Assembly (NCBI GenBank): GCA_023249645.1
Contig: JAHFCF010000006.1
Location: 56,124-120,123, forward strand
Source of the DNA: Elusimicrobiota bacterium
GTDB taxonomy: Bacteria > Elusimicrobiota > Elusimicrobia > UBA1565 > UBA9628
Direction of reading: 5' to 3'
Length of the DNA: 64,000 nucleotides
A program made the translations under genes and the position numbers. Within the stretch, counting starts at the first letter, position 1. Every line of letters starts with the position of its first letter. Positions 1-64,000 of this stretch are shown in pieces. The notes under the pieces were generated by a model, which saw nothing but the letters and a program-made list of their open reading frames with translations, did no database searches and was not told the origin of the DNA.

Positions 1-344
1 GGCATCGGCCCCAGGATCCCGCAGGGCCTGGCTGGAGAGCCAGTTCTGGCAGAAGCGGCAGGAGAAGTTGCAGCCGAGCATGCCGAAGGAAAGGGCGCTC
101 TCTCCCGGCAGGACATGGAAGAAGGGTTTTTTCTCGATGGGATCGGCCTGCAGGCCGCAGACATAGCCGTCCGGGACCATGAGCTTGCCCTTCCGGTTGA
201 AGCGCACGCGGCAGATGCCGGTCTTGCCTTCCAGGATGCGGCATTCATGGCCGCAGGCCCAGCAGTGCAGCCGCCCATCGGGCTCCTTTTCGTAGAGTTC
301 GCCCTCTTGGGCAAGCTTCTGTACGGCTTCTTCCACGGAGGTCA
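1..344 (-). CDS. amrS: AmmeMemoRadiSam system radical SAM enzyme, N-terminal part only (gene runs past the window edge)
   Basis: Reverse complement of 1..344 translates as MTSVEEAVQKLAQEGELYEKEPDGRLHCWACGHECRILEGKTGICRVRF...SFGMLGCNFSCRFCQNWLSSQALRDPGADA, with the CxxxCxxC radical-SAM motif. Its ATG at 344 overlaps the stop of the upstream MEMO/AMMECR1 gene. It is missing from the ORF track only because the window edge truncates it. The + ORF 115..405 is its antisense shadow. Confidence 0.75.
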
Positions 345-1757
345 TTGTTCCTCGAAGGTCGAGACCCTGAAGATGGAGAGTGCGGCGTCGGGTCGCTTCC
401 AATAATCTGCGGGCAGGCCCGCCTTGTCCTGGCACAAAGACGACATGAACTCCTCTCGATCAGGGAGTTTTTCCCAAACCTGGGGCAAATAGAGTCCTTG
501 GCGGCCGCTTCTGCCGACGATCACGCCCAGGCCGGACGCGATCTCGTCGGGTTGGGCAGGCTGCGGCTCTGAGAGGATCGAGATCTCGGCGCGCAGATGG
601 GAGAGTTCTTCGTCATCGACAGAGGGGAAACGAGGATCTTCGAAAGCGCTGACCTGGGCATATCGGGCAACCGCGTTGGCTAAAGTATCCTGAGGAACGG
701 TTGTGCCGATGCAGCCGCGCAGTCCGCCATTCTTCGTCCAGGTGACGAAGACGGCGGCCGGGAGATTGAAACGGGGCCTGTCAAAGAGTCTGTGGGTGGA
801 TTTCCTTCCTTTCAAGCGGTCTCGCACGCTTTCGCGCGCCAAGGCCAAAAGCTCGGCTTTCTCCTTAGGCGTCAAGTCCTGTGTGGGCCAGGGCCGTCTT
901 TGACCGCGCTTCAGCAGAAGAGCGGCTCCGTAGCCCACGGTCCGCGACTCATCGCCCGCGAGGTCCGCCGAGTTCATGCAGGCCAGGGGCTCTCCCCAAT
1001 CAGAGCCGAGAGCGACGGCGGCGCTTTGGACGGCGGCGGCAGCCGACGAGCCGCACCAAGCGCAATGCAGGTCCGGGACCTGGAGCTTCATGAGGAATTC
1101 CTCCGTCTTGAAGAGGAACTTCGGGTCCAGGGTCAGGAAGCTCTCCAACGAGGCCGGGTCCACCTGCCGGGCGACGGAGAGCGGGGGATAGTGTGAAAGA
1201 TCGCTGGCCGCGAGGATGAGGGCCTTCTTGCCTTTGAGCGCCGCGGCCAAGGCCTGCCCGAAGCGTTGGGCTTCTGGAAGGCTCTGGCTGTTGGCCGCGA
1301 CGGGAATCAGCGAGAATCTTTTCTTGAAGGTTTTTTGGAGGAAGGGGAGCACGACCTCGATGGAGTGCTCCTCTTCATGGGCTTGGGCGGACAGCTGGGC
1401 TCCAGCCTTGAGGAGTTCGGCGTTTTCCGTTTGGGAGACCGGCACCTCGCCCAAAGGCGTGCGAAAAGCCGCGTGATCATCCAAAAAGAAGCCCTGGCTG
1501 GAGGCAAAATGCGCGGTGCCCACGATGGCGATGATGTCGGGTTCCAGGCCGGAGAGCGCGCGGCAGAGCCTGGCCGTGGCCGGGCCGGAGAATTCATGGC
1601 CCGCGTGGGGCGAGAGTCCGGCGATGATGCGGCCTTCGACGCGCTGCGCAGGCGCGTCATCGAGCATGCGTTGGACCATGGCGGAGAGCCGGGCAGGGTC
1701 TGCGGGATAGAACCGGCCGGCAGCGGCAGGGGGGCGTGCGCGGGGTTCAGCCATCAA
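342..1757 (-). CDS. Fusion protein: AmmeMemoRadiSam system protein B (MEMO1-like, N-terminal) plus AMMECR1 domain (AmrA, C-terminal)
   Basis: The N-terminus (RFYPADPARL...IAGLSPHAGHEFSG...LSHYPP) matches the MEMO1 family. The C-terminus (LPAAVFVTWTKNGGLRGCIGTTVP...FEDPRFPSVDDEEL...ISILSEP) matches the AMMECR1 signature LRGCIG. Linked radical SAM gene lies immediately downstream. Confidence 0.8.
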   Translation of the reverse strand: MMAEPRARPPAAAGRFYPADPARLSAMVQRMLDDAPAQRVEGRIIAGLSPHAGHEFSGPATARLCRALSGLEPDIIAIVGTAHFASSQGFFLDDHAAFRTPLGEVPVSQTENAELLKAGAQLSAQAHEEEHSIEVVLPFLQKTFKKRFSLIPVAANSQSLPEAQRFGQALAAALKGKKALILAASDLSHYPPLSVARQVDPASLESFLTLDPKFLFKTEEFLMKLQVPDLHCAWCGSSAAAAVQSAAVALGSDWGEPLACMNSADLAGDESRTVGYGAALLLKRGQRRPWPTQDLTPKEKAELLALARESVRDRLKGRKSTHRLFDRPRFNLPAAVFVTWTKNGGLRGCIGTTVPQDTLANAVARYAQVSAFEDPRFPSVDDEELSHLRAEISILSEPQPAQPDEIASGLGVIVGRSGRQGLYLPQVWEKLPDREEFMSSLCQDKAGLPADYWKRPDAALSIFRVSTFEEQ

Positions 1758-1832
1758 AGAAGAATATCAGGAGTTTGGTTTTGCGTCAAGAGACTCATTG
1801 TTCTCGCGCGCCAAGCAGGAAAAAATTATATG

Positions 1833-1887
1833 ACTGTGTCCGGACACAGTTGTTGGGCGCCAGTGGCCTACTGTGGTCGCCCACAGT
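1833..1887. repeat. Bipartite palindromic element: ACTGTGTCCGGACACAGT (1833-1850), 19-nt spacer, ACTGTGGTCGCCCACAGT (1870-1887); copy 1 of 5
   Basis: Two perfect or near-perfect 18-bp palindromes of the form CTGT-N8-ACAG. They sit between the amrB/A start and the end of gene 1914. The same pair recurs at 17089, 30383 and 60138, and a related single palindrome at 25153. Confidence 0.8.
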
Positions 1888-1913
1888 TCCATCGCTTGGC
1901 GTGCGGGTGGAAA

Positions 1914-2486
1914 TCAAGTACGGGTCTTCAAGCGCAGGGACTTGAGCACAGACTCGAAAGCCGGCAGATCGTCCTTGTAATCCTGGCCCGCGGCCTTGAA
2001 TGCGAGCACGAGGAATCCTTGTTTCAAGGGCAGGATGACGCGGTCCTCGGTGATCAGCGCGTCGAAGGGGGGGAAGGCCGTGCCCGTGGGGATGTCCAGG
2101 GGTTCGATGCGGTGCTTGCGGGAGCTGACGATCCTCGTCGCCGCCCGGCCCGCGATCGTGATCATTCTGGGCTTGGAGACGCGCCAGGCCTTGTCCTGGC
2201 CCAATCGTGCCTGCAGCGTCAGGAGGTAGTCTTGCGCCCCGCTTTGATGGGGCAGGCGCGTGGGGCTGTATTCGTCTTCCGGATGCGTCTCGATGTGGAT
2301 GCCCGGCCGAAAGCCCCGGGTCTTTCCCGGACCCAGGAGACTGGCGAGGCCCTCTTCGACCGGCCCGACGATCCATGGGGCCGGCACGTCATAGGAATAG
2401 GGTGCGCCCTTCGGGCTCACGACAGCGGCCTGAGCCGCTCCGGCGAGGATCAGGACGGCCAGCCTAACGGATGCGGCAGGCAGCAT
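1914..2486 (-). CDS. Hypothetical secreted protein (N-terminal signal peptide)
   Basis: 190-aa ORF with a hydrophobic N-terminus (LAVLILAGAAQAAVV). It overlaps the stop of the upstream paralog gene by 23 nt. No recognisable domain. Confidence 0.45.
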   Translation of the reverse strand: MLPAASVRLAVLILAGAAQAAVVSPKGAPYSYDVPAPWIVGPVEEGLASLLGPGKTRGFRPGIHIETHPEDEYSPTRLPHQSGAQDYLLTLQARLGQDKAWRVSKPRMITIAGRAATRIVSSRKHRIEPLDIPTGTAFPPFDALITEDRVILPLKQGFLVLAFKAAGQDYKDDLPAFESVLKSLRLKTRT

Positions 2487-4197
2487 ATTCCCAGGTTAAA
2501 GGAGATTCCATCAGCATCTCGACCATGATCCTGTTTTTTTTGGCTTCATTGAGCTTGGGAGCCGCCAGCCGCATGGAGAGCTCATCATACTTGAGGCGCA
2601 TGTTCTGGATGCTTGGATCGCTTTTTTTGAGGGCTTCGCACTCCGCGTGTTTGGCGGACCGCCATTCATCATTGAGGTGGCGCGCCTCTTGGTCAAAGCG
2701 CTCATCGACGGCCAATTGCGCAAGCTTCTCCTCGTCCTTGTCTTGCCGAGCTGATTGCTTTTGCTGATCCAGCGTCACTTGGCCAGCCTGTATTTCCTTC
2801 TTTGGATCAGCGCCATAATACCTGGAAATGAGATCTGCTCGGAAATCAGCAGAGGAGTCTTGAAACTTGTGGAAAATGTCCATCTCTCCATCGGGAAGAA
2901 GGTGGCCGCGTTTTTCCTTGAGTGCGTCGATGGCTTTGCGGTCAGTCTCGATCTGCGAGGGTGCAAGAGGGGTTCCTGAACTCTGAAGATCCTCTTCGAG
3001 TGCTTGGATCTTTTCGTTTAATTCCTGCATTTTATTGGAATAATAACGGTACTCCATCATCCAGGCATAGGTTTCATTGGCGTATTCATTGGTTTTGGGG
3101 TATACATTGTTTCCTCCGCCATGGGATCTGACATGGACGTGGCCCGCTTCATGGAGGAATGTGGCCGCCAAACATTCAATGGAAAAACGTTCCTTGGAGA
3201 TGGCCTCGATCGGCCGGATGATGATTTTGTAGCGGACGGTGTAGTCTGCATTTCGGAGAAGCTGTCCGTTCTGGTCCTTGGCTGTCGTCGTGATCGCGAA
3301 GTTGGGCGATGCGGGGTCCCATTGGATGATGGTGTGATTGCTCGCTACGGCTTCGATGGCTCGCCGCGCATCGGCCAGGGCGATGAGGTCCGTGTGCGGC
3401 GGCCGGCCTGAATCCACGGGCACGGCATGGACGGCCTCCCGCATCAGGGCGAGGATGGAGGCGTCGTAGACCGTGGACAGGGAGTCGACCTGCTGGAGGA
3501 GTTGGGCCTTGATCTGGGCGGGCGTCTGGACTTCGAAAGGCGCATGATCGGATAGGAAGCTGGACTTAATCACCGGCCAGTCAACCGTGTTTTTTCGATC
3601 GGCGCCGTCGAAGTGCGCGGAGAGCAGATAGAAGGCATTCATGCTGGAGGCTTTGTCAATGCCGAGGGGTTGGGACATCCAGGCAGATTGAGCCAGATGC
3701 AGTCCGAATCTTTTGAGCGCCGCGTGCGCGCGCGCCAGGCGTTTCTGCAGGCGCTCTCTTTTGGCCCGGACCGGGAGGGCGGTCGCATCCGCGGCGTCGA
3801 TGATGAATCGCGCGGTCTGGGCCAGGGTGAGCTGCTCTTCGGGCTGGGACATGATGAACGCGACGCGCTTCATCCTCAGGTATTCTTCCGGCGAAAGGCC
3901 CGAGAGCGCTTGCTCGCAGGCGCGGCTCCAGTCTTTGTCCGTGAGGCCGATCGCCGGCGCTTCCTGCCGGTCATAGCGTTCCCGGCATTTTTCCTGCGCC
4001 ACGGCTAGGATGTCCGTGGAGAGCATGGTCCGGCATTGCCAGTCCCAGTCGGCTCGGGTCAGGCCGTAGGGGGCTTCGTAGGATTTCTTGTATCGGCTCG
4101 AGCATCCGGCGGGGTCGAACGGCTGCGCCCGCAGCGATGGCGCGGCCCAGAAGACTGCGAGAAGAAGAAAAAAGCGTTTAACGGATCCGGCAGGCAT
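2464..4197 (-). CDS. Secreted HExxH-motif protein, putative zinc metallopeptidase-like (paralog A of a tandem pair)
   Basis: 577 aa with signal peptide MPAGSVKRFFLLLAVFWAAPSLRAQ. Carries a duplicated N-terminal motif C..RY..x..Y.L.R..WD..C, an FLHEAGHVHV motif and a C-terminal EYAACRIR tail. Collinear with paralog B at HTDLIAL, NHTII, YYGADPKKE and ACRIR. Confidence 0.55.
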   Translation of the reverse strand: MPAGSVKRFFLLLAVFWAAPSLRAQPFDPAGCSSRYKKSYEAPYGLTRADWDWQCRTMLSTDILAVAQEKCRERYDRQEAPAIGLTDKDWSRACEQALSGLSPEEYLRMKRVAFIMSQPEEQLTLAQTARFIIDAADATALPVRAKRERLQKRLARAHAALKRFGLHLAQSAWMSQPLGIDKASSMNAFYLLSAHFDGADRKNTVDWPVIKSSFLSDHAPFEVQTPAQIKAQLLQQVDSLSTVYDASILALMREAVHAVPVDSGRPPHTDLIALADARRAIEAVASNHTIIQWDPASPNFAITTTAKDQNGQLLRNADYTVRYKIIIRPIEAISKERFSIECLAATFLHEAGHVHVRSHGGGNNVYPKTNEYANETYAWMMEYRYYSNKMQELNEKIQALEEDLQSSGTPLAPSQIETDRKAIDALKEKRGHLLPDGEMDIFHKFQDSSADFRADLISRYYGADPKKEIQAGQVTLDQQKQSARQDKDEEKLAQLAVDERFDQEARHLNDEWRSAKHAECEALKKSDPSIQNMRLKYDELSMRLAAPKLNEAKKNRIMVEMLMESPLTWEYAACRIR

Positions 4198-5959
4198 CGT
4201 AGCTCTCCATTAACTTGTTATAGGCGAGATTCAGTTGTGCCCCTCGTCGGTTGAGCGCGTTTTTTTGGGATTCCGATAGTCCGGGTTCATGGGTTCGGAT
4301 GACAATGATGTTGATCTTTTTTCTCAAGTCATTGACGACAGGATCGTTGATGAGCAGGGATCGGCATTCCTCTTTTTTGGCAGTGCGCCATTCTTGGTCG
4401 CGTTGGCGTGTTTCAGCTTCGAAGTCCTCATCCGTGGCCAGTTCTTTGAGCACGGCTGCGCTTTTGATGTCCAGCGCCCATTTTTTTTGCTGCAGGATCG
4501 TCACCTGGCCGGGAAAGATTTCATCTTCTTTGGGGTCAGTGCCATAGTAATCACGGATCATCTCTTCGCGAAACTCAGCAGGCGAGCTCTGGAATGTTTC
4601 CAGGCCGAGCATTTCGGTCTCTGGCATGAAATGGTCCCGCAGGCGTGTGAGCGCTGCAATGGTTTTTGTGAGGTGTTTGCGATCGACCCAAGTCAGAGGG
4701 CTTGGCGAATGGTCGAGATTTTGAGTCAGTCTTTTTATTTGTTCGTTGAACCTCTGGCGCTTGTTCGAGAAATAACGCGCTTCCATTTGATGGGCGTGTA
4801 TTTCATCCGTGTAATTGTTTTTTCCTCCTCCTTGAGCATTGAGATGCACATGGCCGCCGACTTCATGCAAAAGAACTCCAGCTAAAAATTCCAGCGGGTA
4901 ACGGCTCGTTGTGCAAGGCTCTCCGGGTTTGATGGATACTTGATAGCGCCAGGTGCCATCCGCGTTTTTTATCGCTGGGCGGGGTAGAGCTTTCTCTGGT
5001 TTATCTGATTCGGTGAACGTTGTGGCGTAGCTTTTTGATTTGCGGTTTAAAACGATGATGGTATGGTTTAAAATGATGGTTTCAATGGTGTCTTGGACAT
5101 CGGATAGGGCGATGAAGTCCGTGTGCGGCAGCAGCCCTGAGTTGATGGGCACGGAATCGACGAGTTCGCGCATCATGGCGATGATCAGGGGATCATAGGT
5201 CCGTCGGCCCTTTTCGTCTTTGAGCGTGTTCAGGGAGGATATTTGGGCCAGGAGACGAGTCTTGACTTGGAACGGGTCCGGGCGCGTCGGTGCGGCCAGG
5301 CGCGGGGCCGGGCGTTTGGACGCGAGAAAAATGGGGGAAAGCCTGGAGGGCGTCAGGCCGGCGTTGTCAAAGAAATGCGCTGCTTTCCGGTGGAATTCCT
5401 CCGAGGTCTTGGCTTGACCCATCTCGACGGGGAGCGCTCTCAAGTCCGACTCGGCCAAGGAATGTGAGAATCTTTGCCTGGCGGCTTCGGCTTGTTTGAG
5501 GCGGATATGCCACCGTGCCCTTTGTATCAGAATTTTTGGATCCTTCGAATCACTCGTGTCGAACATGAAATCGAAGACATCAGCCACGGTGATCTTATTG
5601 TCCGGCTTTGAGAGGAAACCCCGGATGCGCTGAGCCCGCAGGTATTGTTCCGGGGACACGAATTCCTTCTGCGCTTGATCGCAGTAATCGCGCTCCCACA
5701 TCTCCCTGGTCAGACCGATGTTCTTGCCCTCGTCAGGGTCGTATTTCGCCTTGCATATCTCCTGGGCGATGATCCGGATGTCCGCGGGGACCATCCCCTC
5801 TTCGCATTTGGAATCCCACTCCTCTCGGTTTAAGGAATAAGTCCGATAGGTGTCTTTATACCGTCGTTTGCAATCTTCGATATAGACGGGCGTGACCCCC
5901 CAGGCGCGCGGGGCCATGAGGATCGCGAGAAGGATCAAATAGCGCGCGTGGTTGTGCAT
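4178..5959 (-). CDS. Secreted HExxH-like-motif protein, paralog B of the tandem pair
   Basis: The ORF track gives 4178..6007. The start is more likely the ATG at 5959 (MHNHARYLILLAILMAPRAWG signal peptide, with an AGAGG RBS 10 nt upstream). Motifs: LLHEVGGHVHL, HTDFIAL, NHTII, YYGTDPKED, C-terminal SYDACRIR. Shares the N-terminal Cys-repeat module with paralog A. Confidence 0.55.
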   Translation of the reverse strand: MHNHARYLILLAILMAPRAWGVTPVYIEDCKRRYKDTYRTYSLNREEWDSKCEEGMVPADIRIIAQEICKAKYDPDEGKNIGLTREMWERDYCDQAQKEFVSPEQYLRAQRIRGFLSKPDNKITVADVFDFMFDTSDSKDPKILIQRARWHIRLKQAEAARQRFSHSLAESDLRALPVEMGQAKTSEEFHRKAAHFFDNAGLTPSRLSPIFLASKRPAPRLAAPTRPDPFQVKTRLLAQISSLNTLKDEKGRRTYDPLIIAMMRELVDSVPINSGLLPHTDFIALSDVQDTIETIILNHTIIVLNRKSKSYATTFTESDKPEKALPRPAIKNADGTWRYQVSIKPGEPCTTSRYPLEFLAGVLLHEVGGHVHLNAQGGGKNNYTDEIHAHQMEARYFSNKRQRFNEQIKRLTQNLDHSPSPLTWVDRKHLTKTIAALTRLRDHFMPETEMLGLETFQSSPAEFREEMIRDYYGTDPKEDEIFPGQVTILQQKKWALDIKSAAVLKELATDEDFEAETRQRDQEWRTAKKEECRSLLINDPVVNDLRKKINIIVIRTHEPGLSESQKNALNRRGAQLNLAYNKLMESYDACRIR

Positions 5960-6012
5960 GGAGAAGCCTCTATAAGGAAAGATAACAGAAGCAGTCACAT
6001 CGCGCATGAGCC

Positions 6013-6098
6013 AAAAGACCTAATTAGGTCTAGGTCCTTTTCCAGCCGCTTTCTAGGTCTAAAGCTCCAGAGAGATTGGAGGTCCGCTGAGCTATGAT
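6013..6098 (+). promoter_or_regulatory. Promoter region of gene 6134 with a CTAGGTC(C/T) motif array and a -10-like TATGAT (6093-6098)
   Basis: Contains aaaagacctaattaggtctaggtcctttt (including the perfect 16-nt palindrome agacctaattaggtct), ctttctaggtctaaagc and ggaggtccgc, followed by gctATGATgt and an RBS ggagcaagcc ahead of ATG 6134. Confidence 0.35.
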
Positions 6099-6133
6099 GT
6101 AGGCATGTTTGAAAACCGGCGCAGGAGCAAGCC

Positions 6134-7801
6134 ATGAAACGCTTCCTGGCCTTGGCTCTGAGCTTGACGCTATCCGGGATGCCTGTACGCGCCTTTGCCG
6201 TCGTGGTGCCTTCAGGGGTTGGCTCCACGCCGAGGCCATTCATCCTCGCCGGCCTTCGCGCTGATCTGACTGAGCCGCAGAAGCTCATCGCGCGGCAAGT
6301 GGACGCTGCCGTGGCTTCTCTCACGGCTGAGCAGCTCCGCGCGGCTCCGAGCTTGGCAAGATATCGGGGGATCGATTGGGGAGATCCGGGCTACAAGGCG
6401 ATGGCGCGCTACCTGGAATTCTCCATCCTGCCCCAGGATTCCAAACCGGAGGTCCTGGCCGTACGGCTGGAGGAAGCCCGCGCCGGGGCTGGCCAGGCGA
6501 TCCAGGAGCAGATCCGCAAGGCCTTGGAAGATCGGCTGGCGAACATGACTTTGGGGAATCAGGAAGAGGCCGCGGCAGTGCTCGCTGAGTTGGACCGGGA
6601 GATCGCGGAGTTAAAGCTTCGCCAGACGTTCCCGCAGGAGGTCTCTCTGGGCTTTTCACACGCCGCCCTTCGTGTCAATGAGATGCTGCTTCAGATCACC
6701 GCATCCCAGGCTGTGGAGGAGGTCGTCGCGGCGCCGATGCCGCAGGCTGAAGAACGGAGCCTGCTGTCGCTGCCGAAAGGTCCCGCCCCCGAGGTCGTGG
6801 AAGCTGAGATCGTTTCTCCACAGGATGAGTACAGGATCTTCGATAAAGTGCTTTCAGGCCGCAACATCAGCAGGCCTGCCAGCGACCAAGCCAAAGAGCG
6901 GGGCGTCTTTATTCAGAAAAATTATCACGGCGGTGTGGGACAAATCAAGCTCCCTGAGGAAGCCCGGTATGTCGTCTGGTCCGGGGACGGGGAAGAGGGA
7001 ATCTGGCGCAGAAAAGACGACGGTCGCTATGAGAAATTGTCCGCCACGACCATTGCTGATCTGGCGTTGTTGACAAGAAACTTCGCGAGTCAGAAGGCGT
7101 CTGCCCAAGATCAGGCGTTTAATGAAAGGATGTATACCTCAGACCTGGATCTTAGAAAAACAAAGTTCTTGGATGTTCGTGGCCAGGAAATCGAATACGC
7201 CCCATTCTTCATCGTTAAAACTGGTTTATGGAGGGTCAATGCGGCTGCTTACCAGCCACCGAAGCTGCTGAGACCGCTTACTCTCAAAAATCATCTGGCC
7301 GGTGGTTGGTTGAGCCTTACGCTGGCGGCATGGCCTGGTTTTTTCCTTAACCCGGACCTCTTCACCTTGGCCACGCAGGATTTTACGGTCCTTGGATTGC
7401 TTATTGCATCTGGTTGGGCAGGCACAATAATTGTTGGTTTCGTCTTGAAAAAAAGACTGACAAACGATGAACAAGAAAAATTGATTAAGGATAGCCTTCC
7501 AGCTGCTTTCAAGGCATGGGCTTGCACGGATGAGGGGCGGATCCGGGTTTTGCTAACGGCTGCCATGCTCCCATGGTTGGCCCCCGCTGTTGTTTTTGGA
7601 GCCGGTGCTTTTGCTTTATGGTTTCTGCCGCATATGTTGACGGCTTCTCTGGGGACCGGTGTGTATGCCGCTTATTGCGCGCTGCGCGCCGGCCGGAGCT
7701 ATCGGGAAATGACCCAACGCCTTACGGATTGGAAAAAGGCCCAGCTGGGATTTCAGCCGAACGCCAAGGGACTTCCTTATTCAAGGAGCAAGAAGTCATG
7801 A
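6134..7801 (+). CDS. Hypothetical signal-peptide protein with Gln/Glu-rich coiled-coil region and C-terminal transmembrane helices
   Basis: 555 aa with signal peptide MKRFLALALSLTLSGMPVRAFA. The C-terminal 150 aa are hydrophobic (LTLAAWPGFFL..., LGLLIASGWAGTIIVGFVL, LPWLAPAVVFGAGAFALWFL). Its stop overlaps the start of the M28 gene (ATGA). Confidence 0.5.
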   Translation: MKRFLALALSLTLSGMPVRAFAVVVPSGVGSTPRPFILAGLRADLTEPQKLIARQVDAAVASLTAEQLRAAPSLARYRGIDWGDPGYKAMARYLEFSILPQDSKPEVLAVRLEEARAGAGQAIQEQIRKALEDRLANMTLGNQEEAAAVLAELDREIAELKLRQTFPQEVSLGFSHAALRVNEMLLQITASQAVEEVVAAPMPQAEERSLLSLPKGPAPEVVEAEIVSPQDEYRIFDKVLSGRNISRPASDQAKERGVFIQKNYHGGVGQIKLPEEARYVVWSGDGEEGIWRRKDDGRYEKLSATTIADLALLTRNFASQKASAQDQAFNERMYTSDLDLRKTKFLDVRGQEIEYAPFFIVKTGLWRVNAAAYQPPKLLRPLTLKNHLAGGWLSLTLAAWPGFFLNPDLFTLATQDFTVLGLLIASGWAGTIIVGFVLKKRLTNDEQEKLIKDSLPAAFKAWACTDEGRIRVLLTAAMLPWLAPAVVFGAGAFALWFLPHMLTASLGTGVYAAYCALRAGRSYREMTQRLTDWKKAQLGFQPNAKGLPYSRSKKS

Positions 7802-9033
7802 GAATCTCCCTTAGTCTTCTCATCCTCTGTTCCGGGATCGCGTCTGCTGCTTCAGTTCCCGGAGAGAATTTCAAAAAGCCTCCGGTCGGCGCCGAGTTCC
7901 ATGGCAGCGGCGTGCCCGTGCCGCCCGTCCCGATAGCCCCGGCCACGCTCAAATCCGACGCGCCGGGAGCGCCTGCCCCCGACCAAGTCCCCGGTCCCTT
8001 GCCCGCGCCGGCAGTGCCGGCCCCGGTTCCTGTTCCCGTCCCTGAGAAAAAGCCGGTCGCCCCTCATTCTGGCTTGGCCTCGGTCGTTCCTCCGACGATC
8101 AATGCCCAGGACGTGCAGAAGGTCCAGGCCGATCTCACCGCCCTTTACGACAAGGGCCGCCTGACAGATGCCTCCATCGAGAGCTTCGTCGCATCCGTTC
8201 AGGGGACCCTCTCCCGGCACGGCCGCCCGGCGGTCCTGCGGCCCGAAGGCATGCCCACGGACGACCAGGTGGATCAGAATATGAGGAGCGCGCCCATGCG
8301 CTACGAAGACCGCCTGGCCATGGTCGCCGAGATCTTGACAAAGAATGCCGGGGTCAAGCCCGAAGAGCTCGTCTACCAGGACGTGGACGGACAGAAGAAC
8401 ATCTACTGGGTCAAGAAGGGGAGCACGGATCGGGTCATCGTCATCGGTTCGCACCACGACAAGGTGGATGGGCCGAGCCACGGCACCATCGACAATTGGA
8501 CGGGGAGCATGATCATGGCCCATCTCTCTCAGGTCATGCGGGAGTTGGACACGGAGGCCACCTATATCTTCGCCAGCTTCGCGCGCGAGGAGGATGGGCT
8601 GCTGGGCTCGGCCCAGTTCGTGCGGTCGCTGGCGCAGGATGCGAAGCAGAAGATCAATGCCATGCTCAACTTCGACACCTTGGCCGTGGACGGCACCTAC
8701 ACTTTGAAGAACACTCCTCCCTGGAGGATCTATTCCTCACAGCTTCTGCTTGACCTTTTCAGGAAGGTCGCGGAGGCTGAGAAGCTGCCTCTCGAAGAGG
8801 TGGAGCTCGAAGGCGGGGACGCGGACTCAAGCTCGTTTAAGGAATTCACCCACGCCATCACCGTCTTGGGCGCCAGGCCGCCGGGGATCTTCGACAAGAT
8901 CCATTCGGCGGCGGACAACATGTCGGAGTTCTCCCTGCCGCACTACATCAACGCCCTCAAGCTGGGCGTGGCTGTGCTGATGTACTTGAATCACCATGCC
9001 CTTCCGCCTTTCGAGGCCGCTGCCAGGAGTTGA
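7797..9033 (+). CDS. M28 family zinc aminopeptidase, secreted, with Pro/Ala-rich linker
   Basis: The ORF-track start at 7573 is an upstream extension. The likely start is ATG 7797 (MRISLSLLILCSGIASAASVP). M28 ligand motifs are present: GSHHDKVDG (HxD), DNWTG, AREEDGLLGS (EE), NFD, and a C-terminal His. Confidence 0.7.
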
Positions 9034-9683
9034 TCATGCCCGCCATCCCCCGCATCCGATCCATCGATTTCCTCTCGCCGCAACCGGCCGACCCCAGTTC
9101 CGGAGAAGCCGAGATCAGGGTCACCCTGGAGGATGGAAGCTCGTCGGCTTTCGGCATCCTCACTCCCGACCGGGTGGCGCTGGGCATGGCTGAGGCGGGC
9201 AAGGATTACTCCTTCGGCTCGCCGACGCTTTTCCTCAAACGCTTGGACCAGGACTGCCTGGGCAAGGCGGCCGAGGCCATGGCCGGCCGCATGGGAGGGT
9301 TCTGGCTGAGGTATTACAACTCCAAGCCTCTGGCGGCCGGGCAGGTCAAGAAGCTGCGCGTGGGCTCCGTCGAGCTTTCCGACATCGAGCCGAAGAAGGG
9401 TCCGACCCATGGCAGCGCCGCGGTCCAGGTGAAGCTCTCGGATGAAAGGCAATTCTCCATCCTCGCGGCCACTCCCGGTTGGTTCGTGGAGGCCTTGGAT
9501 AAGCTCGGGCTGGAGTTCTATTTCGGCCCCTGCGTCCTTTTTCTGAGCTCCCTGCAGGCCGACCTGGCGCGTGCGGCCGTCGCCCAGATGATCAAGGGCG
9601 GCGACCAGCGCCTGTGCCGCTACGACACGCCGCGCCTGACCCTGCCGCAGGTCCTCGCCGACTTCAAGGCGAAGTCCGCCTAG
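9030..9683 (+). CDS. Hypothetical protein, third gene of the M28 operon
   Basis: 217-aa ORF whose TTG/ATG start overlaps the stop of the M28 gene. GC3-rich coding. No recognisable domain. Confidence 0.45.
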   Translation: MIMPAIPRIRSIDFLSPQPADPSSGEAEIRVTLEDGSSSAFGILTPDRVALGMAEAGKDYSFGSPTLFLKRLDQDCLGKAAEAMAGRMGGFWLRYYNSKPLAAGQVKKLRVGSVELSDIEPKKGPTHGSAAVQVKLSDERQFSILAATPGWFVEALDKLGLEFYFGPCVLFLSSLQADLARAAVAQMIKGGDQRLCRYDTPRLTLPQVLADFKAKSA

Positions 9684-9783
9684 GTCCTCGGTCCGCCAAA
9701 GGGCCTATTTCAAGCTAGGTCCAAAGACGGCTCTTTTCTGGGTCCAAAGGTCCAAGGCGGCTGGGAGGCCTTGTCGATATAAT
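9680..9783 (+). promoter_or_regulatory. Promoter region of the M48 protease gene: repeated (C/G)TAGGTCC and GGTCCAAAG motifs and a TATAAT -10 (9778-9783)
   Basis: Sequence ctaggtcctcggtccgccaaagggcctatttcaagctaggtccaaagacgg...gggtccaaaggtccaagg...gtcgaTATAATgg. ATG 9796 lies 13 nt after the -10, so the leader is short or absent. Confidence 0.4.
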
Positions 9784-9795
9784 GGTCTCATTATT

Positions 9796-12660
9796 ATGAT
9801 GAAGAAATTTCTCGCTTCCTTTATTGCCGCCGTCCTCATCGTGACCGCTCCCGGCCTTTCCTCGTATGCCGCGGCGGCAGGTGTTTTTGGGAAGTCATGG
9901 CCCATCGGTCCGGGAGGCAGGATCATCGGCCCGGTAGGCGGGCACATAGCCGTGTCTGCCCCTCAGAAGGATTTCCGTATTTTTTCTCTGGAGGCCGAGA
10001 GCCAGTATTCTCCAGCGCCTGGTTGGACTGATCAGGCGGCTTTTACGGGTCGACCTCTCCCAGCTGATCAGCCTTCTCATGAGCCGTTGAAGCGGATATT
10101 GTCAGGCCAGGTGACGCTCGCTACCCCTGATGCGCACAGGCCTGTGGCTGGACTGCGGACCTGGGCCGCTGATGCGATGGACCGCCTCTTAGGCCTGGCC
10201 CCGCAGCGCTCTGCGCCAGACGAGACCCGGGCGCTTGCTGATTCCCAGGAGCCGGCTCCAGCGGCTTCTGCCAAGTTGGGGAGATCATCTTCCCTTACCC
10301 CTGAACAAGCCCCTGAGCTTGCTCAGGTGCCTGCGCCGGTCTTTGAGTCCCGCACCATGATCGTGGTCCGCATCGGTGTCGTCGCCGGGGCCGTGGTCGG
10401 TCTGCAGGCCTTGCTGCCCGCGGCTTTGGGCGCGGTCTCCGTGGCCGCGGTCTGGGCCGTGAGCCCGGGGATATTCCTGTTGCCCGTCGCCCTTTACGCC
10501 CGCCATCGCCTCGCTGCGCGCGACTCGCCGCGCCTGAGCAGCGTCAAGCGGCTGATGGATGGAGCCGTCGGCGCGTTCATCGGCGCCGCCATCGTCGCCG
10601 GCGTCTTCGCTTCCCCGAGCCTAGGACTCCTCTTGGCCGTCAAGCAGCTCGCCTTTGCCGGCCTGCCTTTGGCCTCCCTGGCCGTGGGCCGCGCTCTGTC
10701 CAACGTGACGACCCTGCCTGATTCCGCCGGGACCTACGCGATTTTGGCCATCCTGCCGGGCCTCCTGGGCGCGACAGCGGCCGGTCCCATCGGCCTGGTG
10801 CCCGTGCTGGGAATGCTGGCGCTCGCCGCCATGACGACCATCTCCTTCTGCCTTGGCCGCATCATTGCCGCGGCTGAGTCGGGCAGGCCGTTCTCGGTCC
10901 CCGGCTCCATACAGAAGATGCGTTTCCCTGTCAGCCAGTGGGTCATGCTCGGTGTGATCTTCGCCACTTGGTCCGGGCTCAAGGAGGTCTATGCCAATCA
11001 GGTTTTTTGGGCGTGGCAGATCCTCGGGTCGAGGACCTTCGCGTGGCAGAAGGACGCTCCGCTCTGGAAGAACCTTGTCTACAATCTGGCCAACTTCAAC
11101 GTCCTCTATGCGGGGCTCCTGGCTTTCGTGATCGTGACATTTTTCATGGCCGGGGCTTTGAGCCCCCTGACCTTCCTGGCCTTGGCCTTCGCGCCTGAGC
11201 GAGCGGCTCTAGCGGCGGAGGCGCTCTTGGGCAAGCTTCTGCCCAAGTCCGAACCGGCGCCATCGACGGGCGTCGAGCCAGTGGCTGATCCCTCCACGAC
11301 GGCTGATGAGCCCGTGAAGCGGCCTCAGTTCCATTATTGGCTCAAGACCCTCTCGGCTGTCGCCTCCATCGCCGTCCTGGGCCTGTGCCTGGGGACTTGG
11401 GCGTATACCTGGAAGAACTTCGCCAAGACTTTCGGCATGGCTTCTCTGATGGCCATCGGGCAGTTTTTCGGCTCCAAATATCTCATCAAGCGCCTCATGA
11501 ACACGACTCCGGCCGATGAGAAGAATAAGGATGATCAGAAGGTCTTCGCTGTCCGCAACGATCTGATGCGGCGCATCAACGACGGCCGCGTGCGCAGGGG
11601 CAAGAAGCCCATCGACGACGCTCACCGGCCCGAGCTCGTGGATGATCCCAACCTTCTTCCCAACGCCTATGCCACGGGCTGGGGTCCTTCCCATGCTCTG
11701 ATCGGCGTGACCAAGGGCATCAAGCTGATGCTCTTGGATCCGGAGAATCTGCGCCAGGGGCTTTTGCGGCTCATGGCTTCCTGCGACGCGGAGACCAAGG
11801 CCTTCAAGCTCTTCCGGGCCGCCATCGCCGGCTCGCTGGGCAAGGACCGGATCCCGCCGGAGGCCTCGCCCTCGCAGGTGGCCGAGGCTGTCCAAAGCGC
11901 TCCTGCTGAGGCTCTCGATCTCCTGGGCGTGCGCGTCCTGCGCGGGGTGATGGCTCACGAGCTCAACCATGTGATGGATTGGCACATGGCGATCGGCGCG
12001 GCCGCCGGGGCTTTCACCTCGGCTCTGTCCATGGCGAGCTGGTCGGCCATGTGGCTCGTGGGAAAGTTCAAAGACCTGCCAAAAAAGCTGGAGGCTTGGG
12101 CCGCGGAGCCCCGGCCGTTCACTCCCATCGACCGGGTCAAGACCTGGGGGCTGCAGAGCGCCCAAGCCGTGGCTGAGCCCGTGTCCGTGGTCGTGGTCGG
12201 CGGGGCGATCGCGGTACTGGCCGTGATCAAGGCCTTCGCCATCGTCTGGGGGCCCCTGGCCGCCATTCTTTTGCAGATGGCTTCTTCGCGGGCTGATGAG
12301 GGCATGGCTGATGAGGACGGGGCCAAGCTGTCCGGTGATCCAGAAGCCCTGGGCCTGGGCTTGGGTCTGCTGATGACCTGGCAGCCGCCGAAAGGCTTTC
12401 AGGTGGATAACTTGGCGGTCATCGCGCTCAATGCGCACCGCTACACGGTCAATCCTCTCGAGCAGATGCGCAACGCCGGGGTCTTGCCCCGCTTAAGCCG
12501 CCTGGCCGAAGCGCTCGCGGGCGGCAGCGACGACTTCTTCTTCAACCTCTTCGTCACGCATCCGGACACTCTGCTGCGCATCATGCGGCTGCGCGACATG
12601 ATGTCGCGCATCGACAGGCTTTCCGGAAAGTCCGTCGATGCGGGGCGGCTCAAGCCATGA
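9796..12660 (+). CDS. M48-family (HtpX/Ste24-like) zinc metalloprotease with ~550-aa polytopic N-terminal membrane domain
   Basis: 954 aa with a signal peptide, then about 10 hydrophobic segments. The C-terminal half carries M48 motifs in canonical order: NAYATGWG (NAFATG-like), VMAHELNHVMDWH (HExxH) and FVTHPDTLLRI (HPxxxxRI). Confidence 0.65.
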   Translation: MMKKFLASFIAAVLIVTAPGLSSYAAAAGVFGKSWPIGPGGRIIGPVGGHIAVSAPQKDFRIFSLEAESQYSPAPGWTDQAAFTGRPLPADQPSHEPLKRILSGQVTLATPDAHRPVAGLRTWAADAMDRLLGLAPQRSAPDETRALADSQEPAPAASAKLGRSSSLTPEQAPELAQVPAPVFESRTMIVVRIGVVAGAVVGLQALLPAALGAVSVAAVWAVSPGIFLLPVALYARHRLAARDSPRLSSVKRLMDGAVGAFIGAAIVAGVFASPSLGLLLAVKQLAFAGLPLASLAVGRALSNVTTLPDSAGTYAILAILPGLLGATAAGPIGLVPVLGMLALAAMTTISFCLGRIIAAAESGRPFSVPGSIQKMRFPVSQWVMLGVIFATWSGLKEVYANQVFWAWQILGSRTFAWQKDAPLWKNLVYNLANFNVLYAGLLAFVIVTFFMAGALSPLTFLALAFAPERAALAAEALLGKLLPKSEPAPSTGVEPVADPSTTADEPVKRPQFHYWLKTLSAVASIAVLGLCLGTWAYTWKNFAKTFGMASLMAIGQFFGSKYLIKRLMNTTPADEKNKDDQKVFAVRNDLMRRINDGRVRRGKKPIDDAHRPELVDDPNLLPNAYATGWGPSHALIGVTKGIKLMLLDPENLRQGLLRLMASCDAETKAFKLFRAAIAGSLGKDRIPPEASPSQVAEAVQSAPAEALDLLGVRVLRGVMAHELNHVMDWHMAIGAAAGAFTSALSMASWSAMWLVGKFKDLPKKLEAWAAEPRPFTPIDRVKTWGLQSAQAVAEPVSVVVVGGAIAVLAVIKAFAIVWGPLAAILLQMASSRADEGMADEDGAKLSGDPEALGLGLGLLMTWQPPKGFQVDNLAVIALNAHRYTVNPLEQMRNAGVLPRLSRLAEALAGGSDDFFFNLFVTHPDTLLRIMRLRDMMSRIDRLSGKSVDAGRLKP

Positions 12661-12670
12661 CAACGCATTG

Positions 12671-12805
12671 CCCTTTGGTCCTAGGTTCAGGGGGGTCTTT
12701 TGGCCCATCGAGGGCCCGCCAAAGGTCCCAGATGTCCTGGGTCCAATGCCAGGGCCGTCCTAGGTCCTTGGACCTGTACGCTTTCAGGACGCCGGACGCT
12801 ATAAT
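12671..12805 (+). promoter_or_regulatory. Promoter region of the receiver gene: CTAGGTCC/AAAGGTCC motif array and a TATAAT -10 (12800-12805)
   Basis: Sequence ccctttggtcctaggttcag...gccaaaggtcccagatgtcctgggtccaatgcc...cgtcctaggtccttggacctg...gcTATAATag. Includes the GGTCC-TT-GGACC inverted repeat. Confidence 0.4.
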
Positions 12806-12825
12806 AGATGCGGAAGGTTGATACG

Positions 12826-13233
12826 ATGGATCCAAAAAACGAGATGTTCATTTTTATCGTCGAAGACGACTCTCATTTCCGGGAGACTTTCTCGGACGTG
12901 ATGTCTTTGCGCGGGGTCAAGGTCAGCGGCGCCGGCACGGCCGAGGAAGCCCTGAAGGCCTTGAAGACCCAGACGCCCAGCGTCATCGTCGTGGATGTGC
13001 GTCTGCCGGACATGCATGGCTTCGACCTGTGCCGGCGGCTGCGTCGCATGCCGGGCCTGCAGAAGACGCCCGTCATGCTCCTCTCCGGGGTTTCGCGCTA
13101 CAACGATCCGCGCGACCGCGTGGAAGGACTTTTATCCGGCGCGGCCGCGTTCCTCGTCAAGCCCATCACCATCGAGGACCTCTGGGCCCAGATCTGCGCT
13201 GTTCTCGGCCGGCCGGCGACTGAATTCGCTTGA
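12826..13233 (+). CDS. Stand-alone response regulator receiver (CheY-like) protein
   Basis: Sequence MDPKNEMFIFIVEDDSHFRETF...VIVVDVRLPDMHGFDLCRRLR...LLSG...FLVKP has the receiver acidic pocket and no output domain. The ORF track starts at ATG 12808. ATG 12826 is preferred because it follows a GGAAGG RBS. Confidence 0.65.
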   Translation: MDPKNEMFIFIVEDDSHFRETFSDVMSLRGVKVSGAGTAEEALKALKTQTPSVIVVDVRLPDMHGFDLCRRLRRMPGLQKTPVMLLSGVSRYNDPRDRVEGLLSGAAAFLVKPITIEDLWAQICAVLGRPATEFA

Positions 13234-13258
13234 CTTAGATTGTCGCGCCTGCTATCAT
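13229..13258 (+). promoter_or_regulatory. Sigma70-like promoter for trxA (-35 CTTGAC, 18-nt spacer, -10 TATCAT)
   Basis: Sequence cTTGACttagattgtcgcgcctgcTATCATaag lies 45 nt upstream of the trxA ATG. Confidence 0.4.
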
Positions 13259-13302
13259 AAGACGACGTTGGACGCAACATTCCTTCCTTAATAAATCCCC
13301 GA

Positions 13303-13629
13303 ATGGCTGAGATCGAGGCGACGGATAAGAACTTCCAGACAGAGGTTGTCGGGAGTCCCTTGCCGGTGCTGGTCGATTTCTGGGCTCCCTGGTGCGGACC
13401 CTGCCGGATGATCGCTCCATCTATCGCCGAACTGGCCATTGAATATAAGGACCGCGTGCGCGTGGCCAAGCTCAACATCGACGACAATCCCAACACGGCG
13501 ACGGCCTACCGCGTCATGTCCATCCCGACGCTCCTTTTCTTCAAGGGCGGCAAGCCCGTCGATCAGATCGTGGGCGCCCACTCGAAGGCGGAGATCAAGA
13601 AGCTCCTCGAATCCCTTCTGGCCGCGTAG
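13303..13629 (+). CDS. trxA: Thioredoxin
   Basis: 108 aa with the WCGPC active site ([18 protein letters not shown]). Confidence 0.9.
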
Positions 13630-13668
13630 ATCCAATTTGAGCCGTCCCTGAAAAAAACAAACGACCTC

Positions 13669-16245
13669 ATGAAACCCAGGCTCTACCTGGTCGATGCGCA
13701 TGCCTTTCTCCACAGGGCCTATCATGCCCTGCCGCCCTTGACCAATTCCAAGGGCGAGCCCGTGGGCGCTCTCTATGGGTTTGCCCGGATGCTCCTGCAG
13801 CTATTGAAAAAAGACAAGCCGGAACGCATGGCCGTGTGCTTCGATTCGCCCGGGCCCACCTTCCGGCATAAGATCTTCGCGGACTACAAGGCGACCCGCA
13901 AGGCCATCGATGAAGACCTCGTTTTCCAGCTCAAGCTCGCCCGAGAGATGACCGAGGCCATGGGATTTCCCTGCGTGGGAAAGCCAGGCTTCGAGGCCGA
14001 CGACCTCATGGCCACCTTGGCTGTCCAGGCGAAGAAAGCGGGCTATGAGGCGGTGCTGATCACCGGCGACAAGGACGTCCTTCAGATGGTGGGGCCGGAT
14101 ATCCGGGTCTTCAATCCTTCCAAGCAGGCCTGGATGGGAGCCTCTGAGGTGGAAGCCCGGCTCGGGGTCGGTCCTGAGTCCGTGGTGGATTACCTGGCCC
14201 TGATCGGCGACACCTCGGACAATGTCCCGGGAGTGCGCGGCATCGGCCCTGTGGGAGCGGTCAAGCTCCTTAAACAATTTAAGACGCTGGAGAAAGCGAT
14301 TGCCGCGGCCAAGGCGCATGACCCGGCGATTGCGCCCAAGACGGCCCAGGCGCTCACCGATGGAGAGCAGGACGCCCAGCGCGCCATCGCGCTGATCAGG
14401 CTCGACACCCAGGCTCCGGTGGATAAAAAGTCAGCCGAGATCGGAGCGCCTGAGCCCCAGGCCGAGAAGCTCAAGGCTGTCTTTGGCCGCCTGGAGTTCG
14501 CCAAGCTCCTCCAAGAGATCCTTCCGCGCAGCGGCGACGCCGCCTTGGCTGCCTCAGAGCCCGCCAGCGCGGTGAAGATATCGATCCGGGAAGTGCCTTT
14601 TGATGAATTGCGCCAGGAGTTCTCTCGTGCCAAGACGATCGCGGTGACGGCTCGGCTCAATGCCAAGCCGGACCTGACCGAGGGCGCGGTGCTGGCCGTC
14701 CTGGGTCTGCCGGATGGAAGGGCGGCACTTTTGAATGAGCCGTTCTTGCGCCAGGAAGCCGGGCTTCTTACCCAACTCCTTTCGAGCCCGGCTTTGAAGG
14801 TGGGCTATGACTTGAAAGAGACCCGAGCGGCTCTGCAGACCGTCGGGGTTCGCGCTTCAGGCAGGTTCTTCGACACCATGCTCGCCGCCTATTGCCTCAA
14901 TCCGGCTGATTCAGGCCGAAGCACGGTGGCCAAGGATATCCGACTCTCGGTGCTGCAAGCCGCAGTCAAGGCCCTGGAGCATCAGGTCCTCATCGAGGGC
15001 ATGCAGAGCGCCGGAGTCCTGAAGCTTTTCGAGGATATCGAGATGCCTCTCTGCGAGATTTTGCGCGCCATGGAGGCCGAGGGCGTGGCCGTGGACCAGG
15101 CCTACCTCGAATCTCTTCTGGAGGAGTTCGAGTCCGACATCGCCGCCTTGAACAAGGAGATCGGCGCTCTGGCGGGGGCCGAGGTCAATGTCAATTCGCC
15201 CAAGCAGCTGGGGGTCCTCCTCTACGACACCTTGAAGCTTCCCGTGCCGCATGAGACGGCCAAGGGCGGCCGCTCGACGGATGAGGAGGCTCTGCAGGCC
15301 CTGGCCAAGCTCCATCCCATCGCGGCCAAGATCCTCGATCATCGGGAACTCTCCAAGCTCAAGTCCACCTATGTCGTCGGACTTTTGGAGCGGCTCGACC
15401 CCAAGACCTCTCGCGTGCACACGCATTTCGACCAGACCGGTACGGCCACGGGGCGGCTTTCGAGCCTCGACCCCAATCTTCAGAACATCCCCGTGCGCTC
15501 CGCCTCAGGCCAGAGGATCCGTCGCGCCTTCATCGCTCCCAAGGGGTGCGTGTTGGTCTCCGCGGATTATTCGCAGATCGACCTGCGCGTCTTGGCCCAT
15601 GTCTCGGGAGATGAGACCCTCACGGCGTCCTTTGCCAAGAACGAGGATGTCCACACCCGCACGGCCAGCGAGGTCTTCCACGTGTCCCTCGATGAGGTCA
15701 CGACCGAGATGCGCCGCCGCGCCAAGACCATCAATTTCGGCATCGTCTATGGCCAGACCCCCTTCGGCCTGGCCTCGGAATTGGGCATCCCGCAGTCCGA
15801 GGCCAGCCAAGCCATCAAGGACTATTTCGCCCGCTATCCGGGCATCCAGACCTGGGTCGCGCGCAATCTGGAGGCGGCCCGCAAGGAGGGCTGCGTGCGC
15901 ACACTGGCCGGCAGAGTCCGGCATCTCCCGGAGCTGCATGCCAAGAACACGGCCCTGCGCCAGTTCGCCGAGCGCGCGGCGCGCAACACGCCGATCCAGG
16001 GAGGCTCGGCGGACATCATCAAACTGGCCATGATCGAGGTGGCCAAGGGTCTGCCTTCTCTGGGCAAGGTCAAGATGATCCTGCAGATCCATGACGAGCT
16101 CCTCTTCGAGGTCCCGAAGGCCGAGATGGAGCGTGTGGCTGCTTGGGCCAAGAAGACCATGGAGCATGCGATCGTCTTGAAGGTGCCTTTGGTCGTGGAT
16201 GTGAAGGCCGGCCTCAATTGGCAGGAGATGGAGGCGGTGAAATGA
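13669..16245 (+). CDS. polA: DNA polymerase I
   Basis: 858 aa. N-terminal 5'-3' exonuclease region (LYLVDAHAFLHRAYHA), then the pol A palm motifs (RRAKTINFGIVYG, QIHDELLFE). Confidence 0.95.
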   Translation: MKPRLYLVDAHAFLHRAYHALPPLTNSKGEPVGALYGFARMLLQLLKKDKPERMAVCFDSPGPTFRHKIFADYKATRKAIDEDLVFQLKLAREMTEAMGFPCVGKPGFEADDLMATLAVQAKKAGYEAVLITGDKDVLQMVGPDIRVFNPSKQAWMGASEVEARLGVGPESVVDYLALIGDTSDNVPGVRGIGPVGAVKLLKQFKTLEKAIAAAKAHDPAIAPKTAQALTDGEQDAQRAIALIRLDTQAPVDKKSAEIGAPEPQAEKLKAVFGRLEFAKLLQEILPRSGDAALAASEPASAVKISIREVPFDELRQEFSRAKTIAVTARLNAKPDLTEGAVLAVLGLPDGRAALLNEPFLRQEAGLLTQLLSSPALKVGYDLKETRAALQTVGVRASGRFFDTMLAAYCLNPADSGRSTVAKDIRLSVLQAAVKALEHQVLIEGMQSAGVLKLFEDIEMPLCEILRAMEAEGVAVDQAYLESLLEEFESDIAALNKEIGALAGAEVNVNSPKQLGVLLYDTLKLPVPHETAKGGRSTDEEALQALAKLHPIAAKILDHRELSKLKSTYVVGLLERLDPKTSRVHTHFDQTGTATGRLSSLDPNLQNIPVRSASGQRIRRAFIAPKGCVLVSADYSQIDLRVLAHVSGDETLTASFAKNEDVHTRTASEVFHVSLDEVTTEMRRRAKTINFGIVYGQTPFGLASELGIPQSEASQAIKDYFARYPGIQTWVARNLEAARKEGCVRTLAGRVRHLPELHAKNTALRQFAERAARNTPIQGGSADIIKLAMIEVAKGLPSLGKVKMILQIHDELLFEVPKAEMERVAAWAKKTMEHAIVLKVPLVVDVKAGLNWQEMEAVK

Positions 16246-17054
16246 CCCGGTTCTTCGGCCATGAGCCCATGAGCTTGCGGCGTATGCTGCCCGGGGTCAA
16301 GGCCCTGGTCGTCGCCAATGTCGCCGTCTTTCTTCTGAGCCTTCTGGCGGGGCCGGAGTTCTATCGGCATTTCGGCCTGGTGCCGCGCTTGGTGCTCCAG
16401 GAGCGCTGGGTCTGGCAGGTCTTCACCTATATGTTCGTGCATGGCGGCTTCCTTCACCTCTTCTTCAACCTCTTCATGCTCTGGATGTTCGGCATGGCCG
16501 TGGAGGGGCAGTGGGGGACGCGCGAGTTCGTCAAGTTCTATTTCATCTGCGGCCTGGGCGTGGCCGCGGTTGCTCTCCTCATCGGTCCCAATTCCCCGAT
16601 CCCCTTGATCGGAGCCTCGGGAGCCATCTACGGGCTCTTGGTCGCCTTCGCCATGCTCTATCCCGACGCGGTCGTCTACCTCTATTTCTTCCTCCCGGTC
16701 AAGGCCGCTCACATGGCGATCCTCTGCGGCGTGGTGGAATTCGTCGCCATGGCGACGGACGCGACGCCGGGGGTGGCGCGCTTCGCGCATCTGGCGGGCA
16801 TGATCATCGCCTATGTCTACATCCGCTGGTGGTGGGTGCTGAGGCTCAGGCTTAAATCGGCTTTCCAGCGGCCCCCGTTCGTTGCTCAGGAGAGGCCGGT
16901 CCGACGGGCCAAGCCCCAGGCGGAGCGGCCGATCGCGGCCAGCATGGAAGACGTGGACCGCATCCTCGACAAGATCCTGGCCAGCGGCCTGGAGTCTCTG
17001 ACCGATGCGGAGCGCGCGGTCATGAAGATCTATTCGGACAGGATGCAGCATTGA
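16242..17054 (+). CDS. Rhomboid family intramembrane serine protease
   Basis: ATG 16242 overlaps the polA stop. Multi-TM protein with GASGAIYGLL (catalytic Ser) and AHLAGM (catalytic His). Confidence 0.8.
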   Translation: MTRFFGHEPMSLRRMLPGVKALVVANVAVFLLSLLAGPEFYRHFGLVPRLVLQERWVWQVFTYMFVHGGFLHLFFNLFMLWMFGMAVEGQWGTREFVKFYFICGLGVAAVALLIGPNSPIPLIGASGAIYGLLVAFAMLYPDAVVYLYFFLPVKAAHMAILCGVVEFVAMATDATPGVARFAHLAGMIIAYVYIRWWWVLRLRLKSAFQRPPFVAQERPVRRAKPQAERPIAASMEDVDRILDKILASGLESLTDAERAVMKIYSDRMQH

Positions 17055-17088
17055 AGGCCTCATGAAAAAGAGAAGAATTTCTGCGGCA

Positions 17089-17118
17089 ACTGTGTCCGGA
17101 CACAGTTCGACCCACAGG
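17089..17118. repeat. Palindromic element copy 2: ACTGTGTCCGGACACAGT fused to the right half (tcgacccacagg) of the second palindrome
   Basis: 17089-17106 is identical to the 18-bp palindrome at 1833, 30383 and 60139. It lies between the rhomboid stop and the probable coaE start (TTG 17122). Confidence 0.75.
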
Positions 17119-17121
17119 TCT

Positions 17122-17715
17122 TTGTGCGTTGCTCTGACGGGCACGATGGGTTGCGGCAAGTCCGAGGCGCTGAAGGTTTTTCGCCGTCTGGGTGCCGCGG
17201 CCCTTTGCCTCGACGAAACGGCGCACCGGGTTCTGTCCAAGGGCGGCTCCGCGTATCAGCCGGTCCTCCGGAGTTTTGGGCCAGCCATTCTTGACCGACG
17301 CGGGCAGATCGACCGGCGGACTCTGGGCCGAATCGTCTTCGCGAAACCGGCTCTGCGCCGCAGGCTGGAGCGATTGACTCATCCGGCCATCCTGTCAGAG
17401 ATGCGTTCTTGGATGCGTTCGCGTGGTCGCGGGCTCGCGGTCATTGACGTTCCGCTTCTCTTTGAAAAAGGCTTGGAAAAGGAATTCGATTTGACGATGG
17501 TCGTGGCGGCTAAAAAAACGCTTTGTTTTAAACGACTTTTACGGCGAGACGGACTGAAACTCCGAGAACTGCGTCGTCGTTGCGCGGCTCAGATGCCCTT
17601 GCCTGAGAAGATGAGCCGCGCGGATGTGGTCGTGCGCAATGAAGGTTCTTTAAAGGATTTGGCAAAAAAAATCCAAGAATATGGCAGGGCGTTCCAGCTG
17701 ATACATGGAGGATAA
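17122..17715 (+). CDS. coaE: Dephospho-CoA kinase
   Basis: Sequence (L)[19 protein letters not shown] aligns with the CoaE N-terminus (IVALTGGIGSGKS P-loop). The ORF-track start at 17062 would translate through the palindromic repeat, so it is probably wrong. Start codon uncertain (TTG 17122 or ATG 17146). Confidence 0.75.
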
Positions 17716-19099
17716 ACCCGTGGAGAACACCAGCGTCAATGCGGAAGAGAACAAGGCCGCCCCGGCCGCCGGTCCCGCTTCCAACGGCGGCGAAGCAGCG
17801 GCGCCCAGGCCTTCCGCGCCGCTCACCCAGTTGGACGTCACCCAGCTTTCCAAGATGACCATCGCGCAGCTCAATGAGATCGCCAAGAATCTCAAGCTCG
17901 AAGGCATCTCGGGCCTGCGCAAGCAGGAGATGATCGCCAAGATCCTCGAGGGCCAGCTCAAGGCCAACGGCATGATCTACGACGAGGGCGTCCTGGAGAT
18001 CCTGCCCGACGGCTTCGGTTTCCTGCGCTCGCAGGAGTACAACTACCTCTCCGGCCCGGACGACATCTACATCTCGCCGTCGCAGGTCAAGAGGTTCGGC
18101 TTGCGCAAGGGCGACACGGTCGCTGGCTTCGTGCGCCCGCCCCGGGAGGGAGAGCGCTTCTTCGCTCTGCTGCAGGTCAAGAAGATCAACGGCATCGATT
18201 CCGAGCTCTTGAGGGACCGACCCTTCTTTGACAACTTGACGCCTCTGCATCCCGACGAGCGCTTCACCCTCGAGGTCGAGCGCAACGAGCTCACCACGAG
18301 GCTGATGGACCTCTTCTGCCCCATCGGCAAGGGCCAGCGCGGGCTCATCGTGGCCGCGCCCAAGACGGGCAAGACCATCATCCTGCAGAAGATCGCCAAC
18401 GCGGTCGCCGCCAACCATCCGGGCGTGACGGTCATGGTGCTTTTGATCGACGAGCGGCCCGAGGAAGTGACGGACATGAAGCGCAACATCAAGGGAGAGG
18501 TCATCTCCTCGACCTTCGACGAGCCGGCGGACCGGCACGTGCAGGTGGCCGAGATGGTCCTGGAGCGGGCCAAGCGCTTGGTCGAGATGGGGCGCGACGT
18601 GGTGATCCTGTTGGATTCGATCACGCGGCTGGCGCGGGCCTTCAACACGATCTGTCCCTCCACGGGCCGGGTGCTCTCCGGGGGCCTCGAGGCGACCTCG
18701 CTGCAGAGGCCCAAGCGGTTCTTGGGCGCGGCGCGCAACATCGAGGAGGGGGGCAGCCTCACCATCATGGGCACGGCCCTGGTGGACACGGGCTCTCGCA
18801 TGGACGAGGTCATCTTCGAGGAGTTCAAGGGCACGGGCAATTCCGAGATGTGCCTGGACCGCAAGCTCGCGGATAGGCGCATGTTCCCGGCCATCGACAT
18901 CAACCGCTCCGGCACGCGCAAGGAAGAGCTCCTCATGTCCGAGGATGAACTCAACAAGATGTGGATCCTGCGCAAGGTCCTCGCACCCTTGGGATCGGTG
19001 GAGGCCATGGACCTGCTGCGCGACAAGCTCCTCTCAACAAAGAGCAACAAGGACTTCCTGAGGTCCATGGAACTCTCCAATCTCTCGGAGTCTGAATGA
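17705..19099 (+). CDS. rho: Transcription termination factor Rho
   Basis: 464 aa with an N-terminal extension, an RNA-binding OB domain and the ATPase core ([15 protein letters not shown], Walker A; DSITRLARA). Confidence 0.9.
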
Positions 19100-20037
19100 G
19101 TCTGGAACAGCGCCGCTGGAGGGAATTCTTGGCCTTGTGCTGCGCCTTGTTATTCCTTTCCGTGTATGCGCGTTCCACGCTGGCCCCGCAGGTCCCGGAC
19201 CAGGCTGATTGGGAGCGCTACTCGGTCCTGACGCCGGCCGGTCCCGAGGAGCCCCGCCCCGAGGTCTTCCATAAGATCAAGCGCCTTCTGTGGACCGAGC
19301 ACAAGGTGGGCCGAAACGAGTACCGGGAATCTCTGGCCAAGCTTTACCGCACGACGGTCCCGAGCCTGCAGACCACCAACAACGACGAGCTCTACATCTG
19401 CGGGACCGGCCGCAAGCTGATCGTGCACAACCAGGACGGCAGGCTCTACGAGGTCCGCAAGGATTCGGAGACCTTGGGCCATGTCTTGGCGCGCTTCGAG
19501 AGCGATGCGAAGCGGCGTCAACAGCTTCGGGGATGGGTGGTGAAGGCCAATGCCTTGCCGGGATCGTCTCTCATCGAGACTTATTATCTGGAAAAGGGGC
19601 AGCGCATCCTCCTGCCCGCGGGGCAGCCGAAATTCGACACCTTCCATTATCCGGTCTCGAGCGTCACGCGCTTAAGCTCCCGCTTCGGTCTGCGCCGCCA
19701 TCCCATCTACGGCGATCGGCGCATGCACGCGGGCATCGACATCCCCAAGCCCTACGGCACGCCGGTCTATCCGGCGCGCAGCGGGATCGTGATCGAGACC
19801 GGTTGGAAAGAGGGCTACGGGCTCCTGGTCATCGTCCGCCATTCCGACGGCTGGACGACCCGCTACGGCCATCTCTCCAAGATCGAGGCCCATGTCGGCC
19901 AGGAGGTCCAGCGCGGCAAGACCCTGCTCGGCAAGGTGGGAGCCACCGGCCACGCCACGGGACCGCACCTCCACTTCGAGGTCCGCGACCGCAGCGGCAA
20001 GCCCGTCAATCCCTCCGCCAAAATCGGCCGCCGCTAA
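19096..20037 (+). CDS. M23 family (LytM-domain) peptidoglycan endopeptidase
   Basis: C-terminal HAGIDI...[22 protein letters not shown]...[15 protein letters not shown] matches the M23 HxxxD / HxH signature. Confidence 0.8.
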
Positions 20038-20038
20038 T

Positions 20039-20093
20039 GGGGTCAGGTCTTGACTTTTGACTAAGCTTCAGTCAAAAGTCAAGACCTGACCCC
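20039..20093. repeat. Perfect inverted repeat: 24-bp arms (GGGGTCAGGTCTTGACTTTTGACT / AGTCAAAAGTCAAGACCTGACCCC), 7-nt spacer
   Basis: Seen directly 1 nt after the lytM-like stop and ahead of the rpmE promoter. The right arm recurs at 56891-56917. Confidence 0.8.
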
Positions 20094-20100
20094 CTTATGC

Positions 20101-20106
20101 TATAAT
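20101..20106 (+). promoter_or_regulatory. -10-like TATAAT upstream of rpmE
   Basis: Sequence gcTATAATtgatttATG. It is 7 nt from ATG 20113, so the leader would be very short. Tentative. Confidence 0.3.
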
Positions 20107-20112
20107 TGATTT

Positions 20113-20469
20113 ATGAAACCAGGAATACATCCCCTCTACAACAACGCCAAGGTGGTCTGCGCCTGCGGCACGACCTTTGCGACACGCTCCACCAAGGAGC
20201 TCATCAAGCTGGAGATCTGCTCGGGCTGCCATCCTTTCTTCACCGGCCAGCAGAAGCTCATCGACACGGCGGGCCGCGTCGAGCGCTTCCGCAAGCGCTT
20301 CGAGTCGACCGGCGGCAAGACCGTGGTGCGCGCGCCGATCAAGAGCGCAGTCAAGAGTCTCGAGCAGGTCGGCTCAGCGGCCAAGCGCAAGGTCCTGACC
20401 ACCGCTCCGACCAAGGAGACCAAGCTCAAGGCTCCGGCAGCCAAGAAGCCGGCCAAAAAGGAAGCTTAG
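20113..20469 (+). CDS. rpmE: 50S ribosomal protein L31 with Lys/Ala-rich C-terminal extension
   Basis: Sequence [27 protein letters not shown]...[10 protein letters not shown] matches L31, including the Zn-ribbon cysteines. Confidence 0.85.
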
Positions 20470-20485
20470 ACTCCCGACACGCGTC

Positions 20486-20511
20486 GACCCCGGCCTTTCG
20501 AGGCCGGGGTC
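20486..20511 (+). terminator. Stem-loop between rpmE and prfA (GACCCCGGCC tttcga GGCCGGGGTC); possible terminator or attenuator
   Basis: 10-bp GC stem with a 6-nt loop, followed by gttcatttc (weak U tract). Confidence 0.35.
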
Positions 20512-20520
20512 GTTCATTTC

Positions 20521-21582
20521 ATGGACTCTCAACTCAAGAAGTTGGAAGCCGAGTTCAAGGCTTTGGAGGATCGTCTCTCCCGTGGGGATGTCGCGCCCGC
20601 GGAGATGAAGGACCTTTCCCGCCGGCATGCCCAGCTCGCGCCTCTCTCGGCGCGGGTCCGCGAACTCGATCGCCTGGAAGCCGAGATCCGGGATCTCGAA
20701 ACCCTCCTGGATGGCACGGATCCCGAGATGAGGGAGATGGCCGCCTATGAGAAGCCCGAAGTCGCGCGCCGGGCCAAGGCTTTGGAGGATGCGCTGCGTT
20801 TGGAATTGGTGCCCAAGGATCCCAACGAGGGCAAGAACGTCTTCCTCGAGATCCGCTCGGGCGCCGGCGGCGACGAGGCGGCGCTCTTCGCCGCCGAGCT
20901 CTTGCGCCTTTACACGCGATTCGCCGAGAACCAGGGCTGGAGGGCGGAGCTCGTGGACATGAACTCCACGGGCTTGAAGGGCGTCAAGCAGGCCATCCTC
21001 TACATCCAAGGCAAGGAGGTCTACTCCTGGCTGCGCCACGAGGGGGGAGTCCACCGCGTGCAGCGCGTGCCCGTGACCGAGGGCTCCGGTCGCATCCATA
21101 CTTCGACCGTGACCGTGGCGGTCATGCCCGAGGCCGACGAGGTCGAGGTGGCCATCAAGACCGATGAGCTCAAGATCGATACCTACCGCGCCGGCGGCGC
21201 GGGCGGCCAGAACGTCAACAAGGTCGAGACAGCGATCCGCATCACGCATCTGCCCACGGGAGTCGTGGTGCAGTGCCAGGACGAGCGCTCACAGCTCAAG
21301 AACAAGATGAAGGCCATGAAGGTCCTGGCCGCCAAGCTCGCCGACATCCAAAGAGAAAAGGCCGTGGCCGAGAACGTGTCGGCACGGCGCCTTCAGGTCG
21401 GCACCGGCGACCGCTCCGAAAAGATCCGCACCTACAATTTTCCCCAGAACCGCGTGACCGACCACAGACTCGAACAATCCTGGTATAACCTTCCAGCAGT
21501 CATGGAAGGCGAGATCGCGCCGATCTTCCAAGCCCTGCGCGACGAAGCCCGGCGCAAGGCCCTGGAAGGTTCCCCGTCTTGA
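20521..21582 (+). CDS. prfA: Peptide chain release factor 1
   Basis: Has the GGQ motif ([16 protein letters not shown]) and the PxT-region architecture of RF1. Confidence 0.95.
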
Positions 21583-22409
21583 CCTTGGCCGACGCCGCCG
21601 CTTTTCTTTCCGAACATGGCGTGGATGAGGCGCAGGCCAACGCGGAGATCATCCTGGCCGCTGTCCTGAAGACCGGCCGCAATGAGGCAAAGCTCAGGGC
21701 TTCTGAGCCCTTGAGCGATGAGCAAACAAATGTTTTTCGGCGTTATGTGGAGGAACGGGCCAGCCGCCGGCCCTTGGCTTATGTCCTGGGCTCTCAGAGC
21801 TTCATGGGTCTCGACATGGCCGTCGATCCGCGCGTCCTGATCCCGCGGCCGGAGACCGAGGAACTGGTGGTCGAGGCTGAGAAATGCCTGCGTTCGTTGA
21901 ATGCGCCCAAGCCGCATATCCTGGAGATCGGGACCGGCTCAGGCTGCATCGCCATCGCCTTGGCCAAGAGTTTCCCGTCCGCCGAGGTCCGCGCCACGGA
22001 CATCAGCCTCGAGGCTCTCGCCGTGGCTGCACGCAACGCGCGCACCCACGGCGTGGAGCGCCGCGTCCGTTTGATCCAGGAGGATCTTTTTCAGCCTTCG
22101 GATCTGCCCGCAGGCTGGGCGCATCTCGTCGTCTCCAATCCTCCCTACATCCCCCAAGACGCGATCGAGGGGCTTGATCCCGAGGTCTGTCAGGAACCGC
22201 ATGAGGCCTTGGATGGCGGTCCGGACGGCTTGGACGCCCTGCGCGTTTTGGCGCAGAAGGCGCAGCGTTGGCTGGGCTTTGATGGTTTTTTTGTGTTCGA
22301 GTTCGGAGCCGGCCAGGGTCCGGCAGTCTCTTCCATGGTTTTTTTCCGCGAGATTAGGCTGCTCAAGGATGCGCAGGGCCTAGAGCGCATCGCTGTGGCG
22401 CGTTTCTAG
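21579..22409 (+). CDS. prmC: Release factor glutamine N5-methyltransferase
   Basis: Has the SAM-binding motif ([13 protein letters not shown]) and the NPPY motif (VSNPPYI). Overlaps the prfA stop. Confidence 0.85.
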
Positions 22410-22461
22410 GTTTTTTCGGGTCTGACGGTTGAGTGTTTATGTATAATTCACGAACCTAAAT

Positions 22462-23715
22462 ATGGACCGCTTTATCATTGATGGCGGAAAATCCTTGCGC
22501 GGGACCTTGCGCGTGAGTGGTTCCAAGAATGCCGCGCTGCCCATCCTCATCGCCACGCTCTTGACGGACGAGCCCTGCCTCATCGAGAACGTGCCCACGC
22601 GTCTGCGCGACATCCGGCTCACCTTCCGCGTGCTGGAAGCCATCGGCAAGCGTGTGGAGGTCTCAGGGACCAATGTCACGGTCGTCGATGACAAGCCCCT
22701 GAAGACCCGCGCGCCCTACGAGCTCGTCAAGCAGATGAGGGCCTCGGTCCTCGTGGCCGGGCCGCTCTTGGCGCGCTTTGGCTGGGTGCGCGTTCCTATC
22801 CCGGGGGGCTGTGCCATCGGGGTGCGGCCCATCGACATCCATCTCAAGGGCTTCGAGGACCTGGGAGCTCGGCGCACCTTCGAGGCCGGAGACATCATCC
22901 TGGATTCGCCCCTGCGCCCGGGGACGATCCGCTTCAAATTCCCCAGCGTGGGCGCGACCGAGAACCTCATGCTGGCGGCCGCGGCGCTGCCGGGAATGAC
23001 GATCCTGCGCAACGCCGCGCGCGAGCCGGAGATCGGGGATCTGGGCCGCTTCTTGACCGCCATGGGAGCGCGCGTGACCGGGGCCGGCACCTCGACCATC
23101 ACCGTGCGAGGCGCGCGCCATTTGCATGGCGCTCGCCACGCCGTCATCGCGGACCGCATCGAGGCGGGCACCTTGATGCTCGCGGCCGCGGCTGCTCAGG
23201 GCAGCCTGAGGCTCCTGGCCGTGGAGCCGAAGCATCTTAAGGCCCTGACGGGGAAGATGCGTTGCGCCGGGGCTGTCGTCCGCGAGGAAAAAGACGGGAT
23301 CTTCATGTCCATGAAGGGCCGGCCTAGGCCTGTCTCGATTGCGACTGCGCCCTATCCGGGATTTCCCACGGACCTGCAGGCGCCGTGGATGGCCTGGATG
23401 TGCCTGGCCCGCGGCCGATGCCGCGTGCAGGAGACGGTGTTCGAGAACCGCTTCCTCCATGCCGCCGAGCTCTCGCGCATGGGGGGCCGAGTCTCTCTGT
23501 CCGGGAAGACGGCGGCGGTCGAGGGCGTGCCGCAGCTTTGCGGCGCTCCGGTCATGGCCTCGGATCTGCGCGCCGGAGCGGCGCTCGTGGTCGCGGCGCT
23601 CGCGGCCCGCGGCAGGACCATGGTGCAGCGCGTCTACCACATCGATCGGGGCTATGAGCGCCTGGAGATCCGGCTCAGAGTCTTGGGCGCGAAGATCAGG
23701 CGCGTGCATCGATGA
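22462..23715 (+). CDS. murA: UDP-N-acetylglucosamine 1-carboxyvinyltransferase
   Basis: 417 aa. MDRFIIDGGKSLRGTLRVSGSKNAALPIL is the typical MurA N-terminus. Confidence 0.95.
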   Translation: MDRFIIDGGKSLRGTLRVSGSKNAALPILIATLLTDEPCLIENVPTRLRDIRLTFRVLEAIGKRVEVSGTNVTVVDDKPLKTRAPYELVKQMRASVLVAGPLLARFGWVRVPIPGGCAIGVRPIDIHLKGFEDLGARRTFEAGDIILDSPLRPGTIRFKFPSVGATENLMLAAAALPGMTILRNAAREPEIGDLGRFLTAMGARVTGAGTSTITVRGARHLHGARHAVIADRIEAGTLMLAAAAAQGSLRLLAVEPKHLKALTGKMRCAGAVVREEKDGIFMSMKGRPRPVSIATAPYPGFPTDLQAPWMAWMCLARGRCRVQETVFENRFLHAAELSRMGGRVSLSGKTAAVEGVPQLCGAPVMASDLRAGAALVVAALAARGRTMVQRVYHIDRGYERLEIRLRVLGAKIRRVHR

Positions 23716-25001
23716 CCTTCCCGTCAGCGCTGCGCCGGCTCGAGCAACGCCAGGAAGAGCGCGTGAGGCTCGGTCTTTTGCGCGTGCGCCGCGTGTTGAA
23801 GCGCCTGGGCGATCCCCAGCAGGACCTTTCCTGCCTCCATGTGGCCGGCACCAATGGCAAGGGCTCTGTCTGCGCGATCCTGGAATCAGTCCTGCGTGCG
23901 GCGGGACGCAAGACCGGGCTCTACATCTCTCCGCATCTTCAGTCCGTGCGTGAGCGCATCCAGGTCGGAGGCCGGCCGATCTCTGCGTTCGATTTTTCTC
24001 GGCTTTTCAGTGCCGTCTGGAAAGCGGACGATCGTCAGGAGCTGAGCTATTTCGAGCTTCTGACCTGCGTCGCTTTTCTCCACTTCCGCCAGACCCGGAC
24101 GGAGATCGTCGTCTTGGAAACCGGCCTGGGAGGCCGTCTGGATGCGACGAATGTCGTGCCCCAACCCCTGGCCAGCGTCATCACCTCCGTGGATTACGAC
24201 CATCAAGAGTGGTTGGGCTCGACCTTGTCTCTGATCGCGGCTGAAAAAGCTGGGATCATCAAGCCGGGCTGCCCGGTCTTCTGCCCGAGACTGCCTGACG
24301 CGGCTCTGCGTCCGATCCAGCGTCGGGCTCGCGCATGTCGAGCGTCCCTGAGCGTCTTGCGCCGGCCCTGGGACACGATCTCCGTGGATTGGCGCCGCAA
24401 TCGTCAGGTCGTGAGCGATGGCCGACGGAGATACGTCCTGTCCCTTCTCGGTTCGTCGCAGGGCGGCAACGCCGCCCTGGCTCGGATGGTCCTGGACCGC
24501 GTCTTTCCCGTGCCTGAATCCGCTTGGCGCGCGGGTCTCTCCCAGGTGCATTGGCCCGGCCGCTTCGAGGTCATCCCCATCAACGGAAAGACAGCGATCG
24601 TGGACGGCGGCCATAATCCCGAGGCTCTCCGGGCTCTGGAGAGGACTCTGGCGCAATCGCCCTGGCAGCATCGCTCTCTGCGCTGGATCATGGGCCTGAT
24701 GCGCGAGAAGGACCGCCGATCCGTTGTGGGCGCGTTGGCCCGGCGACTCAAAGACGTGGTGGTGACCCAGCCGCGTTCTCCCCGGGCCCTGGCGGCGGCG
24801 GAGCTGGCCCGTGAGATCCAGCGGCAAGCGCCCGCGGCAATGGTGCGGGAGACTGCGGATGTGCGCCAAGCCATGCGCGAGTGGCTTGCCGATCCGCAGA
24901 CGCCCAAGACCGCGATGATCTGCGGCTCGTTTTATCTGGCTGCTCAGGCTCGTTGTGTTCTGGCGATGAAGAGGAGAGGCTTCCGTGAATCCGTTTTGTG
25001 A
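23712..25001 (+). CDS. folC: Folylpolyglutamate synthase / dihydrofolate synthase
   Basis: Mur-ligase-family P-loop HVAGTNGKGS. 429 aa. Confidence 0.85.
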   Translation: MTFPSALRRLEQRQEERVRLGLLRVRRVLKRLGDPQQDLSCLHVAGTNGKGSVCAILESVLRAAGRKTGLYISPHLQSVRERIQVGGRPISAFDFSRLFSAVWKADDRQELSYFELLTCVAFLHFRQTRTEIVVLETGLGGRLDATNVVPQPLASVITSVDYDHQEWLGSTLSLIAAEKAGIIKPGCPVFCPRLPDAALRPIQRRARACRASLSVLRRPWDTISVDWRRNRQVVSDGRRRYVLSLLGSSQGGNAALARMVLDRVFPVPESAWRAGLSQVHWPGRFEVIPINGKTAIVDGGHNPEALRALERTLAQSPWQHRSLRWIMGLMREKDRRSVVGALARRLKDVVVTQPRSPRALAAAELAREIQRQAPAAMVRETADVRQAMREWLADPQTPKTAMICGSFYLAAQARCVLAMKRRGFRESVL

Positions 25002-25048
25002 TGGCGGCATGGTGAAAAAAAGAGATTATTTTTTAAGCACTTCTTTAG

Positions 25049-25074
25049 TTTTACCTCCACCGGTGGAGGTAAAA
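25049..25074. repeat. Perfect palindrome TTTTACCTCCACCGGTGGAGGTAAAA in an AT-rich spacer
   Basis: 26-nt perfect inverted repeat centred on CCGG, 48 nt after the folC stop. It is flanked by T4/A4, so it is not a canonical terminator on either strand. Confidence 0.7.
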
Positions 25075-25152
25075 CGGAAAAAGGCCAATGATTTAAATTT
25101 GAATTTCATCTCAAGCTACCATCTTTTTTGCGACATTGATAATTTTTTCAAG

Positions 25153-25174
25153 CAACTGTTGCCGGCAACAGTTG
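25153..25174. repeat. Palindrome CAACTGTTGCCGGCAACAGTTG (CTGT-N8-ACAG type) upstream of the ROK kinase gene
   Basis: Same CTGT-N8-ACAG architecture with a CCGG core as the 18-bp element at 1833, 17089, 30383 and 60139. Lies 43 nt upstream of ATG 25217. Confidence 0.7.
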
Positions 25175-25216
25175 GTCGACGTTCTTGGGGATGCGTCGAA
25201 AGTTTTGGAGGTCACA

Positions 25217-26173
25217 ATGCCTGAATCAGCTTTCGGCGTGGACGCGGGGGGGACTTTCACCAAGATCGCGGCGGTCTCAGGCCGGGGCAAGGTTCTTCGT
25301 TTGGAGGAATTTCCAACGGACCCGGCGGCGGGTCCCGGGGATTTTCTGGAGCGGGTCATCCGCGTCCTGGAACTCTGGCGCCGGCATGGCATCAAGGCTT
25401 CCAGCTTCGGACTGGGCCTAGCCGGGGATGTGGACCATGAGCGCGGCACGCTCAGGCTCACCCCCAACCTGCCCGGCTGGCAGGGATATCCTTTCGCCAA
25501 AGAATTCCACCAGCGGCTCCGCCTGCCCATGGTCGTCGAGAACGACGCCAACGCGGCGGTCTGGGGCGCCTATGTCACGCAGCTTGAGCGCCGGCCGCGC
25601 TCTGTCGTCGGCGTGACCCTGGGCACGGGCGTGGGCGGTGGCCTCATCATCGACGGCCGGCTTTACCGGGGGGCCACGGGCACCGCGGGAGAGATCGGAC
25701 ACACGCGGGTGGCGGCGTCCGGGGAGCCGTGCCATTGCGGGGCGCGGGGATGCCTGGAGGCCTATGTGGGCAACTACGGCATCGTGCGCACGGCCCGCAA
25801 GCTGCTGCGCGCCCGTCCGGGAAGCGGCCGCATCCTGCGCCGCTTGGTCCCGGATCTTAAGACTCTCACGCCCAAGCATCTTAAGGTTGCGGCGCAACGG
25901 GGGGATGCTCTTTCGCGCGAGGTGTGGGAGCGCACGGGAGAGATGCTGGGCCTGGGCCTTGCCAATGTGGTCATGGCGCTCAACCCGGACACGGTCGTGC
26001 TTTTAGGGGGCGTTTCCCGCGCCGGCCATTGGCTGCTCGATCCCGTGAAGCGCGTCTTCCTCGAACACCCTTTCCAAACCGCCCTGCGCCATGTCTCGCT
26101 GGGCCGAGCGGACAATCCGAATGCCGGCTGTGTGGGCGCGGCGCTCTTGGCCCGGGAGGGAGCGGGGCGTTGA
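25217..26173 (+). CDS. ROK family sugar kinase (glucokinase-like, no HTH domain)
   Basis: Sequence MPESAFGVDAGGTFTKIAAV carries the ROK/ASKHA N-terminal motif. The Zn motif CHCGARGCLE is present. GGAGGT RBS. The ORF-track start at 25136 is an upstream extension through the AT-rich spacer. Confidence 0.8.
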   Translation: MPESAFGVDAGGTFTKIAAVSGRGKVLRLEEFPTDPAAGPGDFLERVIRVLELWRRHGIKASSFGLGLAGDVDHERGTLRLTPNLPGWQGYPFAKEFHQRLRLPMVVENDANAAVWGAYVTQLERRPRSVVGVTLGTGVGGGLIIDGRLYRGATGTAGEIGHTRVAASGEPCHCGARGCLEAYVGNYGIVRTARKLLRARPGSGRILRRLVPDLKTLTPKHLKVAAQRGDALSREVWERTGEMLGLGLANVVMALNPDTVVLLGGVSRAGHWLLDPVKRVFLEHPFQTALRHVSLGRADNPNAGCVGAALLAREGAGR

Positions 26174-28263
26174 TCTTTCATTTTCTGCTGACGTTTTTTT
26201 TGGCGGCGCCCAGGCTCTGGGCCGCGGACAATGTCCTGCCGCCGCCGCCCGCGGCGCCTCATCTGGATTTCGTCGCCGACCATCTGGACTATGACCGTTC
26301 CGCTTCGATGCTTCACCTCAAGGGGGCGGTCGTTGTGCATGAGAGCACCTGGACTCTGAAGGGCGACGAGGTCTGGATCAACACGACGCAGAAGCGCGGC
26401 CGCTCCGAAGGCCACCTGTTCGTGGACAACGGCTTGAGCGCTGTCTCGGGGCAGGCGGGGGAGTTCGATTTTTCGGACCATTCCGGCGTCCTTTACAACG
26501 CTTCGGCCGGCTACGGTGAGTGGCGCGTGCACGCCAAGAGCATGGCCCTGGATCCGACCAAGCACCTCTATTATGCGGACGCGAATTTCACGAGCTGCTA
26601 CTATGTGCCGCCCCACTATCATTTCCACGCCACCCACATGACCGTGCTTCCTGGCGATTATTTTACGGCTCGCAATGTCCTCTTCTATATCGGGCCCGTC
26701 CCGGTGTTCTACCTGCCGTATCTCTACAAATCCATCAGCGCTTCCCATCTGTTACGCTTTAAATTCCAGCCCGGCTATGACCATCGCAACGGGGCCTTCC
26801 TCAAGGGGACCCTGACCACACAGCACTCTCCGACGTGGCGCAGCAAGATCTTTTTGGATTATTTCAGCAACCAGGGGGTCGGGGCCGGCGGAGAGATCAG
26901 CCATCGCGCGGGAATGGACTCGCGCGGCATCCTCTCCGGCTACCGCATCAAGGAGGACCAGACTTCCCTGCAGCGCTGGTCCGTGACCGGGGACCTCTAT
27001 CAGGGCTTTTTGAGTTCCTTCGCGGTCCAGGGGCGCCTGCAGGCCATGTCCGATCCGAACTTCAACAATGACTACGCGCGGGCCAGCCCCTTCCCCGTGA
27101 CGACGAATCTTCTCAACAGCGGCGCGCTGGTCTGGCGGCTGCCGCAGGTCACCAGCCGCCTCAGCTATTCGCGCGAGGACGACGCCGTTTCCACGAGCAC
27201 GTTCAAGAAAACCAGCGAGAGTTCGCCTCGGCTGGACGTCAACTCGGCCTCGCTGAAGTTTTTCGGGCTGCCCTGGCTCAATAACCTGTCGGGTTTCGCT
27301 GAAAACAACTTCAGCAACGGCCGCGACTACTTCCAAAAGACCGTGGGAGGCACTTGGCAGGCCATTCAGACCATCCCCCTGACGCAGAGCTTGAAGCTCA
27401 CCCCCTCGGCGCAATACGGTCGGACCCTCTATGACAAGCTGGATACGACTTCGGGTTCCGGGCCGACCTCGAGATTCAATAATGCCCAAGTCGGTCGCTA
27501 CACGCTCGCTGCCAACATGCGCTGGAGCAGTGTTCTGGGAAACCTCGATCTGGCACAGACCTACGGGGTGCGTGAAAAGGTGGATTCTTTCACCGACGAT
27601 TCGGGTGCCGTGGATCATGGGGTGGAAACCAACATGCTTACGGCCCTGCATGCCTACCGGCCGTATCGCACCGTTCTCATGCGTTTTAATTCCGGCTATG
27701 ATTTCCGGGTCTTTCGGGACCATGAGGTGGGTTTTCGCGACCGGGTCCAGCCCATCGTCGGCGACGTCTACTACACGCCCGCCCCTAATTTCAGCCTGAC
27801 CTTGCGGGATTATTATCAGCTGCACGGCGGCAACCAGAACTGCATCCTCAACGCCACCTGGGGCGACGAGCTGGGGACTTTCCTGACGACCGGCGTGGGC
27901 TACAACCTCTCCACCGCGGATATCTACTACCTCAATACCGAGTTCGGGATATCCGACTCCACGGGGATCGGCTCCAAGGGGACCTGGCATCTGAATGCTG
28001 CCTTGCGCTCCTTGGTCGTTTCCGATGGAAGCATCGGGAATCTTCACCGTTTCCAGATTTTCGAGAAAGAGGTGGCCTTGATCAAGAACTGGCACGACTT
28101 CTTCGGCCGCGTGGGCGTGCGTTTCAGGCCCGGCAACGTCAAGGAGTTCACCGTGCGCGCGGAGATGAAATTCGGGAGTTTCGACCAGGACCGCAAGATC
28201 ATCCATGACTGGGAGTCGGAGTGGTTCCCGGAGCGCGTCCATGGCAGAGAGGACAGGCCGTAA
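26170..28263 (+). CDS. lptD: LPS-assembly outer-membrane protein LptD
   Basis: TTG start at 26170 gives a signal peptide (LIFHFLLTFFLAAPRLWAADN). OstA-like N-terminal domain, then a large beta-barrel. The ORF-track 5' extension to 25924 overlaps the ROK gene and is rejected. Confidence 0.8.
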   Translation: MIFHFLLTFFLAAPRLWAADNVLPPPPAAPHLDFVADHLDYDRSASMLHLKGAVVVHESTWTLKGDEVWINTTQKRGRSEGHLFVDNGLSAVSGQAGEFDFSDHSGVLYNASAGYGEWRVHAKSMALDPTKHLYYADANFTSCYYVPPHYHFHATHMTVLPGDYFTARNVLFYIGPVPVFYLPYLYKSISASHLLRFKFQPGYDHRNGAFLKGTLTTQHSPTWRSKIFLDYFSNQGVGAGGEISHRAGMDSRGILSGYRIKEDQTSLQRWSVTGDLYQGFLSSFAVQGRLQAMSDPNFNNDYARASPFPVTTNLLNSGALVWRLPQVTSRLSYSREDDAVSTSTFKKTSESSPRLDVNSASLKFFGLPWLNNLSGFAENNFSNGRDYFQKTVGGTWQAIQTIPLTQSLKLTPSAQYGRTLYDKLDTTSGSGPTSRFNNAQVGRYTLAANMRWSSVLGNLDLAQTYGVREKVDSFTDDSGAVDHGVETNMLTALHAYRPYRTVLMRFNSGYDFRVFRDHEVGFRDRVQPIVGDVYYTPAPNFSLTLRDYYQLHGGNQNCILNATWGDELGTFLTTGVGYNLSTADIYYLNTEFGISDSTGIGSKGTWHLNAALRSLVVSDGSIGNLHRFQIFEKEVALIKNWHDFFGRVGVRFRPGNVKEFTVRAEMKFGSFDQDRKIIHDWESEWFPERVHGREDRP

Positions 28264-28284
28264 AATGGTAAAATCCAAACGCGC

Positions 28285-29376
28285 ATGAACAAGACCCAGA
28301 GAGTCCCCATGAAGGCCCTGGTCCTCTCCGGCGGCAAGGGCAGCCGCCTGCGGCCCATCACCCACACCTCGGCCAAGCAGCTCATCCCCATCGCCAACAA
28401 GCCCATCCTTTTCTACGGTCTGGAGGCCATCGCCCGGGCCGGCATCCGGGAGGTGGGCATCATCGTGGGCGACACGGCCGCCGAGATCCGCGCGGCCGTG
28501 GGCGACGGCTCGGCCTTCGGATTCAAGGCCACCTACATCCCTCAAGAGGCGCCTCTGGGCCTGGCCCATGCGGTCAAGATCTCCAAAGAGTTCATGGGGG
28601 AGTCGCCCTTCCTGATGTTCTTGGGGGACAACCTGCTCAAGGGGGAGCTTTCGCCCTTGGTCGAGGATTTTCTCCAGACCAAACCCAATTCCCAGATCCT
28701 GGTGGCCCAGGTGCCCAATCCGTCCTCCTTCGGCGTGGTGGAACTCAAGGATGGCAAGGTCTCCCGGCTGGTGGAAAAACCCAAGGAGCCCAAGAGCGAC
28801 CTGGCCCTGGTCGGGGTCTACCTCTTCGACAAGAACATCTTCACGGCCATCGATCACATCCAGCCCTCGGCGCGCGGGGAACTCGAGATCACGGATGCCA
28901 TCCAGTGGCTGGTGGACCAGAAGTTCACCGTCGTGTGCAAGCGCACGCAGGGCTGGTGGAAGGACACGGGAAAACTGGCGGACCTTTTGGAGGCCAATCG
29001 TCTCATCCACGAGACCCTCGAGCCCTCCATCCACAAGGACGCCCATGTGGATGCCGGTTCTCGACTGGAGGGTCGGGTGACGCTCGAGGCCGGGGCCATC
29101 ATTGAGTCCTCCATCATCCGGGGCCCGGCCGTGATCGGCGCTCGTTCGCGCATCATCCATTCCTACGTCGGCCCGTACAGTTCCATCTACTACGACACCC
29201 TCATCGAGAACAGCGAGATCGAACATTCGATCGTGCTCGAACACGCCAAGATCCGTGACATCAAGCGCATCCAGGACTCGCTCATCGGGCAGAGGGTGGA
29301 ACTGCTGCGCTCGGGAGCCAAACCCCAGGCCTACCGCATCATGGTGGGCGACTCCAGCCGCATCGAGATCCCGTAA
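28285..29376 (+). CDS. rfbA: Glucose-1-phosphate thymidylyltransferase, long form with C-terminal left-handed beta-helix
   Basis: Sequence MKALVLSGGKGSRLRPITHTSAKQLIPIANKPILFYGLEAIARAGIREVGIIVG is RmlA-like. The C-terminal repeats are hexapeptide-like. Start is either 28285 or 28309. Confidence 0.7.
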   Translation: MNKTQRVPMKALVLSGGKGSRLRPITHTSAKQLIPIANKPILFYGLEAIARAGIREVGIIVGDTAAEIRAAVGDGSAFGFKATYIPQEAPLGLAHAVKISKEFMGESPFLMFLGDNLLKGELSPLVEDFLQTKPNSQILVAQVPNPSSFGVVELKDGKVSRLVEKPKEPKSDLALVGVYLFDKNIFTAIDHIQPSARGELEITDAIQWLVDQKFTVVCKRTQGWWKDTGKLADLLEANRLIHETLEPSIHKDAHVDAGSRLEGRVTLEAGAIIESSIIRGPAVIGARSRIIHSYVGPYSSIYYDTLIENSEIEHSIVLEHAKIRDIKRIQDSLIGQRVELLRSGAKPQAYRIMVGDSSRIEIP

Positions 29377-29392
29377 ATCCCCAGGAGTGGGC

Positions 29393-30364
29393 ATGCGAAA
29401 AAAAGAGAGTCTTTGGCTGGTGACGGGCGGGGCGGGCTTCATCGGCTCCAACATCGTGGCCGAGCTCGTGCGCCGCAAGAAGCGCGTGCGGGTCCTCGAC
29501 AATCTCTGCACGGGAAAGCCGGAGCACATGGCCTCCTTCCGCGGCCAGATCGAGTTCGTGCGCGGCGACATCCGCGAACCGCGCGACTGCCGCCGCGCGG
29601 CCCAGGGCGCGGATGTCGTCATCCATCAGGCCGCCCTGCGCTCCGTGCCGAAATCCGTGGACAACCCCGGCGGTTCGCATGATTCCAATGCGACGGGGAC
29701 CTTGAACATGCTCATCGCCGCGCGCGAGGCCAAGGCGAAACGCTTCGTGTACGCTTCGTCGAGCTCGGTTTATGGGGATACTCAGTTGTTTCCGCAACGG
29801 GAGGACCATCTGCCCCGGCCCGTGTCGCCTTACGCGGCCCAGAAGCTCGCGGGCGAGCACTACGCCATGCTGTTCACCAAGACCTACGGCCTGGAGACCG
29901 TGAGCCTGCGCTATTTCAATGTTTTCGGCCCGCGCCAGGATCCCGAGTCCCTCTATTCCGCGGTCATCCCGAAATTCATGGAGGCCGCCTACCTGGGAAA
30001 GACCCTGGAGGTCCACTGGGATGGGCGGCAGTCCCGGGATTTCACTCATGTGGCCAATGTGGTCGAGGCCAATCTCCTGGCTGCCGTGACCAAGACCGGT
30101 ATCGGCGAGAACTTCAACATCGCCAACGGCCGCAACTACTCTCTTCTGGACATCATCCGCGTCATCGAGGATATCGTGGGACGCCGGCTCAAGCGCCACC
30201 ATACCCCCATGCGCCAGGGCGACGTGCGAAAGACTTACGCGGACATCTCCAAGGCCAAGCGCCTCTTGGGCTACCGTCCCTGCATGGGCTTGGAGGAGGG
30301 CCTCCGGGATACCTGGAGCTATTTTGAGGCTGTTTATTTCCGGCATAAAAATAAGAACTCATGA
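29393..30364 (+). CDS. NAD-dependent nucleotide-sugar epimerase/dehydratase (UDP-sugar 4-epimerase-like)
   Basis: Sequence VTGGAGFIGSN (Rossmann) with YASSSSVYG and YAAQK (the SDR catalytic YxxxK). AGGAG RBS upstream of ATG 29393. Confidence 0.75.
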   Translation: MRKKESLWLVTGGAGFIGSNIVAELVRRKKRVRVLDNLCTGKPEHMASFRGQIEFVRGDIREPRDCRRAAQGADVVIHQAALRSVPKSVDNPGGSHDSNATGTLNMLIAAREAKAKRFVYASSSSVYGDTQLFPQREDHLPRPVSPYAAQKLAGEHYAMLFTKTYGLETVSLRYFNVFGPRQDPESLYSAVIPKFMEAAYLGKTLEVHWDGRQSRDFTHVANVVEANLLAAVTKTGIGENFNIANGRNYSLLDIIRVIEDIVGRRLKRHHTPMRQGDVRKTYADISKAKRLLGYRPCMGLEEGLRDTWSYFEAVYFRHKNKNS

Positions 30365-30382
30365 CAAAAAGCGTGAATTGGA

Positions 30383-30432
30383 ACTGTGTCCGGACACAGT
30401 ATCTTCGCGAGGGAACTGTGGGCGCCCACAGT
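30383..30432. repeat. Bipartite palindromic element copy 3: ACTGTGTCCGGACACAGT (30383-30400), 14-nt spacer, ACTGTGGGCGCCCACAGT (30415-30432)
   Basis: Both halves are perfect 18-bp palindromes. Lies between the epimerase stop and the rfbB start. Confidence 0.8.
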
Positions 30433-30443
30433 GGGCCGCCTAG

Positions 30444-31457
30444 ATGAAACTTTTGGTGACTGGCGGCTTGGGTTTCATTGGCTCGAATTTCATAAGGCAT
30501 CTGCTTGCCACGCAACGTAATACTCGCGTCACCAACCTCGACCTGCGCACCTACGCGGGCAATCCGGCCAACTTGAAGGAGTTCGCCCGCGATGCGCGCT
30601 ATCGCTGGGTGAAGGGAGACATCGCCGATCCTCGCGTGGTGGACCGCTGCATGACGGATGTCGACGCGGTGGTCCATTTCGCGGCGGAGACCCACGTGGA
30701 CCGCTCCATCCTCGACGCCGCGGTCTTCTTGCGGACCAATGTGATCGGGACCCAGGTCCTCCTCGACGCGGCCCTGCGCCGCAAGATCGGCCGGTTCGTC
30801 CATGTCTCGACGGACGAGGTCTACGGCAGCGTGGCCAAGGGATTCTCCACCGAGGGCGATCGTCTGTGGCCCAACAGCCCCTACGCGGCCTCCAAGGCGG
30901 CCTCTGACCTCTTGGTGCGCTCCTATGTGGTCACGCACAAGTTGCCGGCCATCGTGACGCGCGCTTCCAATAATTTCGGTCCCTATCAGTATCCGGAGAA
31001 GGCTCTGCCTCTCATGATCACCAATTGGATGGATGGCGAGCCCTTCCCGCTCTACGGGGACGGCCGCAATGTCCGCGACTGGCTTTTCGTCCTGGACCAC
31101 GCCCGGGCCATCGCGCAGGTCCTTCGCCGCGGTCAGGACGGCGAGATCTACAACATCGGCGGGACTTATTCCTGCGACAATCGCGAACTCGTCGCGCGTG
31201 TCAGGACTCTCATGGGCGTGGGATCAGAGCTCGTGCGCCCGGTGCCGGACAGGCTGGGCCATGACCGGCGCTATGCCTTGGATTGCGGCAAGCTCAAGGG
31301 GCTGGGATTTAAGCATGCCTATCGGTTCGAGGAGGCTTTGCGCTTGACGGTGGAGTGGTACCGCGCCCATGAGTCCTGGTGGCGCCCCTTGAAAAAAGGG
31401 GAGGGATACCGCCAGTATTACCGCGGCCAATATTCCTCTCGTTTGAAAAGGAGCTGA
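30444..31457 (+). CDS. rfbB: dTDP-glucose 4,6-dehydratase
   Basis: Sequence MKLLVTGGLGFIGSNFIRHLL with YAASKAASD (YxxxK). 337 aa. Confidence 0.85.
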   Translation: MKLLVTGGLGFIGSNFIRHLLATQRNTRVTNLDLRTYAGNPANLKEFARDARYRWVKGDIADPRVVDRCMTDVDAVVHFAAETHVDRSILDAAVFLRTNVIGTQVLLDAALRRKIGRFVHVSTDEVYGSVAKGFSTEGDRLWPNSPYAASKAASDLLVRSYVVTHKLPAIVTRASNNFGPYQYPEKALPLMITNWMDGEPFPLYGDGRNVRDWLFVLDHARAIAQVLRRGQDGEIYNIGGTYSCDNRELVARVRTLMGVGSELVRPVPDRLGHDRRYALDCGKLKGLGFKHAYRFEEALRLTVEWYRAHESWWRPLKKGEGYRQYYRGQYSSRLKRS

Positions 31458-32056
31458 TGGCGATGAAACGGAGATTGCAGAGCGGTAGTCACCCGGTCGC
31501 GCCGATCCATTGGGGGCCCACGGGGGGCTGGATCGAGGTCGTGGTGGGCTCCATGTTCTCAGGCAAGACGCAGGAACTCATCCGACGCCTGCGCCTGGCC
31601 ACCATCGCGCGCCAGAAGGTGCAGGTCTTCAACCACGGTCTGGACACTCGCTACTCCAAGGACCATATCGTCTCGCATGACCTGACCAAGGTCCCTGCCC
31701 GGTCGGTGGCCAGGGCTCACGACATCCTGGGCTTGGTCAAGCCCGATACCCAGATCGTCGGCATCGACGAGGTCCAGTTCTTCGACGAGGACATCGTCGA
31801 GGTCTGCGAGACCCTGGCGGACCAGGGCCGGCGCGTCATCGTGGCGGGCCTCGATCAGGACTACAGAGGAGTCCCCTTTCCCGTGACCTGCCGCATCATG
31901 GGCGTGGCGGAGTTCGTGACGAAGAATCTGGCCGTTTGTTCCGTGTGCGGCAACCCGGCCAACCGCTCCCAGCGCCTCTCCTCCACCAAGAAGCTCATCG
32001 AGGTCGGGACCGCCGACAAGTACGAGGCTCGCTGTCGCGCGTGTTTTAAGCGGTGA
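31457..32056 (+). CDS. tdk: Thymidine kinase
   Basis: ATG 31457 overlaps the rfbB stop (TGATG). P-loop VVVGSMFSGKTQELIRR. C-terminal Zn-ribbon CxxC...CxxC. Confidence 0.85.
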   Translation: MAMKRRLQSGSHPVAPIHWGPTGGWIEVVVGSMFSGKTQELIRRLRLATIARQKVQVFNHGLDTRYSKDHIVSHDLTKVPARSVARAHDILGLVKPDTQIVGIDEVQFFDEDIVEVCETLADQGRRVIVAGLDQDYRGVPFPVTCRIMGVAEFVTKNLAVCSVCGNPANRSQRLSSTKKLIEVGTADKYEARCRACFKR

Positions 32057-32068
32057 TCCTCGACGTCC

Positions 32069-32515
32069 TTACTGAGGCAGCCAGTTGGTGCAGGTGATCC
32101 CAGCTCCGCCGGCGTTGCAGGCGTAGGTGGGTGATCCTCCGGCCGCAGCGATGGTCATGGCCACGGAATAACCTGCCGATATGCTGGATGGGACGGACGT
32201 GGCATTCCGGGTCAATGTGATGGTATAGCCGGCGCCGGCCACCGCCACGACCGGGGCGTTGAAATATTTGAGAGCAGGCGGGGCGATGTCCAGGTTGGCC
32301 AATACCCCGGTGTACGCGCTGCCCTGCAGGTAGTATCTTTCCTCCGCTCCCCTCATGACACCGAGGCAATTGAGGGCCTCTGCGAAATGGGCTTTTTCAA
32401 TGACTTGAAAGAACTGGGGCATGGCGATCGCGGCCAGGATGCCGATGATAAGAACGACCACGAGCAACTCGATGAGGGTGAAGCCCTTTTTGGCCTTCTT
32501 GAGCATTTTTTTCAT
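32069..32515 (-). CDS. Type IV pilin / pseudopilin-like protein (prepilin N-terminal cleavage/methylation domain)
   Basis: Sequence MKKMLKKAKKGFTLIELLVVVLIIGILAAIAMPQ. GGGAGG RBS. The ORF-track start at 32584 is an upstream extension. Confidence 0.7.
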   Translation of the reverse strand: MKKMLKKAKKGFTLIELLVVVLIIGILAAIAMPQFFQVIEKAHFAEALNCLGVMRGAEERYYLQGSAYTGVLANLDIAPPALKYFNAPVVAVAGAGYTITLTRNATSVPSSISAGYSVAMTIAAAGGSPTYACNAGGAGITCTNWLPQ

Positions 32516-32565
32516 GACAGCCTCCCGGCGGCTCTCATAGTATAGCCGTTGGGAGTGAATTTTGC

Positions 32566-32605
32566 ATGGCAAAATTGTGTGCAAATTGTGAATTGTTGCT
32601 ATAAT
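32566..32605. promoter_or_regulatory. Divergent promoter region between the pilin gene and the two-component system, with AAATTGTG direct repeats and a TATAAT (32600-32605)
   Basis: Sequence ggcAAAATTGTGtgcAAATTGTGaattgttgcTATAATgg. The -10 is only 11 nt from the RR ATG at 32617. Confidence 0.3.
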
Positions 32606-32616
32606 GGCGGACAGCC

Positions 32617-33303
32617 ATGCCGAAGATCCTTATCATCGAGGACGATCCTCATATCGTGGAGGCTGTGGAAAAAATCCTGAGTTTAGAGGAGGGCTTCAGC
32701 CTGGAACATGTCGCGGTCCCGGACAAAGCCCTCGCCGAGGCGGTGCGCCTGAAACCGGACCTCATCCTTCTCGACGTCCGTCTGCCCGGCGGCGATGGGC
32801 GTTCGATCCTCAAGTCCCTCAAACAGAACGCTGCGACCGGCGCCATCCCGGTGATCTTCCTCACGGGCCTGGCCGGCGAGGCGGACAAAGTCTTGGGCCT
32901 GAATCTCGGCGCGGACGACTATGTGGCCAAGCCTTTCGGCGCGCTGGAGCTTCTGGCGCGCATCCAGAGCGTGCTGCGGCGCTGTCAGCCGCAGGGTCCT
33001 GCCGGCGGGAGCATCGAGCTGCCCGGCCTGCGCCTGGATGGGGAGAACCGCGACGCTTTCGTCAACGGCAAGCCTTTGGGGCTGCAGCCCCGGGAATTCG
33101 AAGTGCTCTCCCTTCTTGCCTCCCGCCCGGGGCGGGCCTTGAGCCGCCGCTATCTCATCGAGAATACCTCCTCCTATGGGCGCGAGGTGTTCAGCCGGAG
33201 TCTGGACACCCACATCAAAAACATCCGCAAAAAGCTGGGGCCGAAGGCCGACTTAATCGAGACCGTCTCCAAGCTGGGATACCGTTTGAATCCCCATGCC
33301 TGA
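32617..33303 (+). CDS. OmpR-family response regulator (receiver + winged-helix DNA-binding domain)
   Basis: Sequence MPKILIIEDDPHIVE...LILLDVRLPGGDG...YVAKPF, then a winged helix (EFEVLSLLASRPGRALSR...VSKLGYRL). Confidence 0.85.
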   Translation: MPKILIIEDDPHIVEAVEKILSLEEGFSLEHVAVPDKALAEAVRLKPDLILLDVRLPGGDGRSILKSLKQNAATGAIPVIFLTGLAGEADKVLGLNLGADDYVAKPFGALELLARIQSVLRRCQPQGPAGGSIELPGLRLDGENRDAFVNGKPLGLQPREFEVLSLLASRPGRALSRRYLIENTSSYGREVFSRSLDTHIKNIRKKLGPKADLIETVSKLGYRLNPHA

Positions 33304-34516
33304 CCGCCGCGGTTCCTATTTCGCCTTCCAGGGCCTCTTGATGGCGGTGCTTTGCCTCATCTTCGTCTATCAGTGCCGCGATGTCTCTGAATGGGCGGCG
33401 CGCCTCTCGTTCTTGACCATCGTTTTCGGATCCTCGCTGGTCTTCATCAAGATGGCTCCGATCGGGATCCTTTCGCGCTGGTATTTCCAAGCCGGACTCT
33501 TCGTGGGCGACGCCCTCCTGGCTTCCATCATCCTGCATTGGACCAATTCAGACTCGGAGCTCTATCTCATCTATTTCTTGATCATTTTCGGCACGGCTTT
33601 GACCCGGAGCTGGCTGCAGAGCTTTTTGGTGGCGTTGATCACCTCGGGGCTCTACCTGCTCTCGGCCTGGCGGCCGGTGCAGGGACTGCCGCACGAGACC
33701 GCCTTCTGGCTCCGGATGCATTTCCTATGGATCAGTTCGGTGCTGATGGCGATTCTCTCGCATGACACCCGCCGCACGCAGACAGAGGCCGAGCGCCGCT
33801 ACCAGGACCGCCTGGTGCAGTTCGAAAGGCTCGCCGCCTTGGGCCAGATGGCCGGCGAGGTGGCGCACCGCATCAAGGGGCCTCTCACGACCATCATGGT
33901 CAATGCCGAGGTCCTGGCCCGGCGCGCCCTGAATTTCCCGGAGGCGCAGAAGGACCTCGACCAGATCCGCGACGAGGTGGGGCATTGCCGAGAGATCCTC
34001 AAAAGACTCCTGGATCTAGGCCGCATCGAGGAGATGGATGATGTGCGATTCGATCTTCGCGAGCCCATCCAACTGGCCTTGGCGGCCATGGAGCCGATCG
34101 CCCGACAGCGTGCCATCCGGCTGGAGGCCGCGGTCCTGTCTCAGTCGCTGCCCGCGCGAGGGGACCCTTCCCTCATGCAGGAGGCCATCGTCGCCGTGCT
34201 TTATAACGCGCTTGACGCGGTCAAGGACCGCGGCTGTGTTCGACTCAAGGCGCTGGCTGCCGCGGGGCCTTGGCGCCACTTTTTTTCCAGTCCTCGCGTC
34301 TGGCAGATCATCGTCGAGGATGACGGCCGGGGGATCGAGGCTCAGAACTTGGATCGAATCTTCCATCCCTTCTTCACGACCAAGGGCGAGGCCGGCAGCG
34401 GCTTGGGTCTTTCCGCGGCTCTGCGCATCTTCCAGAAGCACCGCGGCGGCATCGAAGCTTTCAGCGACGGCCCCGGACGGGGCGCGCGCTTCGTCCTGAC
34501 GATCCCGCGGCGCTAA
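33296..34516 (+). CDS. Sensor histidine kinase with membrane-embedded multi-TM sensor region
   Basis: About 5 N-terminal TM helices. H-box VAHRIKGPLTTI. HATPase motifs (IVEDDGRGI, GSGLGLS). Overlaps the RR stop. Confidence 0.8.
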   Translation: MPDRRGSYFAFQGLLMAVLCLIFVYQCRDVSEWAARLSFLTIVFGSSLVFIKMAPIGILSRWYFQAGLFVGDALLASIILHWTNSDSELYLIYFLIIFGTALTRSWLQSFLVALITSGLYLLSAWRPVQGLPHETAFWLRMHFLWISSVLMAILSHDTRRTQTEAERRYQDRLVQFERLAALGQMAGEVAHRIKGPLTTIMVNAEVLARRALNFPEAQKDLDQIRDEVGHCREILKRLLDLGRIEEMDDVRFDLREPIQLALAAMEPIARQRAIRLEAAVLSQSLPARGDPSLMQEAIVAVLYNALDAVKDRGCVRLKALAAAGPWRHFFSSPRVWQIIVEDDGRGIEAQNLDRIFHPFFTTKGEAGSGLGLSAALRIFQKHRGGIEAFSDGPGRGARFVLTIPRR

Positions 34517-35799
34517 TTCGACCAGGCCGGCGTGATCGTGTTGCCCGGGATCTCGGAGAGCCGATGGGGGGCCGAGCCATCCGCGTCCATGACGAAGAGC
34601 TCCGAGCGTTCGTGGCGCGTCGTGATGAAGGCGAGAAAGCGCCCATCCGGGGACCAGACAGGGTTTTCGTTGGCCCCTTCGCCGTGGGTGAGCTGGCGCA
34701 CCTGGTTGCCGGTGACGTCCACGAGGAAGATATCGAGCCTGTCCGCGCGATGGACGCGGCCTGAGAAGGCGATCCATTCCCCGGTCGGCGACCAAGAGGG
34801 GGAGTCGCACCAGTTGAGGTCGGTGAGGCGCTTGACGCGCTGGGTGGCCAGGGCGAGGAGGTAGATCTGCGGGTTGCCGGCGCGGTCCGAGACGAAGGCC
34901 GCCTGCCCTCCGTCGGGAGAGAAGGTGGCGGAGCTGTCCGCTCCGAAGTGGTGGGTGAGCCGGGATGTGGAGCCGTCGACGAGATTCTTGAGATAGAGGT
35001 TGGGGCTCTTCTGGCGCGAGAGGGTCATGAGGAGTTGCGTGCCGTCGGGAGAGAAGCCGCCGGCTACGTTGAGTCCCTGATCGGCTGAGAGTGTACGCGA
35101 GCGGCCGGTGGCGAGGTCCAGAAGAAAGAGATCCGGGTTTTCCTCCTTGTAGCTGGTGTAAGCCAGGGATCTTCCATCCGGGGAGAAGCGCGGCAGAAGA
35201 GCGATGGAGCCGTCGTCCGTCAGGGCCCGGAGGTTGGCCCCGTCATAGTCCATGACGGAGATCTCCTTGCGGCCCGTGCGGTCATTGGCGAAGGCGATCC
35301 GGCTGTGGGCGATACCGTTCTTCCCCGTAAGGGCCAGGACGATGTCATCGGAGACCCGGTGGGCGATCGCCCGGGAGGATGACGCTTCGGACCTGTAGGT
35401 GCGCTCGAAGGCGGTTTCTCCGGAGCCGGCGTCCAGGAGCCAGACTTTCAGGGAGAGACGGTCCGTGAGGTCCGTCTGGGCAGCCAGCAGCCAGCCCGCC
35501 AGACGCGTCTTCCAGGCGGGGAGGATGTCGTTGATGTTGGCGCCGTTGAAGACAGGGCCGTCCTCCAGCAGGGTGAAGCGGCGCGAGAAGAGGAGATCGT
35601 CGCGCACGATGTCATGGAGCTCCTTGGCCAGGAGCGCGTCTGGCTTGTTCCGGGGATCGGCGGCGATGAACGGCGGCAGGCCGAGCGCCAGGGTCCGGGC
35701 CTCTCCCGTATGCCCGGCCAGGGCGATGTAGACATCCGGGGCCTGGCCGGCTTGGAGAGACAGAGTCAGGAGCGCCAGGCCGAGGAAAAGCGAGGTCAC
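34513..35799 (-). CDS. tolB: Tol-Pal system beta-propeller protein TolB
   Basis: GTG start at 35799 overlaps the cpoB stop (GTGA). Signal peptide VTSLFLGLALLTLSLQAGQA. C-terminal beta-propeller repeats (FSPDGRSLAY, FSPDGTQLLM, WSPDGRFLAF). The 761-aa ORF-track call 34513..36798 runs into the cpoB region in another frame and is rejected. Confidence 0.85.
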   Translation of the reverse strand: MTSLFLGLALLTLSLQAGQAPDVYIALAGHTGEARTLALGLPPFIAADPRNKPDALLAKELHDIVRDDLLFSRRFTLLEDGPVFNGANINDILPAWKTRLAGWLLAAQTDLTDRLSLKVWLLDAGSGETAFERTYRSEASSSRAIAHRVSDDIVLALTGKNGIAHSRIAFANDRTGRKEISVMDYDGANLRALTDDGSIALLPRFSPDGRSLAYTSYKEENPDLFLLDLATGRSRTLSADQGLNVAGGFSPDGTQLLMTLSRQKSPNLYLKNLVDGSTSRLTHHFGADSSATFSPDGGQAAFVSDRAGNPQIYLLALATQRVKRLTDLNWCDSPSWSPTGEWIAFSGRVHRADRLDIFLVDVTGNQVRQLTHGEGANENPVWSPDGRFLAFITTRHERSELFVMDADGSAPHRLSEIPGNTITPAWSN

Positions 35800-36530
35800 T
35801 TTTTGTGGAGCTTCTTGATCTCGAGGGCCGCGGCCTTGGCTTCGGGGCTTGCGGGGAAATCGGCGATCACGGAATCCAGATATTGCCTCGCCTCGGCGAT
35901 GTCCTTCTTCATGTGGATGAGGCAGAGCGCGTACATGAGCCGGGCCGCCGGGGTCAGGCCGGTCTTCGGATATTTTTCCAGGTAAAGGGCGTATTGCCGG
36001 CCGGCCGGCTCCCATTTCTTGAGGCCGTAATAGGACTCCGCCAGATTGTAGACGGCGGCATCCGCGAGCGCCCCTTTGGGGAAGCGGGCGAGGTAATCCG
36101 CAAAGCCCTTGGCGGCCAGGTCGTAGGATTTCATGGCGAGCCGCACCTCGGCCGTTTGGAAGAGTTCGGTGGGCACACCCTGCTGGAGATCCTTGGCCAG
36201 GGCCGCTTTCTGCGCTTCGAGGCTCTTGGCTTGGGTCGCGGTCAGGTCCATGCCGATGGATGAGACCTTGGCGGTGACGACGGCGGTGAGATCGTCGATC
36301 TTGGAGGAGAGGCGGCTGAGATCGTCCTGGGATTGCTTGCGGGCCTCCATGAAGGCGGCCAGGTCTTCGTGGACCTGCTTGAATTGGGCCAGGAGGTCCG
36401 CCTGATTGGCCTGCAGCGAGGAGATGGTCCCCTTGAGCTCCGACATCTGGTTCTGCATGTCGAGGACGTCGTTCTGGGTGGCCACGCAGCCGGCCAAGGC
36501 GCAGGCGCCTAGAAGCAGCAGGATTCTCAT
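35796..36530 (-). CDS. cpoB: Tol-Pal system protein CpoB/YbgF (coiled-coil + TPR)
   Basis: Sequence MRILLLLGACALAGC with a signal/lipobox. Gln-rich coiled coil. C-terminal TPR-like region (YNLAESYYGLKKWEPAGRQYALYLEKYP). Confidence 0.75.
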   Translation of the reverse strand: MRILLLLGACALAGCVATQNDVLDMQNQMSELKGTISSLQANQADLLAQFKQVHEDLAAFMEARKQSQDDLSRLSSKIDDLTAVVTAKVSSIGMDLTATQAKSLEAQKAALAKDLQQGVPTELFQTAEVRLAMKSYDLAAKGFADYLARFPKGALADAAVYNLAESYYGLKKWEPAGRQYALYLEKYPKTGLTPAARLMYALCLIHMKKDIAEARQYLDSVIADFPASPEAKAAALEIKKLHKK

Positions 36531-37051
36531 GGAGCGGTTTTTCGCGAACGGGCTTTCGTATCCGCGCGGCGATTCTGGCGCCAGCATTCCTCCGTGGGCT
36601 GCGTGCAGATGGGATCTTCCTTGCCGTAGGAGATGGTGGCCACGGCGGTGCCTGGGAGGCCGAGACGGATGTAGTATTCGCGCACCTCTTTGGCGCGCTT
36701 TTGACCCAGAGCCAGGTTGTACTCGACGGTGCCCCTCTCGTCGCAGAAGCCGGCGGCCAGGATCTCCAGGCCGGGATGCTCCTTGAGGAAGGAGGCATTG
36801 GCTTTCAGCGTGCCCAGGGCCTCGTCGCTCAGGCTGGCGCTGTCATAGTCGAAGGTGATGCTTTGGAGGCCCTCGGCGCTTTGGAACTTCTCGCCGCGCA
36901 GGCTCGCCTCGATCACGTCGATGGGGGCGGTGGCCGTGTCGGTTGATTTTTCCACGGGCGGCGGGGTGGGCTTGGTTCGCGCGCCCGCGCAGGCGCCCAA
37001 CAGCCAAGCGCCCGCCAGAGCCGCGATGGGGAGGATCAGTCTCGTTCGCAT
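36527..37051 (-). CDS. pal: Peptidoglycan-associated lipoprotein Pal (OmpA-like domain)
   Basis: Sequence MRTRLILPIAALAGAWLLGACAG has a lipobox. OmpA-family motif: FDYDSASL...LKANASFLKEHP...ILAAGFCDERGTVEYNLALGQKRA. Confidence 0.85.
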   Translation of the reverse strand: MRTRLILPIAALAGAWLLGACAGARTKPTPPPVEKSTDTATAPIDVIEASLRGEKFQSAEGLQSITFDYDSASLSDEALGTLKANASFLKEHPGLEILAAGFCDERGTVEYNLALGQKRAKEVREYYIRLGLPGTAVATISYGKEDPICTQPTEECWRQNRRADTKARSRKTAP

Positions 37052-37055
37052 GGGG

Positions 37056-37454
37056 TTACCTTGACTCAGGATGTGCGGGATGGGTTTCGGAGACCAGGAG
37101 TTTGGCGATGGCCTTACGGAAATCCTGCAGGTGGATGGGCTTGGCCAGGAAGCTGGCGCCGGCCGGATCGGAGATCTCGTTGAGGATGTCATCGGCAGAG
37201 GCTTCTCCGCTCATGAAGAGGACCGGCGTCTGATGGGTCGCCTGGTTGCGCCGCAGGGATTCATAGAGATGGGCGCCGGACATGCCCGGCATATGATAAT
37301 CGAGGATGACGAGGTCCGGCTTGGCGGTGCGCGCCTTCTGCATGCCTTCCACGGCCTCGTTGGCGGCAGTCACCTCGTGGCCGTCATGCGTCAGGATGTC
37401 TGTGAGCAGTTCGACGATGGAAAAATCGTCGTCGATGATGAGGATCTTCGCCAT
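37056..37454 (-). CDS. Single-domain response regulator (CheY-like)
   Basis: Sequence MAKILIIDDDFSIVELL...LVILDYHMPGMSG...FLAKP. Confidence 0.8.
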   Translation of the reverse strand: MAKILIIDDDFSIVELLTDILTHDGHEVTAANEAVEGMQKARTAKPDLVILDYHMPGMSGAHLYESLRRNQATHQTPVLFMSGEASADDILNEISDPAGASFLAKPIHLQDFRKAIAKLLVSETHPAHPESR

Positions 37455-37503
37455 GGGAACTGCCGAGATTATACCTCTCCCTGGGGCGCGGCGTCCAGGA
37501 TGC

Positions 37504-38421
37504 TTACGCGCGGTGCTTGTGCGCCGCTTTCATGGTGAACATGCGGCGGTCGGCCAGGCGCAGGAGTTCCGTTGCCGTGCCGACGTTGGCCGTCAGCGTC
37601 GCGGCGCCCCAACTGAAATGCGTCCGTTCGGTCTGTCGACGATGGGCCGCGGCTTCGATGCGCGCGGCCACATCGCGGGCGCGCTTCAAGCCCAGGCCGG
37701 GCAGGAGGATGACGAACTCGTCGCCCCCGTAGCGATAGGCCGAGTCCACCTCCTTGCGGATGCTGGCGTGCAGGAGGGAGGAGAACTCCCTGAGGATCTT
37801 GTCTCCGGCCGGATGGCCGAGACGGTCGTTGAAGGTCTTGAAGGCGTCGAGATCGATGAGGAGCAGCGAGAACTTCTGGCGCAAGCGGCGGGCGCGGCTG
37901 ACTTCCTGGGTGAGGCGCTCATGGAAATGCCTTTTGTTGTAGAGTCCGGTCAGATCGTCCGTGATGGCCAGGTCGCGCAGTCGGGTCTCGAGTTCCACGC
38001 GCCGGGTGATGTCCTTGGCGATGCCGAGAGTGCCGATGACGTGGCCGGCCCGGTCCTTGAGCAGCGAGGCGGACATGCTGACGTGGATGGCGCGGCCGTC
38101 CTTGGAGGTGAAGACCATCTCGTGGTCCTGGATGCGGCCCTCGCGCCGCAGCCGGCCCATGATGCGCAGGGCCTGCTCGCGGCCTCCCTGGTAGAGCTCG
38201 TGGACCGGCTTGCCGCAGGCCCCCAGGCTCGAGAGGCCCAGCATGGCTTCGGCTCCGGGGCTGAAATAGATGATGCGCCCGGCGGCGTTGGCGGCGACGA
38301 TGGCGTCCGTGGTCGAGGTGATGATGGCCTCGAAATACTCCTGGGCGCGCAGATAGTCGCTGGCCAGCCGGACGACTGGCCAGACCGTGGCGCCAGGTCT
38401 GAGGATGAGATCATGCGACAT
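37504..38421 (-). CDS. PAS-domain diguanylate cyclase (GGDEF)
   Basis: N-terminal PAS-like region. C-terminal DDLTGLYNKRHF...FSLLLIDLDAFKTFND...AYRYGGDEFVILL. Confidence 0.8.
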   Translation of the reverse strand: MSHDLILRPGATVWPVVRLASDYLRAQEYFEAIITSTTDAIVAANAAGRIIYFSPGAEAMLGLSSLGACGKPVHELYQGGREQALRIMGRLRREGRIQDHEMVFTSKDGRAIHVSMSASLLKDRAGHVIGTLGIAKDITRRVELETRLRDLAITDDLTGLYNKRHFHERLTQEVSRARRLRQKFSLLLIDLDAFKTFNDRLGHPAGDKILREFSSLLHASIRKEVDSAYRYGGDEFVILLPGLGLKRARDVAARIEAAAHRRQTERTHFSWGAATLTANVGTATELLRLADRRMFTMKAAHKHRA

Positions 38422-38454
38422 ACACCTACAGGTTAATGGTTTCTTTAAAATACG

Positions 38455-38500
38455 ACCAGGGACTTTAGACCTGCTCGAGGATGGGTCAAAGGGCCTAGGC
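38455..38500 (-). promoter_or_regulatory. CTAGG/AGACCT/CAAAGG motif cluster upstream of the GGDEF gene
   Basis: Sequence ctttagacctgctcgaggatgggtcaaagggcctagg. Same motif family as at 6013, 9680, 12671 and 49770. Lies between the doxX stop and the GGDEF start. Confidence 0.25.
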
Positions 38501-38962
38501 GGATTGCGGCCGTTGACGGCACCAAAGGTCCAGACTGAGGAGTCGTTCTCCCCGGCGCCAGGCCTGCAGAGTCACGATGATGAGCAGCGTGTCCAGCATG
38601 AGGGCATGGGAAGGCGTGGGATGGAACCCGAAGCCGAAGCAGCCGCAGTTGGGAAGCTCCAGGCCGCGCAGCTTGGTCGAGCCGATGGCCGCGATGAAGC
38701 CCAGGAGCATGGCGCCGGCCGCTGTCGCCGCGGGCCGCGTCAAGAATCCGAAGATCAAGGCATATCCGATGATGACTTCCAACCACGGCAGGAATGCCGC
38801 CACGAACAGGATGACTTCGGTGGAGGGGATGATCCGGTAGTATTCGATGACCAGGGCGAACTCCTCCGGCGCAGCCGCAGCCTTGAGCGTGCCGGAGGCG
38901 ACGAAAACGAGGCCGACGAGGATGCGCGCGGCAAGGCCCAGCGAGGAATCAGTTTTTTCCAT
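38495..38962 (-). CDS. DoxX/MauE-family membrane protein
   Basis: 4-TM protein with a CGCFGFG motif, as in MauE. Downstream of, and overlapping, the DsbA-like gene. Confidence 0.65.
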   Translation of the reverse strand: MEKTDSSLGLAARILVGLVFVASGTLKAAAAPEEFALVIEYYRIIPSTEVILFVAAFLPWLEVIIGYALIFGFLTRPAATAAGAMLLGFIAAIGSTKLRGLELPNCGCFGFGFHPTPSHALMLDTLLIIVTLQAWRRGERLLSLDLWCRQRPQSA

Positions 38963-39581
38963 GTCGGTTCTTGAGGAGCTTATCGATCCAGATCACGCCG
39001 CGGTCCGTGAGCTGGCGCGCGCCTGCAAAGCGTCTGCTGTTGATGAAGAAGGTGGGCGTGGACACGACCCACCGATCATCGCCTTCCTTCATGTCGCGTT
39101 CGATGGCCGCGGAGGTAGACGGGTCTTTGAGACAGGCGGCGAAGGCAGTCTGGTCGAGTTTTAGTTCGCGGGCATAGTCCTCGAGGTTTTGTCCATTGTC
39201 CTTGGTCCAGTCGGCCTGATGGCCGTAGAGCGTGTCATGAAATTCCCAGAAACGGCCCTGTCGGCCGGCGCATTCCGCGGCGATGGCCGCGGCTTTGGCC
39301 TTGGGATGCATGCGCGTGAGAGGGTAGTGCTTGAAGATCACTCTCAGGTCCTGGGCATAAAGGGATTGCAGCCCCTTCATGGGTTCGACGGCGAACCGGC
39401 AGGCCGGGCATTGGAAGTCCGAAAATTCGACGACGGTGATGGAGGCGTTGGCGGGTCCCTTCTGCCTGTAGGCCGGCGCGTCCGGAGCGTATGGCTTTAA
39501 AATCCTGCGAACGAATAAAAGTGCAACCGTAGCCCCTGAGAGTGCGAGGATCCCCACAGCACAAGTGATGCGGCGCATCAT
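38949..39581 (-). CDS. DsbA-family thiol:disulfide oxidoreductase
   Basis: Signal/TM N-terminus, then VVEFSDFQCPACRF (CPAC active site) and a thioredoxin fold. Confidence 0.7.
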   Translation of the reverse strand: MMRRITCAVGILALSGATVALLFVRRILKPYAPDAPAYRQKGPANASITVVEFSDFQCPACRFAVEPMKGLQSLYAQDLRVIFKHYPLTRMHPKAKAAAIAAECAGRQGRFWEFHDTLYGHQADWTKDNGQNLEDYARELKLDQTAFAACLKDPSTSAAIERDMKEGDDRWVVSTPTFFINSRRFAGARQLTDRGVIWIDKLLKNRHGKN

Positions 39582-39599
39582 GGGCTTACTTTAGCATTT

Positions 39600-40271
39600 C
39601 TAAAAAAACGAGAGGAATTTATCCTCGTACTCGTCGAAGAGCCCGTATTCCCGCAGCTTGCGCCCCAGGGCCTCCAGGACCGATCGGTCTTTTCTCGCCG
39701 CGGCGAAAAGTTCCTCGATCTCTCGCCGACGGCGGCCGGCTTGCCTGCCCGTCGGATCGAAGAGTCCGCGGCGCTCGAGGTCGCGGACATGCACGGGGAA
39801 AGACCGCGCCGTGTGGTCCAGGGTGAATTTCATGAGGGCCAGGCCCCAGGCCGAGTCCGGGCAGCGGATGATGGCTTCACTCTGAGCCTCGCGTTTGCCT
39901 AGGTCAGCCTGGATGCGCTCAGCCACGTCTTGAGGAGACGCCGTGATGACACGGGTCGTGAGATCTTGGTTCTTGAAGCTGTATTCCAAAGCCCTCAGGA
40001 GGTCCCGGTAGGCGGGGGTGAGGAGTTCGGCGAATTCAGAGGCCTTGCGGCCGAAGCCCTGGAAGCGTTCCTTCAGCGCGTCGGGAGTGAGTATCTTCGG
40101 CTTTTGGGAGACGACCGTTCCGCGGCGCAGGCGCGTGCGGTCCGGGAGCTTGTCGATGGGAGAGAGCAGGTGATAGGCCAGATTCGTGGCGCCGAAGGTG
40201 GCCAGGGCATGGGAGGGCGCGTGGACGACCTCGATCTGGCGCAGGAGCTTCTGGAAGGCGGCGGTGTCCAT
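39600..40271 (-). CDS. Hypothetical protein
   Basis: 223-aa ORF with GC3-rich codon use. No recognisable domain. Confidence 0.4.
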   Translation of the reverse strand: MDTAAFQKLLRQIEVVHAPSHALATFGATNLAYHLLSPIDKLPDRTRLRRGTVVSQKPKILTPDALKERFQGFGRKASEFAELLTPAYRDLLRALEYSFKNQDLTTRVITASPQDVAERIQADLGKREAQSEAIIRCPDSAWGLALMKFTLDHTARSFPVHVRDLERRGLFDPTGRQAGRRRREIEELFAAARKDRSVLEALGRKLREYGLFDEYEDKFLSFF

Positions 40272-40354
40272 TTTGGGACCTTGATTATACCAGAGAGTTT
40301 GGCAAAGCGTCTTGAAAATAACCTAGAATACGCCTCTCCGGAGGAGGAAGACCG

Positions 40355-41686
40355 ATGACCCTGCGCAGAAAAAATCTTTGTGCCGTCATTCTGGCATGCT
40401 CCCTGACCGGGTGCGCGACACCCAAGCCCGCGGTGACTGTCTTCGAACTTGTTTCCAGGGCACCGGCGCAGCTGACGGCCCGTGAGGAATGCGTGGTCAA
40501 GAGCGTGATGCCGGGTTCGCCGGCCGCCCAGGGAGGGATCAGGGCGGGGGATGCCCTCACGGGGTTGAACCGGGACACCGCGCCTGCCGGGGATTTGAAT
40601 TTCGAGGCGTTCCTCTCCAGCCGCACGGGGCCGTTCCAAGTCGAACTCACGCGTCAGGGAAAGCCGCTGCAGCTGGATATCATGCACACGGAAGATCTTC
40701 ATCCTTTCGGGGTGACCTGCGATTTTGGCGACATCGAGGCCAGCCAGGACGAGGCGTTTGTGGCCATCAAGGGCTCGCTCGAGCTTCTGGTGCGCGCGGA
40801 AGTGATCGGTCCGGCGAGCTTCATCTGGGTCCGCCTTCAGAACCGCTCCACCAAGCCGCTCAAGGTCTCTCCGGATATGTTTTCGGCCTCGTCGGCGGAT
40901 TGGACGATCTTGAACCCCATCCGCTTCTCCGACATGGTCTCCTCTCTGCAGGCGATGGAGGTCTCGGGCCGCTTCGCGGGCAAGGGGGCTGAGTCAGCGA
41001 GCTATACCTTCGGCGTGGGCGACGCCCTCAGTCAGATCCCCAACATCATCCCCATCCCGGGAGCCGGCATGGGCGCCAACTTTCTTTTGAAGAACACGGG
41101 CCTGACGGACATGGTGAATGCTCAAACATCCTCCGTGACTTCCCTGCCCTTGGGAGAGGAGAACGGGCTCGGGCCGAGGTTCCGGGGCGCCAGCAAAGGA
41201 TTGGCGGCCACCTGGATCCCATCGAGCGGCAACGTGGACAGCGACCTGGCCGTGGCGGCCAACGAGATCATCCGCAGAAAACCCTTCCGGGAGACGGTGC
41301 TGACTCCGGGCTACGCCCAGGAAGGCTATCTGTATTTCGAGCAGCCGGACAAGCTGCCCTTGCGCCTGAGCCTAGATGCCGGCGAAGAGCATCTGGCGCT
41401 CCTCTTCGACGAGAAAAAATTCACGATGACCCCGCGGGAGCTGGCAGTCTACGCCCGGGGCGTCCCCGAGTTTTCGCACAAACAGGCGGTCCTGGCCGAC
41501 GGCCAGTTCTTCGAAGGGGAGATCGGCGCCTGGGATCGCATGGCGCACGGATTCAAGACCCGGATCCGCAAGAACGGCCAGGAAGTGAAAAGCAAACTGC
41601 TTCTTAAGGACATCCGGATCCTGAAGGTCGCGGGCCGCAACACCATCTTGGTGGCGGAGCCGCCCAAACCGGCGAAGCCTCAGTAG
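40355..41686 (+). CDS. Lipoprotein with PDZ domain
   Basis: Lipobox LTGCATP. PDZ-like VVKSVMPGSPAAQGGIRAGDALTGLN. The rest is unassigned. Confidence 0.6.
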   Translation: MTLRRKNLCAVILACSLTGCATPKPAVTVFELVSRAPAQLTAREECVVKSVMPGSPAAQGGIRAGDALTGLNRDTAPAGDLNFEAFLSSRTGPFQVELTRQGKPLQLDIMHTEDLHPFGVTCDFGDIEASQDEAFVAIKGSLELLVRAEVIGPASFIWVRLQNRSTKPLKVSPDMFSASSADWTILNPIRFSDMVSSLQAMEVSGRFAGKGAESASYTFGVGDALSQIPNIIPIPGAGMGANFLLKNTGLTDMVNAQTSSVTSLPLGEENGLGPRFRGASKGLAATWIPSSGNVDSDLAVAANEIIRRKPFRETVLTPGYAQEGYLYFEQPDKLPLRLSLDAGEEHLALLFDEKKFTMTPRELAVYARGVPEFSHKQAVLADGQFFEGEIGAWDRMAHGFKTRIRKNGQEVKSKLLLKDIRILKVAGRNTILVAEPPKPAKPQ

Positions 41687-41717
41687 CGGTAGTTGTCCGG
41701 CTTGTAGGGCCCATCGG
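41680..41717. repeat. Direct repeat, left copy: 38-nt duplicate of the ahcY 3' end (TCAGTAGCGGTAGTTGTCCGGCTTGTAGGGCCCATCGG)
   Basis: Identical to 42032-42069. It supplies the TAG stop of the PDZ lipoprotein gene. Confidence 0.85.
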
Positions 41718-42031
41718 CTGGCAGCATCCAACAGAGCTTTCAATGCGGTGCTGATCGCGCCGCATTGAAAGCAGCGCGTCCCCTTTCCGATGGGACGCGC
41801 AACAACGCAAAGGTCTTTAGAAATTCGACGCGAGTGAGGAATAGCTCTCGCGTCGGGCTTTCAGCCCCATGGAAAGCCATGGGACTGAAAGCTTTGGGAC
41901 AGAATCGTGTTCGGAGGATAGTTATCCACAAACTCTTCGCGCGAAGAGTCAGCGGAGGAACTTGGTACGCACCGAGTTGGTGGCAGTCACTCGCGCTTAA
42001 CTCGCCGCGCGGCGAGTCGGTGGATAAGTCT
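41718..42031. other. 314-bp hairpin-dense insert between the duplicated ahcY 3' ends; candidate structured ncRNA or miniature mobile-element remnant
   Basis: At least six consecutive non-identical stem-loops: gctttcaatgcgg/ccgcattgaaagc, gcgcgtccc/gggacgcgc, cgacgcgag/ctcgcgtcg, gctttcag..ccccatgg aaag ccatggg..ctgaaagc, ctcttcg/cgaagag, ctcgccg/cggcgag. No ORF. No tmRNA, RNase P or SRP signature. Confidence 0.4.
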
Positions 42032-42069
42032 TCAGTAGCGGTAGTTGTCCGGCTTGTAGGGCCCATCGG
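42032..42069. repeat. Direct repeat, right copy: the authentic 3' end of ahcY
   Basis: Identical 38 nt to 41680-41717. Encodes the conserved SAHH C-terminus ...[11 protein letters not shown]. Confidence 0.85.
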
Positions 42070-43354
42070 TCGGAATGCCTAGGTATTCCGACTGCTCTCG
42101 AGTCAGGCGCGTGAGCTGGGCGCCGAGCTTTCCCAGATGCAGGCGAGCCACCTTCTCATCCAGGAGCTTGGGCAGGGTGTAGACCTGGTTCTTGTATTTG
42201 CCCTTGCCGCGGTTGGTCCACAGCTCGATTTGAGCCATGGTCTGGTTGGTGAAGGAGGCGCTCATGACGAAGCTGGGGTGGCCCGAGGCGCAGCCGAGGT
42301 TGACCAGGCGCCCCTCGGCCAGCAGGGTCAGTCTCTTGCCGTTGGGCCAGACGAACTGGTCCACCTGCGGCTTGATGTTGACCCTCTGCAGCTTCGAATC
42401 GCTGGTCAGAGAGGCCACGTCGATCTCCAAGTCGAAATGACCGATGTTGCAGACGATGGCCTGGTCCTTCATGGCGTCCAAGTGCTTGCGGGTGATGATG
42501 TCCCGGCAGCCCGTGGCCGTGATGAAGATGTCGCCCAGGGCGGCGGCCTCGTCCATGAGCACGACCTGGTAGCCTTCCATGCAGGCCTGAAGAGCGTTGA
42601 TAGGGTCGATCTCGGTCACGAGCACGCGTGCCCCCATGCCGCGCAAAGACTGGCAGCAGCCCTTGCCCACGTCGCCGTAGCCGGCCACGACACAGGTCTT
42701 GCCCGCGATCATGACGTCGGTGGCGCGCTTGATGCCGTCCAAAAGCGATTCCCGGCAGCCGTAGAGGTTGTCGAACTTCGACTTGGTGGTCGAATCATTC
42801 ACGTTGATGGCCGGGCACTTCAAGGTGCCGGCGGCCTGGCGCTGATAGAGCCGGTGCACGCCCGTGGTCGTCTCCTCGGAGAGGCCGATGATGTCCTTGA
42901 AGAGCTCGGGCTTCTGGTCATGGATCATGTTGGTCAGATCCCCGCCGTCGTCCAAAAGCAGCGTGGGGCCCAGGCCCTTGGGCCAAACGAGGGTCTGCTC
43001 GATGCACCAGTCGTATTCCTTTAAAGTCTCGCCCTTCCAGGCGAAGACAGGGACTCCGGCCTTGGCCACGGCGGCCGCCGCGTGGTCCTGGGTCGAGAAG
43101 ATGTTGCAGGAGCTCCAGCGCACGGAGGCTCCGAGCTCGACGAGGGTCTCGATCAAGACCGCGGTCTCGATGGTCATGTGCAGGCAGCCGGCGATGCGGG
43201 CGCCTTCCAGCGGCTTTTTGCCGCGGTATTCCTCGCGCAGGGCGCTTAAGCCCGGCATCTCGTATTGCGCGATGGTGATCTCTTTGCGGCCCCAATCGGC
43301 GAGACTGATGTCTTTGACTTTATAATCCATGGTGGAGGTGGTCATGTGCCTCAT
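42032..43354 (-). CDS. ahcY: Adenosylhomocysteinase (S-adenosyl-L-homocysteine hydrolase)
   Basis: NAD-binding motif ([15 protein letters not shown]). Conserved C-terminal KPDNYRY. 440 aa. Confidence 0.95.
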
Positions 43355-43383
43355 TATACTTTAATTTGTTATCATCATCGACG

Positions 43384-44415
43384 ATGCTCAGCCAAGAATT
43401 CCTAGGCAATCCCCTGGGTTCCTATCTGCTCTCCCTGGCCGCTTTCCTGGCCGTGCTCGGGGCCTGCGTTTTCGCGCGCCGGGACATGGTCGCGCGTTTG
43501 AGGAGCCTGGCCCAAGCCGCGGCCACGGACTTGGACGAACTCGTCGGCGACATCCTGGGGAAGATCCGCCTGCCGGAACTTCTTCTTCTCGCCTTCTGGG
43601 CGGCGACCAGGCATCTGCACCTGCCTGCCATCGTCAATCGCCTGCTTCACGCGCTTCTGCTGATGGTGTTGACCTACCGGTTCGTGACCATGCTCCAAGT
43701 GGCGGCGAACTACTCTCTGCGCCGTATGCTGGTCGCTGAGGAGGGGGTGGCGCGCAGCTTCTCGTATCTCGTCAGCGGGCTCCTGTGGTTCTTGGCAGCC
43801 CTCTTCGTCCTGAGCAACCTGGGCTTCAATGTCAGTTCCATGCTCGCGGGATTGGGCATCGGCGGCGTAGCCGTGGCCCTGGCGGCCCAGGCCATCCTGG
43901 GAGACCTTTTCAGCGCGTTCGCCATCTATCTCGACCGGCCGTTCGTGGTCGGCGACTTCATCGTCGTGGACACGCTGATGGGCACGGTGGAACACATCGG
44001 CATCAAGACGACGCGCGTTCGGGCTCTCTCGGGAGAGATGCTCATCATCGCCAATTCCAAGCTGACCTCCTCGCAGATTCAGAATTTCCGCCACCTCCAT
44101 GAGCGCCGCATCGCGCTCTCCATCGGCGTTCCTTATGAACTGACCGAGGCCAAGGTGAAAAAGGTCCCGGAGATCCTGCGCCACGCGGTGACCTCGACGG
44201 CCAAGGCGCGCTTCGACCGGGCGCACCTCAAAGCCTTCAGTGAGACTTGTTTTTCCTTCGAGCTGATCTACTATGTCGTGGATTCGAGCTATGCCGTGTA
44301 CATGGACGTCAATGAAGCCATCCACCTCGCCATACTCGAGGCTTTCCGCCGCGAAGGCATCGATTTCGCTCTGCCCACGCGCACGCTGCATCATCGCACG
44401 CCTCCACCCTCGTGA
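43384..44415 (+). CDS. Small-conductance mechanosensitive channel (MscS family)
   Basis: N-terminal TM helices, then the MscS beta-domain. Start is ATG 43384 (MLSQEFLGN) or the upstream TTG 43366. Confidence 0.75.
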   Translation: MLSQEFLGNPLGSYLLSLAAFLAVLGACVFARRDMVARLRSLAQAAATDLDELVGDILGKIRLPELLLLAFWAATRHLHLPAIVNRLLHALLLMVLTYRFVTMLQVAANYSLRRMLVAEEGVARSFSYLVSGLLWFLAALFVLSNLGFNVSSMLAGLGIGGVAVALAAQAILGDLFSAFAIYLDRPFVVGDFIVVDTLMGTVEHIGIKTTRVRALSGEMLIIANSKLTSSQIQNFRHLHERRIALSIGVPYELTEAKVKKVPEILRHAVTSTAKARFDRAHLKAFSETCFSFELIYYVVDSSYAVYMDVNEAIHLAILEAFRREGIDFALPTRTLHHRTPPPS

Positions 44416-45017
44416 GTCGGCTCTCAGCAGGCTTTCTTCTGGTCGCGCTTCTCGGCGGCTGCCGTCATGCTGAGCCTCTGGTCGATTTTTCCAAACTGCA
44501 TCCGGCGGCGGTCTTGGACATCCGCTACGCCACGTCGAATAATTTCACGCATCAGCAGGTCTATCCCGTGGCGCGCTGCCTGCTTCGGCGTTCAGCCGCT
44601 GGCCGCCTGGCAGAGGCGGTAGCGGAATTCGAGTCCAGGGGCCTGCGGCTCAAGGTCTTCGACTGCTATCGGCCTTTGTCAGTCCAGAAGAAATTCTGGG
44701 CGCTCGTGCCTGATGAGCGCTATGTGGCCGATCCGGCCAAGGGTTCGCGCCATAATCGCGGCGCGGCCGTGGATGTTACCTTGACGGACGCGAGCGGACA
44801 CGAATTGGAGATGCCCACGGGCTATGATGATTTCACGGAGCATGCCCATCGCGATTGGGCTGGGGCTTCGGCTGCGGCGGCCAAGGATCGCGCACTTTTA
44901 GAGCAGGTCATGGCCCGGCACGGTTTTGTCGGGCTTGCCACAGAATGGTGGCACTTCGATGCGGCGGGCTGGGAGAGATATCCGGTCGAGGATGTCCCTT
45001 TCGACTCTGTTCCCTAG
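44412..45017 (+). CDS. D-alanyl-D-alanine dipeptidase (VanX/DdpX-like, M15 family) lipoprotein
   Basis: Sequence LDIRYATSNNFT...FDCYRP...SRHNRGAAVDVTL...EWWHFD matches VanX-family motifs. Lipobox LLGGC. Confidence 0.75.
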   Translation: MSRLSAGFLLVALLGGCRHAEPLVDFSKLHPAAVLDIRYATSNNFTHQQVYPVARCLLRRSAAGRLAEAVAEFESRGLRLKVFDCYRPLSVQKKFWALVPDERYVADPAKGSRHNRGAAVDVTLTDASGHELEMPTGYDDFTEHAHRDWAGASAAAAKDRALLEQVMARHGFVGLATEWWHFDAAGWERYPVEDVPFDSVP

Positions 45018-45538
45018 AAGCGTTTCAAGTCCGCGATGAAGGGGTGTTCGTTGATGACCAGGTTGAGGGAGAGGCCGCCGGCTTCGCCGTAGACCTCGGT
45101 CTTCTCCTCCACGCAGGCCAGCCAGTCCTTGAACAGCCCGCCGGGCCAGGCCATGATCTCGACGCGTTGGGGCCGGTCGAGCTGAGCCTCGACATCTTCC
45201 CGCAGCCTTTGGGCGTCGCGCTCGAGCTCCTTGATCACGACGATGCGTCCCTGGGGCAGTCGCCGGGTGAGTTTGGTGAGCTTGTTCATGGTCGTGGAGC
45301 CGCATTCGACCCACAGCTTGATGGTTCCGCTCTCATCGAGGCACATCAAGTCCGGCAGAAAATCGAAGTCAGCCAGGGCGGGGTTCTTGGCCCCGACGCC
45401 CATGATCGGGTCCTCGGACCAGAAGAGGAGATAGGCCGCGAGCTTGAGCGCCAGATGCGAGGCGGGTTCGTTGGGGCCGGCCACGAGGATGAGCTTGCGC
45501 GCGGCGTTATGGACGTGCAGGTCGCAGCGGATTTTCAC
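45014..45538 (-). CDS. YaeQ family protein (putative)
   Basis: Sequences LVAGPNEPASHLALKLAAYLLFW and IKLWVECG align with E. coli YaeQ [22 protein letters not shown] and IDLWIELG. Confidence 0.55.
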   Translation of the reverse strand: MKIRCDLHVHNAARKLILVAGPNEPASHLALKLAAYLLFWSEDPIMGVGAKNPALADFDFLPDLMCLDESGTIKLWVECGSTTMNKLTKLTRRLPQGRIVVIKELERDAQRLREDVEAQLDRPQRVEIMAWPGGLFKDWLACVEEKTEVYGEAGGLSLNLVINEHPFIADLKRF

Positions 45539-45565
45539 GGAGCGATATTATAGTATAGTCGGGCG

Positions 45566-46126
45566 ATGACGACCGGGGCGCAAGCGTATCTTTTGGCTGC
45601 CGGCATGGGCCGGCGCGCCGGCGGGCCCAAGGCGTGGCGCACTTTTGATGGCCAGCCGCTTTTGGCTCGTCAGATCGAGTTTTTGCGTGGGATATTCCCT
45701 GCGGAGCGCATCGCGGTCTCCATCCAGCCAGGGTGGGAGGAGCGCTGCCGGCTTTTGGATCCAGGAATTTGTTGGACAGCCGTGGATCCCCAGGCTCCGG
45801 CGCTGGCTTCTGTCCTGGCCTTGGCACGAACCTTGCCTTTGGATCGTTGGACCTTCCTTTATCATGTGGACATGCGGGTCTGGGAACCGGAGCTTTGGCG
45901 GTTTTTAGCTGACCGTGTTGTGGAGGCGGACAAGGACGGCTTCGAGGCCTTGGCGCCCTGTTTTCAGGGCGCCAAAGGCCATCCGATCTTGCTTTCTCCG
46001 AGGATCAAGGACGCTCTTTCGGTCTTGGATCCGGCCAAGGACCGATTGGACCATTGGCTCAGCTCCCGCAGGGTCTCCGTCGTGGAGGTCCCGTTTGCCT
46101 GCATCCGCGACAATTGGAATGAATAA
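45566..46126 (+). CDS. MobA-like nucleotidyltransferase, probably molybdenum cofactor cytidylyltransferase (MocA-like)
   Basis: Sequence YLLAAGMGRRAGGPKAW matches the N-terminal NTP-transferase motif. Adjacent to an XDH-family molybdoenzyme operon. Confidence 0.6.
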   Translation: MTTGAQAYLLAAGMGRRAGGPKAWRTFDGQPLLARQIEFLRGIFPAERIAVSIQPGWEERCRLLDPGICWTAVDPQAPALASVLALARTLPLDRWTFLYHVDMRVWEPELWRFLADRVVEADKDGFEALAPCFQGAKGHPILLSPRIKDALSVLDPAKDRLDHWLSSRRVSVVEVPFACIRDNWNE

Positions 46127-46195
46127 ATTCGCCGCAGGTCTCCTTTAAATTAGTGTTGCACTTCGAGGTTGAACTCGCACTCGGGAACTTTTGCT

Positions 46196-47068
46196 TTAAC
46201 GTTGGGGAACGTGCCCCAGCAGGAAGGCTTCCAAAAGATTCTGGGACACGCGCAGGCGATACTCGATCGTGGAGCGCCAGTCGTCGATGGGGGAGACGTC
46301 CTTTTTGAGGAGTTCGAGCGCCTCGGAGACGATTTCAGGCGTCAACTTCTTTCCTTTCACGAACTTCTCCGCGGCTCTCAAACGCCGGACCGTGGGCGCC
46401 ATGCTGCCCAAAGCGAAGCGCAGTTCTTTGACCGCGCCATCAGGCTTGAGCCAGAGAAGCCCGGCTGCCGCGGTTTTGGAGATGGTCATGGCCGCGCGTC
46501 CGCCCACTTTGCGGAAGAGCTGGCGGTCGGGGTTTTGCTTGAGAAAGGGAAGTTCGATGGAGGCGATGAGCTCGCCGGGACCCAGCGTCGTCTTCTTGAC
46601 GCCGGCGAAGACCTCGCGCACGGGAATCGACCTGGGGCCATGCGGCGAGACGGTGTGGACCACGGCTTCGTAGACGACCAGGGGTGGGAAGGTGTCGCCG
46701 GCCGGCGAGGCATTGGCGATGTTGCCTGCCAGGGTGGCGCGGTTCTGGATCTGCCAGGCGCCCACGATCGAGGCTGCCTGGACCAAAAGGGGGAACTTCT
46801 CAAAGATGACAGGGTCTTTTTGAAGCTCTGAAAGCGGGAGCAAGGAGCCGATCAGCACTCCTGTCTCGGTCTTTGCGATGGCGCGCCATTCGCGGACAGC
46901 GGAGAGGTCCAGGATGGTCTTGTGGTTGAGAGTTCCTCTGTTCCAGGCGACCATGAGGTCTGTCCCGCCGGCCAGGGGGATGGCCTGAGGATTTTTTTCA
47001 TAGAGCGCGACGGCCTCCGAGCCCGTCCGCGGGCCGAGTACCGTCATGCTCCCGGGATCGCCTCTCAT
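46196..47068 (-). CDS. Xanthine dehydrogenase-family FAD-binding (medium) subunit
   Basis: Starts at ATG 47068, overlapping the stop of the Fe-S subunit gene (ATGA). Sequence AIPLAGGTDLMV is a FAD-binding motif. The ORF-track 5' extension to 47371 overlaps the upstream gene and is rejected. Confidence 0.8.
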   Translation of the reverse strand: MRGDPGSMTVLGPRTGSEAVALYEKNPQAIPLAGGTDLMVAWNRGTLNHKTILDLSAVREWRAIAKTETGVLIGSLLPLSELQKDPVIFEKFPLLVQAASIVGAWQIQNRATLAGNIANASPAGDTFPPLVVYEAVVHTVSPHGPRSIPVREVFAGVKKTTLGPGELIASIELPFLKQNPDRQLFRKVGGRAAMTISKTAAAGLLWLKPDGAVKELRFALGSMAPTVRRLRAAEKFVKGKKLTPEIVSEALELLKKDVSPIDDWRSTIEYRLRVSQNLLEAFLLGHVPQR

Positions 47069-47496
47069 TTGTTCCTTATGGAGTCCACGATCTGCTGGTA
47101 GCCCGTGCAGCGGCACAGATGCCCGGCCATGGCCTTTCGGATGCCGCTGTGTTTTTTTGTTTGCAGGCGCGAGGCACTCATGAGGATTCCCGGCGTGCAG
47201 AAACCGCATTGGGAGCCGCCGTGCTTGAGGAAGGACTTCTGCAGGGGGTGGAGCTTGTCCGGCCGGCCGAGGTTTTCGACGGTCTCGATGGCGCGGCCCT
47301 GCATCTGCCCGATGGGGATCAGACAGCTGGTCGCCGGCAGGTCGTCGACGAGCACGGTGCAGGCCCCGCATTCGCCCTCCCCGCAGCCTTCCTTGGTCCC
47401 CGTGAGAGCGAAGTCCTCGCGCAACACGTCGATGAGCCTCTTGAAGGCAAGGCCCTTGTAGGTCCGCTTCTTGCCGTTGATCGTGAAAGTGATCAT
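47065..47496 (-). CDS. (2Fe-2S)-binding small subunit of the XDH-family oxidoreductase
   Basis: Sequences GCGEGECGACTVLVDD and CGFCTPG. Confidence 0.85.
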   Translation of the reverse strand: MITFTINGKKRTYKGLAFKRLIDVLREDFALTGTKEGCGEGECGACTVLVDDLPATSCLIPIGQMQGRAIETVENLGRPDKLHPLQKSFLKHGGSQCGFCTPGILMSASRLQTKKHSGIRKAMAGHLCRCTGYQQIVDSIRNK

Positions 47497-49724
47497 GGAG
47501 ACTTCCTCAGGAGCTCATGGCAGATCTTCTCGGGTAGGACCGGGATCTGGGAGAACCAGTGGCCGGTCGCATCCGCGATGGCCGCGACCACGGCCGGGGC
47601 CGGCAGGTCCATGGGCATCTCTCCCAAGCCTTTGGCGCCGTGGGGGCCGCGCGCATAGGGCTCCTCGACGATGGTCACGTCCATGGGCGGCGTGTCCTCG
47701 AAGGTGGGGATGAGATAGTTGGTGAGCTGGGAGTTCCTCATCCAGCCGCCCCGGAAGTCCGCATGCTCCCAAAGGGCCCACCCCAGGGCCTGGGCCGTGC
47801 CGCCCATGATCTGGCCTTTGGCGAGCCGCGGGTTGATGGCCTTGCCGATGTCCTGGGCGGTCGTGACCTGGCGCACGCGCGCCTCATAGGTGAGTTTGTC
47901 CACCTCCACCTCCACGGCCACGGCCGCGTAGGAGTAGACGCCGTAGGCCTCGCCGCGGAAGAGCTGGTCGTCCCAGGTGATGTCCGCGGGCTTCTCGAAT
48001 TGGACCTCGTAGCGTTTGACGGGTTCTCCGTCGCAGAGTACTTTAGCGGCCCGCTTGAGCGCCGCTTGCGTTCTGGGCAGCGTCCGGGAGGCCTTGAGGA
48101 GATCGGCTTTCAAGTCGTGAGCCGCGCGCTCGATGAGGCCCCCGATGACCATGGTGGTACGACTCGCCACGGTAGGCCCGCTGTTAGGAACCATCGCCGT
48201 GTCCGGGGTCTCGATGCGGATGAGGCTCGTAGGCAGGCCCAAGGCCTGGGCCGCGATCTGGGCGAAGATGGTCGATGTCCCCTGGCCCAGGTCGGTCGAG
48301 GCGGCCAGGATGGTGATGAGGCCGTCCTGAGAGAGAGAGACGCCGGCCCGGCTGGCCAGGGTGACCTCGCCGCTGCCGGTGAATCCCGCGCCGTGATGGC
48401 ACAGGGAGAATCCGATCCCGCGCCAGGTCGGGTTCGATCTTTTGGAGTTCCAGCGCGCGTATTCGCGCCGTTTCTGGGCATAGCGGCTTTTGGCGGCGCA
48501 GATCGAGAGGCACTTCAGGGCGCCCACGCTGTCCTTGAGATGCTGCCCCGTGGCCGTGAGGGTCCCGGGCCGCCAGGCGTTCTTGCGCCGCAGCTCCAGG
48601 GAGTCGATGCCCACGGCCAGGGCGACTTTCTCCATCTGGAGCTCGGCGGCGAATATGGCTTGCGGCACTCCGAAGCCGCGGAAGGCTCCGTTGGGCGGCG
48701 CGTTGGTCGCTACTGCGGTCGAGCGCACGCGGACGTGCAGGCATTCGTAGGCGCCGGTCGCGTGTAGGGTGGCGCGCGAGAGCACCACGGGAGAGCAGGT
48801 GGCGAAGGCCCCGCCGTCGATGGTGATCTCGATGTCCTGGGCCACGAGCCGGCCTTCCTTGGTGACCCCGGTCTTATGCCGGATGACCGCGGGATGGCGC
48901 TTGGTCGTGGAGGCCATGTCCTCCTCTCGGTCGTAGATGATCTTGACGGGTTTGCCGGCCTTGAGCGCGAGGAGCGCCGCGTGGCCCGCGATGATCGAGG
49001 GATAATCCTCCTTGCCGCCGAAGGCGCCTCCGGTCGCGGCCTGGATGATGCGGATCTTGTCCACGGGCTTGGCGAAGATCTTGACCAGGGCCTTGTGCAC
49101 GTAGTAGGGGCACTGCAGGGAGCCCAGGACCGTGATCGTGCCGTCCTTCTCGACCCAGGCGGCCACGCCTTGGTTTTCGAGGTAGGCCTGTTCCTGGTGG
49201 CCGACGCGGTATTCTCCCTGGATGACGAAGTCGGCCATGGCGAAGCCTTCCTCGATGTCGCCTTTCTCGACGAGGCAGGTCTTGAGCACGTTGTCCTCGC
49301 CGCGGATGACGTGCTTCCGGGCGAGGGAATCCTCGATGGAAAGGACGGGTTCCCACTCGTCGTATTCGACCTGGATGTGCTTGAGCGCCTCGGCGGCCTT
49401 GACTCTTTGCGCGTGGGCGACGAGGAGGATAGCCTGCTGGGGATGCATGACCAGGTCCTCGGTCAAAAGAGGCTGGTCGTGTTCGATGAAGAGGACGTTG
49501 TTGGCGCCGGGGATGTCCGTGCTGCGGGCGATGACGCACTCATCCCAGGGGAAGGATGCGTCGAAGGAGATCTTGGTGATGCGGCCGCGGGCGATCGTGG
49601 TGCGCAGGGTCGCGCCGAAGAGTCCGCCTGGGAACTGATAGTCATCGATGAACTTGGCCGTGCCGCAGAGTTTCTGCGGCGCATCCAGCCTTTCGACGCT
49701 GACCCCCACCTGGGCGGAGCTCAT
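47493..49724 (-). CDS. Molybdopterin-binding large subunit of the XDH-family oxidoreductase (xanthine dehydrogenase/aldehyde oxidoreductase type)
   Basis: 743 aa. Aldehyde-oxidase/xanthine-dehydrogenase a/b hammerhead and MoCo-binding regions (GGAFGGKE, AFRGFG). Confidence 0.85.
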   Translation of the reverse strand: MSSAQVGVSVERLDAPQKLCGTAKFIDDYQFPGGLFGATLRTTIARGRITKISFDASFPWDECVIARSTDIPGANNVLFIEHDQPLLTEDLVMHPQQAILLVAHAQRVKAAEALKHIQVEYDEWEPVLSIEDSLARKHVIRGEDNVLKTCLVEKGDIEEGFAMADFVIQGEYRVGHQEQAYLENQGVAAWVEKDGTITVLGSLQCPYYVHKALVKIFAKPVDKIRIIQAATGGAFGGKEDYPSIIAGHAALLALKAGKPVKIIYDREEDMASTTKRHPAVIRHKTGVTKEGRLVAQDIEITIDGGAFATCSPVVLSRATLHATGAYECLHVRVRSTAVATNAPPNGAFRGFGVPQAIFAAELQMEKVALAVGIDSLELRRKNAWRPGTLTATGQHLKDSVGALKCLSICAAKSRYAQKRREYARWNSKRSNPTWRGIGFSLCHHGAGFTGSGEVTLASRAGVSLSQDGLITILAASTDLGQGTSTIFAQIAAQALGLPTSLIRIETPDTAMVPNSGPTVASRTTMVIGGLIERAAHDLKADLLKASRTLPRTQAALKRAAKVLCDGEPVKRYEVQFEKPADITWDDQLFRGEAYGVYSYAAVAVEVEVDKLTYEARVRQVTTAQDIGKAINPRLAKGQIMGGTAQALGWALWEHADFRGGWMRNSQLTNYLIPTFEDTPPMDVTIVEEPYARGPHGAKGLGEMPMDLPAPAVVAAIADATGHWFSQIPVLPEKICHELLRKSP

Positions 49725-49769
49725 GACCGGGGTATTCTAGCAAAGACTGGCGGATGCCGTAGAGTAATC

Positions 49770-49833
49770 ATCAGGGTCGGGAGCCTAGGTCAAGAGACCT
49801 AGGAGGCGTAGGTCTTATGCGGGATTTTTTTTA
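49770..49833 (+). promoter_or_regulatory. CCTAGGTC inverted repeat (cctaggtc aaga gacctagg), additional TAGGTCT and palindrome GGCCCTTTGGCCC upstream of gene 49877
   Basis: Seen directly. Same CTAGGTC motif family as the other promoter arrays. Confidence 0.35.
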
Positions 49834-49876
49834 GGCCCTTTGGCCCTTACGGTTTTTCGGAGGAGGGGCTATCCTT

Positions 49877-50491
49877 ATGCGTATGAGAGGAACTCCTATG
49901 AAAAAGATCCGAGCCAGACTTGTTGCCATCGCGCTCTTGGCTAGTCCCGCGCCGCTTCTAGCGAAAGACGGGGGAGGCCTGGCTGCCGTCAAGAATAAGG
50001 CGGCCCGATTCTTCCAAGGAGCGGATGCCACCGCCAAGGAGACGTTCCAGAAAGCGGCTGAGGAACAAGCCCGCAGCGGCGCTCAGGATCAGGCGGCGAT
50101 CGCGGCGAGCGACGAGGCGCAAGACATGCTCAATCTGCGAAGGCGTGCTCTGGCCCAGTTGGCGTCTCGGCATGTGGATGCTGGTGAGCTGACCAAGGGG
50201 CCTGACATGGACGAGATGCAGATCATCTACGGCAACAGCCCGCCGGTGGCCGCTCCTGCGGATTCCAGGCTCAATAAGTTATTCGTCGCGGAGATGGCAG
50301 GCCGCCGCCGAGTGAACATGTCCGAGAACCGGGCGACGTGTTTTTATGCTGAGACCAAGGATCACGCCTACAAGATCGTCCTGAACGATTTATTGGAGAG
50401 GAATTGGCAGGCGGCTTCAGATGCTCTTGTGAGGATTTCTCATTCAGACACCGTGGAGCGTGTGTCGCTGACCAAAAAGGTCGCGCCCTAG
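49877..50491 (+). CDS. Hypothetical secreted protein
   Basis: 204 aa. GGAGG RBS. Signal peptide (MKKIRARLVAIALLASPAPLLA from the internal ATG 49898). Its TAG stop lies inside the duplicated purQ 3'-end copy. Confidence 0.45.
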   Translation: MRMRGTPMKKIRARLVAIALLASPAPLLAKDGGGLAAVKNKAARFFQGADATAKETFQKAAEEQARSGAQDQAAIAASDEAQDMLNLRRRALAQLASRHVDAGELTKGPDMDEMQIIYGNSPPVAAPADSRLNKLFVAEMAGRRRVNMSENRATCFYAETKDHAYKIVLNDLLERNWQAASDALVRISHSDTVERVSLTKKVAP

Positions 50492-50513
50492 CTCCGGCAG
50501 TATTCCACCGCGT
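50489..50513. repeat. Direct repeat, left copy: duplicate of the purQ 3' end (TAGCTCCGGCAGTATTCCACCGCGT)
   Basis: 24 of 25 nt identical to 50670-50694. A 156-bp insert (50514-50669) with a ttcgga/tccgaa stem-loop lies between the copies. Confidence 0.8.
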
Positions 50514-50668
50514 CCGGGTTGGGCTTTATGATCATTGAAGGTCGTGGCGCAGCTGAGCCAGGGGGATGGCCTCGACGTAACTTCCCAGTGGATATCCTTT
50601 TGTGCCGCATGAAATTTCGGATTAATACTCCGAATTTTCATTGAGAAGGCAAGCGGGTCTTTGAGGCC

Positions 50669-51445
50669 TTAGCCCCGGCAGTATTCCACCGCGTTGCGCA
50701 GCATCTCCAGGCCCACGGCCTGCTTGGCGAAAGTCTGGCGCGTCCAGTTGGGATGCTGGAAGGGCGTCGTGTAGCGCTCCGGATGCGGCATCATGCCCAG
50801 GCAGTTGCCCTCGGGATTGGAGAGGGCCGCGATGTTGAAGACCGAGCCGTCGGGATTGGCCGGATAGTCCGCCAGCTTGCCGTCGTCCGAGACGTACTGC
50901 ATGGCGATGGACTTGTTCTTCTTGAGCTCCTCGAGTTGGCGGGGGGATTTCAAGACCAGCTTGCCCTCGCCGTGCGCGACCGGCAGCTCGATCATCTCGG
51001 GCAGGCCCTTGAAGAAGAGGCACGAGCTCTGCGTGTTGAGCCTCAAGTGCACCCAGCGCGTCTCGAAGCGCCCGGAGTCGTTGGCCGTGAAGGATGCCGT
51101 CTGCTCGCCGGAATGCATGAGGGGCAGCGCCCCGGTCTTGACCAGGGCCTGGAAGCCGTTGGAGATGCCCAGCACCGGGCGGCTCAAGCGCACGAACTGG
51201 CGCAGCTCCTTGACGTAGAGCTTGAGCTGGTTGGCCAGGATCTTTCCCGCGGCCACGTCGTCGCCGTAGGAGAAGCCGCCCGGCAGGACCAGGATGTCGT
51301 AGTCCAACAGATGAACCTTGCCCGCTTTAAGGAGATTGATGTGCACGCGCTCGGGCGCGCCGCCAACGGATGAGAAGGCCTCGGCGGTCTCCGCGTCGCA
51401 ATTCGTTCCCGGAGCGCGCAGGACGAGGACCTTGGGCCTCTTCAT
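50669..51445 (-). CDS. purQ: Phosphoribosylformylglycinamidine synthase subunit PurQ (glutaminase)
   Basis: Class I glutamine amidotransferase: LPGGFSYGDD, catalytic SNGFQAL, HPER. ATG 51445 overlaps the purL stop. Confidence 0.9.
   Translation of the reverse strand: MKRPKVLVLRAPGTNCDAETAEAFSSVGGAPERVHINLLKAGKVHLLDYDILVLPGGFSYGDDVAAGKILANQLKLYVKELRQFVRLSRPVLGISNGFQALVKTGALPLMHSGEQTASFTANDSGRFETRWVHLRLNTQSSCLFFKGLPEMIELPVAHGEGKLVLKSPRQLEELKKNKSIAMQYVSDDGKLADYPANPDGSVFNIAALSNPEGNCLGMMPHPERYTTPFQHPNWTRQTFAKQAVGLEMLRNAVEYCRG
50670..50694. repeat. Direct repeat, right copy: the authentic purQ 3' end
   Basis: Encodes ...NAVEYCRG* of PurQ on the minus strand. Confidence 0.8.
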
Positions 51446-53601
51446 CCCAGCCTCCGCGGCAGGACTTCCTGCCAGGCGGTCTTCAATTCTGCGAGGTCTG
51501 CTTCCATGCACACGCAGCCGTCCAGGCCCATGACCTTGAGCACCGGGTTGGCCACGGTGGTGCCCACGCGCTTGACCGCCGCGCCGCGCAGGGCCTTGAG
51601 GAAGGCCGCCTCGCGCTCCGGCGCGACCTCGAGGAGCAGGCGGCTGGCGCTCTCCGAGAAGAGAAGGACCTCGTCCGAGTAGATGGGCGCGCGGCGCGGG
51701 ACCTTGTCCAGATCGAGGATGGCGCCGAATTCTCCGGAGAATCCCATCTGGGCGGCGCAGACCCCGAGGCCTCCGGCGGCCAGATCGTGAGCGGAGAGGA
51801 CCAGGCCTTTGGTCATAGCTGCGTATACGGCTTTGAACGCAGCTATGGCCGAGCGCGGATCGACGGACGGGACGCTGCAGCTCCAGCAGCGTCCGCAGAT
51901 CTCGTGGAAAAGAGAGGCGCCGAGCTCCTCCGCGGTTGAACCCACGAGGTAGAGGGCGTTGCCCGGGCCTTTGATATCCATGGTCAGGGCCTTTCGCGCG
52001 TCGGCGACAGGAGCCAACGCGCTCACGAGCAGGGTGTCAGGGCTTTGGGTTCGGAGGCTGAGCTTCGCTGACAACAGCGGCACGCCGTATCCCTGGGCGG
52101 CGCTGCGCAGGCCGAGCGCCGCGCTGACCAAGGCGCCGAGCCTGGCCGGATTGTCGCTGCTGCCGACGAGGTTGGCGCAGAAGGCCGCGCGCGAGACGTC
52201 CGCGCCGACGCAGAGGAGGTTGCGCAGGGCTTCATCCGCGCAGGCCATGGCCATGCGGCCGGGGTGGGACTTGCCATAGGCCGGGTTGAGGCCGTGGCTC
52301 GCCGCGAAGCCGCGCCAATCCTTGGGATCTGCGGCCGGCCGGACCACGCAGGCGTCTCCCGGGCCGTCATGGCGCACGCCTTGCAGCGGCTTGATGAGGA
52401 CGCCCGCCTGCGCCTCGTGATCGTACTGGCGGATGATCCATTCGCGGCTGCAGACGCTCGCATGGGTGAGGCACTCTTTGAGGATGTGGGCGAGGGTCTT
52501 CTTGTGGCCGGGTGCTTTGGCGGGCGCTGGTTTGGCGGTTTGCCAGACCGCCCTCTGTTCAATGGCGGGGCGGCCTTCGAGCAAGAAGCGCATGTCGAGG
52601 CTGATCGCGGGCTCATGATCGAAGAAAGCCTCCAGTCGGCCGGTGGACGTGATCTCTCCTAGGACAGCCGTTTCGCAATCCTCGGAGGCGAAGAGCTCCT
52701 CGAAGGCCCTGCGCTTGGGCGCCGGCACCACGAAGACCATGCGCTCTCCTCCCTCGGAAAGCCAGATCTCCCAGGGCTTCATGTCCGCGGAGAGCTGCGG
52801 GACCTTTCCAAGGTCGATCTTGGCTCCCCGGCCGCTGGCCAGGCGCAGGATGGCCGATGCCAAGCCGCCCGTGGAGCAGAAGACCTGTCCGCGGTGGAGT
52901 TTTTTGTCGCGGGCCGCCAGCAGAGCGTCTAAGAGCTTTTTGGTGTTGAGAGGATGCGAGAGCTTGACCTCGGGGTCCGAGGCATCTCGGTCCGTGCGGC
53001 TGCCGGCGACCAGGAGGAGGTCTCCCGGTTTGGCCTTCTCTGCGGATCTGCCCGAGGGCAAGAAGCCCACGGTGCCGCAGAGGATGAGGGGGTCCTGGCG
53101 ATGCGCTTCGTCGAGCCACAGGGCCCCCGAGGCCATGGGCACGCCGAGACGGTTGGTGTAGTCCCGCGCGCCCAAGACCGATTCCTGCAGGATGCGGCGC
53201 GAGGGAAGGTCGTCTGGCGGGGCGCAGAAGAAAGCGGTGGTGGCGAGCACGGGCTTGGCTCCCAGGTCCGTGGAGAGGGCTTGGCCGATGGCCGAGCCCA
53301 TCGCGGCTTGGGCCGCGCCGTAAGGCTCGACCGCACAGGGAGATTGGCAAGCCTCGACCGCAAAGGTCAGCGACCCGCGGCCGAAAGGCAGGAAGCCTTC
53401 GGCCGGTTCGAAGAGATCCTTGATCAGGATGGTCTTTTTTCCGTCGTTGTAGCGGATGGGGCCCAGAGCGTCGCGGCGCTTCTGCGACCAGACTTGTGAG
53501 ATGGTTTTGAGCTCGGCCAAGGTCGGCGCGCGTTTCAAGGCCTTGAAATGCGCCTGGATGGCGGCGAGTTCTTCCGTGGTCGGGGCGGTCGTCTCGGACA
53601 T
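51442..53601 (-). CDS. purL: Phosphoribosylformylglycinamidine synthase subunit PurL
   Basis: 719 aa with duplicated AIRS-like domains of the PurL/PurM superfamily. Confidence 0.9.
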   Translation of the reverse strand: MSETTAPTTEELAAIQAHFKALKRAPTLAELKTISQVWSQKRRDALGPIRYNDGKKTILIKDLFEPAEGFLPFGRGSLTFAVEACQSPCAVEPYGAAQAAMGSAIGQALSTDLGAKPVLATTAFFCAPPDDLPSRRILQESVLGARDYTNRLGVPMASGALWLDEAHRQDPLILCGTVGFLPSGRSAEKAKPGDLLLVAGSRTDRDASDPEVKLSHPLNTKKLLDALLAARDKKLHRGQVFCSTGGLASAILRLASGRGAKIDLGKVPQLSADMKPWEIWLSEGGERMVFVVPAPKRRAFEELFASEDCETAVLGEITSTGRLEAFFDHEPAISLDMRFLLEGRPAIEQRAVWQTAKPAPAKAPGHKKTLAHILKECLTHASVCSREWIIRQYDHEAQAGVLIKPLQGVRHDGPGDACVVRPAADPKDWRGFAASHGLNPAYGKSHPGRMAMACADEALRNLLCVGADVSRAAFCANLVGSSDNPARLGALVSAALGLRSAAQGYGVPLLSAKLSLRTQSPDTLLVSALAPVADARKALTMDIKGPGNALYLVGSTAEELGASLFHEICGRCWSCSVPSVDPRSAIAAFKAVYAAMTKGLVLSAHDLAAGGLGVCAAQMGFSGEFGAILDLDKVPRRAPIYSDEVLLFSESASRLLLEVAPEREAAFLKALRGAAVKRVGTTVANPVLKVMGLDGCVCMEADLAELKTAWQEVLPRRLG

Positions 53602-53603
53602 CC

Positions 53604-54065
53604 TCAGGAATCCTCGCGGACGCTGAAGCTGTGGAGGGCGGGATTGGCCAGCAGGCGGTTGACGGCTTTCTCAAGCTGGACGCATCCGCACCGGCCCGAG
53701 ATGTGGTAGGCCAGGCCGCAGCGCACGGCGAGGGGCTGGGGGACGCCGAGCTCCAGAAGGGCATGAGCGGCGCTTTCTCCCCGCGAGTCCGCGAGAGTGG
53801 ATTTGAGCCAGACCTCCACGCGCCAGGCGTTGCCGCCGTTGGAAGACGGCGCGGCGGAGCTCAGGATGCGGAAGTCCTGCGTCACGCAGTCGCACAAGAG
53901 CTCGCGCGCCGCGGTCTGGGCGTGGCTCAGATTGAGCGCGCCGCGGAGCTCATAGAGCTTGCCCACGCGCACGCGATGCGCGGTGAAGACGCCCGCCGCG
54001 CGCAGCAGTTCCAAGGCCCGGGCCCCGTCGACGTCGGGCAGTTCGGGCTTCAAGGTCGCTTCCAC
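53604..54065 (-). CDS. purS: PurS, tandem duplicated PurS domains (start codon uncertain)
   Basis: Two consecutive PurS-like modules (YVVEATLKPELPDVDG...VRVGKLYEL and WRVEVWLKSTL...LANPALHSFSVRE). The ORF-track start at 54284 would put a Ser/Pro/Arg-rich N-terminus over the tRNA-Gln promoter and gene. GTG 54065 is taken as a provisional start. Confidence 0.55.
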   Translation of the reverse strand: MEATLKPELPDVDGARALELLRAAGVFTAHRVRVGKLYELRGALNLSHAQTAARELLCDCVTQDFRILSSAAPSSNGGNAWRVEVWLKSTLADSRGESAAHALLELGVPQPLAVRCGLAYHISGRCGCVQLEKAVNRLLANPALHSFSVREDS

Positions 54066-54282
54066 GACGTATCTCCCGTTGGCGAGAGCGGGGCGGCGGG
54101 TGATTTCAGGAAGGGGGGAAGGGAGGACGGCGGGGTCGGAGCTGGGGCTCTTTCGGTCTCGGCTTGCGATGGGCGACACGCTGCACCTCCCGGGCCGGCT
54201 CGGCGATTTGCGAATGGATAATTTATCAATTTTGGAGTGGACTGGCAAGGACGGCCGGGCTTCTGCTAAGATATTTGCGCTC

Positions 54283-54356
54283 ACCGATCGATTGCGGGAT
54301 GGTGAAATGGTATCACGGGTGGCTCTGAACCACTTATTCTAGGTTCGAATCCTAGT
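54283..54356 (+). tRNA. tRNA-Gln (anticodon CUG)
   Basis: Folded by hand. Acceptor TGCGGGA/TCCCGCA with U1-A72 and G73 (Gln identity). D-arm GTGA/TCAC. Anticodon stem GGTGG/CCACT with loop CTCTGAA. T-arm CTAGG-TTCGAAT-CCTAG. CCA encoded. Confidence 0.85.
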
Positions 54357-54386
54357 CCCGCAGCCACTTTAGTCGTTATAAGGACT

Positions 54387-54413
54387 GCTGAACAAAAAGC
54401 CCTCCGAAAGGAG
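54387..54413 (+). terminator. Rho-independent terminator after tRNA-Gln
   Basis: Sequence AGCCCTCC gaaa GGAGGGCT followed by TTTTTTG. Confidence 0.8.
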
Positions 54414-54434
54414 GGCTTTTTTGTATCATTATTC

Positions 54435-55697
54435 ATGTTTCGGTTCGCGTTGGGCCTCGCGCTTCTCTTCCCGTTGATCGGCTGCTCCGGCACGCAGCTA
54501 CGGGAGGAGGAACGCCAACCTGTCCGCCTCGATATCGGGCTCATGCCCCTCCTCAGCAGCGGCGCTCCCGTTGAGCCGAAAGACACCGACACCCTCATCG
54601 CGCGGCTCCAAGCCATGAGCATCTTCGATTCGGTCCGCTCGGTCGACTCGTCACACTCTCCCGATGTCGATCTGGTTCTTGCGCTGGAGGCGCACCTGGC
54701 CTCGGTGTCTCTGCGCATCTATGGAGCGGCTTCCCAGGAACAACTCTACGTCGGGAAGCTCCGGATGGACTGGAACGCCGATTACGGCATCAATGCCGTC
54801 TATGTGGCGCGGGAAATCATCGGGAAGTTCGGCCCCGGAACGCCGGAATTCAAAAAACTCATCGCCGCCCGCGCGACGCGTCCCGCGCGGCAAGCGCCCG
54901 GTCTCGAAACCCCCCATCTGTTCCAATCGGACATCGACCGGCCGGGCTACCGCATGGCCGAACACCCCGACGATTTCGCCCTTGTCGTGGGGGTCGAGAA
55001 GTATTCGGACCTGCCGGAGGCCCGGTTCGCTGGACGTGACGCTGAGGCGGCCAAGGACCACTTGCTGGCTCTTGGCTTCCCGAGCCGGAACATCGTCCAA
55101 TTGAGCGACGACAAGGCCGGCTACAAGAGCATCGAAAAATATCTGGAAACCTGGCTGCCCCGGAACAGCAACGAGAACAGCCGCGTCTTCTTCTACTTCT
55201 CGGGCCATGGCGCCCCGGATGTGCGGACTGGGCAGGCATATCTTCTCCCCTGGGACGGAGACCCGGGCTTCCTGGAGACAACCGGCTATCCGGTCAAGCG
55301 TCTCTATGAGAAATTGTCCACGCTCAAGGCCAAAGAGGTCATCGTGGCTTTAGACGCCTGCTTCTCGGGGGCGGGCGGACGGTCGGTCCTGGCCAAAGGG
55401 GCTCGGCCTTTGGTTATGAAGGTGGACACCGCGACAGCGCCTCAAAACCTGACCGTGTTCGCAGCGGCCTCGGGCGAACAAATCACCAGCACGCTCGAAG
55501 ACCAGGGGCACGGGACCTTCACCTACTACTTCCTGAAAGGCTTGAGTGGTGGAGCCAAGGACGCCTCCGGACGGGTCACGACGCAGGCCCTTTACGACTA
55601 CCTCAAGCCCAAGGTGCAGGACGCGGCCCGGCGGCAGAACCGAGACCAGGAGCCGGTCCTGCACGGCCAAGGCGACCGGGAACTCGTTCGGTTCTGA
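54435..55697 (+). CDS. Caspase-like (peptidase C14 family) lipoprotein
   Basis: Lipobox LIGCSG. C14 catalytic dyad context: FFYFSGHGAPD (His) and VALDACFSGAGG (Cys). 420 aa. Confidence 0.65.
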   Translation: MFRFALGLALLFPLIGCSGTQLREEERQPVRLDIGLMPLLSSGAPVEPKDTDTLIARLQAMSIFDSVRSVDSSHSPDVDLVLALEAHLASVSLRIYGAASQEQLYVGKLRMDWNADYGINAVYVAREIIGKFGPGTPEFKKLIAARATRPARQAPGLETPHLFQSDIDRPGYRMAEHPDDFALVVGVEKYSDLPEARFAGRDAEAAKDHLLALGFPSRNIVQLSDDKAGYKSIEKYLETWLPRNSNENSRVFFYFSGHGAPDVRTGQAYLLPWDGDPGFLETTGYPVKRLYEKLSTLKAKEVIVALDACFSGAGGRSVLAKGARPLVMKVDTATAPQNLTVFAAASGEQITSTLEDQGHGTFTYYFLKGLSGGAKDASGRVTTQALYDYLKPKVQDAARRQNRDQEPVLHGQGDRELVRF

Positions 55698-55758
55698 TAG
55701 CGTCCTATTCGGGTTGCGGACAACTCGGCAGAATTTTAAGTCGCTTCTTCTCGCCTGA

Positions 55759-56007
55759 CTAGATGAAGTCTCCGCCGCCGTTGATCGTGCCGCGGATGGA
55801 TGAGTGCTCGGAGCTGGCGCTGAATTTCTTGACGATCTCCGGCGGCCAGCCTCCGGACTTCGGGAAGTTCAGCACGTGTCCGGGCTGGAAGGCGTCGTTG
55901 ATGTCCTCCGTTTGGATCGCGAGGAAGATCGTGTTGATGTCGTCGATGGAGAAGCCGGTCTTATGCGCCAGTTCCCCCACGAGGGCGCCGTACCTGGGGT
56001 CGTTCAA
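55759..56007 (-). CDS. Small hypothetical protein (82 aa, TTG start)
   Basis: GC3-rich codon usage on the minus strand, consistent with real coding. No recognisable domain. Start codon non-ATG. Confidence 0.3.
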   Translation of the reverse strand: MNDPRYGALVGELAHKTGFSIDDINTIFLAIQTEDINDAFQPGHVLNFPKSGGWPPEIVKKFSASSEHSSIRGTINGGGDFI

Positions 56008-56089
56008 AAAAACCGGCAGTTCATTGATCGCTCCATGGCATTGTCAGGTCTGAGATTTGCTGTAATCTCCTTCTTCCAGGAGGAAACGA

Positions 56090-56856
56090 TCATGCCGATC
56101 AAGGGCGCTGAGCTGGCGTTGGGCCTGACCCTTCTGTTGTGCGCGCACGGTGCGTGGGCCGAGCCGGCGCATGCCAAGTACGGGCTCTCAGCCGTCCCCT
56201 TGGCCCAGGAGCATTCCTATCTCCAGGATCCCAAGCAGCCGGCGCCGGATTTCTGGAACTTGAACGCCTACTATGTGTCGCAGCCCGATGAGAGCGCCTG
56301 CTCGGCGGCCGCGGTCTCCATGGTCCTCAACGCCTTGCTCAACGCCGAGCGGCCGCGCGGCGATCAGGAACGCAACATCACGCCGGCGGGGCTCCTGAAG
56401 AAGATCCAGGGGGATTGGAAGCCGCGGCTCGCGCCGAAGGGTTTGGACGGCCGCCACGGCGTCACTCTGGGACAGCTCGAGATCTTCCTCAAGGCGGGCC
56501 TCAGCGAATACTCCCGATTCCCATTCATTGTGGAAAGGCATGAGGTCGCGGCAGTCGATGCCCAGGGGCTTGAGCGCCTGCGCGAGGCCCTGCGCGAGAA
56601 CGAGAGGAATGCGCACGACTTCATTCTGCTCCATTTCGTCCAGGACGAACTGACCGGGGCGCCGGGCGGACCGTTCCCCCATGTCTCCCCGGTCGGGGCC
56701 TATGACGCGGTCCGGCGGAAGGTCCTGATCTTCGACGTGGATCGAGATTGGTACGAGCCTTATTGGGTCTCGGATGAGGATCTGCTCCGGGCGCTGGCGC
56801 ATCCCACCAAGGCTTTCGGCCGCGGCGGCGTCCTTCGGGTCGGACGCGCTCCGTGA
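56090..56856 (+). CDS. Secreted phytochelatin-synthase-like protein (peptidase C83 / papain-fold)
   Basis: ATG 56090 with signal peptide (MPIKGAELALGLTLLLCAHGAWA). Sequence YVSQPDESACSAAAVSMVLNAL resembles the PCS catalytic-Cys motif (Q..YCGLASLSMVLNAL). Sequence PHVSPVGAYDAVRRKVLIFDVDRDWYEPYWVS resembles the PCS His/Asp region (HFSPIGGYH..LILDVARFKYPPHWV). The ORF-track 5' extension to 55804 is rejected. Confidence 0.5.
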
Positions 56857-56890
56857 ATATTTTGTATAAGAATATTGATTTCCAGGAAAG

Positions 56891-56917
56891 TTCAGTCAAA
56901 AGTCAAGACCTGACCCC
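56891..56917. repeat. Single-arm copy (TTCAGTCAAAAGTCAAGACCTGACCCC) of the 20039-20093 inverted repeat
   Basis: 27/27 nt identical to 20067-20093. Immediately followed by the AAGGAGG RBS and the ATG of the ferritin-like gene. Confidence 0.8.
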
Positions 56918-56928
56918 AAGGAGGGGCG

Positions 56929-57432
56929 ATGAAACAATCCGCGTTGCCTGAAGTTTTCCAGTTTGCGTTGAAGATGGAAGCCGACGGAGAGAGGCTGTAT
57001 CGGGCTATGGCCGCCAAGACGGCGGATGCCGGGGTGAAGAGCATCTTGAACGGCCTGGCCGACGACGAGATCAAGCATGCGCGCATCATCCGCGAGATGG
57101 CCCAGGGCGCCGTCCCTGAGATGGCGCAGACCCATATCCTGCAGGACGCCAAGAACGTGTTCTCAGGCTTGGACGTGAAAAAAGGCTTTGAAGCCGCGGG
57201 GGCCGATCAGGTCGCGCTCTACCGGCAGGCGCTGGATGTGGAGACCAAGTCGCGGGACTACTACAAGGCCCAGGCGGCGCAGGCCCAGGAGAAGGGCGCC
57301 CGGGATCTCTTCGAGAGGCTTTCCGCAGAAGAGGCGCGGCACATGTTCCTCGTGGACAACATGCTGCAATTCATCCAGCGGCCCAAGATGTGGCTCGAGA
57401 ACGCGGAGTTCAACCACCTCGAAGAGTATTAG
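56929..57432 (+). CDS. Ferritin-like diiron protein (rubrerythrin family, no rubredoxin domain)
   Basis: Two ExxH diiron motifs (DDEIKHARII and EEARHMFLVD). 167 aa. Confidence 0.7.
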   Translation: MKQSALPEVFQFALKMEADGERLYRAMAAKTADAGVKSILNGLADDEIKHARIIREMAQGAVPEMAQTHILQDAKNVFSGLDVKKGFEAAGADQVALYRQALDVETKSRDYYKAQAAQAQEKGARDLFERLSAEEARHMFLVDNMLQFIQRPKMWLENAEFNHLEEY

Positions 57433-58611
57433 TCACAGCACTCGGCACCAAATGACCTTGAGGTACTCTCCTTCCGGAGAGTCGACCGCTACGGGATGAT
57501 CCGGTCCGGCGCCGCTTTTGCGCAGGATCTCCACGCGCCGGCGCGCTGAGCCGGCCGCGGTGCGCAGGGCCTGCAGGAAATCCTCCCAGCCGAGAAGACC
57601 GCTGCAGGAGGCTGTCACGAGGAAGCCGCCTTCCTTAATAACGGAGAGAGCCAGACGGTTTAAATCAACGTATTTCTGCCTTCCGAGCGTATAGCCCTCC
57701 CGCGAGGCGATCATCTTGTAGGGGTCGAGCACGACCACGTCGTAGGTCTGATGGTTGGCCGCCATCTGGCGCAGGTAGGGGAAGGCGTCCACGCAGACGG
57801 TCTCGATGTCGACCTTGTTGAGCCGGGCGTTCTTCTTGCAGAGCTCGCAGGCTTCGGGGTCGAGCTCCACGGCCGTGACCTCCTGGGCGCCTCCCAGCTT
57901 CTTGGCATAGAGCCCGAAACCGCCGGTGTAGCTGCACACATCGAGCACCTTGCGTCCTGGACAAAAGGGCACAAGGGCGCTGCGGTTGTCGCGCTGATCG
58001 CAGAAGAAGCCCGTCTTGTGCCCTGTCGCGAGGTTGACCTCGAAATCCACCCCGTTTTCCGTGACGCGGGTGAAGCTCGGACCGCTGGGCTTGAGCCGGA
58101 AGCCTTCCATGCTCTCGGTATGGCTGCTGGCCCGGTGGAGGAATTTCGCGTTGGGATAAAGAGAGGCCAAGGCTCTCTCGATGCGGGCCGCCTGCTTGAA
58201 CATCCCCAGGGAATAGAACTCGAGCACGAGGAAGTCCCCATAGCGGTCCACGATGAGGCCGGGCAGGCCGTCGCCCAGGTCATGGACGATGCGGTAGGCA
58301 TCGGTCGCGGCGTCGAGCTTGAGGATGTCGCGGCGCAGCTCGACTGCGCGGCTGATGCGCCGGCTGAAGAAGGCCTCAGCGTCGAAGTGCGCTAAATCGC
58401 GGTCCACCAGCCTCAGGGTGATGAGGCTTTTGGGATTGTAGAGGGCCACGCCGTAGGGCGCGTCCGCCTTGTCGTAGACCGCGACCAGGTCGCCCGCCTT
58501 GGCCTTGGGATCGGTCTCGTCGATCATGCGCTTGAAGATGTTGGCCGAGGCCGAGGCGGAGCGCAGCTTGACCCACGGCAGGGGAGAGATGTGTCCGGCG
58601 GGCGCGGGCAT
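57433..58611 (-). CDS. rlmI: Class I SAM-dependent rRNA methyltransferase, RlmI/RlmK-like (PUA + MTase)
   Basis: Sequences VLDVCSYTGGFGLYA (SAM motif I), VVLDPYK, and an N-terminal PUA-like region. Confidence 0.7.
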   Translation of the reverse strand: MPAPAGHISPLPWVKLRSASASANIFKRMIDETDPKAKAGDLVAVYDKADAPYGVALYNPKSLITLRLVDRDLAHFDAEAFFSRRISRAVELRRDILKLDAATDAYRIVHDLGDGLPGLIVDRYGDFLVLEFYSLGMFKQAARIERALASLYPNAKFLHRASSHTESMEGFRLKPSGPSFTRVTENGVDFEVNLATGHKTGFFCDQRDNRSALVPFCPGRKVLDVCSYTGGFGLYAKKLGGAQEVTAVELDPEACELCKKNARLNKVDIETVCVDAFPYLRQMAANHQTYDVVVLDPYKMIASREGYTLGRQKYVDLNRLALSVIKEGGFLVTASCSGLLGWEDFLQALRTAAGSARRRVEILRKSGAGPDHPVAVDSPEGEYLKVIWCRVL

Positions 58612-58613
58612 GG

Positions 58614-60104
58614 TCAGCTCAGGGCGAAGAGGCGGCGGATGCGGGAGAGCAGGTCTCCGCGCGCGTCTTCGAGCCGTCGGCGGCCGGCGTCTTCCTGCAG
58701 GGCCGCGCGCGCGGTCTTCAGCTCCCCTTGGCGCTGGGCCAGGGTCGCCGAGATGCTCACCGCGATCTCCGGCCGCTTTTTAAGGATGTCTTTGAAGTCC
58801 TCGCGCTCGAGCCTGTAGGCGAGCACGTCGCTCAAGGCCACGATGGTCGCCGAGCGCGGCTCGCCGGTCATCAGAGACATCTCGCCCGCGAAGTCGCCGG
58901 GCTTCAGGCGCGCCACGCTGCGCGAGCGTCCGCCTTCCTCCAAACGCACCTCGGCCTCGCCTTCCTGGATGAGGAAGAACCAGTCCGCCGAGCCGCCCTG
59001 GCGGGCGATGGCTTCCGTGCGGGCGAAGGGCGCGGGCTTCAATCGTTGGGCCAGGGTCTCGATCTCCTCGTCGCTCAGGGCCTTGAAGATGTCCACGCCG
59101 CGCAGGGCCTGGCTGCGGCGCTGGAGTTCCGCATCCAGGGAAACGGCCTGCGGCGCGACTGTGAGGCAGCGCGCCGGGACGGCTAGGGAGATGCCGGCGC
59201 GGGTCAGGGCGAAGAAGGCGCGCAGCCGGACCTCGGAGGCGACTTCCTCGGACCGCGCCAGATCGCTCAGCCAGAAGCGGGCTCTATAGGACGCGTGGCT
59301 TGCCGTCAGCGCATTGAGGAGGCAATCCGGCGGCGGGTCAGCGGCCACGCCCGGGGGCGGGTCCTCGCGCAGGGCGGACTCCACGACGCCGATGACCTGG
59401 GTGGGGAGCCGGCCGGCATCAGCCTCGAAGTCGACTTTCATGAGACGAGGAGAGACTCGTCCCTGCCGGCGGCCCAGGACCATGACCACGCTCTTGATGA
59501 GGGTCCCGTTGGGGATGATGACCGTATCTCCGCCATCCGTCTCGATCGTGGTCTGGCGCCAGCGGATCTCGCGGACCACGCCCTCATCGACTCCCATGCG
59601 GATGCGGTCTCCGGGGGAGAGGGAATTTTCCAGGTGCAGGACCATGCCGCCCAGGATGTTGCCCAGCGTGTCCTGCAAAGAGAAGGCGATGACGGCCGTC
59701 ACGACCGCCGAGGTCGCCAGGATCCCGGTGAGGTTGGCTCCCTCGTGAGAGAGCACGGTCAGGGTGATGGCGACATAGGCCCCGGCCAGGATGAGGTCTT
59801 GGATGAGAGCCGCCAGGGTCAGCCGCAGTCCCAGGAGGATGAGGTCGAAGGCGACGGCCGCCGAGGTGTTGACCAGGGCGAGAGCCAGCAGGATGTGAGA
59901 GAGGCCGCGTACGATGCGGCAGAGGCCCGAATCCAGCGGAAGGCCCATGCGGCTGAAGATCGCGGCTGCGAAAAGTCCCGCAGCGGAAATCAGCGCGAGC
60001 AGAGCCGCCGCGGCGACGCGCCGGCGGGTGGCCGGCGCCAGGAGGTAGAGGAATCCCAGCGCGACCAGAAAGAGAGGGATGAACCAGAGATGGAGGAAGT
60101 TCAT
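58614..60104 (-). CDS. MscS-like mechanosensitive channel fused to a C-terminal cyclic-nucleotide-binding domain
   Basis: N-terminal TM helices plus the MscS beta-domain (DRIRMGVDEGVVREI...TVIIPN). C-terminal cNMP-binding motif (GDFAGEMSLMTGEPRSATIVA). Confidence 0.7.
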   Translation of the reverse strand: MNFLHLWFIPLFLVALGFLYLLAPATRRRVAAAALLALISAAGLFAAAIFSRMGLPLDSGLCRIVRGLSHILLALALVNTSAAVAFDLILLGLRLTLAALIQDLILAGAYVAITLTVLSHEGANLTGILATSAVVTAVIAFSLQDTLGNILGGMVLHLENSLSPGDRIRMGVDEGVVREIRWRQTTIETDGGDTVIIPNGTLIKSVVMVLGRRQGRVSPRLMKVDFEADAGRLPTQVIGVVESALREDPPPGVAADPPPDCLLNALTASHASYRARFWLSDLARSEEVASEVRLRAFFALTRAGISLAVPARCLTVAPQAVSLDAELQRRSQALRGVDIFKALSDEEIETLAQRLKPAPFARTEAIARQGGSADWFFLIQEGEAEVRLEEGGRSRSVARLKPGDFAGEMSLMTGEPRSATIVALSDVLAYRLEREDFKDILKKRPEIAVSISATLAQRQGELKTARAALQEDAGRRRLEDARGDLLSRIRRLFALS

Positions 60105-60137
60105 AAGTATATTCTAGCTAAAAGTCCCTAGCCTTGT

Positions 60138-60193
60138 GACTGTGTCCGGACACAGTCACTGATTTTTTGAACCGACTGTGGTCGACCACAGTC
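60138..60193. repeat. Bipartite palindromic element copy 4: GACTGTGTCCGGACACAGTC (60138-60157), 16-nt spacer, GACTGTGGTCGACCACAGTC (60174-60193)
   Basis: The second palindrome lies within the last codons (…LWSTTVG…) of the EndoQ-like gene. The first straddles its stop codon. Confidence 0.8.
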
Positions 60194-61451
60194 CATGGAT
60201 CTTAAAGTCTTCCTCATTCAGCAGGGAGACGGTCCCGAATTCTCCGTCAAAGCCAGGCTGGACTGAGACCTGGCCTGCGCGCATGCGTTTCAAAGCGAGC
60301 GCGAGCAGTGGGTGTCCTTCCTCATCTATTCGGTCGACTGGGAGCTCTCGCAGGATGGAGAATTCGTTGCCGAAACGCTCCAGAAGCTTGTGATAGAGCG
60401 CGTCCACCTTGACGCTTTGCACGCCCACGCGTAGGACCTGGCCCAGGACCTCTTTTAAAGGAAGGAGATGCTCAAAACCCGTACCGCCTCCCGGCTGGGC
60501 GCCTGGACTCCTGTCAGCAAGCTTCATGACGCGGCTCAGGACGCCGACGGTCACCGGCTTCTTGCAGGAGGGGCAAAGGCCGCCTTGCCGCAGGGTCTCC
60601 GCTGGCTCGAGCCGCGCGCCGCACGCACGATGCCCGTCCATATGGTATTTGCCTTCTTCCGGGAAGAACTCGAGGGTCTTTAGGAATCTCTTGGGATCGC
60701 GGCTGCGGATGGAGGAGAAGATATCGGCATAGGAGAGTCCGCAGTCGAAAAGGTTGGCCTCCCGGCCGAGTTTCTCCGGCGAGTGCGCGTCCGAGTTGGA
60801 GATGAGCGCGATGCGGTCCAAGGCTGAGAGCCGCCGATTCATGGGAGGGTCGGAGGAAAGCCCGGTCTCGATGGCGAAGATCTCCTTGGTCAGATCTCCG
60901 AAGCATTCTTCCAGCGTGTCGAAGCCGGATTGCGAACCGAAGACCGCGAAATGAGGCGTCCAGGCGTGAGCCGGGATGAGATAGGCCTCGGACGATGTCT
61001 CGCGGACCAGGGCCAGGAGTTTTTGGGAGTCGAGGCCCAGGATAGGGCGGCCGTCGGACTTGAGATTGCCGATCTTGGCCAGCTTCGCATTGATCTTCTC
61101 GACGACCTGGAAGGAAGGGGCATAGACGAGGTTGTGGACCTTGCGTGTGCGTCCGGCCCTCTTGTAGATGGTCGAGATCTCGGTCTGCAGGAGAAAGCGC
61201 ACCGGAGCCCGGCAGGATGGGGGGACCTTCTGCGCCTTGGCCAGGCCGGGTTTCAAGGAATAGAGTCCAGGCTCCGCCTCCACCAACTTGGACTTGAGTT
61301 CCGCGAGCCATTCTGGATGGGTGAAATCAGCGGTGCCGAGGATCGAGATCCCCTTGAGCTGGCACCAGCGGTGCAGGTTCTCTGGATTCAGCGAGGGGCT
61401 GCAGGCCCGCGAGTAGCGCGAATGGACGTGGAGGTCGGCGATGAGGCGCAT
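60156..61451 (-). CDS. PHP-domain protein with C-terminal zinc ribbon, endonuclease Q-like (TIGR00375 family), tentative
   Basis: Sequence MRLIADLHVHSRYSRA is a PHP metal-binding motif. The length (431 aa) and the C-terminal C-x17-CPSC ribbon resemble archaeal/Bacillus EndoQ. Confidence 0.45.
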   Translation of the reverse strand: MRLIADLHVHSRYSRACSPSLNPENLHRWCQLKGISILGTADFTHPEWLAELKSKLVEAEPGLYSLKPGLAKAQKVPPSCRAPVRFLLQTEISTIYKRAGRTRKVHNLVYAPSFQVVEKINAKLAKIGNLKSDGRPILGLDSQKLLALVRETSSEAYLIPAHAWTPHFAVFGSQSGFDTLEECFGDLTKEIFAIETGLSSDPPMNRRLSALDRIALISNSDAHSPEKLGREANLFDCGLSYADIFSSIRSRDPKRFLKTLEFFPEEGKYHMDGHRACGARLEPAETLRQGGLCPSCKKPVTVGVLSRVMKLADRSPGAQPGGGTGFEHLLPLKEVLGQVLRVGVQSVKVDALYHKLLERFGNEFSILRELPVDRIDEEGHPLLALALKRMRAGQVSVQPGFDGEFGTVSLLNEEDFKIHGLWSTTVGSKNQ

Positions 61452-61455
61452 GGCC

Positions 61456-62646
61456 TCAAGGGTACAGCAGGTATTTTTCGCGGGTCTGGGCGAATCGCCG
61501 CCAGCTTATCTCGTATTCCGACAGGAGGTCTTGCGGGGTTTTTTTAGAGTTGAAAGCGGCCTGGAAGATATTGGCTCCCACCACGTTGGTGGAGCCTGTT
61601 TCCCGCATGTCAAAGCCTTTTTGATGGCGCAGGGCGTAGACAGCATGGACGAATACGTCGAGACTGCGCACCTGGCGGCGGTCGCGGACTTTGAGCGCCA
61701 CCCCGCGGCAGGCGTGGCCGGCATAGGGTTCCTCGCTGGGGGTCCGCTTTTCAACCGCGAAATCCATGCCGGCGATCTTAGCGGCCTTCAAGGCCTTGAC
61801 CACTTTCTTGGCATCCATCCAAGGCGCGCCGAACCAGAGGAAGGGCGAGTCGGTCCCCCGGCCCACGGAGATGTTGGTGGCTTCAAAGCAGCCGATGCCG
61901 GGATAGACGATCGCTGCGTCCAGATCTTTGATGTTGGGAGACGGCGCGATCCAATCGTAGCCGGTCTGGTCGAAGAGCATCTCCCGGTTCCAACCTTGCA
62001 AAGCGATGATCGTCGGCTTCTGGAGTCCTTTCACATCGGCGTTGAGCCGGGCCATCTCCGCCGGTGTGAGGCCGTGGCGCGTCGGCACTGGGAAATAGCC
62101 GGTCGGGTCCTTGGGATCGGGATCCTCCAGGACATGGCCTTCCATCACCGTGCCGCCGATGGGATTGGGGCGGTCCAGGACCACGAATCCTATATGGCGC
62201 TTGGAGGCTTCTTCTTGGGCCATGGCCATGGTGGCGAGATACGTGTAGAAGCGAGTTCCCACGTCCTGGATGTCGAAGACCAGAGTGTCTATCCCGCGCA
62301 GCATCTCATCCGTGGGCTGTTTGGTCTTTCCGTAGAGGCTGTAGATGGGCAACCCGGTCTTTTTATCCTTAGAGTCATCCACCGGCGCGCCGGCTGGTTG
62401 ATCGGCGCGCAGGCCGTGCTCCGGACCGAAGAGCGCGACGAGAGTGAGCTGGTCTGAAGCGAAGAGAACATCGATCGCGCTCCTGCCGGAGCGGTCCACG
62501 GCGGTCTTGTTGGTGATGAGCCCGACCCTCTTGCCCTTGAGCTGCTGGAAGTGGTCGCGCTCAAGGACGTCGAGGCCGCTCATGAAGCCCGAGGCCGGCT
62601 GCGCCGCGCAGAGCGCCAACGAAAGCAGAGGGAGGAAGAGCTTCAT
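61456..62646 (-). CDS. DUF1343 family protein (exo-beta-N-acetylmuramidase NamZ-like), secreted
   Basis: Signal peptide, then GKRVGLITN...LFGPEHG...[17 protein letters not shown], characteristic of DUF1343. Confidence 0.6.
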
Positions 62647-62702
62647 GCGTGCGTTTGATTCTACAAAATTCGTATCATCTCCCCAGGCACTCAGGAGAGA
62701 CC

Positions 62703-63632
62703 ATGAAAATTGCCGATGACATCACCCAATTGACGGGCCGCACGCCGCTGGTGCGCTTGAAGCGCCTGGCCGCGGGCCTGCCGGCCGAAGTGGCGGTCAA
62801 GCTCGAATCTTTCAACCCCTGTTCCTCGGTCAAGGACCGCATCGGCGTGTCCATGATCGACGCCGCCCAGCAAAAAGGGCTCATCCAGCCGGGGACCGTC
62901 CTCATCGAACCCACCAGCGGCAACACCGGCATCGCTCTGGCCTTCGTGTGCGCGGCGCGCGGCTTAAAGCTCATCTTGACCATGCCGGACACCATGAGCG
63001 TGGAGCGCCGCAAGCTGCTCAAATTCTTCGGCGCCGAGCTCGTGCTCACCCCGGGAGCCGAGGGGATGAATGGGGCCATCAAGAAAGCCAAGGAACTCGT
63101 GGCCGCTGATCCGCGGGCGCTGATGCTTCAGCAGTTCGAGAATCCGGCCAATCCCGACATCCACCGCCGCACCACGGCCGTCGAGATCTGGGACGACACG
63201 GACGGCAAGGTGGACATCGTCATCTCCGGCATCGGCACGGGCGGGACCATCACGGGGGTCGGCCAGGTCTTGAAGAAAAAGAAGCCCTCGGTGCGCATGG
63301 TGGCCGTGGAGCCTGAGGCTTCGCCGGTGCTCTCCGGCGGCAAGGCCGGTCCACACAAGATCCAGGGCATCGGCGCGGGCTTCGTGCCCCAGGTGCTCGA
63401 CTGCGGCGTCATCGACGAGATCGTGAAGGTCTCCAACGAGAACGCGGGCAAGTCCGCCCGCGAGCTCGCCCGCCAGGAGGGGATCCTGGTCGGCATCTCC
63501 TCGGGCGCCGCCCTGTGGGCGGCTTTGGAAGTCGCCAAGCGGCCCGAGAACAAGGGCAAGCTCATCATCGCCATCCTGCCGGACACGGGCGAGCGCTACG
63601 CCAGCACCTGGCTTTTCGAGGAGGCGGCATGA
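62703..63632 (+). CDS. cysK: Cysteine synthase A (O-acetylserine sulfhydrylase)
   Basis: PLP-lysine motif SSVKDR and the glycine-rich loop [10 protein letters not shown]. Start at ATG 62703 (AGGAGAG RBS). The ORF-track start at 62649 is an upstream extension. Confidence 0.9.
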
Positions 63633-64000
63633 CGGAGAACAACTTTTCCGGAATCGTGGAAGGGCTTTCCGCCCACATCAGCGATCCGACCAGCCCCTTG
63701 CAGAGGCGCCACGCGGAGATCCCCTTGCCCAGCCGCGAGGAGGTCAGCCGCGTGGTCGAGATGCTCCGCTCGGCGCTCTTCCCCGGCTACTCCGGCGCGC
63801 CGCAATTCCCGGCGCAGAACACCTCCTACTACATGGGCGCGACGCTCGACGCCGCGGCCAAGCTCTTGGCCGAGCAGGTGGAAAGGAGCTTCTGCTTCTT
63901 CTGCGAGTCGGGCAGCTGCGCTGAATGCCGCACAAAGACCTCGGAGATCATCGTCGCTTTCTTGAAGACCCTGCCCGAAGTGCAGAGGCTGCTCATGACC
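63629..64000 (+). CDS. Probable serine O-acetyltransferase, N-terminal fragment (gene continues past the window end)
   Basis: ATG overlaps the cysK stop. The N-terminal helical region is consistent with the SAT N-terminal domain. The hexapeptide domain is outside the window, so the call is tentative and rests mainly on cysK linkage. Confidence 0.3.

Follow-up and report, generated by a model that had tools for sequence, protein, structure and literature searches.

Promoter modules in the window

The window, which is the whole 64,000-nucleotide stretch of an Elusimicrobia contig (62% GC) that was analysed, carries four or five copies of one promoter module among its 23 intergenic regions: four clear copies, with -10 hexamers at 6093, 9778, 12800 and 49870, and one degenerate copy on the minus strand. 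A preliminary description of this DNA had reported copies of recurrent CTAGGTCC and AAAGG motifs in five regions, and the sequences are present in all five. These motifs are real, and they make up three evenly spaced boxes that are putative protein-binding sites. What had been described as arrays proved to have a fixed register, in which box starts follow one another with a period of 23 bp and the last box begins 39-41 nt ahead of a TAnnnT -10 hexamer. The modules and their parts are given below, with matches to an HMM that was built from 22 modules of other genomes only, the window sequences being left out.

6010..6098, plus strand: Module A, complete, colinear with the other modules; HMM match 6005-6098, E = 1e-3
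6010..6021, plus strand: Module A box1, GCCAAAAGACCT, overlapped by the adjacent dyad AGACCTAATTAGGTCT at 6016-6031
6030..6043, plus strand: Module A box2, CTAGGTCCTTTTCC, its T 62 nt ahead of the -10
6053..6069, plus strand: Module A box3, CTAGGTCTAAAGCTCCA, its T 39 nt ahead of the -10
6093..6098, plus strand: Module A -10 hexamer, TATGAT (direct reading)
9695..9783, plus strand: Module B, complete; HMM match 9691-9784, E = 1e-7
9695..9706, plus strand: Module B box1, GCCAAAGGGCCT
9715..9728, plus strand: Module B box2, CTAGGTCCAAAGAC
9738..9754, plus strand: Module B box3, CTGGGTCCAAAGGTCCA
9778..9783, plus strand: Module B -10 hexamer, TATAAT, 12 nt ahead of ATG 9796
12671..12694, plus strand: terminator-like hairpin immediately 3' of the M48 stop codon
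12718..12805, plus strand: Module C, complete; HMM match 12717-12806, E = 7e-12
12718..12729, plus strand: Module C box1, GCCAAAGGTCCC
12737..12750, plus strand: Module C box2, CTGGGTCCAATGCC
12760..12776, plus strand: Module C box3, CTAGGTCCTTGGACCTG, which includes the dyad AGGTCC-TT-GGACCT
12800..12805, plus strand: Module C -10 hexamer, TATAAT
38430..38498, minus strand: Module D, degenerate; HMM match of 9.0 bits, E = 0.06
38498-38482, minus strand: Module D box2, CTAGGCCCTTTGACCCA
38474-38458, minus strand: Module D box3, beginning GCAGGTCTAAAG, the invariant T being replaced by C
38435-38430, minus strand: Module D -10, TAACCT
49784..49875, plus strand: Module E, complete; HMM match 49782-49851, E = 3e-6
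49784-49803, plus strand: Module E box1, the dyad CCTAGGTCAAGAGACCTAGG
49808-49821, plus strand: Module E box2, GTAGGTCTTATGCG
49831-49847, plus strand: Module E box3, TTAGGCCCTTTGGCCCT
49870-49875, plus strand: Module E -10, TATCCT

The -10-like hexamers of Modules A, B and C are those that had been pointed out before (TATGAT at 6093-6098, TATAAT at 9778-9783 and at 12800-12805). Module A lies ahead of a gene (6134-7801) whose 555-aa product has a signal peptide and, at its C-terminal end, membrane segments. A 10-codon ORF opens at ATG 6105, 6 nt past the -10 of this module, and its stop overlaps the main ATG at 6134. Module B precedes the gene for an M48-family metalloprotease (9796-12660), and its layout is common to the orthologous promoters of six other genomes; additional box copies (CCTAGGTCCTCGGTCC) lie 5' of it at 9679-9694, the first of which holds the stop codon of the upstream gene. 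Module C precedes the gene for a receiver-only response regulator, which likely starts at ATG 12826 because ATG 12808 lies only 2 nt past the -10, and it is orthologous to the promoter found 3' of the M48 gene in the related loci L046, L051, L052, L055 and L056. The region assigned to it earlier, 12671-12776, does contain the module, but its first part, the hairpin at 12671-12694, is more likely the terminator of the upstream gene and probably lies outside Module C.

The array seen earlier at 49770-49833 is likewise present and extends into a full module, with its -10 TATCCT at 49870. Here an in-frame ATG lies at 49883, 7 nt past the -10; a start at this codon would yield a protein of 203 aa that carries a signal peptide, and would make the mRNA leaderless. 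The array at 38463-38499 also exists, but it forms part of a weak module on the minus strand, upstream of a PAS-GGDEF gene whose ATG (38421) lies 8 nt past the -10. Since Module D scores 9.0 bits, compared with a maximum of 8.6 bits for the same HMM in 50 simulated windows, it is not secure.

Architecture and consensus

In its general form a box reads YTRGGNCC, followed by an A/T-rich step and frequently by a second GNCC unit. The CAAAGG/CCTTTG sequences, previously taken for a separate partner motif, are instead the A/T step and second half-site of this composite box. When the -10 hexamer is set at -12 to -7, with start sites predicted, box3 (YTRGGNCC-TWN-GRCCCG) occupies -52 to -36, box2 (YTRGGNCS-WWT-RCC) -75 to -62 and box1 (GYC-MWN-GGSCC) -95 to -84. 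The core dyad of box3, RGGNC-N4-GNCCY, is centred near -43.5 if transcription starts 7 nt past the -10. Symmetry here is incomplete, as no A at -36 mirrors the invariant T at -51. In the consensus of the aligned modules the half-sites are spaced by 8-9 bp and are mainly dyad-symmetric or inverted; a direct repeat with an 8-bp offset could be an alternative reading of them. The 23-bp period, unlike the 21 bp of DevR promoters, does not correspond to an integral number of helical turns. Downstream of box3 there is a gap of 23 nt before the -10, which is of the sigma-70-like TAnnnT type, mostly with a G at -14, and the three conserved boxes overlap neither this hexamer nor the predicted start. 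The start codon usually follows 5-12 nt past the -10, and often 5-9 nt, which, with transcription start sites as predicted, implies leaderless mRNAs.

The aligned modules have no information content from -35 to -30. The best match to TTGACA within modules averages 2.27 of 6, at the level of shuffled sequence (2.23), and a scan with the canonical sigma-70 consensus (TTGACA-N17-TATAAT) called none of the module -10 boxes. A missing -35 might be taken as a sign of dependence on an activator. However, box-less candidate promoters also match TTGACA at chance (mean 2.28), so that its absence is not specific to activator dependence and this argument was dropped.

Motif counts in coding and intergenic DNA

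CTAGGTCY occurs 6 times in the window against 1.26 expected, a count that none of 100 shuffles reached. Of the 8 copies of CTAGGTC, 6 are intergenic, although intergenic DNA makes up 3.9% of the window (binomial p = 9e-8), and a seventh spans a stop codon. Similarly, 10 of the 30 copies of YTRGGNCC are intergenic, compared with 1.2 expected (p = 1e-7). CTAG is itself enriched between genes (15/36). By contrast, the bare GGNCC core, which is abundant (584 sites), has no intergenic enrichment in the window (24 versus 22.8 expected). As the 8-mer box is enriched and GGNCC is not, the enrichment belongs to the longer box rather than to base composition. The equal density in coding DNA that the preliminary description had named as the mark of an artefact was therefore not seen.

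Conservation across Elusimicrobia

About 15 other Elusimicrobia contigs, from a group of uncultivated lineages, show the same architecture ahead of genes both orthologous and unrelated; 661 kb of control loci from outside the phylum lack it. When distances from T[AG]GGNC[CTG] to a downstream TANNNT were collected in 379 kb of Elusimicrobia DNA without prior selection, they peaked at 38-39 nt (42 counts), 60-62 nt (70 counts) and 85 nt (14 counts), over a background of about 4 per bin; in the 661 kb of non-Elusimicrobia loci the distribution was flat. In addition, box-to-box spacing showed a peak at 23 bp (22 counts versus 0-2 nearby, and 0 in the controls).

An alignment of 21 promoters, drawn from about 12 contigs, runs almost without gaps over 108 columns, with invariant columns T.GG.C in box2, T.GG.C....G in box3 and TA...T in the -10. 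Across genomes the positions of the boxes relative to the -10 are fixed within 1 bp. The HMM from other genomes picked out exactly the five regions noted earlier in the window (E from 7e-12 to 0.06) and gave zero matches in the control loci; moreover, every match with E < 1e-4 faces a long ORF. Pairwise identity between promoters is 0.62-0.77 in boxes versus 0.31-0.43 in spacers, a contrast that holds both for the M48 orthologues, whose proteins are 46-54% identical to that of the window, and for the paralogous modules within the window. Like that of the window, the lineages of the related loci L002, L042-L052, L055, L056 and L058 count as motif-positive, as do for example the MAGs GCA_026388095.1 and GCA_016212825.1; L063, L064 and L067 count as motif-negative. 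A largely inverted half-site pair, TAGGTCC-GA-GGACCTA, occurs in L064. The closest genome in the species collection (59% PolA identity) has zero exact copies of CTAGGTC, yet it carries two modules with variant boxes.

Boxes are found at a subset of promoters only. Housekeeping promoters in the window, such as those of L31 and the LexA-box genes, lack them, and the other promoters of the window have different motifs or none. Most of the related loci were retrieved via the M48 gene, so the frequency of modules per genome and the content of the regulon are extrapolations from the 64 kb. A literature search on Elusimicrobia promoters and on the box sequences found nothing relevant.

Candidates for the regulator

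No transcription factor was seen consistently beside the modules, and neither the window nor the 379 kb of related loci contained an ORF with a GerE/LuxR-type HTH. An HMM of the C-termini of NarL, DosR, FixJ, LuxR and GerE gave 0 matches among 2531 ORFs, which is a weak negative. Pfam scans of about 40 neighbouring proteins from the window and the related locus L042 returned as regulatory proteins only the OmpR-type regulator, receiver-only proteins and the PAS-GGDEF protein. None of these is linked to modules in several genomes, and they were set aside as candidates, as was a conserved pair of small proteins encoded beside M48 (109 and 113 aa in relatives; a fused 217-aa protein, 9030-9683, in the window), which has no recognisable DNA-binding domain.

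Proposed interpretation of the boxes as tandem operators

We consider it most likely that the modules mark a previously undescribed transcription-factor regulon. Conservation of the boxes relative to the spacers, together with their position, their orientation and their restriction to a subset of promoters, supports this reading; we infer that a protein binds the boxes, that its effect is activation and not repression, and where transcription starts. More specifically, and with a probability of roughly 60%, the boxes would be tandem dyad operators to which a dimeric regulator binds cooperatively, activating transcription through contact with RNA polymerase. In such a scheme the three boxes would be cooperatively filled by dimers of one sequence-specific regulator, and the promoter-proximal dimer, lying beside the -35 position, would touch RNA polymerase and so activate transcription. 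The layout would be class II-like, with the upstream boxes as helper sites, and transcripts would begin at the start codon or a few nucleotides away; for Modules A, B, C and E the predicted starts fall 6-8 nt past the -10.

This arrangement resembles that of promoters bound by DevR/DosR, the NarL-family regulator of Mycobacterium tuberculosis dormancy promoters, which have 2-4 tandem dyad boxes with GGGACT half-sites (at -42.5 and -63.5, for example) and depend on binding that is cooperative and in phase (PMC3177182). DosR bound at such sites touches both region 4 of sigma and the alpha subunit (PMC13486717). Tandem boxes about 18-20 bp long are common to both systems, two to four in number, with two or three in the modules here. 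The proximal box is near or over the -35 (-42.5 for DevR and, from the predicted start, about -43.5 here), and its neighbour lies some two turns further upstream (-63.5 versus about -66). Judged against the published consensus, the two also look alike in a GG.C half-site core (GGGAC-TWWA-GTCCC in DevR, RGGNC-CTWN-GNCCY here), with invariant GG.C and G.CC positions in box3, and in a 5-4-5 box layout, whose symmetry is partial here; in both, upstream or secondary boxes are weaker. The two differ in spacing (23 bp here, 21 in DevR) and in the fourth base of the half-site, which is free here and A in DevR. Furthermore, the phylum is another one, and no NarL-type regulator was found in the 379 kb.

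Class II CRP/FNR promoters are alike in having a dyad centred near -41.5 to -43.5, sometimes with extra upstream sites, but the palindromes there have a 5-6-5 layout and about 11 bp between half-site centres, as opposed to the 5-4-5 arrangement and about 9 bp seen here.

Alternative explanations

Could the boxes act negatively? If the boxes were repressor or dual-function operators, whose occupancy from -36 to -95 blocks or remodels access of RNA polymerase, the data on conservation and geometry would apply equally. Promoters here have no recognisable -35, boxed or not, so a -10 could be enough by itself and the boxes might repress; in addition, L042 has extra in-phase boxes downstream of the -10 (14849-14912). 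Simple occlusion, however, needs no 1-bp register with the -10 in genomes that share only about 50% protein identity, and all three conserved boxes leave the -10 and the predicted start free, and we regard repression as unlikely. It is distinctly improbable, in our view, that RNA polymerase itself reads the boxes, through the alpha-CTD or an extra sigma domain, as a lineage-specific UP-like or extended element that defines a second promoter class. The strictly constant distance to the -10, the clade-wide occurrence, the A/T-rich step after each G+C core and the presence of boxes at several neighbouring promoters around the M48 cluster are as this would predict. UP elements share the constant position upstream of the core promoter, but they are A/T-rich and limited to about -40 to -60, whereas the conserved bases here are G and C, in dyads rather than A-tracts, and the three units extend to -95, beyond the usual reach of the alpha-CTD. 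Moreover, the 23-nt gap between box3 and the -10 is too far for the spacing of sigma region 4, and a minority of promoters in the window are boxed, the housekeeping ones being without. Of the two possibilities raised by the preliminary description, the transcription-factor site is supported by conserved boxes, unconserved spacers and fixed position, while a UP-type element fits less well with G+C-rich dyadic cores that reach to about -95. A broader version, in which leaderless, -35-less promoters form a clade-wide second class in GC-rich Elusimicrobia, with the polymerase or a dedicated general co-factor reading the boxes at -43, -66 and -90, also seems quite unlikely.

The OmpR-family response regulator encoded at 32617-33303, proposed earlier as the binding protein, is a very unlikely candidate. 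Its gene adjoins that of a histidine kinase, and OmpR/PhoB sites are also phased tandem arrays that substitute for a -35. Pho-box arrays in particular share with the modules a period of about 22 bp, a position 5' of the -10, the lack of a usable -35 and activation by contact with RNA polymerase, which is also proposed here. The repeats recognised by OmpR/PhoB proteins, however, are direct, arranged head-to-tail and 10-11 bp in period; a pho box is made of direct 7-bp repeats, one every 11 bp, and abuts the -10 region at about 10 bp. In the modules the half-sites are offset by 8-9 bp, for the most part in inverted orientation (RGGNC-N4-GNCCY; AGGTCC-TT-GGACCT), and 23 nt lie between box3 and the -10. 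In addition, the regulator gene is unlinked to modules, and no box occurs directly upstream of it (32585-32616). Finally, we hold it to be extremely improbable that the boxes are non-functional, that is, an artefact of CCTAGG/GGNCC composition, remnants of dispersed repeats or structured leader RNA. The intergenic enrichment of CTAG and the sheer number of GGNCC sites would fit this reading, but the enrichment of the 8-mer box and its fixed position relative to the -10 across genomes do not, and the unrelated spacers between boxes (0.31-0.43) rule out recent repeat copies. An RNA element was rejected, as RNAalifold on 21 modules gave -0.68 kcal/mol with 0 compensatory pairs; at gathering thresholds, Rfam models matched the window solely at a tRNA (54293-54363). 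A CtsR operator (RGTCAAA-NAN-RGTCAAA) was likewise discarded, with zero matches in the window even when 3 mismatches were allowed.

Implications for Elusimicrobia

Elusimicrobia are largely uncultivated and their transcription signals almost uncharted, and the module provides a searchable cis-regulatory code for them, defined by a box consensus, 23-bp phasing and a constant distance to the -10. Its fixed positions predict start codons: by them, the public annotation starts the M48 gene 187 codons too late, and leaderless transcripts are probable for many of the genes here. Tandem activator sites are a well-known mechanism, and the benefit therefore falls to annotation and to regulon discovery; the principle is not new. 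The module also offers an exact DNA bait for finding the regulator. If the boxes did mark a clade-wide second promoter class, the factor reading them would have a large programme of secreted proteins and proteases under its control, and one module per ~15-25 kb would amount to the order of a hundred promoters per genome. Under the preferred reading of tandem operators for a dimeric activator, the predicted regulon comprises a conserved cluster of exported proteases (M48 and M28 here, S8 and C39-like in relatives) and membrane proteins, which it would tie, along with scattered secreted proteins, to signalling genes such as those for the receiver-only response regulator and the PAS-GGDEF protein.

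Architecture of the promoter module

The first clue came from relatives: in two loci of other Elusimicrobia (L042 and L043), alignment by eye matched the 110 nt upstream of the M48 metalloprotease orthologues to window region C. MAFFT aligned the relatives' regions colinearly with those of the window, and 21 promoters from about 12 contigs gave a nearly gapless alignment across 108 columns. With the -10 hexamer set at -12 to -7, column statistics yielded the layout below.

Layout of the module from alignment column statistics
box1, -95 to -84: GYC-MWN-GGSCC
box2, -75 to -62: YTRGGNCS-WWT-RCC
box3, -52 to -36: YTRGGNCC-TWN-GRCCCG
-35 to -15: without information content
-14: G
-10 hexamer, -12 to -7: TA.AAT

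Boxes 2 and 3 have invariant T, GG and C positions, in part owing to the way the promoters were collected, though positions -45, -44, -41, -39 to -37 and -67 to -62, which lie outside the collection criteria, are conserved too. The box3 core shows partial dyad symmetry, RGGNC-N4-GNCCY, about a centre near -43.5, with clear examples in module C (AGGTCC-TT-GGACCT) and in locus L064 (TAGGTCC-GA-GGACCTA).

Modules in the window, with matches to a profile (nhmmer) trained on other genomes and the genes that follow
A: box2 6030, box3 6053, -10 6093; match 6005-6098, E = 1e-3; gene 6134, 555-aa protein with signal peptide and membrane segments
B: box2 9715, box3 9738, -10 9778; match 9691-9784, E = 1e-7; gene 9796, M48 protease
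C: box2 12737, box3 12760, -10 12800; match 12717-12806, E = 7e-12; gene 12826, receiver-only response regulator
D (degenerate, minus strand): box2 38498, box3 38474, -10 38435; match 38513-38480, E = 0.06, 9.0 bits, marginal; gene 38421 (minus strand, weak assignment), PAS-GGDEF protein
E: box2 49808, box3 49831, -10 49870; match 49782-49851, E = 3e-6; gene 49883, 203-aa secreted protein

Enrichment, spacing and conservation of the boxes

The preliminary description had reported arrays of CTAGGTC(C/T) and AAAGG in five intergenic regions, and direct reading of the sequence located the motif copies at the coordinates it gave. CTAGGTCY occurs six times in the window against 1.26 expected, a count reached in none of 100 shuffles. 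Intergenic DNA makes up 3.9% of the window on the corrected gene map. Six of the eight CTAGGTC copies lie in it (p = 9e-8), as do 10 of the 30 YTRGGNCC copies (p = 1e-7), whereas GGNCC alone shows no intergenic enrichment (24 of 584 copies against 22.8 expected). The compositional artefact that the description had itself raised as a refutation is therefore not seen.

In 379 kb of fetched Elusimicrobia DNA, on both strands and ignoring genes, we scored how far each T[AG]GGNC[CTG] lies from every TANNNT downstream of it. Distances peaked at 38-39 nt (42 counts), 60-62 nt (70) and 85 nt (14) against about 4 per bin, while the histogram was flat in 661 kb of non-Elusimicrobia PolA loci used as a control. 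Box-to-box spacing on the same strand peaked at 23 bp (22 counts versus 0 in controls), with minor peaks at 46-47 bp and also at 6-7, 16-17 and 30-31 bp, the last three reflecting the second half-site.

The nhmmer model, trained on 22 modules from other genomes with window sequences left out, recovered exactly the five regions first described, that of module D marginally. Its remaining window matches (E 0.016 to 1.4) fall on the reverse strand within modules B and C only, because of the dyad symmetry of the boxes. The top score in 50 simulated windows was 8.6 bits, and the control loci gave no matches. Pairwise identity was 0.75 in boxes and 0.40 in spacers for the M48 orthologous promoters, 0.77 and 0.43 for the orthologous promoters downstream of M48 (including window module C), and 0.66 and 0.36 for the four paralogous window modules. 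As judged from these alignments, high box and low spacer identity is the signature of constrained binding sites, not of recently copied repeats.

Promoter context and start codons

All nhmmer matches with E < 1e-4 point at a long ORF, whose start codon lies mostly 5-12 nt past the hexamer, and exactly 7 nt past it in several M48 orthologues. This short gap makes the hexamers credible as -10 boxes and implies that the predicted module-driven mRNAs are leaderless or nearly so. At module C, ATG 12808 stands just 2 nt past the hexamer and GGAAGG precedes 12826, which is probably the true start; at module E, ATG 49883 is in frame and fits leaderless initiation. A 10-codon ORF (6105-6137, MFENRRRSKP) starts 6 nt past the module A -10, and its stop overlaps the start of gene 6134 (ATGA); the arrangement may be fortuitous, or the upstream ORF may be leaderless and coupled to that gene. 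Across the window and related loci L002 and L042-L058, many genes have ATG or GTG 5-9 nt past a TAnnnT hexamer, suggesting that mRNAs without leaders are common across this Elusimicrobia clade.

When a -35 element was sought in module promoters, the best TTGACA match averaged 2.27 of 6, equal to shuffled sequence, and a consensus promoter scan left the module -10 sites uncalled. Box-less candidate promoters of the same genomes likewise have no -35 (2.28), so its weakness is a lineage trait rather than specific evidence of activator dependence. Exceptions are a few perfect TTGACA-N17 promoters, such as those near 17760 in L056 and 13223 in L043.

Genes carrying the module

The window (62% G+C) encodes PolA, Rho, thioredoxin, M48 and M28 peptidases and purine-synthesis enzymes, among others. 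Its nearest PolA, in a species-representative genome collection, belongs to an Elusimicrobia MAG (59% identity), and the named homologues of the M48 protease are all from Elusimicrobia, at 38-54% identity, barring one 100% record from the source contig. In relatives, module genes encode M28, S8 and C39-like peptidases, a membrane protein of about 1100 aa and several unknown proteins. Housekeeping promoters of the window have no module, those of L31 and of the CTGT-N8-ACAG box genes among them; the module is thus a regulon-like rather than universal element, in a sample biased by the fetching of most related loci via the M48 gene.

The public M48 record (P0001, 767 aa, 100% identity) begins 187 codons downstream of ATG 9796. 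Since homologues cover 98% of the long form (9796-12660) and the module lies immediately ahead of 9796, the start given in the deposited annotation is probably incorrect. Upstream, 9030-9683 encodes a 217-aa protein in which two paralogues of about 110 aa each are joined, and no Pfam family was found for them. The pair occurs as separate adjacent genes in L042 (8146-8813), L043, L046, L047 and L049 and is fused in L051, L052 and L056; the relatives' genes have their own conserved promoter, AAATTGGTAATATCAT. The longest ORFs for the 555-aa protein (6134-7801) and the M28 peptidase (7573-9033) overlap by 228 nt in different frames, so one start must lie further downstream, probably that of the M28 gene.

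Other repeats were also seen. CTGT-N8-ACAG palindromes number eight in the window against 0.31 expected (1834-1849, 1871-1886, 17090-17105, 25156-25171, 30384-30399, 30416-30431, 60140-60155 and 60176-60191); four are the identical 16-mer CTGTGTCCGGACACAG, and three intergenic pairs lie 32-37 bp apart. The pattern matches the E. coli-type LexA/SOS box, and hence is probably a second regulon motif, separate from the module; a LexA gene was not recognised among the genes of the window. The 22-mer AGTCAAAAGTCAAGACCTGACC has three copies (20041-20091, 56894-56915), two of them as the 22-nt arms of a palindrome immediately ahead of a TATAAT (20100) and the L31 gene (20113), and one upstream of a rubrerythrin gene (56929). 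Both genes could share it as an operator, perhaps one read by a metal- or peroxide-responsive regulator. In L042, an 18-nt unit (CCGCAGCCTCAGCCGCCGCAT, with variants) is repeated about eight times in tandem at 15600-15772, a region called intergenic; the run probably encodes a proline- and glutamine-rich repeat protein.

A putative dimeric activator

Dimers of a single putative regulator best account for dyad boxes of about 16 bp, a 23-bp repeat and a register with the -10 that varies by no more than 1 bp. They would occupy the boxes cooperatively, the promoter-proximal dimer touching RNA polymerase. We consider it very likely that the modules are protein-binding operator arrays, and put at roughly 0.6 the probability that they are activation sites for such a regulator. 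Repression or dual control through the same boxes is a lesser possibility, as neither requires so exact a register. The preliminary description had left open a transcription-factor site or an UP-type element; that RNA polymerase itself reads the boxes, which would make them UP-like elements or the mark of a special class of promoter, is unlikely given that the cores are G+C dyads, that the boxes extend to -95 and that just a subset of promoters has them. Its proposed binder, the OmpR-type regulator at 32617, is quite improbable in view of site symmetry and half-site spacing. An artefact, dispersed repeat or RNA element is hardly tenable, being contradicted by the counts, the distance geometry, the spacer divergence and the RNA checks.

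For the proposed activator, the closest documented precedent, by analogy, is the DevR/DosR regulon. Between two and four boxes stand in tandem at its promoters, for example at -42.5 and -63.5; the half-sites read GGGACT, with an essential G and an essential C, and cooperative binding and activation need phasing (PMC3177182). At such boxes DosR makes contact with the alpha subunit and with sigma region 4 (PMC13486717). Placed against each other without gaps, GGGAC-TWWA-GTCCC (DosR core) and the RGGNC-CTWN-GNCCY found here have layout and key positions in common, a resemblance to the published consensus only, whereas the boxes are spaced by 21 bp there and 23 bp here. No NarL-type regulator was found in the window or the 379 kb of related loci.

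In a search of a limited literature library, no description was found of the motif or of how Elusimicrobia promoters are built. Placing activator or operator sites in tandem is a well-known principle; the novelty lies in the motif, in its strict 23-bp geometry and clade-wide conservation in an uncultivated phylum, and in a predicted regulon of protease, secretome and signalling genes under leaderless promoters.

Follow-up and report, generated by a model that had tools for sequence, protein, structure and literature searches.

Duplications of the attL/attR kind are known at the 3' ends of protein-coding genes, as for e14 and phage 21 in icd and for ICESt3 in fda. Gene ends can also be duplicated or stranded by less specialized routes. 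In E. coli, trimmed linear DNA can circularize and integrate by a single crossover, after which the homologous segment is present as a direct duplication; the documented duplications of this type measure 109-950 bp (PMC3240628). Where homology-facilitated illegitimate recombination causes displacement, orphaned 3' regions remain (PMC5361080). At the scale of single hairpins, REP sequences and the REPIN doublets, in which two inverted units stand around a short spacer (PMC3337134), are mobilized by RAYT transposases (PMC3337134, PMC3116915). Here, we describe a locus in a 64-kb stretch of Elusimicrobiota DNA (the window, by which we mean the whole stretch analyzed) that shares features with each of these systems, and which we tentatively read as the scar of a recombination event at the end of ahcY, the adenosylhomocysteinase gene.

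Results

An exact duplication of the ahcY tail

The first-pass annotation of the window had reported that the last 38 nt of ahcY, together with its stop codon, are repeated exactly around 314 bp of other DNA, and that the displaced copy provides the TAG stop of a convergent PDZ lipoprotein gene. Both statements are borne out by the coordinates (Table 1), by the identity of the two copies at 38 of 38 positions (TCAGTAGCGGTAGTTGTCCGGCTTGTAGGGCCCATCGG; start-to-start distance, 352 nt) and by the open reading frame of the PDZ gene. Sequence identity stops abruptly at both edges of the 38-mer, which argues for a single event, and the chance expectation of an exact repeat of this length in 64 kb is ~3e-14. 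One edge coincides with the ahcY stop (0 nt beyond the stop codon), no ahcY-derived bases lie 3' of the functional stop, and no microhomology is visible at the joint. The ahcY tails of relatives match the tail in the window at only 27-33 of the 38 positions, so that the full identity seen here means that either the duplication is recent or the copy came from a conspecific. Assembly error does not explain the arrangement: in a separate ENA assembly from this organism, ahcY and the PDZ gene are again 345 nt apart, and a Logan contig (k=31) that is 100% identical to the window ends within the left 38-mer, as is expected for a genuine repeat longer than k.

AhcY homologs in Elusimicrobiota reach 91% identity, and only three homologs of the PDZ protein were found, which are 57-59% identical to it. 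The PDZ gene extends 8 codons beyond the end of these homologs, and its stop falls in the orphan ahcY tail. A search for an empty site by way of the PDZ homologs gave no result, their genes adjoining rubredoxin and BcrAD genes and not ahcY. In relatives, a DEAD-box helicase gene occupies the position of the PDZ gene, which is absent there; one such locus (L004) reads ahcY, 14 nt, DEAD helicase, hyp223, and another (L007) has the same order with extra DNA. The closest relative (91% AhcY identity) has a convergent ORF that overlaps ahcY by 7 nt. Neither the duplicated tail nor the 314-bp insert occurs at any of the 84 other ahcY loci, and no true empty site at ahcY was found among the compared loci.

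A second tail duplication at a purQ-like gene

Another gene-tail duplication of the same geometry lies 9 kb away at a purQ-like gene, where the two copies are identical at 27 of 29 positions and enclose a 152-bp spacer; an independent Logan contig spans this scar and confirms the arrangement. The repeat edge is 3 nt beyond the stop codon. In relatives (L107), purQ is followed 8 nt on by an xdh-like gene and there is no ORF204, the gene that converges on purQ in the window; a homolog search with ORF204 returned only ORF204 itself. The spacer is unrelated to the 314-bp insert. At both scars the orphan tail adjoins a lineage-specific convergent gene for an exported protein, which lies outside the repeats, and the GC3 of these genes (0.81 for the PDZ gene, 0.68 for ORF204) compares with 0.88 in their neighbours. 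Relatives that do not have the convergent genes differ in layout (L004, L007, L107), and thus, judged from gene order, the ahcY and purQ neighbourhoods are variable slots bounded by conserved genes. Rescanning the window at higher sensitivity brought up no diverged orphan tails, and no tail duplication of the ahcY/purQ geometry was present in 1.57 Mb of other loci. Candidates in the fetched loci were rejected as tandem paralogs (L029), a tandem repeat (L039) or a different geometry (L031).

The 314-bp insert

The insert has a GC content of 56%, against 62% in the window, and folds far more stably than expected on either strand (z, -8.1 on the plus strand and -9.9 on the minus strand). Of the 16 perfect stems in the window that reach 9 bp or more, 3 are in the insert, which has three further hairpins besides; this density is far above that of other intergenic regions here. 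The sequences at its two ends, CTGGCAGC… and …GGATAAGTCT, do not form inverted repeats. ORFs within it have no Pfam or PHROG match, no similarity was detected to phage and plasmid records, and hairpins H1-H4 were not seen as dispersed elements in the fetched loci. Several other identities were considered and rejected. A known structured RNA was rejected after a scan of the region with the Rfam 15 covariance models, whose top hit, FinP, scored 22 bits where the threshold is 45 bits (E=0.09). A scan for intrinsic terminators found no terminator-like site in the insert, and the native terminators look different; the insert has no similarity to the PDZ 3' end, as a decayed tandem copy would, or to the DEAD-box gene, as a remnant would.

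A REP-like palindrome family

Units A and B and the spacer between them form a REPIN-like doublet of 106 nt (41922-42027) at the end of the insert. The underlying pattern, TTATCCAC-NN-ACTC…GAGT (22 fixed bases), was found in 20 metagenome contigs, between which similarity is limited to ~40 nt. In 20 of 22 sites, the variable dinucleotides complement each other, and five different combinations occur; on this comparison, the pairing is maintained by compensatory changes. All sites are intergenic, and at least 6 of the 20 loci have a unit 12 nt or less from the stop of a converging ORF. Two loci (L101, L102) contain clusters of the unit with variable interiors. No further copy was found elsewhere in the 64-kb window or in 92 of the 112 fetched loci (~1.5 Mb, including all relatives' ahcY loci), and copy number per genome looks low, as seen from 64 kb of this genome. 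Duplicated gene tails were not found around the palindrome sites in the other loci. The carriers are high-GC environmental contigs, two of which encode proteins similar to those of the window. Searches by tblastn with approximate YafM and IS200 TnpA queries gave no credible match in the window or the palindrome loci, and a literature search on the palindrome word gave no match. A chromosomal origin, considered on account of the DnaA-box-like motifs, was rejected: there is no GC-skew switch, and the motifs amount to one perfect box with an inverted 8-mer partner.

Table 1. Features of the ahcY and purQ tail duplications (window coordinates).
Feature	Position	Strand	Description
PDZ-domain lipoprotein gene	40355..41686	+	Lineage-specific; convergent on ahcY; lipoprotein signal
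Orphan ahcY tail, left repeat copy	41680..41717	-	38/38 identical; plus-strand nt 5-7 (41684-41686, TAG) end the PDZ gene
Insert, 314 bp	41718..42031		Hairpin-dense; no Rfam match
Hairpin H1	41736..41772		16-bp stem with one G·T; foot GCTTTCA…TGAAAGC in common with H4
Hairpin H2	41774..41800		Perfect 9-bp stem GCGCGTCCC/GGGACGCGC; CGCGTC in common with H3
Hairpin H3	41826..41855		Perfect 9-bp stem CGACGCGAG/CTCGCGTCG
Hairpin H4	41857..41892		8+7-bp stem with one symmetric mismatch; foot same as H1
Palindrome unit A	41922..41949	+	TTATCCAC-AA-ACTCTTCGCGCGAAGAGT; begins with perfect DnaA-box-like 9-mer TTATCCACA
Spacer between inverted units A and B	41950..41999		50 nt
Palindrome unit B	42000..42027	-	Minus strand TTATCCAC-CG-ACTCGCCGCGCGGCGAGT; begins 4 nt after the ahcY stop
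Functional ahcY tail, right repeat copy	42032..42069	-	Stop TGA (42032-42034), last 11 codons and 2 nt
ahcY (adenosylhomocysteinase)	42032..43354	-	Conserved; syntenic with YaeQ and MscS genes in relatives
ORF204, 204-aa signal-peptide protein	49877..50491	+	Orphan gene; convergent; absent from relatives
Orphan purQ tail	50485..50513	-	27/29 identical; nt 5-7 (50489-50491, TAG) end the convergent ORF 49877..50491
purQ-scar spacer	50514..50665		152 bp; GC 51%; one AT-rich hairpin; z -0.9, structure not unusual
Functional tail of GATase_5/purQ-like gene (50669..51511)	50666..50694	-	Stop TAA and last codons

Discussion

We interpret the 38-nt repeat as a recombination scar, an "orphan tail" of ahcY left by the one-step joining of a tail and its flank, and give this reading a probability of about 0.45. 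The incoming DNA would have comprised the ahcY tail, the stop codon and the flank, rich in hairpins, found after ahcY in one arrangement, and in the recipient arrangement the PDZ lipoprotein gene would have converged on ahcY and overlapped its stop by 7 nt. The resulting topology would be that of a 352-bp piece (314 bp plus one tail) entering by a crossover within the shared 38 nt; alternatively, an illegitimate joint 38 nt inside ahcY may have exchanged a segment between sister haplotypes. The ahcY stop would be the point at which homology between the alternative arrangements ends. The joining was probably carried out by general or short-homology recombination and not by a dedicated integrase, either as a trimmed, circularized fragment entering by a single crossover or as homology-facilitated illegitimate recombination. 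The 314 bp themselves are probably intergenic DNA of REP-like palindromes, with the last doublet at the usual place of the family just after a stop codon, and their present effect may be to part two otherwise overlapping convergent genes while the essential C-terminus of AhcY is kept intact.

The geometry of both scars is that expected from such a joining: a segment of the anchor gene is duplicated around an insert, with an edge where the shared homology ends (0 nt from the stop at ahcY, 3 nt at purQ). Against the scar reading, homologies of 29-38 nt do not exceed the minimum that RecA-type crossover usually needs, and the joint shows no microhomology. The hairpin density of the insert, which the model does not require, could point to structured mobile DNA. 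Among the loci and homologs searched, no genome had the PDZ gene abutting ahcY and none had the 314-bp flank after ahcY.

The first-pass annotation had regarded the repeats as the footprint of site-specific integration, which would mean that a tyrosine-integrase element whose attP carried the last 38 nt of ahcY integrated at the 3' end of the gene, thereby producing attL and attR, and was later deleted to 314 bp. This is unlikely in our view, although part of the idea stands: a direct repeat of a gene end fits insertion by crossover in a shared stretch. The exact repeats take in the end of the gene and restore its reading frame, in the manner of att sites in tRNA and protein genes; the repeat edge at the ahcY stop likewise agrees with an attP imitating the gene tail, and the insert has a lower GC content than neighbouring DNA. 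The part that did not stand is the recombinase and its element. No integrase, excisionase, transposase, phage or other mobile-element gene is present among the annotated neighbours (34-58 kb of the window, about 7-16 kb around the locus), and tblastn of the window with XerD and lambda Int returned nothing. There is nothing coding in the insert, and no element-derived gene or remnant was found between the repeats with Pfam and PHROG; neither the ahcY core/tail nor the insert matches phage, plasmid or viral contigs, and none of the 84 other ahcY loci is occupied. To account for the unrelated purQ scar at 9 kb distance, one would have to postulate another dedicated integrase and another internal deletion that was nearly complete, and the repeats do not enclose the lineage-specific genes, as they would enclose cargo. 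A literature search retrieved no paper linking adenosylhomocysteinase with integrases, attB or genomic islands. The 314 bp can thus hardly be called the remnant of an ahcY-targeting integrative element; single-copy in the loci covered and without mobile-element similarity, the insert largely corresponds to what the annotation itself had set against its reading. Nor did its two further expectations materialize, as no second copy of the insert exists in the window or the 112 fetched loci, and a site with ahcY directly next to the PDZ gene was not found, the nearest approach being the 7-nt convergent overlap in the closest relative. A tRNA-linked island was also considered and rejected, since the neighbour of tRNA-Gln (54293-54366) is a gene for a caspase-domain protein and not for an integrase.

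The structure of the insert invites another explanation, namely that the 352-bp unit is a tiny non-autonomous mobile DNA consisting only of hairpins, moved in trans (e.g., by a HUH/RAYT-like or Xer-like recombinase acting on folded DNA), which, circular or single-stranded, would enter a gene within its last 30-40 nt and bring along a replacement tail. The extreme self-complementarity of the insert on both strands would be accounted for, as would its terminal REPIN-like doublet, whose palindrome is dispersed and keeps its hairpin; REPINs are known non-autonomous mobile DNA (PMC3337134), and the palindrome clusters in L101 and L102 have variable interiors. We nevertheless consider such a unit distinctly improbable. 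What recurs in other places is the ~40-nt palindrome alone; the 314-bp unit and H1-H4 were never encountered there, and the other palindrome sites have no duplicated gene tails at their flanks. The spacer of the purQ scar is unrelated and unstructured, and no RAYT or IS200-like gene was detected in the window or palindrome loci, which is a weak test given the approximate queries. To our knowledge, REP insertion does not duplicate flanking DNA, and target duplication is not known for insertions of the REP/IS200 type. A broader form of this explanation, which we regard as a long shot, is that the 352-bp unit, and perhaps also the 181-bp unit at purQ, represents an unrecognized class of minimal gene-less integrative DNA in which the DnaA-box-like TTATCCAC-hairpin palindrome would be the recognition module.

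It is highly unlikely that the locus arose in two steps, through a slippage tandem duplication of 38 nt across the stretch where ahcY and the PDZ gene overlap at their ends, followed by colonization of the junction by REP-like hairpins. A duplication spanning both stops would be neutral for both proteins, and the 38 nt do span both; REP-like elements gather at gene ends, and the insert looks modular. However, the first insertion would have to fall exactly at the junction of the copies in both scars, a coincidence that we estimate at ~1 in 700 jointly. The absence of ahcY-derived bases after the functional stop and of dispersed copies of H1-H4 also speaks against two steps, and the tightness of the left repeat edges, 0 and 3 nt from the stops, is unexplained by random slippage. 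Finally, a false assembly loop through a 38-mer common to co-existing strains, as might be suspected where the source is a metagenome-assembled genome and a k=31 assembly breaks at the repeat, is scarcely credible, given the same gap in the independent ENA assembly, the k141 names of sister contigs L108 and L111 (ERZ272x/ERZ273x series, not the gap-carrying contig), which suggest k=141, well above 38 nt, so that junctions would need spanning reads, and the mismatched copies and spanning Logan contig of the purQ scar.

If the scar reading is right, orphan tails are precise footprints of how, in this uncultured lineage of Elusimicrobiota, accessory genes come to be slotted in next to conserved ones. 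The conserved gene would be joined at most a few dozen bases from its end, and duplication of that end would let the essential C-terminus survive. Two footprints in 64 kb, compared with none of this geometry in 1.57 Mb of other loci, suggest that the process is either exceptionally active here or exceptionally well preserved. Scans of genomes for orphan tails could become a cheap means of dating and mapping turnover in gene content. A minor by-product of the analysis is the palindrome family, which is REP-like and contains a word resembling a DnaA box.

Comparison with known systems

The ahcY locus resembles attL/attR systems in that the direct repeat holds the end of a conserved gene, which remains intact, and one repeat edge is at the gene end. 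It differs from them in having no recombinase, in enclosing 314 bp of hairpins and no cargo, and in the absence of related occupied sites, the second, unrelated scar nearby and the position of the new genes outside the repeats. The repeats also recall the target-site duplications of transposons, MITEs, casposons and off-target Cas1-Cas2 integration, in which direct repeats of target DNA surround an insert. Unlike the duplications made by DDE transposons, they are 38 and 29 nt long, far above the 2-15 bp of the MITE/transposon criterion, and terminal inverted repeats are absent; the two lengths indicate no fixed ruler, and the inserts are not spacer-sized. A transposon or MITE with target-site duplication and a CRISPR-like or Cas1 off-target integration were both rejected on these grounds.

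REP and REPIN sequences (PMC3337134, PMC3116915) are matched by the last 106 nt of the insert, which consist of two inverted motif-plus-hairpin units around a 50-nt spacer, and by a palindrome unit that is extragenic, near gene ends and dispersed in other genomes, with its pairing apparently kept by compensatory changes. The conserved motif is different, TTATCCAC(A) with its perfect DnaA-box-like word taking the place of GTAG. Compared with the single-crossover cases of E. coli, the duplications here are short (29-38 nt versus 109-950 bp) and the parental arrangements were not observed, and the orphan tips of Rhs/T6SS loci differ from the ahcY and purQ tails in being long and accompanied by immunity genes. 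Nonetheless, the scar reading places both loci beside the products of single-crossover and illegitimate recombination (PMC3240628; PMC5361080, Rhs/CDI), with which they would have in common foreign or sister-strain DNA next to a conserved anchor gene and a duplicated or orphaned 3' piece of that gene, in variable slots between conserved genes.

Duplicated tail of ahcY

The two copies of the ahcY (adenosylhomocysteinase) gene end are identical at all 38 positions, lie 352 nt apart and enclose 314 bp, as the first-pass annotation had described, and its statement that the distal copy supplies the TAG of the convergent PDZ-lipoprotein gene was likewise borne out (see table). The identity breaks off sharply at both edges, and the chance expectation for exact 38-mer repeats in 64 kb is ~3e-14. 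The minus-strand ORF encodes adenosylhomocysteinase, its top database relatives being Elusimicrobiota AhcY (at most 91% identity), and the product of the convergent ORF has a PDZ domain and a lipoprotein signal. The ahcY tails of relatives match that of the window at only 27-33 of 38 positions, the peptide being nearly unchanged; set against 38/38 within the window, this indicates that the event was recent or that its source was conspecific. The duplication as such is solidly established.

Repeat copies, spacer and palindrome units at the two loci (window positions)
Feature	Position	Strand	Content	Basis
38-mer left copy (orphan tail)	41680-41717		holds TAG 41684-41686 ending convergent ORF 40355..41686	sequence comparison
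38-mer right copy (functional tail)	42032-42069		stop and last 11 codons of minus-strand ORF 42032..43354	sequence comparison
palindrome unit	41922-41949	plus		pattern in insert
palindrome unit	42000-42027	minus	starts 4 nt past ahcY stop	pattern in insert
purQ repeat left copy	50485-50513		TAG at repeat nt 5-7 ends convergent ORF 49877..50491	
purQ repeat right copy	50666-50694		stop and last codons of GATase_5/purQ-like gene 50669..51511 (minus)	
purQ spacer	50514-50665		152 bp between repeat copies	

In a relative with 89% AhcY identity (L003-L006), the gene order is YaeQ-MscS-ahcY-(14 nt)-DEAD helicase-hyp223-DsbA-MauE…; the window lacks the DEAD helicase, and the space between ahcY and the shared hyp223-DsbA block is taken up by the insert, the orphan tail and the PDZ gene in reverse orientation. 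In another relative (L007), additional DNA flanks the DEAD-box helicase gene on both sides, and in others the genes downstream of ahcY are quite different. Because the helicase is replaced in the window while hyp223-DsbA is kept, and because the relatives vary, we read the region directly past the ahcY stop as a variable slot. In L007, the closest relative with DNA, the extra segments downstream of ahcY measure ~1.5 kb (4096-5606) and ~5.8 kb (6811-12663); they confirm this position as a hotspot for gene-content change. The PDZ gene has only three homologs in the database; the two complete ones (57-59% identical), neither of which adjoins ahcY, are 8 codons shorter at the end, and the window copy reads through to the orphan-tail TAG. 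At the 84 other ahcY loci, a search within 10 kb found no own-tail duplicate of more than 14 nt.

The insert and a dispersed palindrome

The insert has a GC content of 56% (window, 62%) and folds far better than its shuffles (z -8.1 and -9.9, one per strand). The window has 16 perfect hairpins with stems of 9 bp or more; three of them fall within the insert, as do three further imperfect or loop-less ones. Among its hairpins H1-H4, H1 and H4 have the foot GCTTTCA…TGAAAGC in common, and H2 and H3 have CGCGTC. The window's longest perfect hairpin (20039-20093; 55 nt, 24-bp stem, GGGGTCAGGTCTTGACTTTTGACT…) lies right after an ORF ending at 20037. The scan reported no terminator-like site within the insert, and native terminators look different, for example the textbook terminator at 54394-54421. 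The latter belongs to tRNA-Gln, after which come a caspase-domain (Peptidase_C14) gene and then a phytochelatin-synthase-like gene (54293-55697); an island boundary at this tRNA was ruled out by the absence of an integrase. The insert had no match in Rfam and no second copy in the window, and apart from the dispersed palindrome described below it had no similarity to 112 fetched loci. Comparison with phage and plasmid sequences showed no similarity either, the plasmid matches being Streptomyces ahcY tails only, and ORFs within the insert had no counterpart in Pfam or PHROGs.

The final 106 nt of the insert consist of two inverted copies of a unit, TTATCCAC-NN-ACTC-NN-CGCGCG-NN-GAGT, with a 50-nt spacer; the differences between them preserve the inner pairing (TT/AA vs GC/GC). 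When the degenerate pattern (22 fixed bases) was scanned over the metagenome collection, 20 contigs (L087-L106) were retrieved, most commonly with a single 38-42-nt palindrome, AGTTATCCACAAACTCGTCGCGCGACGAGTTTGTGGATAACT; at ~40 nt it can be written (AG)TTATCCACAAACTCGTCGCGCGACGAGTTTGTGGATAA(CT), as at L094:3424-3461 and L105:1037-1074. The surroundings are intergenic and otherwise unrelated, several copies lying at most 12 nt from a stop codon, and a unit occurs ~65 nt past the end of a bacterial RNase P RNA gene (L099:5697-5724, L088:322-349). In 20 of 22 independent sites the variable dinucleotides can pair with each other, and five distinct combinations occur, which indicates that hairpin symmetry is kept beyond sequence alone. 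Clusters or large-interior versions occur at some loci (L101, L102). In its behaviour the palindrome resembles a REP-type element, and the window doublet would be REPIN-like (as defined in PMC3337134). No copy was present in the fetched ahcY loci of relatives, and no RAYT-like gene was found in the window or the palindrome loci, though this test was a weak one. The first 9-mer of the unit is a perfect DnaA-box consensus; a chromosomal origin was ruled out, the GC-skew switch being absent here. A literature search for the word TTATCCACAAACTC returned no paper containing it, and the present work adds this REP-like family as previously undescribed.

Several further forms were observed. 'Half' and large-interior palindromes occur in L090, L095, L101 and L102; in L095 the unit adjoins two tRNA genes, and L097 and L087 code for proteins resembling those of the window. 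At L102:875-1342, a ~280-300-nt unit starting with the palindrome is repeated in tandem (~80% identical copies) upstream of an amino-acid-permease-like gene, and includes a long-range hairpin that is conserved (GTTCTCGGGTGAGC…GCTCACCCGAGAAT). It had no match in an Rfam search; a regulatory leader and a composite repeat are both conceivable.

A putative sister scar at a purQ-like gene

Searching the entire window for repeats turned up a 29-nt pair (27 of 29 positions identical, copies 181 nt apart) at the end of a purQ-like gene, a sister scar that the present work adds. The TAG occupies repeat nt 5-7 in the orphan copy at both loci. The convergent ORF encodes a 204-aa signal-peptide protein (plus strand, GC3 0.68) whose sole database match was itself; in a relative this ORF is absent, and an xdh-like gene lies 8 nt after purQ. 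The spacer bears no relation to the ahcY insert, its structure is not unusual, and one Logan contig spans the whole region at 100% identity. Measured against GGCTAG, the state that the relative suggests, each tail copy differs at one base, which is consistent with an older event. A systematic scan of the window, a mismatch-tolerant pass included, found these two tail duplications only, and a systematic scan of the other 1.57 Mb of loci found none of the same geometry.

Other repeats were also seen. In a MAG labelled Planctomycetota (L031:560-820), whose AhcY shares 78% identity with that of the window, the ~39-nt end of a 481-aa ORF (…KRKLEKMNKKRNRR*) recurs 222 nt downstream, with a small membrane-like ORF in between. 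Here too a gene tail may have been duplicated, in tandem rather than convergent geometry. A 101-nt direct repeat in the window (3369-3469 / 5098-5198; 76% identical) falls within two neighbouring ORFs of the minus strand that overlap each other (2464..4197 and 4178..6007) and are probably tandem paralogs in a stretch of lower GC (54-59%).

Possible origin of the duplicated tails

We tentatively favor, with a probability of about 0.45, an insertion or recombination scar that would have duplicated the gene end. That the edges are sharp, with no ahcY-derived bases past the functional stop, argues for a single event behind both the duplication and the insertion. The repeat edges lie 0 nt (ahcY) and 3 nt (purQ) past the conserved gene's stop; since such an edge is where arrangements sharing only that gene diverge, the locus can be read as a splice. 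An ahcY with its own hairpin-rich flank would have been joined, 38 nt inside ahcY, onto an ahcY end that the PDZ gene overlaps. The duplication would thereby preserve the conserved AhcY C-terminal tail, and the insert would remove the overlap of the two convergent genes. In adenosylhomocysteinase, this tail touches the cofactor site of the adjacent subunit.

A dedicated integrase would yield the same topology, and to this extent the first-pass reading of an integrative element at the ahcY 3' end stands. However, a remnant of such an element is unlikely: no recombinase was found among the genes annotated in 34-58 kb of the window, no cargo and no related occupied sites were seen, two unrelated cores lie <9 kb apart, and the new genes lie outside the repeats. 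Less likely still is that the insert is self-contained mobile DNA made of hairpins only. Slippage duplication followed by hairpin colonization is improbable, as the first insertion must hit the junction exactly, at ahcY and purQ alike. An assembly artefact is hardly credible: the ahcY duplication is a real arrangement and not an artefact of one assembly, the 345-nt gap between the PDZ gene and ahcY being present in another assembly of the same organism, and a Logan contig (k=31) that matches the window at 100% identity terminates within the left 38-mer, as a true repeat longer than k would cause it to do. In ENA assembly ERZ27297709 of this organism, the PDZ gene, one 443-aa ORF in the window (40355-41686), is split into two called ORFs (178 aa and 250 aa), either a population frameshift variant or an assembly error.

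A recombination scar could have arisen by crossover of a small circularized fragment within the short shared tail, or by illegitimate joining when sister haplotypes exchanged a segment. At T6SS and Rhs loci, displacement leaving orphaned 3' regions has been proposed (PMC5361080). Crossover of circularized fragments is documented in E. coli, there with longer homologies (PMC3240628).

Follow-up and report, generated by a model that had tools for sequence, protein, structure and literature searches.

A hairpin-dense spacer downstream of ahcY in an Elusimicrobiota bacterium: a probable mosaic of palindromic DNA repeats beside a proposed recombination scar

Introduction

Two convergent genes of an Elusimicrobiota bacterium, ahcY and an ORF resembling those of PDZ-domain lipoproteins, are separated by a spacer of 314 bp (positions 41718–42031 of the 64-kb stretch of DNA analyzed here, referred to below as the window), which is exceptionally rich in hairpins and is enclosed by an exact direct repeat. 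What kind of object is this segment, and how did it come to lie between the two genes? The initial annotation of the locus proposed that it is a structured ncRNA or else a miniature element. The analyses described below lead us to a view to which we assign a probability of roughly 0.6: the segment is a lineage-specific mosaic of hairpin-forming palindromic DNA repeats, similar to BIMEs and REPINs, which occupies the 3′ spacer and lies by a recombination scar.

Folding and composition of the spacer

The predicted folding energy of the 314-bp segment was −155.6 kcal/mol on the + strand (z −7.45) and −154.5 kcal/mol on the − strand (z −9.11), and none of the 100 shuffled sequences used for comparison folded as stably. 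A GC-corrected scan of the whole 64 kb with 300-nt sliding windows identified 41718–42031 as the top folding outlier, with all six of the most extreme scan windows overlapping it. The description of this segment as a hairpin-dense stretch is thus confirmed. The gap between the PDZ gene and ahcY (345 nt) is identical in an ENA contig of the same organism.

The absence of any ORF, which had also been claimed, does not hold literally, as mechanical ORFs of 105 and 108 aa cross the segment; what does stand is that neither these nor a 43-aa ORF across the insert has a match in Pfam or PHROGs, and protein coding was dropped on these grounds.

Four hairpins occupy the part of the segment proximal to the PDZ gene. 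No strand is assigned to the spacer as a whole, or to any of the hairpins and repeat units within it. H1 (41736–41772) has a 16-bp stem, GCTTTCAATGCGGTGC/GCGCCGCATTGAAAGC, closed by a 5-nt loop, and contains one G-T pair when read on the + strand. It is followed by H2 (41774–41800), with a 9-bp stem, GCGCGTCCC/GGGACGCGC, and a 9-nt loop, and by H3 (41826–41855), with a stem of approx. 10 bp (CGACGCGAG.../...CTCGCGTCG). H4 (41856–41893) corresponds to the nested hairpin with two CCATGG palindromes noticed earlier: its 16-bp stem carries one CCATGG in each arm, and a C-A mismatch on the + strand becomes a G-T pair on the − strand. A weak hairpin of 7 bp, two of them G-U pairs, was found at 41894–41915. 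The helix list corrects the earlier estimate of stem length (7–13 bp) to 9–16 bp. The strand preferences are opposite, H1 being better on the + and H4 on the − strand, and there is no consistent G-U bias. Both of these hairpins share the foot GCTTTCA...TGAAAGC.

The possibility that H1–H4 together form a single large palindrome was rejected, since the arm alignment of the first 190 bp of the insert scored 19, below the shuffle maximum of 21. No relatives of H1–H4 (41736–41893, approx. two-thirds of the segment) were found in 245 kb of Elusimicrobiota loci. A 22-mer of H4 did not occur in GTDB representative genomes or IMG/VR, and three further 22–24-mers of the insert did not occur in IMG/VR. 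The window contains no second copy of the insert, which gave no matches with phages and matched plasmids only via the ahcY coding 38-mer. We presume that H1–H4 belong, as additional palindromic motifs, to one mosaic with the hairpins described next.

A dispersed 42-nt palindromic unit

The 110 bp closest to ahcY (approx. one-third of the segment) are made up of two copies, both partly decayed, of a palindromic unit with the 42-nt consensus AGTTATCCAC-NN-ACTC-NN-CGCGCG-NN-GAGT-NN-GTGGATAACT. The unit is built of a head, TTATCCAC-NN-ACTC, a GC-rich inner palindrome and a mirror arm. In the first copy, U1 (41920–41962, beginning with AGTTATCCACAAACTCTTCGCGCGAAGAGT; covariance model score 42.3 bits, E 3e-10), the decay affects the right arm; the left one is preserved and contains a perfect TTATCCACA. 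The second, U2 (41995–42029, ending with ACTCGCCGCGCGGCGAGTCGGTGGATAAGT; 29.9 bits, E 3e-6), has a 7-nt deletion in the left arm and an intact right arm, and ends 2 nt short of the ahcY stop codon. Pairing between the outer arms that have stayed intact, one in U1 and one in U2, may give a composite hairpin of 110 nt (41920–42029; −52 kcal/mol on the + strand and −56 kcal/mol on the − strand) with a REPIN-like geometry. A search of the 64-kb window with the covariance model revealed exactly these two copies, both within the segment, the next best score being 13.7 bits.

Dispersed copies were sought with a consensus of 22 specified bases, derived from both arms of the last hairpin. This query retrieved 20 metagenome contigs carrying the unit, which represent 19 distinct loci. 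In 12 of the retrieved contigs the right arm, which the query left unconstrained, completes a palindrome of 38–42 nt. The stem of the unit is 17–19 bp long. Two base pairs were left free by the search pattern, and these are complementary in 17 of the 19 distinct copies; the compensatory swaps observed in the stem were GC to UA and UA to CG. All three of the carriers whose identity was checked belong to the Elusimicrobiota, and the carrier genomes differ by 15–28% in a housekeeping protein. The same subvariant was present at different loci in several contigs of one sample; two of the loci (L024 and L025) apparently derive from one MAG, as they share both the sample and the NCBI accession series.

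The units are typically located 0–30 nt past a stop codon, often between convergent genes, and at three loci (L022, L025 and L033) a single unit fills the gap between such genes. More complex arrangements were found at L029, with 35-nt inverted arms placed 242 nt apart, and at L030, with three units and two copies of a palindrome of approx. 130 nt. The unit occurs in either orientation and in varied contexts, apparently also in frame within ORFs: at L017 and L021 its 42 nt (14 codons) lie in the high-GC3 frame of a long ORF, as judged in these two cases from a composition check only. No flanking duplications were found at the other unit-bearing loci. A GTCT extension of the unit is known from L029 and L030, and if it were included, U2 would abut the ahcY stop codon.

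Searches of Rfam, of the searchable full text of the literature, and of plasmid, phage and viral collections did not reveal the unit. Among known elements, the attC sites of integrons share with it the conserved outer arms, the variable centre and the position at the 3′ end of a gene, but the GTTRRRY core is absent by inspection. The CIRCE element of HrcA, parS, dif and LexA boxes were excluded on sequence and context.

The direct repeat and the genes that border the spacer

The segment is indeed an insert between ahcY repeats, as had been noted from the sequence: an exact direct repeat of 38 bp is present at 41680–41717 and 42032–42069, where 0 matches are expected by chance. The reverse complement of the 38-mer encodes the last 12 codons and the stop codon of ahcY, and the repeat starts exactly on the last base of that stop codon. 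The right copy (− strand) is the genuine gene end, and the left copy (not assigned to a strand) is an orphan.

The ahcY gene (42032–43354, − strand), encoding S-adenosyl-L-homocysteine hydrolase, was recognized by the Pfam AdoHcyase domain; its ORF comprises 440 aa, and the homologues begin three codons later (437 aa). The convergent PDZ-domain lipoprotein-like ORF (40355–41686, + strand; 443 aa) carries a C-terminal extension of 8 residues, missing in homologues, which runs into the orphan ahcY 38-mer. The left copy contributes only 41681–41686 (CAG TAG) to this ORF, which supply its final codon and its stop. Just three homologues of the PDZ protein were found in 5.8 billion proteins, and those at 57–59% identity have a different neighbourhood and are not located beside ahcY.

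In the left copy, 31 of the 38 bases are non-coding, yet the two copies of the repeat are 100% identical, which points to a recent event. The comparison with relatives leads to a similar conclusion. The segment is absent from every readable ahcY locus of relatives whose AhcY is 86–89% identical, where ahcY is followed by short, ordinary terminator-like hairpins or by a co-directional DEAD-helicase gene; the segment therefore appears recent rather than conserved. In the closest relative (AhcY 91% identical; contig in ERZ1426832), ahcY overlaps a convergent gene by 7 nt, according to the gene coordinates only. This overlap is the predicted empty site, with the convergent gene as a putative homologue of the PDZ gene. 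An origin of the repeat by tandem duplication was rejected, because it would place another copy of the 314 bp on the right side of ahcY, where there is none.

Comparison with known repeats and elements

The segment shares several properties with the REP clusters (BIMEs) of Enterobacteria. Both are non-coding and extragenic, lie at the 3′ ends of genes or between convergent genes, are mosaics of several short imperfect palindromes, form very stable hairpins on either strand without a U-tract, and vary between close relatives. The length and complementarity of the unit stem agree with the stable imperfect palindrome expected of a REP, and the grouping of two units with H1–H4 in a gene 3′ region agrees with the mosaic clusters (L029 and L030 being comparable). 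In contrast, the unit sequence is unrelated to that of REPs, with the foot AGTTATCCAC...GTGGATAACT and no GTAG/CTAC, which places it outside the classical REP sequence families of enterobacteria and pseudomonads. The unit is also longer (42 nt) and is kept across the divergent carrier genomes, whereas a REP is usually restricted to one species or genus. Its copy number is apparently low. The metagenomes contain 19 distinct loci, several per sample, and the 64 kb of this organism contain only U1 and U2. Furthermore, only one-third of the segment is tied to the repeat family. The annotation had described the hairpins as sequence-distinct and therefore unlike a REP cluster of identical units. The last two hairpins are copies of one unit, and H1 and H4 share their foot; since REP clusters of the BIME type are themselves mosaics, the argument was only half right.

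REPINs are inverted REP doublets mobilized by RAYT transposases (PMC3337134, PMC3116915). They are resembled by the hairpin of U1 and U2, composed of two palindromic units with a spacer, by the inverted doublet of L029, and by the occurrence of lineage-specific subvariants, each perfectly palindromic. They differ in that no RAYT was found here by a crude test, that U1 and U2 are two decayed full palindromes and not two clean inverted REPs, and that the 38-bp flanking duplication is foreign to REPINs.

The Rickettsia palindromic elements (RPEs), palindromic repeats of 100–150 bp which are also found in frame inside protein-coding genes, are comparable in that the present units occur in intergenic regions and apparently also in frame inside coding genes (L017 and L021); the sequences are unrelated, and the 42-nt unit is far shorter than an RPE.

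An exact direct repeat that includes the 3′ end of a conserved gene, on both sides of a gene-less insert, is a feature of CIMEs, elements without integration and transfer genes that have kept attL and attR (PMC5704250). Unlike these, which measure kilobases, the present structure spans 352 bp, no cognate integrase or full-length relative was found, and its content is a dispersed palindromic repeat and not decayed element genes.

Alternative explanations

The view, favoured by the initial annotation, that the segment is a new structured ncRNA, acting in cis on ahcY or the PDZ gene or in trans, draws on the very stable predicted folding (z −7.5 and −9.1), the lack of a convincing ORF, and a location in the 3′ region of two genes, where read-through transcription is probable. 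We regard it as distinctly improbable. An Rfam scan of 41000–42800 at E≤10 matched no family: the highest-scoring match in Rfam 15, to FinP, reached 22 bits where the gathering score is 45 (E 0.22), and at the gathering threshold the whole window yielded one tRNA and nothing else. A search for tRNA and tmRNA was empty in the region, in agreement with the earlier inspection by eye for tmRNA. No sigma-70-type promoter was found by a scan of the segment (the promoters of Elusimicrobiota are uncharacterized), and 41718–42031 contains no intrinsic terminator, with no T-run after H1, H4, U1 or U2. Folding of either strand yields the same energy, and the single non-Watson-Crick pair found in H1 and in H4 points to a different strand in each. 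As the segment is missing in all readable relatives, it is not conserved, and covariation among relatives, which had been suggested as a test, is not possible for H1–H4; the sole part with homologues is a symmetric DNA palindrome found in either orientation and in varied contexts. Of the two original proposals, it is the repeat element that is supported, by the two copies of a dispersed unit in approx. one-third of the segment. The segment might also be a protein-binding DNA locus, with DnaA or some other dimeric regulator recognizing the inverted boxes TTATCCACA/GTGGATAA and with hairpins that are incidental. The sole perfect DnaA-box 9-mer of the 64 kb is located at 41922–41930, with an inverted box of one mismatch 97 bp away, and the same 8-mer forms the outer arm of all family members (the left arm was fixed by the query, so that the right arm alone is independent evidence). 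Nevertheless, the compensatory changes in the stem argue for base pairing and not for independent half-sites, the units lie behind stop codons and in ORFs and not in promoters, and the box was recognized post hoc. Known loci for DnaA titration and DnaA reactivation contain many more than two boxes, and we consider this explanation very improbable.

The remaining alternatives concern the direct repeat. Integrase-mediated insertion is classically recognized by an exact direct repeat over the 3′ end of a conserved housekeeping gene, such as the present one of 38 bp. The segment might accordingly be an element of the CIME type, miniature or decayed, that was integrated site-specifically: a 352-bp circle, or a larger element deleted to its arms, served by an integrase in trans, with the 38-mers as attL and attR and with ahcY kept intact by the gene end that the element carried. 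The region downstream of ahcY is variable among relatives, and 352 bp is close to the size of an attP with both arms, as in phage lambda. We judge this origin unlikely. No integrase, excisionase or other mobile gene was present among the scanned genes of the 64-kb window, no larger element occupies the ahcY site in any relative, and searches of phages and plasmids gave no match to the insert itself. The 38-mer core was not found in IMG/VR viral contigs or JGI metagenomes, on which basis a phage or island attP bearing it was rejected. The part beside the supposed att core is a repeat unit that occurs alone, without flanking repeats, at many unrelated loci, and we know of no genuine CIME as small as 352 bp. 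Formally, a unique insert between perfect direct duplications of its target is also bordered by a target-site duplication, and the predicted empty site is present in the closest relative; a non-autonomous transposable element with an unusually long duplication of 38 bp, inserted through the widely staggered cuts of an integrase of the casposase or Cas1 type, would account for both. This is highly improbable in our opinion, since the insert lacks terminal inverted repeats, its ends (CTGGCAGCATCC... and ...GTGGATAAGTCT) not being significantly complementary, no second copy exists in the window or in any collection searched, no transposase or Cas1 was found nearby among the genes scanned, the other unit loci lack flanking duplications, and a random staggered cut is not expected to begin exactly at a stop codon. 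A MITE was rejected for the same lack of terminal inverted repeats, for the length of the duplication (38 bp versus 2–10 bp), and for the lack of a second copy in the window, GTDB representatives, IMG/VR, plasmids and phages. It is extremely improbable that the layout is an assembly artefact, in which a graph loop through the shared 38-mer was threaded into the chromosome. The order repeat–insert–repeat does resemble a graph cycle, and an independent Logan unitig breaks at the repeat. That unitig ends at 41709, where a de Bruijn graph with k=31 has to branch if two different left neighbours precede the 38-mer; the break is thus evidence that both neighbours do occur in the reads. The 345-nt spacing also recurs in the ENA assembly, a separate one whose PDZ gene is split in another way and whose contig is hence a different one. 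Assemblers with k>38 need reads that span the junction.

Proposed origin and possible function of the mosaic

We therefore return to the mosaic of palindromic repeats beside a recombination scar, the reading that we prefer. The 38-bp duplication would be such a scar and not the footprint of a transposase. One parent may have carried ahcY followed by the repeat cluster, and the other a PDZ gene that overlapped the end of ahcY by 7 nt; the two arrangements would have been fused by an illegitimate join located 38 bp within ahcY. The left 38-mer would then be the scar of the rearrangement that brought the PDZ gene beside ahcY, and the identity would stop exactly at the ahcY stop codon because, as we propose, the parents had different neighbours beyond it. 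The parental arrangement of ahcY, the cluster and another neighbour was not seen.

The segment is probably transcribed as a 3′ tail of ahcY (U2 and U1 first) and of the PDZ gene (H1 first). Its stems may act as protectors of the 3′ ends, and as a buffer between convergent transcription units that once overlapped by 7 nt. The spread or maintenance of the unit could depend on a trans-acting protein that reads the conserved head beside the hairpin, as RAYT or IS200-type Y1 transposases do with REPs. A crude regular-expression search of the window and all 34 loci gave no RAYT-like or HUH+Y candidates, and Pfam analysis of most genes of the 64 kb revealed no transposase, integrase, excisionase, Cas1 or other mobile gene among those scanned.

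It is also conceivable, though in our view improbable, that the 42-nt palindrome TTATCCAC...GTGGATAA is the cis element of an undescribed mobile or maintenance system specific to the Elusimicrobiota. Its trans-acting protein would read the DnaA-box-like head beside the GC hairpin and place units precisely behind stop codons and in frame within genes, and the insertion at ahcY would have duplicated approx. 38 bp of the target. We know of no REP or REPIN insertion accompanied by a 38-bp target duplication, or of any bacterial repeat family that duplicates approx. 38 bp of its target.

Implications

By itself, the segment is nothing out of the ordinary: a spacer made of palindromic repeats. For annotation, it illustrates that strong folding z-scores in such spacers do not equate to ncRNA genes. 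With an exact 38-bp duplication that ends at a stop codon, the locus offers a clean natural example of how overlapping convergent genes can be separated with neither of them damaged, and it may serve in studies of illegitimate or site-specific recombination in Elusimicrobiota genomes.

The segment has also led to a family of units, 42-nt palindromes with DnaA-box-like arms, that is missing from Rfam, the searchable literature and the plasmid, phage and viral collections. To our knowledge, no REP-type elements have been described in the Elusimicrobiota, an uncultivated phylum. The family provides a handle on the spread of a repeat without an obvious RAYT, and on the question of whether such units mark 3′ ends or end convergent transcription in these bacteria.

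Folding of the insert and integrity of the assembly

The 314-bp insert located between the convergent ahcY and PDZ-lipoprotein genes (41718-42031) folded to −155.6 kcal/mol on the plus strand (z = −7.45) and to −154.5 kcal/mol on the minus strand (z = −9.11), in both cases with 0 of 100 shuffled sequences as low, and all six top-ranking outliers among the 300-nt windows of a sliding, GC-corrected scan of the entire stretch overlapped it. The hairpin density reported in the initial annotation was therefore confirmed. The PDZ-side two thirds of the insert contain the hairpins H1 (41736-41772, 16 bp), H2 (41774-41800, 9 bp), H3 (41826-41855, about 10 bp) and H4 (41856-41893, 16 bp, with CCATGG in both arms); these are followed by a weak hairpin (41894-41915) and a composite hairpin of 110 nt (41920-42029). 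H1 and H4 have a common foot, GCTTTCA...TGAAAGC, which occurs nowhere else in the window. The next strongest folding outliers of the scan (2901-3200, 60051-60400 and 44501-44800) reached about −2.7 to −3.0 sd. Elsewhere in the window, three consecutive large ORFs of 577, 609 and 555 aa (2464-7801) gave no Pfam match at E<=0.01.

According to two separate records, the layout is not an assembly artefact. The identical 345-nt gap between ahcY and the PDZ gene recurs in an ENA contig from this organism, the PDZ gene being split differently there, into ORFs of 178 and 250 aa, which suggests a frameshift or a pseudogene in that contig. Logan unitig L001 (sample SRR14366760), which shows 100% identity to 3.7 kb of the window, ends at 41709, i.e. 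at the end of the last unique 31-mer expected if the 38-bp repeat flanking the insert has two different left neighbours, and exactly one base before the first 31-mer common to both repeat copies. At the read level, this independently points to two left contexts for the repeat in SRR14366760.

The insert as a candidate RNA gene

The proposal that the insert is a structured ncRNA was not supported. The Rfam scan suggested as a check gave no match, even at E<=10, a tRNA and tmRNA search of the insert detected none, and neither a sigma-70-type promoter nor a terminator composed of a hairpin and a U-tract was found within it. There is no consistent strand signal, since the single non-Watson-Crick pairs of H1 (G-U on the plus strand) and H4 (G-U on the minus strand) favour opposite strands and the two strands fold equally well. 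Two mechanical ORFs (105 and 108 aa) run across the insert, with 0 protein-family matches.

The insert carries two copies of a dispersed palindromic unit

The last long hairpin has arms at 41922-41949 and 42000-42027 that, once the second is reverse-complemented, show 79% similarity. Their consensus, TTATCCACNNACTCNNCGCGCGNNGAGT (22 specified bases), was used as a pattern against a metagenome collection; by our own arithmetic it is expected less than once by chance per 10^12-10^13 bases, and it matched 20 contigs, 19 of them distinct. At 12 distinct loci, sequence outside the pattern constraint closes a palindrome of 38-42 nt, the full unit being AGTTATCCAC-RR-ACTC-NN-CGCGCG-NN-GAGT-YY-GTGGATAACT; the remaining loci are half units, composed of the head and inner palindrome only. 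Two base pairs left free in the pattern are complementary in 17/19 distinct copies, in five combinations (GT/AC, TC/GA, GC/GC, TT/AA and TG/CA), and sliding the partner column, as a control, abolishes the pairing, which indicates that pairing, and not just sequence, has been maintained.

Sub-variants group by sample: Ga0187825 contains ACTCTCCGCGCGGAGAGT half units on four different contigs and Ga0247727 full GT/AC units on four contigs, the distribution that a within-genome repeat family would be expected to produce. All three unit carriers that were placed taxonomically are Elusimicrobiota (L026 encodes an Fmt protein with 85% identity to its Elusimicrobia MAG counterpart; L024 and L025 proteins match those of NCBI "Elusimicrobiota bacterium" MAGs exactly). 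The unit was not found in IMG/VR, among PLSDB plasmids or INPHARED phages, or, as a sequence, in the searchable literature.

Scanning the entire window with a covariance model built for the unit, filters switched off, identified exactly two copies: U1 (41920-41962, 42 bits), with an intact left arm and a decayed right arm, and U2 (41995-42029, 30 bits), with a 7-nt deletion in the left arm and an intact right arm; the next best match scored 13.7 bits. The 110-nt hairpin arises because U1 and U2 pair through their intact outer arms. The alternative offered in the initial annotation, a miniature element, is partly supported: U1 and U2 belong to a dispersed repeat family, but H1-H4 have no relatives in 245 kb of Elusimicrobiota loci.

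Within the 64 kb, TTATCCACA at 41922-41930 is the sole perfect DnaA-box 9-mer; an inverted copy with one mismatch lies 97 bp away (42019-42027). The unit has the DnaA-box-like 8-mer as its outer arm; the left arm was fixed by the search pattern, and the likeness was recognised post hoc. A variant unit in L030 (920-960) carries TTGTCCAC, a high-GC form of the DnaA box. We regard this resemblance as a lead, not a finding.

Genomic setting of the unit

The majority of units occupy very short intergenic regions, at 0-30 nt from the preceding stop codon (e.g. TAG followed by TTATCC in L032, TAA by G in L033 and TAG by AG in L022), and in L022, L025 and L033 a single unit occupies the entire gap between convergent genes. 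U2 has the same position: together with a GTCT extension, present also in L029 and L030, it touches the ahcY stop codon.

Two loci are larger mosaics. L029 contains 35-nt inverted arms (1083-1117 and 1360-1394; 91% complementary, 242 nt apart), which form a REPIN-like doublet; one of them terminates with the unit arm GAGT-CG-GTGGATAA, and between them is a 17-mer containing CCGGACAGC in three copies. L030 carries three units and two copies of a palindrome of ~130 nt (973-1104 and 1215-1342; 66-nt arms, 74% complementary; 60-nt direct repeat at 83%). The two palindromes flank a perfect 42-nt unit within 630 bp of non-coding DNA that precede an amino-acid permease gene, and they represent another repeat family of these genomes, distinct from the first.

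In L017 (2888-2929) and L021 (4215-4256, downstream of GH94 domains) the unit lies inside a long ORF, where its 42 nt equal 14 codons. The frame has a GC3 of 0.81-0.90 on either side, and both copies read ELS(T/A)NSSR(E/D)ESV, in which they resemble the in-frame Rickettsia palindromic elements. None of the unit-bearing loci described here (L017, L021, L022, L025, L029, L030, L032 and L033 included) showed a flanking duplication.

The ahcY locus and the 38-bp repeat

The insert is flanked by an exact 38-bp direct repeat (41680-41717 and 42032-42069; chance expectation, none), which on the minus strand codes for the C-terminus of S-adenosylhomocysteine hydrolase and its stop. The genuine 3' end of ahcY (42032-43354, minus strand) is formed by the right copy, and the first base of the repeat is precisely the final base of the ahcY stop codon. 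The orphan left copy contributes only CAG TAG (41681-41686), which serves as last codon and stop of the convergent ORF (40355-41686); the 443-aa product shows a lipoprotein-like N-terminus and a weak PDZ domain. This protein is very rare, with 3 homologues among 5.8 billion proteins; the homologues at 57-59% identity are encoded elsewhere, in a rubredoxin-PDZ-BcrAD neighbourhood. The window's PDZ protein is 8 residues longer than these at the C-terminus, the extension (AEPPKPAKPQ) entering the orphan repeat. Removal of the 314 bp and one repeat copy leaves ahcY and the PDZ gene overlapping tail to tail by 7 nt (TCAGTAG).

AhcY homologues placed the organism in Elusimicrobiota, and its ahcY locus was compared with those of relatives at 86-89% AhcY protein identity. 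In L003-L006 and L012 a co-directional DEAD-box helicase gene lies 14-40 nt 3' of ahcY, followed by the same genes (223-aa, DsbA-like and MauE/DoxX) that flank the window's PDZ gene on its left, so that the PDZ gene and the insert stand in the place of the helicase. L007 has three small genes, one encoding a Gp49-type toxin, between ahcY and the helicase, and L008-L010, L013 and L014 carry different genes downstream of ahcY. Neither the insert nor a second copy of the ahcY end was present in any of the relatives read at this identity; 3' of ahcY they have ordinary single hairpins, and their loci contain no 42-nt units. This makes the interval from ahcY to the 223-aa gene a variable spot. The DNA downstream of ahcY differs in every relative examined (window 40272-42031 versus L003 9315-10601, L007 4097-5605, L008 7315-7871 and L012 1889-3176), its contents ranging over a DEAD-box helicase, a Gp49-type toxin cassette with helicase, PNPOx and a 517-aa gene, and it looks like a local hot spot of rearrangement. 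In the closest relative (AhcY 91% identical; ERZ1426832 contig, for which gene coordinates only were used), ahcY (88-1401) and a convergent gene (1395-2540) overlap by 7 nt, which is precisely how the empty site is predicted to look.

Origin of the duplication

The flanking 38-bp duplication is unusual, and to our knowledge no repeat family produces a target duplication of this length. We propose that it is a recombination scar. One parent would have carried the repeat cluster directly after ahcY, and the other a PDZ gene extending 7 nt into the ahcY end, with an overlap like that seen in the 91% relative; the two would have been fused by illegitimate joining at a point 38 bp within ahcY. Identity would then stop exactly at the ahcY stop codon because the parents differ beyond that base. 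In the left copy 31/38 bases are non-coding and the repeat is still perfect; the event should therefore be recent. The scar would also account for the lack of transposon hallmarks and for a spot rearranged in every relative; the predicted parent with ahcY and the cluster was not among the relatives' ahcY loci read. The main alternative is a CIME-like integrated mini-element (defined in PMC5704250), with the 38-mers as attL and attR. The 38-bp repeat is consistent with such an element, but no integrase was found among the window genes scanned and no full-length relative at the ahcY loci read, no precedent of such a size is known to us, and we prefer the recombination scar.

Nature and possible roles of the cluster

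U1 and U2 are repeats belonging to a family, their presence is lineage-specific and the two strands are equivalent; the most plausible reading of the insert is a BIME/REPIN-like mosaic of palindromic repeats rather than a dedicated RNA gene. The conserved design of head plus hairpin suggests that a trans-acting protein may spread the unit, as in IS200/RAYT systems (PMC3337134, PMC3116915); a crude HUH/Y motif search of the window and the collected loci yielded no candidate protein of this kind. No REP/BIME-type family was found described for Elusimicrobiota, and the cluster is a case of such palindromic repeats in this phylum. A Rho gene lies in the window at 17705-19099. By analogy with what is established for REP/BIME elements, the stems, if transcribed as 3' tails of ahcY and the PDZ gene, would protect the 3' ends of both transcripts and buffer the convergent transcription of the two genes.
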